In this document: positions 1-32,000 of the stretch, piece by piece
Numbering within the stretch: the stretch's first letter is position 1
Layout of the letters: each line of letters begins with the position of its first letter
Made by a program: the position numbers and the translations under genes
Notes under the pieces: model-generated
Told to the model about the DNA's origin: nothing
What the model saw: only the letters and a program-made list of their open reading frames with translations
Database searches by the model: none
Assembly: GCA_025465355.1 (NCBI GenBank)
Contig: JAODNN010000049.1
Location: forward strand, 54,762-86,761
Direction of reading: 5' to 3'
From: Blastococcus sp.
Lineage (GTDB): Bacteria > Actinomycetota > Actinomycetes > Mycobacteriales > Geodermatophilaceae
Length of the DNA: 32,000 nt

Positions 1-1066
1 CCCCCTCCCCCACCGTCACCACCGGGTCCAGGCCCACCTCCTCGGCGAAGGCGACCCCCTGGTCGATGGTGTTGATGGGGCCGCACGGCACACCGACGGC
101 GATGATGTCGCGGAACCACTCCTGCGTGGTGCGGGTGCGCAACCGGTCCACCAGCAGCGGGCGCAGCTCGTCCCGGTTGGCGGTGCGGTCCTCGTTCCGG
201 GCGAACCGGGGGTCGTCGGCGAGATCCGGCAGCCCGAGCACCTCGACGAGCTTGCGGAACTGCCCGTTGTTCCCGGCGGTGATGATCAGGTCGCCGTCGG
301 CGCACGGGAGCGGCTCGTACGGGAACAGGCTGGGGTGACTGTTGCCCATACGGAACGGCACGACCCCGCCTGCGACGAACGCGCTGGTCTGGTTGACCAG
401 TCCCGACAGCGCCGACGACAGCAGGTTCACCTCCACGTGCTGGCCCTGACCGGTCGCGCGGCGGTGATGGAGCGCGGACAGGATGCCGATGGTCGCGTGG
501 AGTCCGGCCATGACGTCGAAGAGTGCGACGCCGGCCCGGTACGGCTCCCCGTCCGCGTCGCCGGTCAGGCTCATGAACCCCGAGATCGCCTGGACGATGA
601 GGTCGTAGCCGGGCAGCGGCGCACCCTTGGGCCCGGTGCCGAAACCGCTGATCGACGCATAGACGACCGCCGGATTGGTCTCGGCGACGGCGTCGTAGTC
701 GAGGCCGAACCGGGCCAGGCCACCCGGCTTGAAGTTCTCCACGACGATGTCCGCGCGCACGGCGAGCTCACGCGCGGCAGCCAGGTCGTCGGGGTCCTTC
801 AGGTCGAGGGCGATCGAGCGCTTGTTCCGGTTGACGCCCATGTAGTAGGTGGAGACGCCCTCGCGCACCGGCGGCTGCCAGGTGCGGGTGTCGTCGCCGG
901 ACGTGCCCTCCACCTTGACGACCTCAGCACCCAGATCGGCCAGCAGCATGGTCGAGTACGGCCCGGCCAGGATGCGCGAGAAGTCGGCCACCAGAAGCCC
1001 TGTGAGCGGCCCCCTCCGCGGCACCGCGCCCGACGGGACCTGGGGGACGCTTCGTTCTGCGGTCAT
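1..1066 (-). CDS. Family III CoA-transferase (CaiB/BaiF-type); C-terminal end cut by window edge
   Basis: Absent from the ORF track because it runs off the window. Manual minus-strand translation from the ATG at 1066-1064 gives MTAERSVPQVPSGAVPRRGPLTGLLVADFSRILAGPYSTMLLADLGAEVVKVEG...PGYDLIVQAISGFMSLTG...FRMGNSHPSLFPYEP. This matches the family III CoA-transferase N-terminal signature and the catalytic-Asp region. Codon position 3 is almost all G/C. Confidence 0.85.
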   Translation of the reverse strand, partial: MTAERSVPQVPSGAVPRRGPLTGLLVADFSRILAGPYSTMLLADLGAEVVKVEGTSGDDTRTWQPPVREGVSTYYMGVNRNKRSIALDLKDPDDLAAARELAVRADIVVENFKPGGLARFGLDYDAVAETNPAVVYASISGFGTGPKGAPLPGYDLIVQAISGFMSLTGDADGEPYRAGVALFDVMAGLHATIGILSALHHRRATGQGQHVEVNLLSSALSGLVNQTSAFVAGGVVPFRMGNSHPSLFPYEPLPCADGDLIITAGNNGQFRKLVEVLGLPDLADDPRFARNEDRTANRDELRPLLVDRLRTRTTQEWFRDIIAVGVPCGPINTIDQGVAFAEEVGLDPVVTVGEG

Positions 1067-1204
1067 TCGCCGATCCTGCACCTCTCGTCGGTCTCGACGA
1101 CACGTCGGGACCGTTTCCGGACGGAAGTCCGCACAGTCTCGTCGGGCAGTTTCAGGTGCACTCCGAGTGATGTCAACCATGCTGCGGCCGCGACTGCAGA
1201 TGCC

Positions 1205-1234
1205 TTGACAGCGCAACCGGGGCAGGGCCAATGT
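1205..1234 (+). promoter_or_regulatory. Candidate sigma70-type promoter for the amidohydrolase gene
   Basis: Perfect TTGACA at 1205-1210, an 18-nt spacer, then CAATGT at 1229-1234, about 70 nt upstream of the ATG at 1308. The -10 element is weak. Confidence 0.2.
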
Positions 1235-1307
1235 GACCCGCGTCGCACCTGCTGTCCGCTCTACGGACGGCGGTCCGGCTCCTGCCGACGATGTCCAGGA
1301 GGACACG

Positions 1308-2783
1308 ATGACCCACCCCGAGCCCACCCCGGTAGCCGGTCGACCGGTGGTTCTGCGTGGCGGCACGGTGCTGACGATGGATGACGCCGGCACCGTGCTG
1401 ACCGACACCGACGTGCTGGTCGTCGACGACCGCATCGCCGCGGTCGGCCCCCGCCTGGAGGTACCGGCAGGCACGCAGGAGATCGATGCCGGCGGGGGGA
1501 TCGTCATGCCCGGCATGATCGATACGCACCGGCACATGTGGCAGACGGTCATGCGCGGATACGGCGCCGACTGGACCCTCACCCAGTACTTCGTCTGGAA
1601 CTACCTCGAGCACGGCAAGAAGTTCCGCCCCGAGGACATCGCCGCCGGAAACCGGCTGTCGGCGATCGAGTCCCTGGATGCCGGGGTGACCACGACTGTC
1701 GACTGGTCGCACAACCTGCAGACGGTCGATCACGCCGAGGCGGCCGTGGACGCCCTGCGCTCGGTTCCCGGCCGGTTCGTGCTCGCCTACGGCAACATCC
1801 AGGCAGCGCCGTGGGAGTGGACCGCCGACCCCGCCGTCCGTTCCTTCCTCGAGCGCCATCGCGACGCCCACGACGACATGCTCCGCCTCCAACTCGCCTT
1901 CGACGTCACCGGTGATCCCGGCTTCCCCGAGAGGGCGGCCTTCGAGGTGGCCCGCGACCTCGGCCTGCCGGTCACGACGCACGCCGGTGTCTGGGGCGCG
2001 ACCAATGACGACGGCATCCGGCTCATGCACGAGCACGACTTCATGACGCCCGAGACGGTGTACGTGCACGCCTCGACGCTCACGGCAGACAGCTACCAGC
2101 GGATCGCCGGGACCGGCGGGTCGATCTCGGTCTCGACCGAGTCGGAGAGCAGCGCCGGGCAGGGACACGCCCCCACCGAGCAGGTCCGCCAGTACGGCAT
2201 CCCGGTGTCGCTGTCGATGGACACCAGCGTCTGGTGGAGCGGCGACCTGTTCTCCGCCATGCGGGCGACGCTCAACGCCGACCGGATGTCCGAGCACATG
2301 GAGGCCCACCTCAAGGGAGACACCGTCACACACCTGCGTCTACGCGCTCAGCACGTGGTCGAGTGGGCCACGCGCGGCGGAGCGCATGCGCTCGGTCGCG
2401 ACGACATCGGCAGCCTGCAGCCGGGCAAGAAGGCCGACGTCGTACTGATCAAGAACGACGCCTCCCCCGTGTCCTTCCCGCTGCTGAACCCGTTCGGGCA
2501 CGTCGCCTTCCAGGCGCAGCGGGGGGACGTGCACACCGTCCTGGTGAACGGCCGCGTGGTCAAGCACGCGGGCAGGCTCGTCGACATCGACCTGGCGCCG
2601 GTGCGCCGGGAGGTCGAGGCGACCGTCGAGCGCCTGATGTCGGAACTCGGCCCGGAGGCATGGGCGAAGGGCATGAACCCGGATCTGCCGTCGACGGAAG
2701 TGCTCGACAATCCCTACCAGTACACCGACTTCAAGTCCGAGGCGACGCACACCGGCGGCGAGGAGCGAGTTCTCGGCCGGTGA
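1308..2783 (+). CDS. Metal-dependent amidohydrolase family protein (chlorohydrolase/deaminase-like)
   Basis: Long ORF (track 1233..2783). The internal ATG at 1308 is preceded by AGGAGG. The N-terminus reads VVLRGGTVLTMDD...GGIVMPGMIDTHRHMWQ, carrying the HxH metal motif of the amidohydrolase superfamily. Confidence 0.85.
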   Translation: MTHPEPTPVAGRPVVLRGGTVLTMDDAGTVLTDTDVLVVDDRIAAVGPRLEVPAGTQEIDAGGGIVMPGMIDTHRHMWQTVMRGYGADWTLTQYFVWNYLEHGKKFRPEDIAAGNRLSAIESLDAGVTTTVDWSHNLQTVDHAEAAVDALRSVPGRFVLAYGNIQAAPWEWTADPAVRSFLERHRDAHDDMLRLQLAFDVTGDPGFPERAAFEVARDLGLPVTTHAGVWGATNDDGIRLMHEHDFMTPETVYVHASTLTADSYQRIAGTGGSISVSTESESSAGQGHAPTEQVRQYGIPVSLSMDTSVWWSGDLFSAMRATLNADRMSEHMEAHLKGDTVTHLRLRAQHVVEWATRGGAHALGRDDIGSLQPGKKADVVLIKNDASPVSFPLLNPFGHVAFQAQRGDVHTVLVNGRVVKHAGRLVDIDLAPVRREVEATVERLMSELGPEAWAKGMNPDLPSTEVLDNPYQYTDFKSEATHTGGEERVLGR

Positions 2784-2827
2784 CCCCACCCGGCCACGCG
2801 CGGCCGGACGACGGAAGGAATCTGCAG

Positions 2828-3688
2828 ATGGCGGGACGCGGCACCGGGCCCGATTTCGTGGAAGCCCTGGCGCGGGGGCTCGACGTGCTCGCGTGCTTCG
2901 ACGCCGACCATCGGCGCATGTCCCTGACCGAGGTCGCCGGCGTCGCCGCCCTTCCCCGGCCCACCGCGCGCCGGCTGCTCCTGACTCTCGAGGAGCTCGG
3001 CTTCGTCCGGTCCGCGGGCGGCGCGTTCGAGTTGACGCCGAAGGTGCTCACCCTGGGCATGGCCTACGTCGGCGCGCTCGGGCTGTGGGACATCGCCCGG
3101 CCGCACCTCGAGGCGCTGGTCGCCCGCACCGGTGAGTCCTCGTCCATGGCCCAGCTCGACGGGTCGGACATCGTCTATGTCGCGCGGGTGTCGGTGCCCA
3201 GGATCATCGCGCTCCGGGTCGACATCGGCACCCGGTTCCCGGCCGTCCAGACGTCACAGGGCAAGGTGCTGCTGGCCGCCCTCTCCCCCGACCAGCTCGA
3301 GGCAACCCTCGCCGAGCCGAGTCGGGCGGGGCTTCCCCCCTACATCGGCCGGTCACCCGACCAGCTCCGGGCCGAGCTCACCGAGATCCGGGCGCGCGGC
3401 TGGGCCCTCGCCGACGAGGAGCTGGCGCCGGGAGTGCGCTCGGTCGCCGCTCCGGTGCGGGACGGGGACGGCGCGGTCCGCGCGGCCATGAATGTCACCG
3501 TGCACGCGGCCGAGACGTCGACCGACCGCCTGGTGCACGACCACCTGCCGCTGCTCCTTTGCACCGCCGGCGACATCAGCGCGGAGTGGGCGCTGTGGCA
3601 GAGCCGCCCGCACGTGGAGGTTGCCCGCCAGGGCGTTCACGGCGGTCCCGCGGCAGCGACGAGCACCGGTGGTTCCCGGCGGACCTAG
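2828..3688 (+). CDS. IclR family transcriptional regulator (PcaR/PobR-like)
   Basis: In the frame of track ORF 2234..3688, with ATG at 2828. MAGRGTGPDFVEALARGLDVLACFD...MSLTEVAGVAALPRPTARRLLLTLEELGFV is a wHTH domain. It is followed by an IclR effector domain (GESSSMAQLDGSDIVYVARV...GWALADEELAPGVRSVAAPV). Confidence 0.9.
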   Translation: MAGRGTGPDFVEALARGLDVLACFDADHRRMSLTEVAGVAALPRPTARRLLLTLEELGFVRSAGGAFELTPKVLTLGMAYVGALGLWDIARPHLEALVARTGESSSMAQLDGSDIVYVARVSVPRIIALRVDIGTRFPAVQTSQGKVLLAALSPDQLEATLAEPSRAGLPPYIGRSPDQLRAELTEIRARGWALADEELAPGVRSVAAPVRDGDGAVRAAMNVTVHAAETSTDRLVHDHLPLLLCTAGDISAEWALWQSRPHVEVARQGVHGGPAAATSTGGSRRT

Positions 3689-3740
3689 CCGTCGGCCGCG
3701 CCGGTGGGCTTCGGCCCGGCGGGTCAGTCCGCGAGGCCCG

Positions 3741-3762
3741 CTATCGGCCTCATGGCCGATAG
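3741..3762. promoter_or_regulatory. Perfect 9-4-9 inverted repeat CTATCGGCC-tcat-GGCCGATAG (operator or IclR-gene terminator hairpin)
   Basis: Read directly from the sequence. It lies 53 nt after the IclR stop and 62 nt before the eRF1-like start. All 9 arm positions pair. Confidence 0.3.
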
Positions 3763-3823
3763 AGCAGGGGCCGTCCAGGTGGGCTAATGGAGGGGTTGCC
3801 GCTCCGGCGTGCAGAGGAGACCC

Positions 3824-5032
3824 ATGATCGCCGTCCAGGACCACCTGAACCACCTGCTCGAGTTCCGCTCGGACGACGTCCCCGTCGTCTCGCTGTACGC
3901 GGTCGTCCCCGTCGATCCGAAGGACCAGGCGGGGCTCCGGTCGCGGGTGAACGGCCTGCTCGACGAGCTCGACCCGCTGGCCGAGGACGAGAGCCTCTCC
4001 CGAGCCGCCCGCCTCTCGATCCGCGACGACATCGAGCGGTTGCGCCGAGCCGTGCTGGAGGAGCACTGGAAGCCCCACGGCATCGGCCTGTTCTCCTGCT
4101 CGGCACGGGACTTCTACGAGGCCGTGGAGCTGCCCAGGGAACCGAGGGATCGGATTCTCGTCGACGCCACCCCGTGGGTACGGCCGATGACGGTGATGCG
4201 GGACAAGGCCTACCGGGCGTGCGTCGTCGTCCTCGACCGCGCGCGGGCGTCCTTCTGGAAGTACGAGAACGACGCACTCGTCGAGAGCAACGAGCTCCAG
4301 GATCGGGCCCTGCGCACCGACGACTTCACCGGCGGACGCTGGGGCGGACGTGAGAACGCCACGCACCACACGGTCGAGAACCTGGCAAAAGAGCATTTCC
4401 GTCGGGTGATCGACCGGCTGGAGCAGCTCTTCTTCCCCGACCTGGACCACGAAGCGCAGTACCAGTCGGTGGTGGAGGGCAAGCCCGCCCCGGAGCCTGC
4501 CTACGACGTCCTGGTGGTCGCGGAACACGGCAACGAGGCGTCCGGCTTCCTCGACGAACTCCCCGACCGGCTGCGTCAGAAACTGGCCGGCACCTTCACC
4601 GATCCCGCGCTGAACGACCGCGGGGCCCTCAAGGCCCGGGCTGACATGGTGCTGGAGCAGTGGGAACGCGACCAGGAGCGGCAGCAGTTCGAGCACGTGC
4701 TGGAAGTGGAGGCGATGGGCGGCTTCGGCGTCACGGGGCTGCGCAAGTGCCTGTGGGCGGCCTCGTCGAAGGCGATCGACACGCTGCTGCTCCAGGAGCA
4801 GGACGAGGCGCCGGGAGTGGTCTGCGACGTGTGCGGCTGGCTCGGCGAGAGCGGTGACACGTGCCCGGTCACGGGCGACTCCCTGCGCCACACCCCCGAC
4901 ATCGTCGACGAGATGGTGCAGAGCGTCCTCCGTGACAGCGGCGACGTGCGCACCCTCGAGGAAAGCGTTGCCGCCGAAGGCCGCACTCCCGCCGCGCACC
5001 TGCGCTTTCCGCTCCCGCCCGAACCGGGCTGA
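3824..5032 (+). CDS. eRF1/Pelota-like protein (bacterial archaeo-eukaryotic release factor, baeRF; Rv2629-like)
   Basis: Track ORF 3809..5032. The ATG at 3824 follows GAGGAG (3814-3819); GTG at 3809 is an alternative start. The central segment FTGGRWGGRENATHHTVENLAKEHFRRVIDRLEQLF lines up with the eRF1 M-domain [33 protein letters not shown]. The C-terminal GFGVTGLRKCLWAASSKAIDTLLLQE resembles eRF1 domain 3 ([20 protein letters not shown]). Confidence 0.7.
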   Translation: MIAVQDHLNHLLEFRSDDVPVVSLYAVVPVDPKDQAGLRSRVNGLLDELDPLAEDESLSRAARLSIRDDIERLRRAVLEEHWKPHGIGLFSCSARDFYEAVELPREPRDRILVDATPWVRPMTVMRDKAYRACVVVLDRARASFWKYENDALVESNELQDRALRTDDFTGGRWGGRENATHHTVENLAKEHFRRVIDRLEQLFFPDLDHEAQYQSVVEGKPAPEPAYDVLVVAEHGNEASGFLDELPDRLRQKLAGTFTDPALNDRGALKARADMVLEQWERDQERQQFEHVLEVEAMGGFGVTGLRKCLWAASSKAIDTLLLQEQDEAPGVVCDVCGWLGESGDTCPVTGDSLRHTPDIVDEMVQSVLRDSGDVRTLEESVAAEGRTPAAHLRFPLPPEPG

Positions 5033-5061
5033 GCCGGACGGTTTCCCCGCGGCGCCCCGTG

Positions 5062-5490
5062 TCAGCGGCGGCGCAGGGCCAGCACCGGGATCGTGCGGAT
5101 GCCGGCCGTCTTCACCTCGTAGTCGGCGAAACCCGGGTTGCGACGGGCCTGCTCGGCGTAGATCCGATCCCGCTCCGCGCCGGTCAGCTCGGTGACCGTC
5201 ACCGGGTACGTCTCGGTGCCGATCTCGACGTCGGCGACGCCGGCCGCCGTGAGGTTGTAGTACCAGTCCGGGTTCGTCGGCGCGCCTCCCTTGGAGGCGA
5301 AGACGTAGATCGTGGCGGGATCGTCGGCGTCCGGCAGGTACATCATCGGGTTCACGAGGTCGCGGCCGCTCCGGCGGCCACGGTGGTGGACCAGCGTCAT
5401 CGGGGCACCGTCGAACGGGCCCCCGACCCTTCCCTCGTTGGCCCGGAACTCCGCCACGATCCTGCCGTTGAAATCGGGTTCCTCGGTCAT
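5062..5490 (-). CDS. Nitroreductase-family deazaflavin (F420)-dependent oxidoreductase, DDN/Rv3547-like
   Basis: Track ORF 5062..5571. The internal ATG at 5490 is preceded by GGGAGGAG. FNGRIVAEFRANEGRVGGPFDGAPMTLVHHRGRRSGR...FASKGGAPTNPDWYYNL...RTIPVLALRR matches the DDN family pattern. Confidence 0.85.
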   Translation of the reverse strand: MTEEPDFNGRIVAEFRANEGRVGGPFDGAPMTLVHHRGRRSGRDLVNPMMYLPDADDPATIYVFASKGGAPTNPDWYYNLTAAGVADVEIGTETYPVTVTELTGAERDRIYAEQARRNPGFADYEVKTAGIRTIPVLALRRR

Positions 5491-5692
5491 GTCGATCTCC
5501 TCCCGCGCGTAGGGCCCGTGCGGATGCGAACGCTCCGGCGTCCCAGTCCCTTCCACCACGACCACGCGCATGACCCTCGATGGTCCGGGGTAGGCGCTCC
5601 ACGTCCTCGTACCCGTTGACAGGAGCGCCGTCCGTCAACCGGCGGCCCCTGGCTGATCAGCGGACCCGACCGGCCGAACCGGAGGCACCACG

Positions 5693-6067
5693 GTGGACGA
5701 GAAGACCTTCATTGCGTCCGTTGCCGAGCGCGCCGGCCTGTCCAAGGAGGAAGCCGCGGACCTGACCCGCGCCACCCTGGAAGCGATCGCGGGACAGATC
5801 AGCGGCGGGGAGATCGAGAAGCTCGCCGCCGCGCTGCCGGACTGGCTCGTCCCCAACCTCCCCCGTCACAACCGGTCGGCCCACCCCATCGCGGTCAGCC
5901 AGTTCATCCGCCAGATCAGCCACCGCACCGGGCTGAACGAACAGGAGACCCGGCGCGGCGTGGCCGCGGTTCTGGCCGTCCTGAACGAGGCGGTCGACCG
6001 CACCCATCTGGAGCATGCGCTCGCCCTGCTCCCGAAGGACTATCGCGAACTCGAGACGGCGGCATAG
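5693..6067 (+). CDS. DUF2267 domain protein
   Basis: GTG start at 5693 with GGAGG 7 nt upstream. It contains two tandem DUF2267-type repeats (FIASVAERAGLSKEEAADLTRATLEAIAGQISGGEIEKLAAALP and FIRQISHRTGLNEQETRRGVAAVLAVLNEAV...LLP). Confidence 0.75.
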   Translation: MDEKTFIASVAERAGLSKEEAADLTRATLEAIAGQISGGEIEKLAAALPDWLVPNLPRHNRSAHPIAVSQFIRQISHRTGLNEQETRRGVAAVLAVLNEAVDRTHLEHALALLPKDYRELETAA

Positions 6068-6089
6068 CACTGGACCTGGCGGCGTAGCC

Positions 6090-7043
6090 CTAGACCTGGG
6101 TGAGGCCGCGCAGCGGCCCCCGGTACGGAAAGGCCGGTACGCCCCGGACGTCGTCGAGGCGAGTGCTGAACAGCCGGCCGGCGTCCGGCTGAGCCGCCCG
6201 CTCCCGGTCCGGCAGTCCCTCGGTGGATGTGCTGACGACGAGGATGTCCAGCGAGGGGCCGGCGAAGGCGCAACTGGACGTCTGGCTCGCCCACACGTCC
6301 ACGACCTCCTCCAGCGCACCCGCGGAGCTGTACCGGCGCACCTCCCCCGCGCCCCACATCGCGATCCAGAGGTGGCCCAGCCGGTCCACCGTGAGACCGT
6401 CGGGCGTGCCCGGCTCGTCGTCGTCGAACCGGAGCAGCACCCGCGACTCACCGAGCGTCCCCAGGTCGACGTCGTAGTCGAAGGCGGTCACCGTGCGGGT
6501 GCCGGAGTCGGCGAGATAGAGAACGTCGTCGTCCGGCGACCAGCCGATCCCGTTGGAGATCGTCAACCCGCTGAGTGCCGTGCTGACGGTCCCGTCCAGG
6601 TCGACGCGGTAGAGGGAGCCCACCCCCGGCTCCTCGTGCAGGCCCATCGTGCCGGCGAAGAACCGGCCGGCCCGGTCGCAGGCGGCGTCGTTCATCCGCG
6701 TCCGCCCGCCGCCCTCACCGTCGAGGTCCAGGAGGACGCTGACCGTCCCGTCCGGGGCGAGGTGGCGGAACCCACCGGCGGCGGCCAGCAGCCAGCCCGG
6801 GCTCGTGGTGGGGGTGACGGCACCGACCGGTTCGCCGACCGGCCGCATCGCCACGTCGCGCACGCCGCCGTTCGGGTCGACCCGGCCCCAGCGGACCTCA
6901 CCCGCGGCGATGTCGACCCAGATCAGGTCACCGTCCTTCTCGTCCCAGACCGGCCCCTCCCCGTGCCGGGCGGGGCGGACGGAGGTGGGCCGAGCAAGGA
7001 GTCGCTCCACAGGCCGTGTGTGCCCACAAGCCCGGACGCTCAC
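6090..7043 (-). CDS. SMP-30/gluconolactonase/LRE (regucalcin) family beta-propeller protein
   Basis: HGEGPVWDEKDGDLIWVDIAAGEV...NDAACDRAGRFFAGTM...SNGIGWSPDDDVLYLADS...PDGLTVDRLGHLWIAMWGAGEV are typical SMP-30 blades. The start is uncertain: GTG at 7043 or GTG at 7010, neither with a clear SD. Confidence 0.8.
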   Translation of the reverse strand: MSVRACGHTRPVERLLARPTSVRPARHGEGPVWDEKDGDLIWVDIAAGEVRWGRVDPNGGVRDVAMRPVGEPVGAVTPTTSPGWLLAAAGGFRHLAPDGTVSVLLDLDGEGGGRTRMNDAACDRAGRFFAGTMGLHEEPGVGSLYRVDLDGTVSTALSGLTISNGIGWSPDDDVLYLADSGTRTVTAFDYDVDLGTLGESRVLLRFDDDEPGTPDGLTVDRLGHLWIAMWGAGEVRRYSSAGALEEVVDVWASQTSSCAFAGPSLDILVVSTSTEGLPDRERAAQPDAGRLFSTRLDDVRGVPAFPYRGPLRGLTQV

Positions 7044-7083
7044 ACGGGTTGTGCTGCGGTCGCTGCCGGCCGGCCGTGGCCGT

Positions 7084-7833
7084 TCAGGAGCTCAGTGCGC
7101 CGAGCGCGGCCAGCAGCTCGGGCCAGACGCGGCTGCGCGGATCGATGAGCGCGTAATGGCCCGCGCCGACGCGAGCCAGCTCCGCGCGGGGGTGCCGGGC
7201 GCGGTAGGACTCCGAGACGCTCAGCGGTACGACCGCGTCGTCCAGGCCGTGGAGAAGCTGGATCCGGCCGGCCGGGGTGGGCATCCGGACCGGGTCCAGA
7301 TCCGCCCGCTCGGCGGCGGGTCCGCCCAGGAAGGCCCGCACGGCATCTCCGTCGAGCGCCAAGGCCTCGCTCAGTCGCAGGTCGGCCACGGGAGCGAGGG
7401 CGAGAACGCCCCCGAGCTGATCGCCGCCGCCGGCCGCGGCCAGCAGCGCGAGATGCCCGCCGGCAGAGTGCCCCACCAGGACGACCCGACCGTCGGAGTG
7501 GCCCGCCAGCGCCGGGTTCCCCGGCAAGGAATGCACGGCCGCGTGGACGTCGGCCACCGCGGCGTCGGGATCACCGGGGATCCGCCGGTACTCCGGCACG
7601 ATGCTCGACCACCCGGCATCCGCCAGCGCCACCGCCATGGGCTGCACGTGCGACCGGTCGAACTCCGGCCGCCAGAAGCCACCGTGCACGATCACGAGCA
7701 GCGGCCGCCGCGCCGCCGCGGGCCCTCCGGAACGGACGTCGGCCACGCTCCCGGCGGGCGGGCCGTACGAGAGGACGGCGTCCGGCGGCGGCGCCGGCAA
7801 CGTCAGGATCGACCGGTTCTCGTCAGTGCCCAC
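7084..7833 (-). CDS. Alpha/beta hydrolase (esterase/arylformamidase-like)
   Basis: Oxyanion motif VHGGFW and nucleophile elbow GHSAGGHL, with C-terminal LLHGLDDAVVP...GAGHY. The ORF is open to 8001, but that extension overlaps the converging upstream gene. GTG at 7833 is chosen and the start remains uncertain. Confidence 0.75.
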   Translation of the reverse strand: MGTDENRSILTLPAPPPDAVLSYGPPAGSVADVRSGGPAAARRPLLVIVHGGFWRPEFDRSHVQPMAVALADAGWSSIVPEYRRIPGDPDAAVADVHAAVHSLPGNPALAGHSDGRVVLVGHSAGGHLALLAAAGGGDQLGGVLALAPVADLRLSEALALDGDAVRAFLGGPAAERADLDPVRMPTPAGRIQLLHGLDDAVVPLSVSESYRARHPRAELARVGAGHYALIDPRSRVWPELLAALGALSS

Positions 7834-7912
7834 GCCCGAAGCCTGCCGCAGTGGCACGACCGGGCCTGTCACCCGGCCGCGGAGCCCGGATGGTGCGGCT
7901 ACCTGCCGAGCG

Positions 7913-8770
7913 CTACACGAACAACGGCGCGGCGTCGACCCGTGCGGCGAGTTCGTCCATCTGCGCGCCGGAGGGCCGTTGCTCGAAGCGCTCCGCGGCA
8001 TCGAGCAGGCGCGGCAGGATCTCGACGTCCCCGGTGGTGAGCAGGAACGCCTCCGGGCGGCCGAGCACCCAGTGCACCGCCAGGTCGATGTCCGCCTGCT
8101 CGCGCAGGGGCTCGTACCAGGTCGAGGCCGTGGCGGCGCGCCCGTCCCAGCGACGCCGCGCGAGGCTCTTGATCGTCTGGAGGGCGATGGTGCGGTCGGC
8201 GCAGACGGCGGCCAGCGCCTCGAACGTCCCGGCGTAGCGCTCGTCCTGCATCTGGACGTAGTTGTACGGCGCGAGCACCGAGTCGAAGGCGAAGCGTTCC
8301 AGGCTGCGCCGATGCATCTCGGGCACCGACAGACCGTGTCCGGTGACGCCGATGAAGCGGACGAGGCCCTCTTCGCGGGCCTCGATCGCCGCCTCGAGGG
8401 CGCCGCCCGAGCTCAGTGCGGTGTCCCACTCGATCACGTCGACGAGATTGTGCAGCTGGATCGAGTCGACGTGGTCGACGCCCAGGCGGTCCAGCGAGCG
8501 CCGGATCTCCTCCCGCGCGCCGCGGTAGGTCCGCTCCCCGGTCTTGGTGGCGAGGAAGAACGTCCCGGGGTGGCGGCGGAGCCAAGGTGCGATCCGCAGC
8601 TCGGCGTCGCCGTAGCCGGCGGCGACGTCGATGTGGTTGATGCCGTGCTCCAGCAGCACCTCGAGCGCACGGTCGGCCTCACCCTTGGAGACACTGCCCA
8701 GGGCCCCGGCCCCGAAGATGACGCGGCTGGAGTCGTGACCGGTGGCACCGAACGGCGCGCGTGGGATCAC
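7913..8770 (-). CDS. Aldo/keto reductase family oxidoreductase
   Basis: Track ORF 7913..8833. GTG at 8770 is preceded by [26 protein letters not shown]...[15 protein letters not shown]...[10 protein letters not shown]...VRFIGVTGH is an AKR pattern. Confidence 0.8.
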
Positions 8771-8948
8771 TGTCGTCCTCCTTCGTCGGATCGAACGGAC
8801 CGTCCGATCATCGACCCGATCCGGCCACGGCACCGCTCAGACGGAGCACGCATCCACGAGGCCGACGCCACTCGGTCCAGTTCCAGGGCAGGCATGACGT
8901 CCGGTCGCTCACGCACGAGCGGGCTGCTCTCGGAGGGGCCTGAGACGT

Positions 8949-9170
8949 GTCACGGACGTTGTGGCGCGGGAGATGGTGCGGCATGGTGTCCGGGTACCGG
9001 ACGATGTCGCCATCGGCGGGTGCGACGACATCGACGTCGCCGTCACCGCCGCGGTGCCGCTCTCGTCGGTGCGAAAGCCACGGTACGAGCTCTTCGAGCC
9101 GCAGCTCGTGGTCCGCGAGTCCAGCATGGTGCGTCGTCGCGGAATTGCCGACGGGAAGGGGGCGCCGTGA
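8949..9170 (+). pseudogene. Remnant of a LacI-family regulator (C-terminal ~70 codons only)
   Basis: The frame opens just after a stop at 8895-8897. It reads ..DVVAREMVRHGVRVPDDVAIGGCDDIDVAVTAAVPLSSVRKPRYELFEPQLVVRESS... This matches the LacI/GalR C-terminal pattern (..G.RVPeDvsvvGfDD...a....PpLTTVrqP..elG....p.LvvReSt). No HTH or N-terminal sugar-binding subdomain is present. Its TGA (9168-9170) overlaps the lutA GTG (9167). Confidence 0.6.
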
Positions 9171-9964
9171 AGGTCGCACTGTTCGCCACCTGCCTGGTGG
9201 ACACGATGGTGCCGCAGGTTGCTCGCGCGACAGCGGTGCTGCTGGAGCGTCTGGGGCACGAGGTGGTCGTCCCGCCGGGGCAGGCGTGCTGCGGGCAGAT
9301 GCACGTCAACACCGGCTACCGGCGCGAGGCCGCGCCGATCGTCGCGAACCACGTCCGGGCCTTCCGCGGGGCCGAGGCGATCGTGGCGCCGTCCGGCTCG
9401 TGCGTCGCCTCGATCCACCACCAGCAGGCCGACGTGCTCCGCCGCGCCGGCGAGCACGCGCTCGCCGACGAGGCGGCTTCCCTGGCCGAGCGGACCTATG
9501 AGCTGTCCCAGTTCCTGGTCGACGTCCTCGGCGTCACCGACGTCGGGGCGTACTACCCGCACCGGGTCACCTACCACCCGACCTGCCACTCGCTCCGGCT
9601 CCTGCGCGTCGGCGACCGGCCGCTGCGACTCCTGCGCGCCGTCCGCGGGCTGGAGCTTGCCGAGTTGCCCGGCGCCGACCAGTGCTGCGGCTTCGGCGGC
9701 ACCTTCGCGGTGAAGAACGCCGACACGTCGACTGCGATGCTCACCGACAAGATGGCCAACGTGCTCTCCACGCACGCGGAGGTGTGCACCGCCGGCGACG
9801 CCTCGTGCCTTCTGCACATCGGCGGCGGGCTGTCCCGGATGCGGTCGGGAACCCGCACCGTGCACCTCGCGGAGATCCTCGCCTCCACCGAGGAAGCCGT
9901 GCAGCCCGACCAGAGCACCCGGCCGGCGATCAGTGCGGTGAACGCCGAAGGGACGACGTCATGA
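9167..9964 (+). CDS. lutA: Lactate utilisation protein A, (Fe-S)-binding CCG-domain oxidoreductase (LutA/YkgE)
   Basis: GTG at 9167, in frame with track ORF 7601..9964. VKVALFATCLVDTMVPQVARATAVLLERLGHEVVVPPGQACCGQMH...HPTCHSLR...CCGFGGTFAVK shows two CCG motifs. Confidence 0.85.
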   Translation: MKVALFATCLVDTMVPQVARATAVLLERLGHEVVVPPGQACCGQMHVNTGYRREAAPIVANHVRAFRGAEAIVAPSGSCVASIHHQQADVLRRAGEHALADEAASLAERTYELSQFLVDVLGVTDVGAYYPHRVTYHPTCHSLRLLRVGDRPLRLLRAVRGLELAELPGADQCCGFGGTFAVKNADTSTAMLTDKMANVLSTHAEVCTAGDASCLLHIGGGLSRMRSGTRTVHLAEILASTEEAVQPDQSTRPAISAVNAEGTTS

Positions 9965-11430
9965 CCGTCGTGGACCTGGGGATGCCCACCCTTCCCCACG
10001 CGCCGCGAGGCGTCGGCCATCTCCGGGGGAACCGCCCCTTCCCCGACGCCGCGCGTGATGCGCTGCGGGATGGCCAGCTGCGGGCCAACCTCGGGCACGC
10101 CACCTCGACGATCCGGGCCAAGCGGGCGGCGGTCGTCGCCGAGGTCCCTGACTGGGAGCAGCTGCGGGCCGCGGGGAAGGCGATCAAGGCCGCGACCATG
10201 GCCCGGCTCGACGCGCACCTGGAGGAGCTGGAACGCCAGGTGACCGCACGGGGCGGCACGGTGCACTGGGCGCGGGATGCCATCGAGGCCAACGCGATCG
10301 TGACCGAGCTGGTGCGGGCCACGGGCGTGCACGAGGTCGTCAAGGTCAAATCCATGGCCACCCAGGAGATCGGACTCAACGAAGCGCTCGAGGCCGCCGG
10401 GATCACCGCGCACGAGACCGACCTCGCCGAGCTCATCGTCCAGCTCGGCCACGACCAGCCGAGCCACATCCTCGTGCCGGCGATCCACAAGAACCGGGCC
10501 GAGATCCGCGAGATCTTCCTGCGCACCATGCCCGAGGTCGACCCCGGCCTGAGCGACGACCCCCGCGAGCTGGCGATGGCGGCCCGTGCCCACCTGCGCG
10601 AGCGCTTCCTTCGCGCAGAGGTCGCGATCAGCGGCGCGAACTTCGCCGTCGCCGAGACCGGCACCCTCGCCGTCGTCGAGAGCGAGGGCAACGGCCGGAT
10701 GTGCCTGACCCTCCCGCGGACACTGATCACCGTCATGGGCATCGAGAAGCTGGTCCCCAGCTGGCGCGACCTGGAGGTCTTCCTCCAACTTCTTCCCCGC
10801 AGCTCCACCGGCGAGCGGATGAACCCGTACACGTCGCTGTGGACCGGCGTCACGCCCGGCGACGGCCCCCAGGATTTCCACCTGGTGCTGCTCGACAACG
10901 GGCGCACAGCGACGCTGGCCGACGAGGTGGGCCGCGAGGCGCTGCACTGCATCCGCTGCTCGGCCTGCCTGAACGTCTGCCCGGTCTACGAGCGAACCGG
11001 CGGCCACGCCTACGGCTCGGTCTACCCGGGCCCGATCGGCGCCGTGCTCTCCCCCCAGCTCACCGGGGTCGAGGACAACGCCTCGCTGCCCTACGCCTCG
11101 AGCCTCTGCGGCGCCTGCTACGACGTCTGCCCGGTCGCCATCGACATCCCGTCGATCCTGGTGCACCTGCGGGCCGAGCACGTCGAGGCGCAGAAACACG
11201 CGACGCCCGAGGCCGTGGCCTTCCGGGTGCTGGCGAAGGTCATGTCGCATCCACGACGGTGGCGGATGGCGCAGAAGGCCGCAGGGCTCGGCCGGCTCCT
11301 GGCCCGCGGGAGGCCGACGATGCCGGCCGCGCTGCCCCCGCCGGCCTCCAGGTGGACCCAGAGCCGCGACCTGCCCACGCCACCGAAGGAAACCTTCACG
11401 CAGGCCTGGGCGCGGGAGCACGGGTCATGA
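9961..11430 (+). CDS. lutB: Lactate utilisation protein B, 4Fe-4S ferredoxin-type (LutB/YkgF)
   Basis: The ATG at 9961 overlaps the lutA stop (ATGA). ISGANFAVAETGTLAVVESEGNGRM...CIRCSACLNVCPVY...CGACYDVCPV is a DUF162 domain plus two 4Fe-4S motifs. Confidence 0.9.
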   Translation: MTVVDLGMPTLPHAPRGVGHLRGNRPFPDAARDALRDGQLRANLGHATSTIRAKRAAVVAEVPDWEQLRAAGKAIKAATMARLDAHLEELERQVTARGGTVHWARDAIEANAIVTELVRATGVHEVVKVKSMATQEIGLNEALEAAGITAHETDLAELIVQLGHDQPSHILVPAIHKNRAEIREIFLRTMPEVDPGLSDDPRELAMAARAHLRERFLRAEVAISGANFAVAETGTLAVVESEGNGRMCLTLPRTLITVMGIEKLVPSWRDLEVFLQLLPRSSTGERMNPYTSLWTGVTPGDGPQDFHLVLLDNGRTATLADEVGREALHCIRCSACLNVCPVYERTGGHAYGSVYPGPIGAVLSPQLTGVEDNASLPYASSLCGACYDVCPVAIDIPSILVHLRAEHVEAQKHATPEAVAFRVLAKVMSHPRRWRMAQKAAGLGRLLARGRPTMPAALPPPASRWTQSRDLPTPPKETFTQAWAREHGS

Positions 11431-12053
11431 GCTCACGCAACGAGGTCCTCGCCCGCATCCGGACGGCGCTCGGAACCGAGCGTGCACCAGTGCCGGAGAT
11501 CGTCCGCGACTACCGCACCACCGACGAGCGGCCGGCCGAGGAACTGCTCGACGTCCTCGTCGACCGGCTGGAGGACTACAAGGCGACCGTCCTCCGCTGC
11601 ACGCCCGGCGAGATCCCGGCGACCGTCGTCGCCGCCCTGGACACCGGACTGCCCGCCGGCTGGGCGCCGGCCGACGTCGTCGTCGCCCCGGGAGTGCCGG
11701 ACCCGTGGCGCCCCGCGGGGACGGCGGAGGACGACGGCCGCCCCGCCGTCGAGCTGGCCGATTTCTCGGCGACCGTCGTCGGCGTGGCCGTCGCGATCGC
11801 CGAGACCGGCACCCTCGTGCTGGACGGCTCGCCGCTGTCCGGCCGGCGCGCACTGTCCCTGCTGCCGGACTGCCTGGTCTGCGTGGTGATCGCCGACCAG
11901 GTCGTCGGCGGGGTGCCCGAGGGCCTGGCCCGGCTGGAACGGAGCGCACCGCTCACCATGATCAGCGGGCCGTCCGCGACCAGCGACATCGAGCTCTCCC
12001 GCGTCGAGGGCGTGCACGGCCCACGAACGCTGGTCGTCGTTCTCGTCGGCTGA
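11427..12053 (+). CDS. lutC: Lactate utilisation protein C (LutC/YkgG)
   Basis: The ATG at 11427 overlaps the lutB stop (ATGA). MSSRNEVLARIRTAL...VGVAVAIAETGTLVLDGSP..GRRALSLLPDCLVCVV...MISGPSATSDIE matches the LutC/DUF162 family. Confidence 0.85.
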   Translation: MSSRNEVLARIRTALGTERAPVPEIVRDYRTTDERPAEELLDVLVDRLEDYKATVLRCTPGEIPATVVAALDTGLPAGWAPADVVVAPGVPDPWRPAGTAEDDGRPAVELADFSATVVGVAVAIAETGTLVLDGSPLSGRRALSLLPDCLVCVVIADQVVGGVPEGLARLERSAPLTMISGPSATSDIELSRVEGVHGPRTLVVVLVG

Positions 12054-12074
12054 CCCGGCGATCGGCGCGCCGGG
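12054..12074. terminator. GC-rich hairpin between convergent lutC and the MMPL gene (candidate bidirectional terminator)
   Basis: CCCGGCG (12054-12060), a 7-nt loop, then CGCCGGG (12068-12074): a 7-bp perfect stem directly after the lutC TGA. There is no U-tract. Confidence 0.35.
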
Positions 12075-12084
12075 AACCGGCCGG

Positions 12085-14274
12085 TCACTGCCCGGCGACG
12101 CCGACCGGCTGCTTCTCCTCGGCGTGGGGCGCCTCGTCGACCTGCTGGAGGCCGACGCCCTCGACGTCCAGAGTGGGCAGCCAGCGCAACCACCGGGGCA
12201 GCCACCAGGCGCGCTCCCCGAGCAGGGCCAGGGCGGCGGGGACGAGGACCATCCGGACGACGAAGGCGTCGAAGAGGATCCCGGAGGCGAGCGCGAAGGC
12301 GATCGACTTGATGGTGGCCTCTCCGGTCGGCACGAACCCCGCGAAGACCGAGAACATGATCAGCGCCGCAGCGACCACGACCGGAGCCGCCTGCCGGAAG
12401 CCGGTGGCGATGGCCTCCCGCGCTGCGAGGCCGTGGCTGTGCGCCTCGTGCATCCGGGAGACGAGGAACACCTGGTAGTCCATCGCCAGCCCGAACAGGA
12501 TGCCGACCACGAGAATGGGCGTGAGGCTGATCAGCGGGCCGGTGCTGTCGAGGTTGACCGCGCCGCCCAACCACCCCCACTGGAACACCGCGACGGTGGC
12601 GCCGAGCGAGGCGCCGATGGTCAGCAGGAAGCCGAGCACACCGACCAGGGGCACCGGCAGCGAGCGGAACACCAGCACGAGCAGCACCAGCGCGAGGCCC
12701 ACGACGAGAGCCAGGTAGACGGGCAGGGCGCGGTTGAGGGTCGCGGCCACGTCGACGCTGACGGCGGTGCTGCCGGTGACGTAGGCCCGGGCCCCGTCGG
12801 TGTGGGAGAGCTGCGCACGCAGGTCGGTGACGAGCTGCTCGGTCGCCGGGCTGGTGGGGCCGGACTTCGGGACGACGGTGAGCAGGGCGGCGCTGCCGTC
12901 GGCGTTGGGGATCGGGCCGGCGACGACCGCGACGTCGTCCAGCCCGGCGATCGCCCCCTTGACCTGCGTGGCGGTGCCGGGCGCCCCGGCGCCGTCGAAC
13001 AGGACCGTGATCGGGCCGTTGAACCCGGGGCCGAAACCGTCGGCGAGCAACTGCTGGGCCGCGGCCTGCGTGCTGCCCACGGGCGGCGTCTGCTCCAGGG
13101 TGGTCCGCATCGAGAAGAAGGGGACGGCGATCGCGCCCAGGGCGGCCACGGACACGAGCAGCGCCACGACGCGCCGGCGGGTGATCGTCGCGACCCAGCC
13201 GGAGAAGAAGCCACGTGAGGTGTCGGCGCCCCCCGGCTCGGCGGTCAGGCCGGTGCGCTGTTTGCGGGGCAGGGCACGGAGACCGAGGTAGCTCAGTGCC
13301 GCGGGGACGAGGGTGAGGGCGATCAGCACCGCGACGACGACCGTCGCGGCCGCGGCCACGCCCATCTGCGTCAGGAACGGGATGCCGGCGACGAAGAGCC
13401 CGGCGAGGGCGATGACGACGGTGAGGCCGGCGGTGACCACGGCCGAGCCGGCGGTTCCCACGGCGGTGCCGATGGCGGTGCCGATGTCGGAACCGCGCCG
13501 CAGCTCCTGCCGGAACCGGGTGACGATGAACAGGGCGTAGTCGATGCCGACGGCCAGGCCGAGCATCGCGGCCAGGGTGGGGGTGGTCGACGACAGCTCG
13601 GTGAAGCCGGTGGCGATGGTGATGCCCAGGACCCCGATGCCCACGCCGACGACCGCGGTCAGGAGGTTCATGCCGGCGGCGATCAGGGATCCGTACGTGA
13701 CCGCGAGGATGACCAGGGCGACGACGACGCCGATCGCCTCCGCGGGGCCACCGACGTTCGGAGGCGCCGTCACGGCCTCGCCGGTGACCTCCACGGTGAG
13801 TCCGGTGCCGCCGGCGTCGGCGACGGCGGACAGCAGCGCGTCCTGCTGCGCCGCAGGCACCTCGCCCACCCCGGCGGAGTACGTGACCGTGCTGTACGCC
13901 GTGGTCCGGGCGGCGTTGACCGCCGGGGCGGCCCGGTTCAGTGGGTCGCTGGCCGACGTGACGCCGGGCAGCGTGGTCAACGTGGCGACCAGCTTCTCCA
14001 CCGCTGCGGCGTTGGCCGGTGCGGTGAGCGTCTGACCCGTCGGTGCCTGCATCACCACGCGGGCCGTCGCGCCGCCCACTCCGCCGAACTCCGCGGAGAT
14101 CCGCTCCAGCGCGGTGGTCGACTCCTGCCCGGGGATGGAGAAGCTGCTCGAGGTCTTGCCGGACAGCGTGCCTGCGCCGACGCCGGCGCCGATGAGGACG
14201 AGCAGCCAGACGAGGACGACCGCGAGCCGGCGCCGATGGGCGAACGAGCCGAGCCGGAACAACAGACGCGCCAT
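12085..14274 (-). CDS. MMPL family (RND superfamily) membrane transporter
   Basis: Track ORF 12085..14373. ATG at 14274 (MARLLFRLGSFAHRRRLAVVLVWLLVLIGAG) has GGAGG upstream, 6 nt after the TetR stop. The two-fold architecture of periplasmic and TM blocks is typical of MmpL/ActII-3-like exporters. Confidence 0.9.
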   Translation of the reverse strand: MARLLFRLGSFAHRRRLAVVLVWLLVLIGAGVGAGTLSGKTSSSFSIPGQESTTALERISAEFGGVGGATARVVMQAPTGQTLTAPANAAAVEKLVATLTTLPGVTSASDPLNRAAPAVNAARTTAYSTVTYSAGVGEVPAAQQDALLSAVADAGGTGLTVEVTGEAVTAPPNVGGPAEAIGVVVALVILAVTYGSLIAAGMNLLTAVVGVGIGVLGITIATGFTELSSTTPTLAAMLGLAVGIDYALFIVTRFRQELRRGSDIGTAIGTAVGTAGSAVVTAGLTVVIALAGLFVAGIPFLTQMGVAAAATVVVAVLIALTLVPAALSYLGLRALPRKQRTGLTAEPGGADTSRGFFSGWVATITRRRVVALLVSVAALGAIAVPFFSMRTTLEQTPPVGSTQAAAQQLLADGFGPGFNGPITVLFDGAGAPGTATQVKGAIAGLDDVAVVAGPIPNADGSAALLTVVPKSGPTSPATEQLVTDLRAQLSHTDGARAYVTGSTAVSVDVAATLNRALPVYLALVVGLALVLLVLVFRSLPVPLVGVLGFLLTIGASLGATVAVFQWGWLGGAVNLDSTGPLISLTPILVVGILFGLAMDYQVFLVSRMHEAHSHGLAAREAIATGFRQAAPVVVAAALIMFSVFAGFVPTGEATIKSIAFALASGILFDAFVVRMVLVPAALALLGERAWWLPRWLRWLPTLDVEGVGLQQVDEAPHAEEKQPVGVAGQ

Positions 14275-14279
14275 GGTGA

Positions 14280-14894
14280 TCAGGCCTCCACCTGGTCGGA
14301 GTCGGACAGAGCAGCGCCGGGACGGCGGTGGCCGAGCGCGTCGAAGCAGGTGGCGACCACGTACGGCCGCCACTCGGTGATCTGGTCCTGGCGGTGGGCC
14401 GCAAGGGTCAGCACGGCCAGCGCGGAGAGGGCACCGACCACCCGCACGGTTCGCTGCGGGTCGGTGGTGCCGAAGTCGACGCCGAAGGCCTGCAGCGCAT
14501 CGACGGCGACGGAGACCGGCTCGCCGTCGCCCTCGCCGGCATCGGCGCCGACGTCGGTGACCGGCGCGAGCATCAGGGCCACGACTCCCGGGTGCGCCAG
14601 GGCGACATCGACGAGGACCTCGATGGCCCGCCGGTCACGTTCGGCGCCGAGCGGCAGGTGACGAACCTGGTCGAGCGCCCGCTGCCCGAGGGTCCTCGCC
14701 TGCGCGAGCACGGCCTCGTGCAGTGCCCCCTTGCTGGGGAAGTGATGCAGCAGCCCCGCCTTCGACAGGCCGACGGCGTCCGCGACGTCCTGCACCGATG
14801 TCTTCGCGAACCCGCGGTGGGCGAAGAGCGCCGCCGCACGATCGAGGATCCCCTCGTCGATCTGCTGACGGAACGCGCGAGCCATGCCGGTCAC
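14280..14894 (-). CDS. TetR/AcrR family transcriptional regulator
   Basis: ILDRAAALFAHRGFAKTSVQDVADAVGLSKAGLLHHFPSK is a TetR HTH. The start is GTG at 14894 or ATG at 14885. It lies immediately upstream of, and co-oriented with, the MMPL gene. Confidence 0.9.
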   Translation of the reverse strand: MTGMARAFRQQIDEGILDRAAALFAHRGFAKTSVQDVADAVGLSKAGLLHHFPSKGALHEAVLAQARTLGQRALDQVRHLPLGAERDRRAIEVLVDVALAHPGVVALMLAPVTDVGADAGEGDGEPVSVAVDALQAFGVDFGTTDPQRTVRVVGALSALAVLTLAAHRQDQITEWRPYVVATCFDALGHRRPGAALSDSDQVEA

Positions 14895-14905
14895 CGTACC
14901 GCCGG

Positions 14906-14932
14906 CCGACCGATGTGGTCGGTTTTCCGACC
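14906..14932. promoter_or_regulatory. Candidate TetR operator: three alternating half-sites CCGACC-gatgt-GGTCGG-tttt-CCGACC
   Basis: Read directly from the sequence. It sits 12-38 nt upstream of the tetR start codon, and the central GGTCGG can pair with either flanking CCGACC. Confidence 0.35.
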
Positions 14933-14975
14933 GAGACGCTTGGTGCCCTCGCTCACACCCCAGCTATCCCCCGCC

Positions 14976-15003
14976 CGCCTGGGTCGACGACTCGACCCAG
15001 GCG
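14976..15003 (-). terminator. Candidate intrinsic terminator of xylA (12-bp stem, 4-nt loop)
   Basis: CGCCTGGGTCGA-cgac-TCGACCCAGGCG with all 12 stem positions complementary, beginning 22 nt downstream of the xylA stop (15025-15027). No U-tract follows. Confidence 0.5.
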
Positions 15004-15024
15004 ACCAGGGTCATCGGGCGGCTG

Positions 15025-16215
15025 TCATCGGGCACCGAGGAGGTGTTCCACCGCCAGCTGGGCGATCCGCTCGACGCCCGCCCCGCGCCGACCCGCCGCC
15101 TCGGCGTCGAAGTCCTCGAACGCCGAGCGGTCGGCGAGCAGGTCGTCGTAGGTCTCCCCCGCCGCGAGGGTTGGCGTGGCGAGCTCGGGCACCCGGGCAG
15201 CGGCCAGTGCCTCGACCACCTCCGGGTCGGCCCGGAAGGCCGCGGCCCGTTCCCTGAGCAACAGGTAGGTGCGCATGTTGGCCGCGGCCGAGGTCCAGAC
15301 GCCGTCGATGTCCTCGGTGCGCAGCGGCTTGTAGTCGAAGTGCCGGGGCCCGTCGTAGGCCGGGCCACCGTCCGGGCCGCCGTTCTCCAGCAGGTCGACG
15401 GTGGCGAACGCCGACAGCAGGTCGCCATGGCCGAACACGAGGTCCTGGTCGAACTTCGGCCCGTGCTGACCGTTGAGGTCGATGTGGAAGAGCTTGCCCT
15501 GCCACAACGCCTGCGCGATGCCGTGCGTGAAGTTCAGGTTCGACATCTGCTCGTGCCCCACCTCGGGGTTCACGCCGACCATCTCCGCATGCTCCAGGGT
15601 CGAGATGAACGCCAGGGCGTGCCCGATGGTCGGAAGGAAGATGTCCCCGCGCGGCTCGTTGGGCTTCGGCTCGAGCGCGAACCGCAGCCCGTGACCGCGG
15701 TCGGCCGAGTACTGCGCCAGGGTGTCCAGGACCTCCCGGTAGCGGTCCAGGGCGGCCCGCAGGTCCTTCGCGGTGTCGATCTCGGCGCCCTCGCGGCCGC
15801 CCCAGAGCACGTACGTCCGCGCCCCCAGCTCGGCAGCGAGATCCATGTTCCGCATGACCTTGCGCATCGCGAAGCGGCGCACGTCGCGGTCGTTCGCGGT
15901 GAGCGCCCCCTCCTTGAACACCGGATGGGTGAACAGGTTGGTCGTCAGCATCGGCACGACGAGGCCGGTCTCCTCCAGCGCGGCGCGGAAACGCTTGATG
16001 TGCTGCTCGCGGGCGGCGCCGTCAGTGCCGAACGGGACCAGGTCGTCGTCGTGGAAGGTGACGCCGTAGGCGCCGAGCTCGGCAAGGCGGTGGACGCTCT
16101 CCACCGGATCGAGGGGCGGCCGGGTGGTGTCACCGAACGGGTCGCGGGCCGGCCAGCCCACCGTCCAGAGACCGAAGGAGAACTTGTCCTCGCGGGTGGG
16201 CTGCGGCGTACTCAT
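15025..16215 (-). CDS. xylA: Xylose isomerase, class I (actinobacterial type)
   Basis: Track ORF 15025..16572. The ATG at 16215 is preceded by [35 protein letters not shown]...TFHDDDL...[18 protein letters not shown]...NPEVGHEQM...HIDLNGQ...FDYKP is close to the Streptomyces/Actinoplanes XylA sequence along its full length. Confidence 0.95.
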
Positions 16216-16420
16216 GGGGAGATCCTCCCGCTGATGGCCGACACCGTCACACCCGTGCCGGACGCCGACCCACCGTCTGTTCGCCCGTGGGGATGCACAA
16301 CAAGATCGTCCTACGCCGTGTGATGACGGTGAGCAGGCTGCGCCGGATGGGACGAAATGCGAAATTCTCCAGCGGCAGGGCATCCCCGCCCTCGGCCTCG
16401 CGCCCTTCACACTTCCGGCC

Positions 16421-17188
16421 ATGCGGCTGGCGGTGTGCTCGTCCAAAGGTGGAGTCGGTAAAACGACGACGGCGGCCAACGTGGCCGTCGCTCTGGGCCG
16501 GCGCGGCAGGGTGCTGGCGGTGGACGTCGATCCGCAGGAGAGCCTCGGGCGGGCGTTCGGAGTGGTTGCCAAGGGCCGTTACGACAGCCTGGCGGCCTTG
16601 CTCGAGGACCCCACCGAGGAACCCCGCGCGATCATCCGGCACGACGTCGCCCCCGGGCTCGACCTCCTCCCCGCCCATCCGATGCTGGAGACGGTTGCCG
16701 TCCACCTGACCACCACCGGGGGTCTCACCACCAGCGTCCGGCGTGCGCTGAAGCCGCTGCTGAGCGACTACGACCACATCGTCCTCGACACCCGCGGCGA
16801 CCTGACCGGCCTGACCCTGGCCGCCGTCTGCGCCGTCGACTCGGTGCTCACCGTCTTCACCAGCGATCCCGGCTCGGCCCTCGGCGTCGCGCGGGTCGCC
16901 GCCTTCCTCGAGCAGCACCGGGCATACGAGAACACCTCCGCCGTCCTCGCCGGTGTCGCCTGCGCCGCCTGGGACCCGCACGGCCGCGCGGCGCGGGAGG
17001 TCCTGGGCGCTCTGGAGGGCACCGACCTGCCCCTCATGCGGACACGCATCCCGCTGTCCCGTCGCGTGCCGACCAGCACGCTCGCCAAGCTCCCCGTCGT
17101 CCTCTCCACGCCCACGAGCTCGGTGGCGATCGCCTACCTGGCGCTGGCCGACGAGTTGCTCAGCGCCGCCGAAAGGGTTGCCGCATGA
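16421..17188 (+). CDS. ParA/Soj-family P-loop ATPase (orphan; no ParB nearby)
   Basis: [39 protein letters not shown] carries the deviant Walker A with the signature lysine. Walker B is HIVLDTRGD. Confidence 0.85.
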
Positions 17189-17484
17189 CCGTCACCGAGA
17201 ACTCAAGCTCCCGCGCTGCCCGGCCGCGGACGCTCCAGCAGGACCTGCTGGAGGACCTGAAGGGCACGGTGCCGCCCCCGGTCTCCGTGCCGGCGGCCGG
17301 GCGGCGGCGAAAGGCACCGCAGGCGCACCCGTCCACGCGCGCCCACGGCGAGTCGCCCACCGTCGAGCTGCAGCTGACGCGGACCCGCTGGGCGTCTCCC
17401 AGCGTGCGCCCCGCTTCTGGCCGCTCCGGCGTGGTCCTCAGCGCCGGACCGTTCCGGGTCTCGGTCTCGCTGCTCGGTCGCTGA
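17185..17484 (+). CDS. Hypothetical small basic protein, translationally coupled to ParA
   Basis: The ATG at 17185 overlaps the parA TGA (ATGA). The product is 99 aa with very high GC3 in this frame. It has 15 Arg/Lys versus 6 Asp/Glu and is Pro/Ser-rich, with no motif I recognise. Confidence 0.45.
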   Translation: MTVTENSSSRAARPRTLQQDLLEDLKGTVPPPVSVPAAGRRRKAPQAHPSTRAHGESPTVELQLTRTRWASPSVRPASGRSGVVLSAGPFRVSVSLLGR

Positions 17485-17646
17485 CCCGGCGGGAGAGCGC
17501 GCTGCCTATCCGGGACCGCCGTGGCTTGTAGCGTGGCGGCCGGAGGCATCCATGGATCCGACCTCGAACGAACGCGCCGGTGTCCGCCCGCAGTGGGTAC
17601 TCCCCTGGGGCTTCGACAGCGACGCCCCGGCCCCGACGCGGGCCCG

Positions 17647-18312
17647 ATGACGGCCGCCGCATCAACCGCCCTCGCGCGCACGCGCGAGAGCTGGCACCGG
17701 CTGGCCGAGCACGTCCTCGGCGCCGGGCAGTTCGCCGCCGCGGGCACGATCCGCCTGCGCCCGGTTCCAGAAGGCTTCCAGACGGTGGTCGGCATCGACG
17801 GGCGGCACGTTGCGGTGGCCGGCGACCGGCTCGTCGTCCTCGTCGCCGACCAGCGCCGCTCCACCCCGCTGACCACCGTCGGTGCCGCCGCGGCGTTCGC
17901 CGGCGTGATCCCCGGACTCACCGGCAGCTATCCCCCGGTCACGTCGTCCGATCCGGACGCGCCCCTGACCGTCGACCCGGAGGCAGCCCGGCTGCTGGCT
18001 GCCTGGTACGCCCTGGGCGATCTCGCGCTCCGGCGGTTCACCGCCGAGCTCGGCGCTCCGCAGGAGCCCGTTCTCTGGCCGGAGCACCTCGACGTCGCGG
18101 TGACGGTGGACGCCGTCAATTACGGCTGCTCCCCCGGTGACGCGGCCATTCCCGGGCCCTACGCCTACGTCGGACCCCATCAGCCGCCGACGGCGGACCC
18201 GTTCTGGAACGCCCCGTTCGGCGCCGCCGTCACCGCCGACCGGATCGGCTCGCCGGACGACGCCGTCGCGTTCTTCGCACGGGGTAGAGCGTTCACCGCG
18301 ACTGCGGGCTAG
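17647..18312 (+). CDS. Conserved hypothetical protein
   Basis: In the frame of track ORF 17521..18312. ATG at 17647 is chosen because GC3 drops in the upstream extension. Motifs: WPEHLDVAV, YGCSPGD, PGPYAYVGP. No family is assigned with confidence. Confidence 0.55.
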   Translation: MTAAASTALARTRESWHRLAEHVLGAGQFAAAGTIRLRPVPEGFQTVVGIDGRHVAVAGDRLVVLVADQRRSTPLTTVGAAAAFAGVIPGLTGSYPPVTSSDPDAPLTVDPEAARLLAAWYALGDLALRRFTAELGAPQEPVLWPEHLDVAVTVDAVNYGCSPGDAAIPGPYAYVGPHQPPTADPFWNAPFGAAVTADRIGSPDDAVAFFARGRAFTATAG

Positions 18313-18373
18313 CCGCGCCCGCGGGGCTTACATCCGCTGCGTCGCGCCCATACTCTCCGCGCGGGGAGAGAAC

Positions 18374-19369
18374 ATGACGACGAAGTCGATCGGCCGTCTC
18401 GCGCTGTTGGTCGTCGTCCTGCTGGGCCTCGGTGCCTGCGGCGGGAGGAATGGCTCGGCCACCCAGTCGACCCGGTCGGCCACGACGATGACCCTCTACA
18501 CGTGCGTCAGCGACTCGACGATCCAGCCGGTGATCACGGCGTTCGAGAAGAGTGATCCGGGCAGCACGGTCGACCTGTTCCGCGCCCCCACGGGTCAGCT
18601 CAACGCCCGGGTGGCCGCCGACACCCGATCAGGCGGGCTGCGTGCCGACGTCATCTGGGGTTGTGACCCGCTGACGATGCAGGCGTTCGTGGAGCAGAGG
18701 CTGGTCGGCGGCTGGATACCGGCCGGCGCCGACGCCATCCCCGCCCAGTACCGCACCGGCAACTACGTCGGCGCGCAGCTGCTCTACATGGTGGCCGTGC
18801 ACCGCACCACCGTCCCGGCACCCCGATCCTGGTCCGACCTGGCGGGGCCCGGCTACGCCAAGGTCGCCGTACCCGATCCCACCGTGGCCGCCTCGGCACT
18901 CGGCGCGCTCGGCTGGTTCGCCGCGAACCCGGATTACGGCATGGACTTCTACCGGAAGCTGAAGAGCGCGGGCGCGGTCCAGGTGAGCACGCCCGACGAC
19001 GTCACGACCGGCGTCGCCCAGGGCATCTACGACGCCGGGATGACGACCTCCAATTCCGCGTACGCGGCGAAGAAGGACGGATCGCCGGTGGACGTCGTCT
19101 GGCCCGAGCCCGGCGCGGTAGCCATCTACGGGCCGGTCGCACTCGCCACCCACAGCGCACACGCCCAGGTCGCGAAGGACTTCATCACCTTCGTCACCGG
19201 GGACGCCGGCCAGCGGGTGATCGGCGCGTCCGGCACCTACCCGACCAGGCCGGGCGTTCCCGGACCCACCATCCCGACGGGCGCGCCCATCGTCCACCCG
19301 GACTGGACCAGGATCGGGACGACCAAGGCCGCGATCGAACTGGGCTACAAGCAGGTCTTCGGGGGCTGA
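18374..19369 (+). CDS. ABC transporter substrate-binding lipoprotein (FbpA/PotD-like, solute-binding family 1)
   Basis: ATG at 18374 (track ORF 18137..19369) after GGGGAGAG. The signal peptide plus lipobox reads LLVVVLLGLGAC. The mature domain resembles iron(III)/thiamine-type periplasmic binding proteins. Confidence 0.8.
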   Translation: MTTKSIGRLALLVVVLLGLGACGGRNGSATQSTRSATTMTLYTCVSDSTIQPVITAFEKSDPGSTVDLFRAPTGQLNARVAADTRSGGLRADVIWGCDPLTMQAFVEQRLVGGWIPAGADAIPAQYRTGNYVGAQLLYMVAVHRTTVPAPRSWSDLAGPGYAKVAVPDPTVAASALGALGWFAANPDYGMDFYRKLKSAGAVQVSTPDDVTTGVAQGIYDAGMTTSNSAYAAKKDGSPVDVVWPEPGAVAIYGPVALATHSAHAQVAKDFITFVTGDAGQRVIGASGTYPTRPGVPGPTIPTGAPIVHPDWTRIGTTKAAIELGYKQVFGG

Positions 19370-19372
19370 GCG

Positions 19373-21046
19373 ATGCCGCGCGGCACACCTCGGCTCCTCC
19401 CCCGCCTCACCGCCCTTGTCGTCGCCTTTCTCGCGGTCCTCGTCGTCCTGCCGCTGTGTCGTCTGGTCCTGGTCGTCTGGCAGGAAGGGCGCGCAGACAT
19501 CGCCCCGATGGCCGGCTCCGACGGCCTCCGCACCGCGGTGTGGCACACCGTCGCGCTCGCCGCGGCGGTCACCCTCGCGGCGGTTCCGATCGGCGTCACC
19601 ATGGCGCTCGTCCTTCGTCGGTCGGACCTCCCCGGCCGGCCCTTCTGGCAGGTCGCCGTCCTCGTGCCGGTGCTGGTGCCCGACTTCGTCCTCGGCTACA
19701 GCTGGACGCAGGCCTACGCGCGGGCCGGGTTCACCGACACCCTTCTCGGGCTGCGCTGGGCCGGGATACAGGGCCCGCTCGGGGTGTGGCTGGTCCTGGT
19801 CGTGAACGCCGCCCCCCTCGTCTACCTGGTCGTCGCCGTCGGGCTGGCCGCGCGGACCGAGCCGGATCTGGAACGCGCCGCCCGGGTCTCGGGTGCGGGA
19901 CCTGCCACGACCCTGCTCACCGTCACCCTCCGGCTGGCGCTGCCGGGCGTGGCGGCCGCGGCCGTCCTGGTGTTCGTGCTGACCCTGGGCACGTTCGCGA
20001 TCCCGCAGGTCCTCGGCGCCCCGGCCGGGTTCAGCACCGTGACCACCCGGATCTACGCCAACCTCTCCCTCGGCGGCGACCCGACCTCCTTCATCGAGGC
20101 GATCACGCTCGCGCTCCTGCTGGTCATCGTCGCGGCGGTCTGCGTGGCCCCGGCGGACGCCCTCCTGGCCCCCCGGCTGCGGGCCGTGCGAGGCGCTGAC
20201 ACCCAGGGGATCCCGGCACTTCCCGGACGGCGGGCCGTCCGGCGGGCCGAGGCGTTCGGTCTGGCCGGCTACCTGTTCCTGACCGTGGCGCTGCCCCTGA
20301 CCGCCCTGGTGCTGTCCTCGGTGACCCGTGCCCTCGGACTGCCGCCGACACCGGGCAACTGGACTCTGGCGCATTTCCGGGAGGTGCTCACGCCCCGTAC
20401 GTTCCAGGCGCTCGGCCGGAGCCTGGGCCTGGCTGTGGTCGCGGCGACGGTGCTCGTCCTGCTCGGCGCCCTCGTGGCGGTGATCGAACGCGCGCGCTCC
20501 GGACGCGCCGCGGCAACCCTGATCACCCTCACGCTCGTGCTCCCCGGCTCGACGCTGGCGGTCGGGCTGCTGATCACCTACGGGCGATGGCTGTCCGGGA
20601 CGCTGACTCTGATCCTGCTGGCCTACCTGGCCAAGCTGTGGGCCTTCGCGCACCGGCCGATCGCCGGGGCGCTCGACCGACTGCCCCCCGACGAGATGCA
20701 TGCCTCCCGCGCCAGCGGCGCCCGGGCGCTGACCGCCGTCCGCACCGTGGCCCTGCGGCCGCTGGCGCCGGCCCTGCTGGGGGCCTGGCTGGTCTGCTTC
20801 CTGAGCGCCCTGCACGAGGTCACCATGTCCAGCCTCCTGTACGGCCCGGGCACCGAGACGTTCGCCGTCGTCGTGCTCAACAGTCAGGAACTCGGCCGGA
20901 TCGGGCCCACCGCGGCCCTGTCCGTCGTCCTCTCCCTGCTGGTCACCGTGCCCGCCGTCCTGCTGTTCCTGGCCGTCGGCCGGCTCCGGCCGCGGCCCAG
21001 CCGTCCACCGGAGCACCTGCCACTCGAGGTGGCGCGTGTCGGCTGA
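19373..21046 (+). CDS. ABC transporter permease, fused double-domain (FbpB/ThiP-type)
   Basis: 557 aa and highly hydrophobic, with two repeated permease halves. It starts 3 nt after the SBP stop. Confidence 0.85.
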   Translation: MPRGTPRLLPRLTALVVAFLAVLVVLPLCRLVLVVWQEGRADIAPMAGSDGLRTAVWHTVALAAAVTLAAVPIGVTMALVLRRSDLPGRPFWQVAVLVPVLVPDFVLGYSWTQAYARAGFTDTLLGLRWAGIQGPLGVWLVLVVNAAPLVYLVVAVGLAARTEPDLERAARVSGAGPATTLLTVTLRLALPGVAAAAVLVFVLTLGTFAIPQVLGAPAGFSTVTTRIYANLSLGGDPTSFIEAITLALLLVIVAAVCVAPADALLAPRLRAVRGADTQGIPALPGRRAVRRAEAFGLAGYLFLTVALPLTALVLSSVTRALGLPPTPGNWTLAHFREVLTPRTFQALGRSLGLAVVAATVLVLLGALVAVIERARSGRAAATLITLTLVLPGSTLAVGLLITYGRWLSGTLTLILLAYLAKLWAFAHRPIAGALDRLPPDEMHASRASGARALTAVRTVALRPLAPALLGAWLVCFLSALHEVTMSSLLYGPGTETFAVVVLNSQELGRIGPTAALSVVLSLLVTVPAVLLFLAVGRLRPRPSRPPEHLPLEVARVG

Positions 21047-22004
21047 GCCCGCCCTCGAGGTCACCGACCTCGTCGTGTCCTACGACGGGACGACGGCGCT
21101 GGACCGCGTGACCCTGAGCGTCCGCCGGGGGCAGGTGCTGGCGCTCCTGGGGCCCTCCGGCTCGGGCAAGTCGACCCTGCTGCACGCGGTGGCCGGCTTC
21201 CTCGTCCCGGCCGCGGGCACCGTCCGCCTCGGCGGGACGACCGTTGCGGGCGACGGGCGACCGGTGCCGCCCGAGCGGCGCGACCTGGCGATGGTCTTCC
21301 AGAACTACGCCCTGTGGCCGCACCTGACCGCGCTGGACACGGTCGCCTACCCCGCCCGCCGTTCCGGCGCCGGCCGGGCCCACGCCCGCACCGAGGCCCT
21401 CGAGATCCTGGAGCGGCTCCGGATCGCCGGCCTCGCGGGCCGGAAACCCGCCGAGCTCTCCGGCGGGGAACAGCAACGCGTGGGCCTGGCCCGGGCGCTG
21501 GCGCGGCGCCCGTCGCTCTACCTGTTCGACGAGCCGACCGCCCATCTCGACACCCACGTGCGCGGCGTGTTCCTCGCGGAGCTGGTGGCCCGCCAGCGCG
21601 ACACCGGTGCCGCCGCCGTCTACGCCACGCACGACGCCGAGGAGGCACTCGGGCTGGCCGACCAGGTCGCGCTCCTGCACGAGGGCCGGCTCCTCCAGAC
21701 GGGCACGCCGCAGCAGGTCTACGACCAGCCCGCGGATCTGTTCGCCGCCCGGCTCAGCGGCCCGGCGTCGGTGATCACGGCCCCGGACCACGACGGCGGG
21801 GAACTGCTCGTCCGGCCGGGGTGGGCGCGGCTGGGCGGCCCGCTGAAGGGAGAGCTCCGCGCGGTCTGGTTCCGGGGTCCGCACTCCGACTACCTCGTGG
21901 CCGGCCCGCTCGGCGAGCTGCTCATCCGCGAGCCCGGCCCACCGCAGCACGAGATCGGCGCCCGGGTCGGCTGGAGCCTGCTGCGGAGCTGGCCACTCCC
22001 GTGA
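21036..22004 (+). CDS. ABC transporter ATP-binding protein
   Basis: Walker A GPSGSGKST, signature LSGGEQQRV, Walker B LYLFDEPT. The GTG start overlaps the permease end by 11 nt. Confidence 0.9.
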   Translation: MSAEPALEVTDLVVSYDGTTALDRVTLSVRRGQVLALLGPSGSGKSTLLHAVAGFLVPAAGTVRLGGTTVAGDGRPVPPERRDLAMVFQNYALWPHLTALDTVAYPARRSGAGRAHARTEALEILERLRIAGLAGRKPAELSGGEQQRVGLARALARRPSLYLFDEPTAHLDTHVRGVFLAELVARQRDTGAAAVYATHDAEEALGLADQVALLHEGRLLQTGTPQQVYDQPADLFAARLSGPASVITAPDHDGGELLVRPGWARLGGPLKGELRAVWFRGPHSDYLVAGPLGELLIREPGPPQHEIGARVGWSLLRSWPLP

Positions 22005-22019
22005 CCGGCCGGCTGAGGC

Positions 22020-22790
22020 TCACCCGAGCAGCACCGGCACGGCAGAGCGGTTCTCCCGATCGTTGACTATGGCCAGGTGCCGTTCGGTGTACCGGCGCAA
22101 CCGGCCGACCTGTGCCGGCGTGATCCGGTCGCAGACCCACTCCCAGTGCAGGGACACCCAGTCGCCGGGTTCCAAGGCGCCGACCATGCCGACGCCGTCG
22201 ACCGACCGCACGACCGACTCGGTCTCCGCCGGCCCGAGGCTCAAGGAGATGCCGTCCCAGGTGAGCGGCTGACTGGACACGACGACCTGGTCGCCTTGGA
22301 CCGTCAGGACCTCCCCCCACCGGATCCGGCACCGGTCCAGCACGGCCAGCGCGTGCGGGGCCTTGCGCCGGTCGGTCAGCAGGCCGGTGTAGGGGTAGAT
22401 GCAGAAGACGGCGAAGCTGTGGTGCGGCACTCCGCCGGCAAGGACTCCCTCGGTGATGCTCGGGAACCGCGCACCGGTCATGAACCGGAACCGCTCCTCC
22501 ATGGAGTTCCCGACCGAGCGGGTACCGACCCGGTCCAGCCGCGAACTGCCGATCCAGTACGCCTCGACGACCCGGCGGTCCAGGGGATCGGACACGCCGG
22601 TGGCGCCCGCGATCAGCTCCAGGTAGGGCCATGCCCCGGCGAACTGCCGGGCCATCGCACGCAGCCCGCCGTCGTCGACCCCGGCGACGCCGTACTCGAA
22701 GAACCCGCCGTGGTCGGGCGGTCCGCAGAACCCGTGCGCATTGGGCGGGAAGGCGTAGCGCGCGAACAGGACGGGGCCGGGAACGGTCAC
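22020..22790 (-). CDS. Conserved hypothetical protein of actinobacterial hydrogenase loci (recalled as DUF6390-like; unverified)
   Basis: In the frame of track ORF 22020..23054. The GTG at 22790 overlaps the hypC TGA (GTGA). It begins VTVPGPVLFARYAFPPNAHGFCGPPDHGGFFEYG and is the last gene of the minus-strand hydrogenase string. Confidence 0.65.
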   Translation of the reverse strand: MTVPGPVLFARYAFPPNAHGFCGPPDHGGFFEYGVAGVDDGGLRAMARQFAGAWPYLELIAGATGVSDPLDRRVVEAYWIGSSRLDRVGTRSVGNSMEERFRFMTGARFPSITEGVLAGGVPHHSFAVFCIYPYTGLLTDRRKAPHALAVLDRCRIRWGEVLTVQGDQVVVSSQPLTWDGISLSLGPAETESVVRSVDGVGMVGALEPGDWVSLHWEWVCDRITPAQVGRLRRYTERHLAIVNDRENRSAVPVLLG

Positions 22791-23056
22791 GGGCCCGACT
22801 CCGGCTCGTCGGCGGCCGCGTCGCCGCGCGACCGGCCCATCAGCTCCAGGCCGCTCATCGCCCGCTCCCCGCCGGCCTCGTCGGTCAGCTCGACGGCGAA
22901 GCCCATGTGGATCAGCACCCACTGGCCCGGCTCCGGTGGCTCGTCCAGCAGGCCGATGTTCACCTTGCGGACGGCGCCCTCGACGTCGACGAGCGCGAGC
23001 TGGTCGCCGTAGCCCGGCAGTATCTCCACCACGCGTCCCGGGATCCCGAGGCACAT
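22787..23056 (-). CDS. hypC: Hydrogenase assembly chaperone HypC/HupF family
   Basis: MCLGIPGRVVEI...ALVDVEGAVRKVNIGLL...GQWVLIHMGFAV, with the N-terminal MCLGIP motif and its essential Cys2. Confidence 0.9.
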   Translation of the reverse strand: MCLGIPGRVVEILPGYGDQLALVDVEGAVRKVNIGLLDEPPEPGQWVLIHMGFAVELTDEAGGERAMSGLELMGRSRGDAAADEPESGP

Positions 23057-23057
23057 C

Positions 23058-23555
23058 TCAGCTCACCTCCACCGGCTGCAGCCGGCCGGACACAAGGGTG
23101 CGCACGGCGCGCACCGCCTCGTCGACGGCCGCCTGGACCGGCGCCGTGAGCCCCATGCCGTCGCCGGTCTCGGTGACCTGACAGCCGACCAGCAGGGTGC
23201 GCGGGGGGAGGTGGCCACCCAGCGCCGCGAGGGTGGCCAGCACGGTAGCGGGATCCATGCCGTGCGCATCGACCCCGGCACCCCCGCCGACGTGCTCCGG
23301 ACCGATCTCGATCAGCTCGACGGCGCCCGGGGAGCCGCGATCGGGCAGGGCGTCGACCAGGACCAACGCGTCCCACGGTTCCAGCAGGTCGTAGGCCAGG
23401 TGCATCCCCCGGATGCCGTAGTCGACCACGCGGACGCCGTCCGGCAGCGCCGACCCGGCCAGCCGCCGGGCCGCCTCGCAGCCGAAGCCGTCGTCGCTCT
23501 GGAAGACGTTCCCGATCCCGGCCACCAGGATGCGGGGCGCCCCGGCGTCGGCCAC
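23058..23555 (-). CDS. hupD: [NiFe]-hydrogenase maturation endopeptidase (HupD/HyaD/HybD family)
   Basis: ILVAGIGNVFQSDDGFGCEAARRL...VVDYG..G..LAYDL...ALVLVDA...DAHGMDP matches the family pattern. GTG start at 23555, directly after the stop of the upstream ORF. Confidence 0.85.
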   Translation of the reverse strand: MADAGAPRILVAGIGNVFQSDDGFGCEAARRLAGSALPDGVRVVDYGIRGMHLAYDLLEPWDALVLVDALPDRGSPGAVELIEIGPEHVGGGAGVDAHGMDPATVLATLAALGGHLPPRTLLVGCQVTETGDGMGLTAPVQAAVDEAVRAVRTLVSGRLQPVEVS

Positions 23556-23771
23556 CTAGGCCCCGCCTTCCTCGCCGCGGGGCGTGTCCTCCGGCTCCGG
23601 GGCGCTCCGCTCGTCGCTCTCGACAGGTCCCGTCGCGCCGCCGACGTTCGCACCCTCCCGGCGGACGTCGTCCTCGCCGTCGACGTCCGCGCTCTCCCGG
23701 CGCCCCTCGTAGGGCGGAACGGTCTTTCCCTCGAAGTCGGCGGGCCCGGGCCCACCCGGTGACGTGGTCAT
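23556..23771 (-). CDS. Hypothetical small acidic, low-complexity protein (71 aa)
   Basis: ATG at 23771 with GGGGAG upstream, and high GC3. 18 of 71 residues are Asp/Glu and there is no hydrophobic core. The stop abuts the hupD start. Confidence 0.45.
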   Translation of the reverse strand: MTTSPGGPGPADFEGKTVPPYEGRRESADVDGEDDVRREGANVGGATGPVESDERSAPEPEDTPRGEEGGA

Positions 23772-23812
23772 GGCTCACTCCCCATTCGTGTCCCCCGTTC
23801 CTCCCAGAGCCG

Positions 23813-24037
23813 TCAGCCGGCCTGGTCGCCGGTCGGCAGGTGCGGTGCCCCGGAGTGCCGCGCACCCTCGGCGTCGACGGTCGTGTCGCTGTCCTCGCTC
23901 GCGGTTCCGGCCGGTCGGTCGACAGGGCCACCGCCGGGCTCATCCGACCCGGTGTCCCGCGACCCGGGAGCTCCCCGTGCCTCCTGCGGCTCCGGCTGCA
24001 GGTGGTCGGCCGGGCCGGTGCCGTCGTTGCTGTCCAC
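23813..24037 (-). CDS. Hypothetical small acidic, low-complexity protein (74 aa)
   Basis: GTG at 24037 with GGAGGA 6 nt upstream. 15 of 74 residues are Asp/Glu and the protein is Gly/Pro-rich. It shares an N-terminal G-x-GPAD motif with the 71-aa neighbour. Confidence 0.4.
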   Translation of the reverse strand: MDSNDGTGPADHLQPEPQEARGAPGSRDTGSDEPGGGPVDRPAGTASEDSDTTVDAEGARHSGAPHLPTGDQAG

Positions 24038-24094
24038 GGTCTTCCTCCGATCGTCACGATGTCGGCCGGACGACGTCCGGTGGCGCCTGCCCGG

Positions 24095-24214
24095 CTACAT
24101 CCGGCGGATCTCCAGATAGCGCTTGATGTCCGGAATCGAACGGACGCCGAGCACGACCGCCCCGGCGAAGGCCGTCAGTCCGAGCACGGTGGTGAGCATG
24201 CCGATCGCCCTCAT
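24095..24214 (-). CDS. 39-aa single-pass membrane micro-protein
   Basis: The ATG at 24214 overlaps the TGA of the upstream 457-aa ORF (ATGA), with GAGGAG upstream. MRAIGMLTTVLGLTAFAGAVVLGVRSIPDIKRYLEIRRM is one roughly 22-residue hydrophobic helix plus a basic tail. Confidence 0.55.
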   Translation of the reverse strand: MRAIGMLTTVLGLTAFAGAVVLGVRSIPDIKRYLEIRRM

Positions 24215-25584
24215 GTCGGGCTCTCCTCTCGTCGGTCGGCGTCTTCGGCCTCCGGCAGCGGTTCGAGCTCGTCGGGGGCGAAGTAGAGGTAGCGGCCGTA
24301 CCAGTCGTGGAACTCGGCGGCGGGGTCGTCGACCAGGGTGACGGCGACGTGCGTCCCGCCGTCCAGGTCGACGTGCACGCCGCTCACCCGCGCCTCGAGG
24401 CCGGCGACGAACATGTCCTGGGCATCCGCGCGCCGCGACGGGCGCAGCCGCACCCGGCTGCCCCGGCTCACCCGGCGGCCGCTGACGACGACGGAGTCGG
24501 TCTCCGGCGACACCGGAGCCGCTGCCTCGGCGGCCCACCAGTCGTCGCCGGTGAGCGCGGCCGTCGCGGCGTGCGGGTCGCGCATGATGCCGTGCAGTCG
24601 CTGCAGATCCTCGGGCGACATCTGCTCGCAGCGGTCGATGATCGCGGCCGCGCGCGCATCGGTCCCCCGGGCCTGAGCCTTCTCCTCATCGGTCAGCGTC
24701 AGCACCCGAAGGGTGAGGATCTCGTCGATCTCGGTGGCGTCGAACATCGCAACGGTGCTCTCCGGAGCCACCGCCGGGTGGTCGTACAGGATGATCGGGG
24801 CGGCCAGGACGACGTCCGAGGTCTGCCCGTCCGGGCCGCCGTCGCCGGCGAGCACGGGCCAGCAGCGGTGCTGACGACAGCGGCCCGCTGCGTCGGCGGC
24901 ATCGTCCGGTGGGTCGATGACGGACACGAACCGCGCCCGGCCGGCCGCGAGGATCAGGTGCGCCCCGATCAGCGACCGGATGGTCGCGGGGTCCTTCTCC
25001 GTCACCGGGTCGGCCGTGTTCGCGACGCTCACCCGCAGCCGCACCAGTCCGCCGTCGTCCTCGGTGCGCAGCGTCACGAGCGCGCTCAACGGCTCACGGC
25101 GGCGCACGAGCCGTCCACCGGGCACGGCCTCGACGTCGTCACCGCCGTCGACGGCCACGTGCAGGACCCGGTCGCCGCGCAGCTCGCGCAGGCAGAACGT
25201 CCCGAGATCGCGCTCGACCTCGACGGCCTCGTCCCAGCCGATCCACGACGACGTGCCGTCCCGGAGCTCGTCGACGGCGGCGTAGCCACCGTCGACGACC
25301 GCCCGCTCCACCGAACGGCGCTGCAGCTGCAGGAACCGCAGGTGCACCGTCACCGTGGCCGCGCCGTCGCCCGGGTCGACCGGTCGCAGCAGGCACTCGA
25401 CAGCCAGGTCGGCCGGCTCCCCGACGCCGGCGCCCGCCGCACCCGGTGGGCCGAGGATCCCGAACTGCCAGCGCACCTGGTTCTTGGCCGCCGTCGACCG
25501 GTAGGGATAGAGCAGGTACCCCTCGTAGAGCACGGCGTCGGCGGCGCGCCGGGCATGGGCGAGACAGCCGGTGGCGAGCGTCAT
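24211..25584 (-). CDS. Conserved hypothetical protein, 457 aa (hydrogenase-locus associated)
   Basis: In the frame of track ORF 24211..26544. The ATG at 25584 overlaps the upstream TGA (ATGA). It begins MTLATGCLAHARRAADAVLYEGYLLYPYRSTAAKNQVRWQFGILGP. I recognise no catalytic motif. Confidence 0.7.
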   Translation of the reverse strand: MTLATGCLAHARRAADAVLYEGYLLYPYRSTAAKNQVRWQFGILGPPGAAGAGVGEPADLAVECLLRPVDPGDGAATVTVHLRFLQLQRRSVERAVVDGGYAAVDELRDGTSSWIGWDEAVEVERDLGTFCLRELRGDRVLHVAVDGGDDVEAVPGGRLVRRREPLSALVTLRTEDDGGLVRLRVSVANTADPVTEKDPATIRSLIGAHLILAAGRARFVSVIDPPDDAADAAGRCRQHRCWPVLAGDGGPDGQTSDVVLAAPIILYDHPAVAPESTVAMFDATEIDEILTLRVLTLTDEEKAQARGTDARAAAIIDRCEQMSPEDLQRLHGIMRDPHAATAALTGDDWWAAEAAAPVSPETDSVVVSGRRVSRGSRVRLRPSRRADAQDMFVAGLEARVSGVHVDLDGGTHVAVTLVDDPAAEFHDWYGRYLYFAPDELEPLPEAEDADRREESPT

Positions 25585-26228
25585 GAGCGCTCCCCCGCCG
25601 AAGCCTGTGCCAGCAGCGTCGTCACGGCGTCGTCCCAGCTGGTCAGTCCCCGGACGTGCCGGTAGTGCGCGAGGGCGTCCACCGTGTCGCGGTGCATCCG
25701 CAGCCACTCCGTACCCGGGAAGTTCGTCTCCATGAGGTCCCGCCACACCGCGACCGGCATCCGGTACCGGGCCTCGGCGTCCCAGGGCACCTGCGTGACG
25801 GAGAAGCCTGTCCTCCCACGGCTGAACACGGTGCCGCTGAACAGGAAGAGCAACGGGATCTCGCCGTCCCTCAGGGCGTGCAGGTACGTCGTGCCCGACA
25901 CCTCGAAGTCGTAGGTGCACGGGATCGGCAGGTCGAACTCGGTCGATCCGGTGAACCCTTGGGCCACGGTCGAGGCGTGCAGCCACGCGAACGGCCTGAG
26001 GGTCTGGGCGAAGCGGGTCCGGTCGCCGAACAGGTCGAGCAGCGCCTGTTCCTCGGTGTCGTCGTAGCGGCGGCGCTGCGGCTCGATCCGGATCTGCGCC
26101 CGCAGGGCCAGGGCGTGCACCGCCTCTCCGCCGGCTTCCTCCACCCGGAGTCTGGCCAGGAGGGTGGGCGCGACGGAGTACGGCTCGGGTGCGACGCCGA
26201 CGACGGTGAACGACAGCTCGGGGGTCAT
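25581..26228 (-). CDS. Conserved hypothetical protein, 215 aa (recalled as DUF6084-like; unverified)
   Basis: In the frame of track ORF 25581..26789. The ATG at 26228 overlaps the upstream TGA (ATGA). It begins MTPELSFTVVGVAPEPYSVAPTLLARLRVEE. Confidence 0.7.
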   Translation of the reverse strand: MTPELSFTVVGVAPEPYSVAPTLLARLRVEEAGGEAVHALALRAQIRIEPQRRRYDDTEEQALLDLFGDRTRFAQTLRPFAWLHASTVAQGFTGSTEFDLPIPCTYDFEVSGTTYLHALRDGEIPLLFLFSGTVFSRGRTGFSVTQVPWDAEARYRMPVAVWRDLMETNFPGTEWLRMHRDTVDALAHYRHVRGLTSWDDAVTTLLAQASAGERS

Positions 26229-26887
26229 GGCCCCACCCCGCCGCCGACCGGAACGCTGCGCGCCGCCAGGTCGGCGAAGAACCCGTCGAGCAGCTCCCGC
26301 GCCTCCTGGCCGCCGTCGAAACCGCGCCAGGCGAGCCGGAGCGCCCCGACCAGCTCGTAACAGCGGTCGATCGGCACCAGGTGGCACGCCGCGGGGGCGC
26401 CCCTCCCGTCCGGCATCCGGACGATCCACGCCTCGACGTCGGGAGCCAGCGTCCCCAGCACCGGGTTGGCGGCGACGATGGAATCCCACACGCCCAGCGG
26501 CAGCTCGGACTCCGTGGCCCCGGCGGGTCCGGGATAGAAGGCAACGGTCCGCCCCAGCACCGAGTTCACGAAGAAGAACGCCAGCCCGACCGGTATCTCC
26601 AGCTCGTCCCACTGGCCGGGGGAGAACGGCACGCCGGGAAAGGACAGGTAGCGGTCGGGCACCGCCCGGTACCTCAGTTCGGCGTCGCCGGCGGTGAAGA
26701 GCAGGTAGCAGGGGCGGCACGTGCACATCAGGCCGCGCCCGACGACGTCGACGACGTGCTGGTGCTGCTCGGCGATGTCCTCGGCGCACATCTCGCAGCG
26801 CTCCCGGGCGCTGGGCACCGGCCGCGAGGCCCGCACCCGCGCGAGCACCTCCAGCGGGTTGACCGGTCCGGACCGCGCGGCGGTCAT
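26225..26887 (-). CDS. Conserved hypothetical Cys-motif protein, 220 aa (recalled as DUF5947-like; unverified)
   Basis: The ATG at 26887 overlaps the hhyE TGA (ATGA). The N-terminal segment CEMCAEDIAEQHQHVVDVVGRGLMCTCRPC contains CxxC plus CxCxxC. Confidence 0.7.
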   Translation of the reverse strand: MTAARSGPVNPLEVLARVRASRPVPSARERCEMCAEDIAEQHQHVVDVVGRGLMCTCRPCYLLFTAGDAELRYRAVPDRYLSFPGVPFSPGQWDELEIPVGLAFFFVNSVLGRTVAFYPGPAGATESELPLGVWDSIVAANPVLGTLAPDVEAWIVRMPDGRGAPAACHLVPIDRCYELVGALRLAWRGFDGGQEARELLDGFFADLAARSVPVGGGVGP

Positions 26888-27810
26888 GCGCTCACGGCCC
26901 CCGGCAGGGCCACCGTGACCACGCCGTCGGTGACCAGCAGCGGAACGGGGTCGAGGTGGTCGCCGGTCCCGTCGAGCCCCCGGCCGGCCTGCCGGACGTC
27001 GAAGTGCGCGGAGCAGGTCCGACAGGTCAGGACGGCGTCACCGGGCCGCCCGCCCAGGCGCCGCGCGAGAACGCCGTCGGCGAGGCCCCCGCCGCACACC
27101 GGGCAGCGGTCCAGGTAGGCGAACAGGTCTGAACCGACACGGGCGCCGACGAGGGCCGTGCCGTCGACCGAGAACGTGCCGAGCTGACCCGGCGCCAGCC
27201 CGTCGAGCCCGTCGACCGTCGTCCACCCGCTCGGGGCAGCGGCGCGTGCGGGCGCGGCGCCTCCTTCGAGGCGCGAACGGAGCGCCGTCACCGGGATGAC
27301 CGAGCCGGTTCGCGGGGCCGGCGCGGCCTCCTCCACCTCGATCCCGTTCACCTCGGGCGCGGCCGCCTGGATCGCGGCCTCGACCGCGAACGTGAGGGTG
27401 ACCGAGGAGGAGGGACACCCGTCGCAGCTGCCCAGCATTCGCAGGCGCACCACACCCTCCCCGGTCACGCCGAGGAGCTCGACATCACCACCGTGCGAGC
27501 CGAGGTAGGGCCGGACGCCGTCCAGGGCGCGCGCCACCCGCGTCTCGACCGCGTCGGGATGCAGCCCGTGCACGGCGAGGATGCCGGCGACGAGGGCGTC
27601 CCCGGCGAGCCGGTCCAGCAGGACGTCGTCGAGCCGGCCGCATTCGTCCACGATCTCCAGCAGCCGCTCCACGCCGGCGCCGTAGAGGTCCACCACGAGC
27701 CGCACCAGTTCCTCGGCCCGCTCGCGCGCCACCCGGCCCCCGGTAGACGCCGCCTCGAGCAGCACTTCGATGCGTTCCCCGGTGGCCTGGAGATCGGGTT
27801 CCGACGTCAT
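26884..27810 (-). CDS. hhyE: NifU-like / Rieske-fold-like iron-sulfur protein of group 1h hydrogenase loci (HhyE-type)
   Basis: Track ORF 26884..27930, ATG at 27810. The NifU C-terminal-type domain reads VRPYLGSHGGDVELLGV..GVVRLRMLGSCDGCPSSSVTL. The C-terminal segment FAYLDRCPVCGGGL...LTCRTCSAHFDVRQAG has Rieske-like topology. Confidence 0.75.
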   Translation of the reverse strand: MTSEPDLQATGERIEVLLEAASTGGRVARERAEELVRLVVDLYGAGVERLLEIVDECGRLDDVLLDRLAGDALVAGILAVHGLHPDAVETRVARALDGVRPYLGSHGGDVELLGVTGEGVVRLRMLGSCDGCPSSSVTLTFAVEAAIQAAAPEVNGIEVEEAAPAPRTGSVIPVTALRSRLEGGAAPARAAAPSGWTTVDGLDGLAPGQLGTFSVDGTALVGARVGSDLFAYLDRCPVCGGGLADGVLARRLGGRPGDAVLTCRTCSAHFDVRQAGRGLDGTGDHLDPVPLLVTDGVVTVALPGAVSA

Positions 27811-27848
27811 GGCCCTCGCCTCATGGACCTCGCCTTCCTCGCCGGCCG

Positions 27849-29639
27849 TCACTCGCCGGTGACCGACTGGGTGGGCGAGTGGGTCACCTCCAGGGTCTTC
27901 CCGTTCCCGAGGTACATGTGCACACCGCACGGCAGACAGGGGTCGAAGCTGCGCACCGTGCGCATGATGTCGATGCCCTTGAAGTGCTCGCGGTCGTTCT
28001 CCTCGAAGATCGGCTGCCCCTGAACCGCGTCCTCATAGGGGCCCGGCGTGCCGTAGCTGTCCCGCGGGCTCGCGTTCCACGGCGTCGGCGGGTAGGGGTG
28101 GTAGTTCGCGATCTTGCCGTCCCGGATGACCATGTGGTGGCTGAGCACTCCGCGGACGGCCTCGGTGAATCCGCAGCCGATGCCCTCGTCGGGAACCTCG
28201 AAGGACTCCCACGTCTTGGTCCGACCGGCCTTGATCTCGGTCAGCGCCTTCTCCGCGAAGTGCAGCGCGCACGCGGCCGCGTAGGCCTGGAAGTAGGTGC
28301 GCGCCCGGTTGCGCTCGATCGTGTTGCTCCACTGCGGGATTTTCCACTCGAAGCTCACCGGGCCCTTGAGCGCCGTCTTGGGCAGGTTGATCTGCACGCT
28401 GCTGCCGGTGGCCTTGACGTAGCCGATGTCGACCAGGTTCGCCAGCGCCGTCGACCAGAGCCGGGCCAGCGGCCCACCACCGGTGTCGAGGGCCAGATAG
28501 TCCTGCCCGTCGTACCACCGCGGGCTCATCACCCAGGTGTACTTCTCGTCGAGGTCGCGCTTCTGCGGCCGCGGGTTGGTGTGCTGGTTCCACGGGTGGC
28601 GGACATCGACGGGATTGCCGAGGGGATCGCGCGTGACGAAGACCTCCTGGCCGACCCAGTCCTCGTAGTACGAGGAGCCGAGCAGGATGCGGATGCCGAG
28701 GTTGATCTTCACCAGGTCGGTGGTGATCAGCTTGCCGTCGACGACGACGCCGGGGGTCACGTACATCTTGCGACCCCACTGGGTCATGTCCCGGTAGTCG
28801 AAGTTGCAGTACTCCGGGTCCTGGAAGGACCCCCAGCAGCCCAGAAGGATCCGTCGGTTGCCGACCTGCTCGTATCCGGGGAGCGCCACGTAGAAGAAGT
28901 CGAAGAGGTCGTCGTGCATCGGCACGACCTTCTTCATGAACTCGACGTAGCGCATGAGCCGGGTCAGGTAGTCGGTCATGAGCTGGATGGTCGCCACGGT
29001 GCCCACGCCGCCCGGATACAGCGTCGAGGGGTGGACGTGCCGCCCCTCCATGAGGCAGAACATCTCGCGGGTCAGGCGGCTGACCTGCAGGGCCTCGCGG
29101 TAGAACTCGCCGGTGAACGGGTTCAGCGACCGCATGATGTCGCCGATCGTCCGGTACCCGTGGGCCTCGGCGTGCGGGGCCTCGGTCCGGTTGGCCTGCT
29201 CCAGCACGCGGGGATTGGTCTCGGCGACCATCTTCTCGCAGTAGTCGACCCCCACCAGGTTCTCCTGGAAGATGTTGTGGTCGAACATGTACTCGGCCGC
29301 CTCGCCGAGGTTGACGATCCACTCCCCCAGGTGCGGCGGCTTCACGCCGTAGGCCATGTTCTGCGCGTAGCAGGAGCAGGTGGCGTGGTTGTCCCCGCAG
29401 ATCCCGCAGATGCGGCTGGTGATGAAGTGCGCGTCGCGGGGGTCCTTGCCCTTCATGAAGATCGAGTAGCCACGGAAGATCGACGACGTGCTCTTGCACT
29501 CGACGACCTCCCGGGCATCGAAGTCGATCTTGGTGTAGATGCCCAGGCTGCCCACGATCCGGGTGATCGGGTCCCAGGCCATGTCGACCAGGTTGCCGGT
29601 GGGTGTGGAACCGGTCCTGCGGGTTTCGGTCGCGGTCAT
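27849..29639 (-). CDS. hhyL: [NiFe]-hydrogenase large subunit, group 1h/5 (high-affinity, actinobacterial type)
   Basis: The 596-aa product carries the N-terminal Ni-binding motif TSRICGICGDNH and the C-terminal SFDPCLPCGVH. A 22-aa tail (MYLGNGKTLEVTHSPTQSVTGE) follows, consistent with endopeptidase processing. Confidence 0.95.
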   Translation of the reverse strand: MTATETRRTGSTPTGNLVDMAWDPITRIVGSLGIYTKIDFDAREVVECKSTSSIFRGYSIFMKGKDPRDAHFITSRICGICGDNHATCSCYAQNMAYGVKPPHLGEWIVNLGEAAEYMFDHNIFQENLVGVDYCEKMVAETNPRVLEQANRTEAPHAEAHGYRTIGDIMRSLNPFTGEFYREALQVSRLTREMFCLMEGRHVHPSTLYPGGVGTVATIQLMTDYLTRLMRYVEFMKKVVPMHDDLFDFFYVALPGYEQVGNRRILLGCWGSFQDPEYCNFDYRDMTQWGRKMYVTPGVVVDGKLITTDLVKINLGIRILLGSSYYEDWVGQEVFVTRDPLGNPVDVRHPWNQHTNPRPQKRDLDEKYTWVMSPRWYDGQDYLALDTGGGPLARLWSTALANLVDIGYVKATGSSVQINLPKTALKGPVSFEWKIPQWSNTIERNRARTYFQAYAAACALHFAEKALTEIKAGRTKTWESFEVPDEGIGCGFTEAVRGVLSHHMVIRDGKIANYHPYPPTPWNASPRDSYGTPGPYEDAVQGQPIFEENDREHFKGIDIMRTVRSFDPCLPCGVHMYLGNGKTLEVTHSPTQSVTGE

Positions 29640-29649
29640 GGTGTGCTCC

Positions 29650-30747
29650 TCACCAGGTCCGGCTCGCGCCGGTCACGAGCTCGCGGCCCGGCCTGCGCCA
29701 CTTGGGTTCCTTGTCGACCGTGTGCGTCGTGATCGTGCGCAGCCGCCGGATCGCGGCGCCATAGGCGCCCACCGCCGTCGTCGAGAGCTTGCCGCCCGGC
29801 GGCTCGTCCATGAACGGCATGAACTTGTCGGGGAAGCCGGGCATCGTGCAGCCGATGCAGATGCCCCCGACGTTCGGACAGCCGCCCACGCCGTTGATCC
29901 AGCCGCGCTTGGGCACGTTGCACTTCACGACCGGGCCCCAGCAGCCGAGCTTGACGATGCACTTGGGCGAGCCGTACTCGGTCGCGAAGTCACCCTGCTC
30001 GTAGTAGCCGGCCCGGTCGCAGCCCTCGTGCACGGTGCGCCCGAACAACCAGGTCGGGCGGAGCGCCTCGTCCAGCGGGATCATCGGGGCCTGGTCGGTG
30101 GCCATGTACAGCAGGTACGTCAAGGTCTCCGACAGGTTGTCCGGCTGGATGGGACAGCCGGGGACGCACACGATCGGGATACCGGCCTTCGACTTCCAGT
30201 CCCAGCCCAGGTAGTCGGGCACGCCCATCGCGCCGGTGGGGTTACCTGCCATGGCGTGGATACCGCCGTAGGTGGCGCAGGTACCGGCGGCCACGATCGC
30301 CGTCGCCTTGGGGGCCAGCCGGTCGAGCCATTCACTGGTCGTCATCGGCTGCCCCGTCGCCGGGTCGTTGCCGAAGCCGCACCAGTAGCCCTCGTCCTTG
30401 ATCTTCTCGTTCGGGATGGATCCCTCGACCACGAGGACGAACGGTTCGAGCTCGCCCCGGTCGGCCTTGAAGAACCATTCGAGGAAGTCGTCAGCGCCCC
30501 CGTTGGGACCGCACTCGAAGTCGATCAGCGGCCAGTGGACGGCGACTCGAGGCAACCCCGGGAGTGCGCCGAGGGCGATCTCCTCGATGCTGGGCTGGGT
30601 GGCCGCGGTGAGGGCCACGGAGTCGCCGTCGCAGCTGAGTCCGGCGTTGATCCACAGCACGTGGATCAAGACATCCTCGGCCGCGCGGGCGGCCTCTCGA
30701 GTAGACGCGGACGACATTTCGCCACGCTTCCCGGGGTCCCTGCTCAC
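29650..30747 (-). CDS. hhyS: [NiFe]-hydrogenase small subunit, group 1h/5
   Basis: HVLWINAGLSCDGDSVALTAA...AAGTCATYGGI...VPGCP...GCDRAGYY...KLGCWGPVVKCNVP...CPNVGGICIGC are Fe-S cluster motifs. There is no twin-arginine signal. The start is uncertain: GTG at 30747 (longest ORF) or ATG at 30717. Confidence 0.9.
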   Translation of the reverse strand: MSRDPGKRGEMSSASTREAARAAEDVLIHVLWINAGLSCDGDSVALTAATQPSIEEIALGALPGLPRVAVHWPLIDFECGPNGGADDFLEWFFKADRGELEPFVLVVEGSIPNEKIKDEGYWCGFGNDPATGQPMTTSEWLDRLAPKATAIVAAGTCATYGGIHAMAGNPTGAMGVPDYLGWDWKSKAGIPIVCVPGCPIQPDNLSETLTYLLYMATDQAPMIPLDEALRPTWLFGRTVHEGCDRAGYYEQGDFATEYGSPKCIVKLGCWGPVVKCNVPKRGWINGVGGCPNVGGICIGCTMPGFPDKFMPFMDEPPGGKLSTTAVGAYGAAIRRLRTITTHTVDKEPKWRRPGRELVTGASRTW

Positions 30748-30814
30748 CCCTGGGGGCTGCGACCCCTGACCTCCGCTGGGACCGGATCTCGGTCTACTTG
30801 TGCGGGCTGAATCG

Positions 30815-30844
30815 TGACTACGCTCACACCGTTGCCGTTGTCAA
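30815..30844 (-). promoter_or_regulatory. Candidate promoter for hhyS-hhyL in the hypB-hhyS spacer
   Basis: On the minus strand: TTGACA (30844-30839), an 18-nt spacer, then TAGTCA (30820-30815). This sits in the least GC-rich patch of the 112-nt intergenic gap. The -10 element is imperfect. Confidence 0.3.
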
Positions 30845-30859
30845 CTCGTCAGCGCCCCC

Positions 30860-31615
30860 TCAGACCGCGGCAGGCTCACGCGTCAGTAGCCACTCACTCC
30901 ACGCGTCCATCCCCTCGCCCGTCGTCACCGACAGCGGAAGGATCCGGACCCCTGCGTTCACCGAGCGGCAGTGCGCGACGAGCTGCGCCAACTGCACGTC
31001 CACGTACGGCAGCAGGTCGATCTTGTTGATGACGACGACGTCGGCCACCGAGAACATGTACGGGTACTTGAGCGGCTTGTCCTCCCCCTCGGTGACCGAG
31101 ACGACGACGACCCTGGCGGCCTCCCCGAGGTCGAACAGGGCCGGGCACACGAGGTTCCCGACGTTCTCGACGAAGACCAGCGATCCCGGCGGCGGGGCGA
31201 GCTCGGTCAGACCCCTCGCCAGCATGTCGGCGTCCAGGTGGCAACCGGAGCCGGTGTTGATCTGCACGACGGGCACGCCGGTGCCGCGGATCTTGTCGGC
31301 GTCGATCCGCGTCTCCTGATCGCCCTCGATCACCGCGACCGGCCGGCTGGGCGCGAGCTCGGTGATGGTGCGGCGAAGCAGCGACGTCTTCCCCGAACCC
31401 GGCGAGCTCATCAGGTTCAGCGCGACGATGCCTCGCTCGGCCAGCCAGGCGCGGTTGTGACCGGCAAGGTGGTCGTTCTTGGCCAGCAGCGCCGTCTCGA
31501 TGTCGACGACGGCGGCAACCGGCTCGTGTGCGTGCGGGTGGCCCCGCGCATGGGGGTGGCCTGCCACCCCCTCCACCCGGACGTCGGACTCCCCGCACCC
31601 GCATGTTCCGCACAC
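30860..31615 (-). CDS. hypB: Hydrogenase nickel-incorporation GTPase HypB
   Basis: N-terminal MCGTCGCG (CxxCGC Ni site) and His-rich GHPHARGHPHAH. The G-domain reads SSPGSGKTSLL...ENVGNLVCPA...INKIDL. GTG start with GAGGTGG upstream. Confidence 0.95.
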   Translation of the reverse strand: MCGTCGCGESDVRVEGVAGHPHARGHPHAHEPVAAVVDIETALLAKNDHLAGHNRAWLAERGIVALNLMSSPGSGKTSLLRRTITELAPSRPVAVIEGDQETRIDADKIRGTGVPVVQINTGSGCHLDADMLARGLTELAPPPGSLVFVENVGNLVCPALFDLGEAARVVVVSVTEGEDKPLKYPYMFSVADVVVINKIDLLPYVDVQLAQLVAHCRSVNAGVRILPLSVTTGEGMDAWSEWLLTREPAAV

Positions 31616-31631
31616 GTGCGACCACCTCTTC

Positions 31632-31973
31632 TCAGCGGGCCGGCTCGGCGAGCACCACGGCGGCGACCGCCAGCTCCCGGCCGGCCACGACCTCGACGTC
31701 CGCGCTGCCGCAGGGGCACAGCAGGATCAGGTCGGCGAGCACGAACTCCTCGCCACAGGAACGGCAGCGGGCCCGGCCCTCCGGCTGCTCGAACTCGAGT
31801 GTCGCGCCTTCGAGTGGGGTTCCCGCCGTCACCAGCTCGAAGCAGAACCGCATCGCGTCGGGCACCACGCCGGCCAGCCGGCCGACCCGCAGCCGGACGC
31901 TGGCCACGGGCGCATCCCCCGTGCGCTCGGTGACCGCGTCGACCACGCCCTGGGTGATCCCGAGTTCGTGCAT
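31632..31973 (-). CDS. hypA: Hydrogenase nickel metallochaperone HypA
   Basis: MHELGITQGVVDAV carries the MHE Ni-binding N-terminus. The zinc site is CRSCGEEF...CPCGS. The product is 113 aa. Confidence 0.9.
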   Translation of the reverse strand: MHELGITQGVVDAVTERTGDAPVASVRLRVGRLAGVVPDAMRFCFELVTAGTPLEGATLEFEQPEGRARCRSCGEEFVLADLILLCPCGSADVEVVAGRELAVAAVVLAEPAR

Positions 31974-32000
31974 CGCGCTCCCGCCGTCCGACCCCGGAAC

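What the first reader, a model, noticed from the sequence alone, without database searches (positions are those of the whole stretch)
4331..4351. eRF1-like protein whose GGQ position reads GGR-W-GGR
- **Alignment.** The product of 3824-5032 aligns by eye with the eRF1 M-domain and domain 3.
- **The substitution.** Where eRF1 has [10 protein letters not shown], with the Gln essential for peptidyl-tRNA hydrolysis, this protein has FTGGRWGGRE.
- **Extra motif.** The C-terminal domain carries CDVCGWLGESGDTCPVTG, a partial zinc-ribbon-like insert with three Cys.
- **Context.** Bacterial eRF1-like (baeRF) proteins are poorly characterised. One member, M. tuberculosis Rv2629, is dormancy-regulon associated.
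- **Implication.** Loss of the Gln suggests a ribosome- or tRNA-binding role without canonical hydrolysis, or a different catalytic solution.
Basis: partly seen in the sequence, partly recalled or inferred. Interest (0 to 1): 0.6.

Follow-up and report, generated by a model that had tools for sequence, protein, structure and literature searches.

The report
Balon-like ribosome factor lacking catalytic glutamine
This gene encodes a bacterial cousin of the archaeal/eukaryotic release factor eRF1, from the same superfamily as the Balon ribosome "hibernation" factors described in 2024; it has lost the glutamine needed to cut the nascent protein free, so it most likely parks ribosomes and does not terminate translation, making it an unannotated member of a known kind.

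Summary
Window 3824-5032 (+) encodes a 402-aa protein, and residues 170-176 (4331-4351) read GGRWGGR.

- **Fold.** An AlphaFold2 model (pLDDT 94) has the complete three-domain eRF1 fold. Its best structural matches are the ribosome-bound Balon hibernation factors: Msmeg1130 Z 30, P. urativorans Balon Z 28, Rv2629 Z 24.6. aRF1/eRF1 score about Z 19.
- **Family.** It passes Pfam baeRF_family10 but none of NCBI's three Balon equivalog models.
- **Lost motifs.** NIKS, YxCxxxF and GGQ are all absent. R172 aligns to the Gln of aRF1's GGQ. E177 aligns to the Gln of the GGxxQ loop found in other family-10 members. No Gln is conserved anywhere in the loop.
- **Clade-specific features.** GGR[WYF]GG[RQL]E occurs in 43 of 44 close cluster representatives. 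These also share a 19-23-aa helical insert and a zinc ribbon with three Cys, at the site where Balon has its EF-Tu-binding hairpin. The wider family mostly has GGW-x-G-[LY]-x-E.
- **Distribution.** The gene is accessory (1 of 24 congeners), its neighbours are not conserved, and it is never found next to hpf.

The most likely function is a non-hydrolytic A-site ribosome-silencing factor. This scan has noted the same kind about 140 times on other DNA. Verdict: new member of a known kind, modest interest.

The parts
3814..3819 (+). Shine-Dalgarno GAGGAG, 4 nt before the ATG
   Evidence: Read directly from the sequence. Supports ATG 3824 over the upstream GTG 3809 listed.
3824..5032 (+). Gene for a 402-aa three-domain aeRF1-fold protein (P0001) of the baeRF1/Balon superfamily
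   Evidence: Translation. Pfam PF18854 at 37.2 bits against a 27.1 cut-off. AF2 pLDDT 94.3, pTM 0.89. VIA-align Z 30.0 to Msmeg1130 Balon 8v9l_z.
3824..4207 (+). N-terminal domain (about residues 1-128), eRF1-type, without the NIKS or YxCxxxF stop-codon motifs
   Evidence: Matches eRF1 N-domain structures 2llx/2lgt at Z 13.4, rmsd 2.4-2.6 A over 120-122 residues. In the profile alignment to aRF1 4af1, NIKS falls on P-L-A-E-D-x-S-L, a loop 5 residues longer, and YHCDSAF falls on v-v-v-D-a-t-P.
4208..4663 (+). Middle domain (about residues 129-280), homologous to the GGQ-bearing eRF1 M-domain
   Evidence: Model residues 126-280 align to the eRF1 M-domain 2hst at Z 11.8. The Pfam PF18854 match covers residues 117-204.
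4331..4351 (+). GGRWGGR loop tip (residues 170-176) at the GGQ-equivalent position
   Evidence: The loop has pLDDT about 70 and is coil up to residue 173; the helix starts at G174. Conserved in 43 of 44 close relatives. At DNA level GGCGGACG occurs twice, 12 nt apart.
4352..4354 (+). Codon for E177, a family-wide conserved Glu aligned to the Gln of GGxxQ-type relatives
   Evidence: Glu in 80 of 113 sequences; Gln only in the GGxxQ-type members. hhalign of A1 against A4 places E177 on that Gln.
4433..4501 (+). Clade-specific 19-23-aa insert (about residues 204-226) forming an extra short helix after the long M-domain helix
   Evidence: Present only in the GGRWGG clade in alignment A1. Shown as an insertion by hhalign. 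Helix 209-218 is modelled with pLDDT 86-94.
4664..5029 (+). C-terminal domain (about residues 281-402), Pelota/eRF1 domain 3 type, ending in the conserved LRF strand
   Evidence: Matches the Pelota and aRF1 C-domains 5eo3 and 3ir9 at Z 12. L393, R394 and F395 are nearly invariant.
4823..4891 (+). Zinc-ribbon insert with three Cys (C334, C337, C347); the fourth ligand position (350) is Thr
   Evidence: C334 and C347 are Cys in 111 of 113 sequences, C337 in 94 of 113, and position 350 is Cys in 86 of 113. The close clade always has CxxC..Cxx[S/T/D] (37 of 37). The segment aligns to the Cys pairs of the aRF1 4af1 C-domain. pLDDT is 96-98.

Best explanation
The gene encodes a non-catalytic A-site ribosome-binding factor of the bacterial aeRF1 (baeRF-1) / Balon superfamily.

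**Shown here.**
- It has the complete three-domain eRF1 fold.
- The predicted domain arrangement matches ribosome-bound Balon proteins better than it matches release factors.
- It lacks the stop-codon motifs (NIKS, YxCxxxF).
- It lacks a glutamine at either of the two loop positions where active relatives carry one.

**Inferred from the solved Balon, Msmeg1130 and Rv2629 ribosome complexes.**
- Under stress it enters the A site independently of a stop codon.
- The N-domain sits at the decoding centre.
- The C-domain contacts EF-Tu through its zinc ribbon, which sits where Balon has its EF-Tu-binding hairpin.
- The result is reversible silencing and protection of ribosomes.

It is an accessory, horizontally mobile gene in Geodermatophilaceae-like actinobacteria.
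For: **Fold.**
- AF2 model: pLDDT 94.3, pTM 0.89.
- Foldseek top hit: Msmeg1130 Balon, E 7e-22, TM 0.73/0.77.
- VIA-align: Z 30.0 for Msmeg1130, about 28 for P. urativorans Balon, 24.6 for Rv2629. aRF1/eRF1 reach about 19 with rmsd about 10 A.

**Sequence.**
- The family profile hits Msmeg1130 over its full length at E 2e-15, aRF1 at 1.6e-9, and also Pelota and Rv2629.
- The only NCBIfam hits are the three 'ribosome hibernation factor' models.
- Pfam baeRF_family10 is passed above its cut-off.

**Loss of release-factor motifs.**
- NIKS, YxCxxxF and GGQ are all replaced.
- E177 stands where GGxxQ-type relatives have Gln.
- No loop column has Gln in more than 4 of 102 sequences.
- Sister lineages lack even the GG.

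**Selection.** The clade motif is kept in 43 of 44 representatives.

**Function of relatives.** Balon, Msmeg1130 and Rv2629 bind the A site, lack NIKS and GGQ, and inhibit translation about 15-fold (PMC10901736).

**Context.** 20 of 81 homologous loci carry chaperone or stress genes nearby: HSP20, HSP70, YflT, DJ-1/PfpI, DUF308, thioredoxin.
Against: - No experiment or expression datum exists for this protein or its close clade.
- It fails all three NCBIfam Balon equivalog cut-offs by a wide margin: 41.7 against 330, 33.5 against 480 and 27.5 against 320 bits. It is therefore not an orthologue of any characterised Balon.
- It has a zinc ribbon where Balon homologues have the conserved EF-Tu-binding hairpin, so the EF-Tu mode may differ.
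- No hpf/raiA gene lies within 6 kb in any of 82 homologous loci. RaiA is the most frequent Balon neighbour (PMC10901736).
- In the wider xGWxG family the loop length is tightly fixed (25 residues in 65 of 68). Burroughs and Aravind associate that pattern with catalytically active families (PMC6514570).
Confidence: 0.7

Rival explanations
1. Pelota/Dom34-like rescue factor. It enters the A site of stalled ribosomes and, without hydrolysis, promotes subunit splitting or recycling. It does not store ribosomes long-term.
For: - Same superfamily; the M and C domains match Pelota (Z about 12).
- Burroughs and Aravind proposed this role for Gln-less baeRF-1 families (PMC6514570).
- A 2024 preprint notes that a rescue role for Balon remains open (10.1101/2024.11.25.625233).
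- The lack of hpf linkage fits a role other than classical hibernation.
Against: - The N-domain is eRF1-type, not the Sm-like Pelota N-domain. Pelota aligns only from about residue 107-130 onward.
- Bacteria have no ABCE1-type splitting partner. This is established knowledge, not tested here.
- The closest solved relatives act as translation inhibitors (PMC10901736).
Confidence: 0.15
2. A peptidyl-tRNA hydrolase with a non-canonical catalytic loop. The retained Gly-Gly backbone, with Arg172, Glu177 or both, substitutes for the Gln and releases nascent chains.
For: - GG is retained at the GGQ-equivalent position and the loop is strictly conserved in the clade.
- Loop length is fixed in the wider family.
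- Pfam family 10 was singled out as possibly active (PMC6514570).
- From memory, not checked here (PMC60236 is not held): the Gly residues of GGQ matter more for catalysis than the Gln side chain.
Against: - The family-10 feature on which activity was proposed, a conserved Gln, is exactly what this lineage lacks.
- Sister lineages have short loops with no GG at all, so hydrolysis cannot be the conserved function of the group.
- The stop-codon motifs are absent.
- The genome has a separate acVLRF1 protein with an intact GGWSQ loop for such a role.
Confidence: 0.06
3. A decaying gene, or one with a function away from the ribosome, that merely keeps the fold.
For: - The gene is accessory, found in 1 of 24 congeners.
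- It has variable neighbours.
- The protein is acidic, pI 4.8.
Against: - The frame is intact and has a good SD.
- Third-position GC is 0.91 in frame.
- Identity is 65-76% across dozens of metagenomic relatives, with conserved loop, ribbon and C-terminal strand.
- The model is highly confident.
Confidence: 0.05

Closest known systems
Msmeg1130 (MSMEG_1130), the Balon homologue of Mycobacterium smegmatis (PDB 8v9j, 8v9l)
   Same: - Best structural match over the whole chain: Z 30.0, rmsd 4.2 A over 366 residues, TM 0.73/0.77.
- Best PDB sequence-profile match: E 2e-15.
- Three eRF1-type domains, no NIKS, no GGQ.
- Actinobacterial.
   Different: - Only 16-18% identity.
- Scores 33.5 bits against the family's 480-bit cut-off.
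- Msmeg1130 has a Cys-free hairpin where this protein has a 3-Cys zinc ribbon.
- The M-domain loops differ: QERAGQMREQ in Msmeg1130, TGGRWGGRE here.
- This protein has an extra 19-23-aa insert.
Balon of Psychrobacter urativorans (PDB 8rd8, 8rdv, 8rdw) and Rv2629 of M. tuberculosis (8v9k)
   Same: - Same fold and domain arrangement: Z about 28 and 24.6.
- Same loss of the release-factor motifs.
- Weak but specific NCBIfam hits.
   Different: - 13-16% identity.
- P. urativorans Balon was not reached by the sequence profile in the PDB search.
- No hpf/raiA linkage.
- The HP motif, lasso loop and bL27 trap could not be identified here.
Pfam PF18854 baeRF_family10 (Burroughs and Aravind 2019), GGxxQ-type members
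   Same: - Full-length homology: hhalign probability 100, E 5e-75.
- Same zinc ribbon, same C-terminal LRF strand, same GG position.
   Different: - Those members have GG[WLM][SAE]Q with a conserved Gln and a 22-residue loop segment.
- This lineage has Glu at that position and a 25-26-residue segment.
- The two types fall on opposite sides of the midpoint root of the tree.
Archaeal aRF1 / eukaryotic eRF1 (for example PDB 4af1, 1dt9)
   Same: - All three domains.
- Zinc ribbon at the same C-domain site.
- GG at the GGQ position; the helix after the loop.
- E 1.6e-9, Z about 19.
   Different: - NIKS, YxCxxxF and the Gln of GGQ are all absent.
- The predicted domain arrangement differs (rmsd about 10 A).
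acVLRF1 (PF18859), the genome's other aeRF1-fold protein
   Same: Homologous M-domain; also hits PF18854.
   Different: It is a 223-aa protein without the eRF1 N and C domains. It keeps the GGWSQ loop with Gln and sits next to a UvrD-like helicase. It is a separate, probably catalytic, system.

Membership tests
aeRF1 superfamily (eRF1/aRF1/Pelota/Balon fold) | Three-domain architecture: eRF1-type N-domain, RNase-H-like M-domain, Pelota-type C-domain | tested here: met
   AF2 pLDDT 94.3. Z 30 to 19 to Balon and eRF1 chains over the full length. Single-domain matches: Z 13.4 (N), 11.8 (M), 12 (C).
Classical class-1 release factor (aeRF1) | NIKS and YxCxxxF stop-codon recognition motifs in the N-domain | tested here: not met
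   In the profile alignment to aRF1 4af1, NIKS falls on PLAEDxSL with a 5-residue longer loop, and YHCDSAF falls on vvvDatP.
Classical class-1 release factor (aeRF1) | GGQ with catalytic Gln at the tip of the M-domain loop | tested here: not met
   GGR at the aligned position. No conserved Gln in the loop, at most 4 of 102 in any column.
Pfam PF18854 baeRF_family10 | Score above the gathering threshold | tested here: met
   37.2 bits against 27.1, E 4.4e-9, but only profile positions 1-88 of 143 are matched. Homologues carry the same precomputed Pfam hit.
Pfam PF18854 baeRF_family10 as described by Burroughs and Aravind 2019 | Well-conserved Gln in the catalytic loop (GGxxQ) | tested here: not met
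   hhalign places E177 on that Gln. Glu in 80 of 113 sequences, with Gln only in the GGxxQ-type members.
Balon-type ribosome hibernation factors (NCBIfam NF052287, NF052288, NF052289 equivalogs) | Score above the curated equivalog cut-off | tested here: not met
   41.7 against 330, 33.5 against 480 and 27.5 against 320 bits. It is related, but not an orthologue of a characterised Balon.
Balon-type ribosome hibernation factors | aeRF1-like fold lacking both NIKS and GGQ | tested here: met
   definition from PMC10901736.
Balon-type ribosome hibernation factors | EF-Tu-binding beta-hairpin insertion in the C-domain | tested here: inconclusive
   An insertion exists at the same site, but it is a Cys-bearing zinc ribbon, not the Cys-free hairpin of Msmeg1130. 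Burroughs and Aravind regard the hairpin as a possible degenerate ribbon (PMC6514570).
Balon-type ribosome hibernation factors | HP motif at the decoding centre, lasso loop around A2602, bL27 trap | not testable with these tools
   Residue-level superposition on 8rd8 or 8v9l is not available. The paper text gives no residue numbers.
Balon-type ribosome hibernation factors | Binds the ribosomal A site and inhibits translation | not testable with these tools
   Needs biochemistry or cryo-EM.
Balon-type ribosome hibernation factors | Stress-operon context, most often next to raiA/hpf | tested here: not met
   No HPF within 6 kb in 82 loci. The genome's own hpf is on another contig. Stress-type neighbours occur in 20 of 81 loci, with no single neighbour in more than 9.
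Pelota/Dom34 | Sm-like N-domain with loop A; M and C domains without GGQ | tested here: not met
   The N-domain matches the eRF1 N-domain (Z 13.4). Pelota chains align only from about residue 107-130 onward.

The most novel reading that the evidence does not exclude
The zinc-ribbon-bearing, Gln-less lineage of baeRF family 10 may be a functionally distinct class of A-site factor, not a passive Balon-like plug. The lineage has a fixed-length GGW-x-G-[LY]-x-E loop, which in this clade reads GGR-W-GG-R-E.

- Because it keeps the ancestral aRF1-type zinc ribbon instead of Balon's hairpin, it might be delivered by EF-Tu-GTP, as aRF1 is by aEF1-alpha.
- Its strictly conserved aromatic/Arg/Glu loop might act at the peptidyl-transferase centre by a Gln-independent mechanism, either release or active blocking of the P-site ester.
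Probability: 0.12. Interest if true: 0.65.

Novelty: new member of a known kind. Interest (0 to 1): 0.3.

Why it matters
- **Annotation.** Balon-type factors change the picture of how bacteria silence ribosomes under stress. This protein and its roughly 1,450 cluster-level relatives are still labelled 'peptide chain release factor subunit 1', 'baeRF10 domain-containing' or 'hypothetical'.
- **A possible functional split.** This actinobacterial lineage has the Balon-like fold but keeps the ancestral zinc ribbon and has exchanged the family-10 Gln for Glu. That marks a candidate dividing line inside family 10 between possibly catalytic (GGxxQ) and non-catalytic members.
- **Test material.** The lineage offers natural variants for asking what the M-domain loop and the EF-Tu-facing insert do.
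- **Organism.** The gene adds one accessory stress-tolerance candidate to a genome that also carries a [NiFe]-hydrogenase.

Tried and rejected
- **Conserved operon.** Clustering the ORFs of 81 loci (+/-6 kb) found no neighbour family in more than 9 loci. The window's own neighbours (amidohydrolase, IclR, Ddn-like reductase, DUF2267, SMP-30) recur in 0-2 of 82 loci.
- **Apparent DUF2267 cluster.** This was an artefact of antisense stop-to-stop ORFs overlapping the baeRF gene. For example, the L007 neighbour is MsrA.
- **hpf linkage.** None found.
- **Paralogues.** The genome has no second copy. The second PF18854 hit is acVLRF1.
- **Defence system.** No PADLOC hit.
- **Promoter or terminator.** The consensus scans found nothing in 3500-5300. 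A shared GAGCAG...GGGCTA upstream string in two close homologues has inconsistent spacing and is absent from G. ruber, so it was not pursued.
- **A conserved Gln elsewhere in the loop.** Rejected.
  - The eRF1 Q185 mutagenesis paper PMC60236 is not held.
- **Unpublished genomes.** The phylum tally (140 of 301 genomes with a PF18854 hit) includes four unpublished genomes: G127, G159, G187 and G307. No other claim rests on them, and locus L093 (G127) was left out of the loop survey.

Full report
**Observation.** Window 3824-5032 (+) is an open frame of 402 codons. It has strong coding signatures, with third-position GC of 0.91. A GAGGAG Shine-Dalgarno lies 4 nt before the ATG. At DNA level the motif contains GGCGGACG twice, 12 nt apart.

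**What it is, by sequence.**
- Pfam assigns baeRF_family10 (PF18854) at 37.2 bits against a 27.1-bit cut-off, covering residues 117-204.
- The only NCBIfam hits are the three 'ribosome hibernation factor' equivalogs: AOC03_06830 (Balon), MSMEG_1130 and Rv2629. All are far below their cut-offs.
- A profile of 26 family members hits Msmeg1130 Balon (8v9j) over the full length at E 2e-15. It also hits aRF1 (4af1) at 1.6e-9, Pelota, and Rv2629.

**What it is, by structure.**
- An AlphaFold2 model built on 113 sequences is very confident: pLDDT 94.3, pTM 0.89. Only the loop at residues 160-173 drops to about 70.
- Foldseek ranks Msmeg1130 Balon first, with E 7e-22 and TM 0.73/0.77.
- VIA-align gives Z 30.0 for Msmeg1130, about 28 for P. 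urativorans Balon and 24.6 for Rv2629.
- aRF1/eRF1 reach only about 19, with rmsd about 10 A, because the domain arrangement differs.
- Each domain also matches on its own: eRF1 N-domain Z 13.4, eRF1 M-domain Z 11.8, Pelota/aRF1 C-domain Z 12. Pelota aligns only from the M-domain onward.

**The release-factor motifs.** In the profile alignment to aRF1:
- NIKS falls on P-L-A-E-D-x-S-L, in a loop five residues longer.
- YxCxxxF falls on v-v-v-D-a-t-P.
- K-G-G-Q falls on y-a-g-(r/W), so R172 stands at the Gln position of GGQ.

Other PF18854 members show a second arrangement, GG[WLM][SAE]Q. This resembles the GGxSQ loop of VLRF1 proteins. It is presumably the 'well-conserved glutamine' for which Burroughs and Aravind singled out family 10 as possibly catalytic (PMC6514570). 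A profile-profile alignment against ten sequences of that loop type (six with the Gln, four without) has probability 100 and E 5e-75. It puts T169-G170 on their GG and E177 on their Gln. Across 102 non-GGxxQ relatives, no loop column holds Gln in more than four sequences.

**How general is GGRWGGR?**
- *Close clade.* Among the 65-99% identical relatives, 43 of 44 cluster representatives carry [YFAH][TA]GGR[WYF]GG[RQL]E. All 37 that cover the ribbon have CxxC..Cxx[S/T/D]. They also share a 19-23-aa insert, modelled as an extra helix at 209-218. The nearest named members are Geodermatophilus ruber, a Blastococcus MAG and Oryzihumus.
- *Relatives at about 40% identity.* These have either [YF][AG]GW[YH]G[LY]xE or a shorter YAAxxxE loop. 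They include Streptomyces, Sphaerisporangium, Dactylosporangium, Nocardia, Pseudonocardia, Kribbella and Solirubrobacteraceae.
- *Tree.* On a FastTree tree the GGRWGG clade is monophyletic (support 100) on a long stem. It nests among short-loop lineages, which nest within the xGWxG group. GGxxQ-type sequences lie across the midpoint root. The root is for drawing only, so the direction of change is not established.
- *Loop length.* The segment from R164 to H191 is 25 residues in 65 of 68 xGWxG sequences, 26 in all 9 GGRWGG sequences and 22 in all 6 GGxxQ sequences. The loop is a constrained element in most of the family, even though it lacks Gln.

**The zinc ribbon.** C334 and C347 are Cys in 111 of 113 sequences, C337 in 94 and position 350 in 86. 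The ribbon aligns with the Cys pairs of the aRF1 C-domain. It occupies the site where Msmeg1130 has a Cys-free hairpin. Burroughs and Aravind describe that hairpin as a possible degenerate zinc ribbon. Helena-Bueno et al. show that it binds EF-Tu (PMC6514570; PMC10901736). Whether three Cys still hold zinc cannot be decided here.

**Genomic setting.**
- The assembly (4.9 Mb, 195 contigs) has one copy of the gene.
- The only other aeRF1-fold gene is a 223-aa acVLRF1 with an intact GGWSQ loop, next to a UvrD-like helicase.
- hpf lies on another contig.
- Only 1 of 24 congeneric species genomes searched has the gene, so it is accessory.
- In the window it lies between an IclR regulator (same strand, 135-nt gap) and a convergent F420H2-dependent quinone reductase, followed by a DUF2267 gene.
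- These neighbours are not conserved among 82 homologous loci. No neighbour family recurs in more than 9 of 81 loci. No HPF lies within 6 kb of any homologue.
- Twenty of 81 loci do carry HSP20, HSP70, YflT, DJ-1/PfpI, DUF308 or thioredoxin genes nearby. This count is descriptive and has no background control.

**Mechanism.**
- *Shown.* The fold, the similarity to Balon, and the loss of the codon-reading and hydrolysis motifs.
- *Rivals.* I put about 0.7 on the main reading. A Pelota-like rescue role gets 0.15. A Gln-independent hydrolase gets about 0.06. A non-ribosomal or decaying gene gets about 0.05.

**Novelty.** The superfamily (2019) and its function (2024) are published. This scan has already noted the kind in about 140 other genomes, including GGW and GG..Q variants. 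The new points are at the level of a lineage:
- an unannotated, zinc-ribbon-bearing, Gln-to-Glu branch of family 10;
- a conserved GGRWGGR loop and an extra insert in one small clade;
- no hpf linkage.

That makes it a new member of a known kind, with modest interest.

**Limits.** There are no expression data and no access to contig look-ups. Residue-level structural superposition was not possible. The phylum tally includes four unpublished genomes (G127, G159, G187, G307), and no other claim depends on them.

Noticed in passing
window 3741-3762: Perfect 9-bp inverted repeat (CTATCGGCC-TCAT-GGCCGATAG) in the 135-nt gap between the IclR gene and the eRF1-like gene. It could be an operator or a terminator stem. 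The consensus terminator scan did not call it, and it is not conserved upstream of the three closest homologues.
   Followed up: partly
G000:C79, locus L117 2904-3575 (+): The genome's second aeRF1-fold gene is a 223-aa acVLRF1 (PF18859, E 5e-43) with an intact GGWSQQRF loop. A UvrD/PhoH-like helicase gene (L117 3602-5668) follows it directly. It is a candidate catalytic rescue factor, separate from the window's protein.
   Followed up: partly
window 5062-5571 (-) and 5693-6067 (+): An F420H2-dependent quinone reductase (Ddn-like, PF04075) converges on the eRF1-like gene. A DUF2267 protein with an HU-like N-terminus follows it. The trio is not conserved next to homologues: 0 and 2 of 82 loci.
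   Followed up: partly
window 27849-30747 (-): [NiFe]-hydrogenase large subunit (PF00374) and small subunit (PF14720/PF01058) genes lie about 23 kb downstream. I did not test the subgroup.
   Followed up: no
alignment A2 (relatives of P0001): The Gln-less xGWxG majority of the family has a strikingly fixed loop length: 25 residues between R164 and H191 in 65 of 68 sequences. It also has a conserved aromatic-Gly-[LY]-x-Glu pattern. Published work associates that kind of constraint with catalytically active aeRF1 families.
   Followed up: partly
window 4331-4354: At DNA level the motif is GGCGGACGCTGG followed by GGCGGACGTGAG. The two 12-nt units share 9 of 12 bases, including the first 8. The GGR-W-GGR-E string may have arisen by a small tandem duplication.
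   Followed up: no
window 9682-11430 (+), 12085-14373 (-), 15025-16572 (-), 18137-21046 (+): Other genes identified by Pfam while surveying the window: a LutB-like LUD/4Fe-4S protein, an MMPL transporter, a xylose-isomerase-like TIM-barrel protein, and an ABC solute-binding protein with its permease.
   Followed up: no
L007 5235-5801 (-), Geodermatophilus ruber: In the closest named relative, the gene divergently upstream of the orthologue is peptide methionine sulfoxide reductase MsrA, not an IclR regulator. The gene moves between contexts even among close relatives.
   Followed up: partly

Follow-up and report, generated by a model that had tools for sequence, protein, structure and literature searches.

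Companion genes of a group 1h [NiFe]-hydrogenase in Blastococcus: a protease-linked accessory set with a candidate role in enzyme assembly

Group 1h [NiFe]-hydrogenases (Hhy) are a major biological sink of atmospheric H2 and support soil bacteria during dormancy, with Hhy activity peaking in long-term persistence. Companion genes of these enzymes have been noted before: PHG066-069 in the AH cluster of C. necator plasmid pHG1 were listed as four ORFs without a known function, 'conserved hypothetical' genes were reported downstream of hhyLS in T. roseum, and in M. smegmatis MSMEG_2717, among the ORFs downstream of HhyE, was recorded as a PHG067 homolog. Papers up to 2026 keep the name hypothetical for these downstream proteins. 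Of the M. smegmatis set, only HhyE is known to have been tested genetically; Islam et al. report that Hhy-dependent H2 oxidation requires HhyE and that on native gels it co-localises with the two subunits HhyL and HhyS, give the structural operon as MSMEG_2722-2718 only and, like Schafer et al., propose an electron-acceptor role for HhyE or PHG067. The M. smegmatis enzyme occurs in membrane fractions only and withstands 5% cholate with no known transmembrane region, and papers of 2019 and 2026 likewise state that Hhy has no known membrane anchor or transmembrane region and treat its route to the respiratory chain as unresolved. The genes described below are obvious candidates for Hhy assembly in air and for its connection to the membrane and respiratory chain, and in the production of O2-insensitive Hhy in other hosts, missing accessory genes could limit yield.

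We analysed a 32,000-nucleotide stretch of a Blastococcus sp. contig (JAODNN010000049.1, positions 54,762 to 86,761; hereafter the window), which contains a string of five genes and their hydrogenase context:

29650..30747, minus strand: hhyS, small subunit, no twin-arginine signal (context); Pfam NiFe_hyd_SSU_C and Oxidored_q6
[quoted passage not shown]
26884..27810, minus strand: hhyE, 308 aa; N-terminal helical region with conserved LHP motif, NifU-like domain and C-terminal CxxC...CxxC domain
26225..26887, minus strand: DUF5947 gene, 220 aa; Cys/His-rich N-terminus, then alpha/beta C-terminal domain; PF19372
25581..26228, minus strand: DUF6084 gene, 215 aa; PF19562
24211..25584, minus strand: 457-aa gene, PHG069 homolog; no Pfam family; beta-rich core, a conserved helical stretch and a C-terminal SH3-like barrel
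24095..24214, minus strand: DUF6893 microprotein gene, 39 aa; single transmembrane helix and basic tail SIPDIKRYLEIRRM-stop; PF21833
23058..23555, minus strand: hydrogenase maturation endopeptidase, HycI/HupD family; Pfam HycI
22787..23056, minus strand: hypC (context); Pfam HupF_HypC

The geometry described in the first-pass annotation was reproduced in full: four ATGA stop/start overlaps, in which the TGA of the upstream gene shares the ATG of the next, join the string (26884-26887, 26225-26228, 25581-25584 and 24211-24214), the products are 308, 220, 215, 457 and 39 aa long, and the string lies downstream of a genuine group 1h hhyL, the hhyE start being 38 nt past the hhyL stop. The GC3 of all five frames is 0.90-0.94 in a window of 72% GC, which supports them as coding. 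The ATGA overlaps exceed chance. Only 19% of the TGA triplets in the whole window have an A before them, and the chief argument is conservation in other genomes, where NTGA overlaps join hhyE to DUF5947 in 58/75, DUF5947 to DUF6084 in 64/77 and DUF6084 to the 457-aa gene in 76/79 actinobacterial loci, with 4- or 8-nt overlaps also in proteobacterial and Streptomyces plasmid clusters. The run is not specific to these five genes, because 4-nt overlaps are frequent in the operon: hypC likewise overlaps a DUF6390 gene by 4 nt, and in other lineages the 457-aa gene overlaps the protease gene (NTGA, 4 nt) in 55/68 loci. Since the coupling extends to these neighbors, it is weak evidence for subunits made in fixed stoichiometry, the meaning originally attached to it.

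The HhyL translation carries verbatim both group 1h signatures (PMC5364354), L1 (TSRICGICGDNH) and L2 (SFDPCLPCGVH), and HhyS lacks the RRxF motif and hence a Tat signal, which together identify the cluster as that of a group 1h hydrogenase. In ~160 related loci (80 genomes, 80 metagenome loci) collected with the 457-aa protein as seed, DUF6084, DUF5947 and a large subunit 71-97% identical to HhyL adjoin the 457-aa gene wherever the contig reaches, with DUF6084 directly upstream of it in 79/80 and 60/61 loci. The DUF5947-DUF6084-457aa core is near-invariant in these loci and its order does not change across phyla. Among plasmids, those with a 1h-type HhyL (n=13) are exactly the 13 with a 457-aa homolog, and plasmids with a [NiFe] large subunit of another type (n=82) carry none. 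Co-occurrence, which the annotation had put forward as a check, is thus strongly positive, the accessory set being confined to group 1h clusters.

The order NifU-like, DUF5947, DUF6084, ~450-aa protein was found in pHG1, Methylocystis, Streptomyces and Mycobacterium plasmids and ~150 further loci, and the Blastococcus string has this order and adjoins a 1h hhyL and an endopeptidase, as PHG066-069-type sets do. Given the match to PHG066-069, MSMEG_2717 and the T. roseum genes, the string cannot be called an undescribed complex; it consists of long-noted companions of the group 1h hydrogenase, an oxygen-insensitive enzyme that, on the best reading, they help to build. The C. necator H16 AH cluster shares its small subunit, large subunit, NifU-like, DUF5947, DUF6084, ~470-aa and protease genes, with 4-/8-nt overlaps, but PHG066 has 192 aa and neither the NifU CxxC nor the C-terminal Cys4 domain of the window's HhyE, and the cluster has no transmembrane microprotein, its 476-aa gene overlapping the protease directly. 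Resemblance to the M. smegmatis Hhy cluster was seen through other mycobacterial loci, which have the same order and the microprotein.

We read the gene set as a conserved accessory set of group 1h clusters in three layers: HhyE, the invariant trio of DUF5947, DUF6084 and the 457-aa protein, and the small membrane protein. The layers do not behave as the single five-gene unit once suggested; HhyE varies in position between loci and can lie away from the trio, the membrane protein shifts position, and the trio travels with the protease. The latter directly follows the 457-aa gene in all metagenome loci that show it (57/57), and in five rearranged loci the block DUF5947-DUF6084-457aa-protease lies upstream of hhyS-hhyL. 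The trio is co-inherited with, and usually translationally coupled to, the large-subunit maturation endopeptidase, and is tied to that gene rather than to hhyS/hhyL. Fusions of NifU-like and DUF5947 domains occur in several lineages (confirmed in 4/6 long representatives tested, with one identical fusion in two independent assemblies and in the expected gene context), and rare DUF5947::DUF6084 fusions also exist. From these natural fusions, an interaction between HhyE and DUF5947 is predicted.

Pfam searches matched the NifU-like, DUF5947, DUF6084 and DUF6893 products and left the 457-aa protein without a family. For the four downstream products, Pfam gave only DUF names, NCBIfam gave nothing and sequence and profile searches found no PDB relative, in agreement with the earlier view that they have no assigned function; the three unknown families are not related among themselves. 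DUF5947 (PF19372; 239.5 bits, E 2e-71, gathering cut-off 25) covers its profile end to end, and C31, C34, H42, H44, C55, C57, C60 and C176 are 100% invariant in 125/125 sequences, a putative metal-binding signature. Its AlphaFold2 model is confident only at residues ~80-216, and a fold search against the PDB gave no significant match. DUF6084 (PF19562; 311.8 bits, E 3e-93, gathering cut-off 25) has a cysteine, C104, conserved in 99% of sequences and no PDB relative; no cofactor motif was found in it or in the 457-aa protein. The latter has >7,900 homologs, every one labelled 'hypothetical', and none of 151 sequences deviates at H209, C236 or H331. Its AlphaFold2 model (pLDDT 72.6) has a confident core at 45-250, and Foldseek returned SH3/BAH/PetP-like matches for the C-terminus, a low-TM DrmA match and nothing else. 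The most conserved segments (residues 15-46 and 263-296) are those that AlphaFold2 left unplaced in the monomer, as would be expected of partner-binding surfaces. Against Phage_TAC_7 (PF10109, cut-off 25 bits) the full-length protein scores 21.7 bits and its isolated helical segment 25.5 bits, with matches at E<=0.01 in 7/27 homologs and no match in PHROG.

HhyE had been labelled NifU/Rieske-like, and the first half of this label stands. The protein matches Pfam NifU (PF01106) at 78.1 bits (cut-off 27) with the CxxC present (C129, C132), and its central domain matches solved Nfu domains and Pfam NifU at 1e-9 to 1e-14. A Rieske [2Fe-2S] domain was rejected: the four C-terminal cysteines (C236, C239, C263 and C266; CPVC...CRTC) form CxxC...CxxC and not CxH...CxxH, and there is no Pfam Rieske match, while zinc ribbons match weakly (E 0.015-0.14). 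Unlike the NfuA/NifU Fe-S carriers whose domain it shares, HhyE scores only 29-39 bits against NCBIfam equivalogs with cut-offs of 268-273, and its CxxC is absent in many lineages; orthology to NfuA/NifU was rejected. Only H84, D71 and R91 are near-universal in 115 pooled homologs, the cysteines being present in 63-91%, and the HhyE-type proteins of C. necator, Methylocystis and most non-actinobacterial loci lack all relevant cysteines. With cysteine-free forms in so many lineages, an Fe-S relay cannot be the universal role of HhyE.

Gene content, linkage and coupling were directly observed, as were conservation and the natural fusions; from them we infer as a tentative reading, held at somewhat less than an even chance, that the string is an Hhy-specific assembly module with a candidate membrane tether. 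HhyE and the trio would form an assembly machine that works in air beside the general Hyp proteins, and would not be stable subunits of the finished enzyme. DUF5947 may bind a metal or Fe-S cluster via its eight invariant Cys/His and work directly with its NifU-like partner. A subunit precursor could have its scaffold or chaperone in DUF6084 and the 450-aa protein at about the stage of proteolytic maturation, and the microprotein would be a separate add-on that, with a cytoplasmic tail, tethers the enzyme or an assembly intermediate to the membrane where present. O2-protected assembly is thus the favored one of the three roles initially envisaged, electron relay and membrane coupling being rated lower. 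Support comes from the 1h restriction, the protease linkage, the rearranged loci, the DUF5947 residues, the fusions, the unplaced segments, the extent of the MSMEG_2722-2718 operon and the Huc literature, in which purified Huc consists of HucS, HucL and HucM only, HucE being nowhere mentioned, and a 2023 review by the same group refers to the HucE/HhyE paper when treating 'additional assembly and maturation proteins'. A rubredoxin is cited in the literature as an example of a hydrogenase-specific maturation protein.

The assembly reading has a counterpart in group 1d sets, which have additional enzyme-specific accessory genes adjoining the endopeptidase. O2-tolerant group 1d enzymes are assembled in air by HoxL/O/Q/R/T/V (R. 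eutropha MBH) and HyaE/HyaF (E. coli). No sequence or fold relation of these proteins to those of the string was detected, however, and group 1h enzymes lack the Tat signal on which HoxO and HoxQ act. Against assembly stand the absence of fold or family similarity to known maturation factors in Pfam, NCBIfam and Foldseek/PDB searches, the co-localisation of HhyE with HhyL and HhyS, and the proposals of HhyE or PHG067 as acceptor. The positional argument cuts both ways, because in classical group 1 operons (hya/hox/hup) the slot between large subunit and protease holds a cytochrome b electron acceptor.

An electron-transfer and membrane-coupling module, in which DUF5947 and Cys-bearing HhyE would provide Fe-S centers leading from HhyS, the 450-aa protein or DUF6084 the quinone side and the microprotein the anchor, seems to us unlikely. 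It would suit the eight invariant residues of DUF5947, the NifU CxxC and Cys4 domain of the window's HhyE, and the requirement for HhyE in H2 oxidation; the membrane-only, cholate-resistant M. smegmatis enzyme would gain an explanation from a conserved single-pass protein in the cluster, and the C. necator AH, whose cluster lacks that protein, is described as cytoplasmic. However, the relevant HhyE cysteines are gone in the lineages named above, cofactor motifs are missing from DUF6084 and the 457-aa protein, the trio stays with the protease and not with hhyS/hhyL, presence of the microprotein is uncorrelated with the Cys-rich HhyE form once phylogeny is set aside, and Huc reduces quinone without need of HucE. 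The cytochromes b HyaC/HoxZ and HucM share the operon slot or the need for a link between the quinone pool and a soluble catalytic dimer, but the string encodes no multi-pass membrane protein and no haem-binding motif; a cytochrome b-type membrane subunit was rejected, with no Pfam match and only the 39-aa peptide exceeding a hydropathy of 1.7. That the genes are merely co-transcribed and act independently, without a complex, the overlaps reflecting compact high-GC operon architecture, is very unlikely in our view: overlaps do reach unrelated neighbors, the three unknown families are mutually unrelated, and HhyE and the membrane protein shift position, yet the trio order is fixed across phyla, the fusions join HhyE to DUF5947 and, rarely, DUF5947 to DUF6084, and conserved 457-aa segments stay unplaced in the monomer. 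Highly improbable, finally, is a role in protecting or stabilising the enzyme during dormancy (for instance O2 protection, storage or Fe-S cluster repair) instead of building or respiratory wiring. Expression of the cluster, that of the hypothetical genes included, is raised in stationary phase or when carbon is limiting (5.5-fold in T. roseum; in C. necator, PHG066/067 rank among the 50 top genes), Hhy is most active during persistence, and a NifU-like partner with a putative metal-binding DUF5947 would suit cluster repair; the induction, however, merely tracks the structural genes, and biogenesis fits better because the genes are tightly coupled to a one-off maturation endopeptidase.

The microprotein matches DUF6893 (PF21833; 58.2 bits, E 8e-16, gathering cut-off 24.6), has a hydropathy maximum of 2.06, and ends in an invariant tail, PDxxRYxxxRxM-stop. 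We think it distinctly unlikely that it is the Hhy membrane anchor, with its tail docking the enzyme, possibly via the SH3-like domain of the 450-aa protein, and the trio forming a new quinone-coupling module and not a maturation machine. The clusters of pHG1 and Methylocystis lack the microprotein. Separately, two plasmid records leave it out of their gene tables. It recurs in several lineages, following the 457-aa gene in 77/79 loci of actinobacteria and lying 3' of the protease in 23/47 other loci and also in Streptomyces.

The five-gene string lies within a single compact operon on the minus strand of the window, running from hypA through a DUF6390 gene.

Genes of the hydrogenase operon (window positions)
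31632-31973, minus strand: hypA, first gene of the operon
30860-31615, minus strand: hypB
29650-30747, minus strand: hhyS
27849-29639, minus strand: hhyL
26884-27810, minus strand: hhyE
26225-26887, minus strand: DUF5947 gene, 220 aa
25581-26228, minus strand: DUF6084 gene, 215 aa
24211-25584, minus strand: 457-aa gene
24095-24214, minus strand: DUF6893 microprotein gene, 39 aa
23813-24037 and 23556-23771, minus strand: two small acidic Gly/Pro-rich ORFs, 74 and 71 aa, between microprotein and protease
23058-23555, minus strand: HycI-type endopeptidase (large-subunit protease)
22787-23056, minus strand: hypC
22020-22790, minus strand: DUF6390 gene (PF19927, 4e-92)

Read from the sequence, the four ATGA overlaps and the product lengths are exactly as the first-pass annotation placed them, and all frames are supported as coding (GC3 0.90-0.94; window GC 72%). 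The HhyL translation contains both signature motifs of group 1h, the Hhy-type O2-insensitive atmospheric-H2 [NiFe]-hydrogenases, as quoted in PMC5364354; HhyS has no twin-arginine signal, and the nearest relatives are from Blastococcus and Modestobacter (Geodermatophilaceae). The operon end converges on an ABC-transporter gene, the remainder of the window is unrelated, and promoter and terminator scans returned nothing exceeding shuffled controls. Neither a member of the F420H2-dependent quinone reductase family (PF04075; 5062-5571, minus strand) nor an MMPL transporter paired with a TetR regulator (12085-14894), both located elsewhere in the window, shows any evident connection to the hydrogenase genes. 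The 74- and 71-aa ORFs, high in GC3 and without a Pfam family, may encode lineage-specific disordered proteins, since tblastn finds them in only 17/80 and 11/80 genome loci. The DUF6390 gene, which overlaps the hypC stop by GTGA, represents a further hydrogenase-cluster family with no assigned function and directly follows hypC in just a handful of related loci.

Co-occurrence with group 1h hydrogenases, a check proposed in the first-pass annotation, holds across genomes, metagenomes and plasmids, and in the plasmids in both directions. Using the 457-aa protein as seed against a collection that has a single genome for each species, we matched more than 584 stretches and analysed the best 80, all labelled actinobacterial save one MAG labelled Candidatus Sericytochromatia. 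Among these best 80, DUF6084 was adjacent in 79, DUF5947 in 77, hhyE in 75 and hhyL in 73, the missing neighbours being due to contigs that end early. A metagenome scan with the C. necator-type homolog as first seed gave 80 loci of mostly lower GC (0.54-0.66). There, 60/61 had DUF6084 and 51/52 had DUF5947 as a neighbour, the protease lay directly downstream of the 457-aa gene in 57/57, and hhyL was found at most 5 kb upstream in 26/30. Among plasmids, a 1h-type HhyL (at least 71% identity) was encoded by 13 records of the collection, exactly those that carry a 457-aa homolog; the 82 plasmids whose [NiFe] large subunits belong to other types had no such homolog. In each of four plasmid records (S. 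fungicidicus, L083:2155-3243; M. intracellulare, L084:34684-35739; two further records, L081:4196-5251 and L082:4287-5366), the 1h small subunit goes under the name 'hydrogenase expression protein HypE', which looks like a propagated misannotation; this naming is also remarked on in a 2026 R. equi paper.

HhyE contains a NifU-like domain (Pfam, 78 bits) that scores far under the NfuA/NifU equivalog thresholds, and the 220-, 215- and 39-aa products belong to DUF5947 (2e-71), DUF6084 (3e-93) and DUF6893 (8e-16), respectively. No Pfam family covers the 457-aa protein, and every one of its more than 7,900 database homologs is labelled 'hypothetical'. By hhalign, the DUF5947, DUF6084 and 457-aa families share no relationship with one another or with HhyE, and searches with single sequences and with profiles from diverse alignments found no solved relative of the three in the PDB.

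The first-pass annotation had proposed an undescribed accessory complex; the genes themselves appear in earlier records. C. necator pHG1 carries the same genes, labelled NifU family, DUF5947, DUF6084, hypothetical and protease; Islam et al. [quoted passage not shown] We have therefore rediscovered a gene set that was already recognised, though not characterised, and the locus is an ordinary further example of this catalogued, functionally unsolved group, of interest for the open question it touches and the concrete handles found rather than for its newness. The 1h cluster of Methylacidiphilum fumariolicum SolV was published as hhyS-hhyL-hupD with no intervening ORFs (PMC5364354); should that genome really be without DUF5947, DUF6084 and the ~450-aa gene, these would be dispensable for a working 1h enzyme. 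We rejected the 'hha' names as labels for these ORFs, as the same paper uses them as hyp-gene aliases.

Gene overlaps and rearrangements divide the string. In actinobacterial loci, NTGA overlaps join hhyE to DUF5947 in 58/75, DUF5947 to DUF6084 in 64/77 and DUF6084 to the 457-aa gene in 76/79. In the broader set, hhyE and DUF5947 are mostly separated by a gap (NTGA in 6/46), a longer overlap is usual between DUF5947 and DUF6084 (49/60), NTGA joins DUF6084 to the 457-aa gene in 55/76, and the latter overlaps the protease gene in 55/68. Five loci carry a DUF5947-DUF6084-457aa-protease block upstream of hhyS-hhyL, and in 3 of these five an HhyE-type gene stands apart from the block, downstream of hhyL-hypB-hypA. 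Together, these patterns resolve the string into three parts: HhyE, an invariant DUF5947-DUF6084-457aa trio linked to the endopeptidase, and a membrane microprotein whose position shifts.

Natural fusions connect the first two parts. An exhaustive DUF5947 profile search gave 2,207 representatives (clustered at 50%); a long N-terminal extension is present in about 20 of the best 150, and 4 of 6 long representatives tested are NifU-like::DUF5947 fusions. One such fusion was recovered, identical, from two independent assemblies (ENA, JGI), in both with a 1-nt overlap to the upstream gene and a 4-nt overlap to DUF6084 downstream; the longer contig confirmed the upstream gene as hhyL and a 457-aa homolog after DUF6084. 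Such fusions argue that HhyE and DUF5947 act together. DUF5947::DUF6084 fusions (one complete, three partial; 1/137 loci) are rare and could include artefacts.

Over 115-151 pooled sequences per family, conservation is complete at DUF5947 C31, C34, H42, H44, C55, C57, C60 and C176 and at H209, C236 and H331 of the 457-aa protein, and DUF6084 C104 is kept in 99%. Near-universal residues of HhyE comprise only H84 (in an 'LHP' motif), D71 and R91; its NifU CxxC and C-terminal Cys4 domain are missing from C. necator, Methylocystis and most non-actinobacterial loci. These absences exclude a universal Fe-S relay through HhyE, and by residue conservation DUF5947 is the candidate for universal metal binding. 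DUF6084 residue 44 is Ala in the window (LRAQIRIEP) and Cys in at least 90% of the diverse alignment (consensus LRCQVRIEP).

The predicted structure of the 457-aa protein (pLDDT 72.6) combines a beta-rich core, confidently modelled over residues 45-250, with a helical region and, at the C-terminus, an SH3-like barrel; the two most conserved segments, 15-46 and 263-296, are unplaced in the monomer model. Foldseek against PDB and BFVD matched its C-terminus to SH3/BAH/PetP-like folds only; a DrmA match (E 1e-6) was set aside at a TM of 0.25 and with sequence support absent. Phage_TAC_7 (tail assembly chaperone) aligns to residues ~281-331 at a borderline 25.5 bits alone and 21.7 full-length, and in 7/27 homologs, with no PHROG match; no conclusion here is built on this sub-threshold lead. 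In the DUF5947 model (pLDDT 67.7), the alpha/beta C-terminal domain is confident and the Cys-rich N-terminus unplaced; the fold search found nothing below E 0.1 and no significant PDB match.

From gene content, linkage, conservation and fusion, we tentatively infer that HhyE and the trio form an Hhy-specific assembly or maturation module. We favour this reading because the trio is tied to the endopeptidase, because several lineages fuse DUF5947 to a NifU-like carrier, because purified Huc does not contain the HucE homolog, and because the field's later wording is 'additional assembly and maturation proteins'. The first-pass annotation had offered electron relay, membrane docking or O2-protected assembly, and is upheld in its observation and partly in its interpretation. 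An electron-relay or membrane-coupling role is less likely, though still a live alternative; it would suit an Hhy electron acceptor and membrane anchor that are still to be found, the reported co-migration of HhyE with HhyLS (Islam et al. 2019), and an operon slot that is the one held by cytochrome b in classical operons. The same study found HhyE to be needed for Hhy activity. That the genes encode independent, merely co-transcribed factors seems unlikely to us, and a protective or repair role slightly more so.

tblastn understated how conserved the microprotein is; a motif scan recovers an ORF of ~33-40 aa that encodes one transmembrane helix followed by the tail S-x-PD-x-x-RY-x-x-x-R-x-M-stop. 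This ORF directly follows the 457-aa gene in 77/79 actinobacterial loci, and in 23/47 non-actinobacterial loci a single-pass protein of 33-93 aa that ends in this tail is encoded just past the protease; a relaxed scan recovered it, unlisted, after the protease in Streptomyces fungicidicus. The ORF is absent from the M. intracellulare and S. fungicidicus plasmid gene tables, yet present in the DNA (L084:29218-29337; L083 about 8990-9110), which suggests that the family is systematically under-annotated, although the PLSDB tables are known to have gaps. The pHG1 and Methylocystis clusters lack the microprotein. In the literature, M. smegmatis Hhy is strictly membrane-bound and cholate-resistant with no transmembrane segment known, and the C. 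necator enzyme (AH) is described as cytoplasmic; these statements are suggestive, as a correlation across only two organisms. An apparent co-occurrence with Cys-rich HhyE (overall Fisher p 6e-5) was discarded as purely phylogenetic, for it vanishes or reverses within the non-actinobacterial set. A second DUF6893 paralog (63 aa, 7.8e-12; L084:8332-8523) lies beside phosphoribulokinase and fructose-bisphosphatase genes on the M. intracellulare plasmid, separated from the hhy cluster by 21 kb that include a complete nuo operon, so DUF6893 is not strictly bound to the position after the 457-aa gene.
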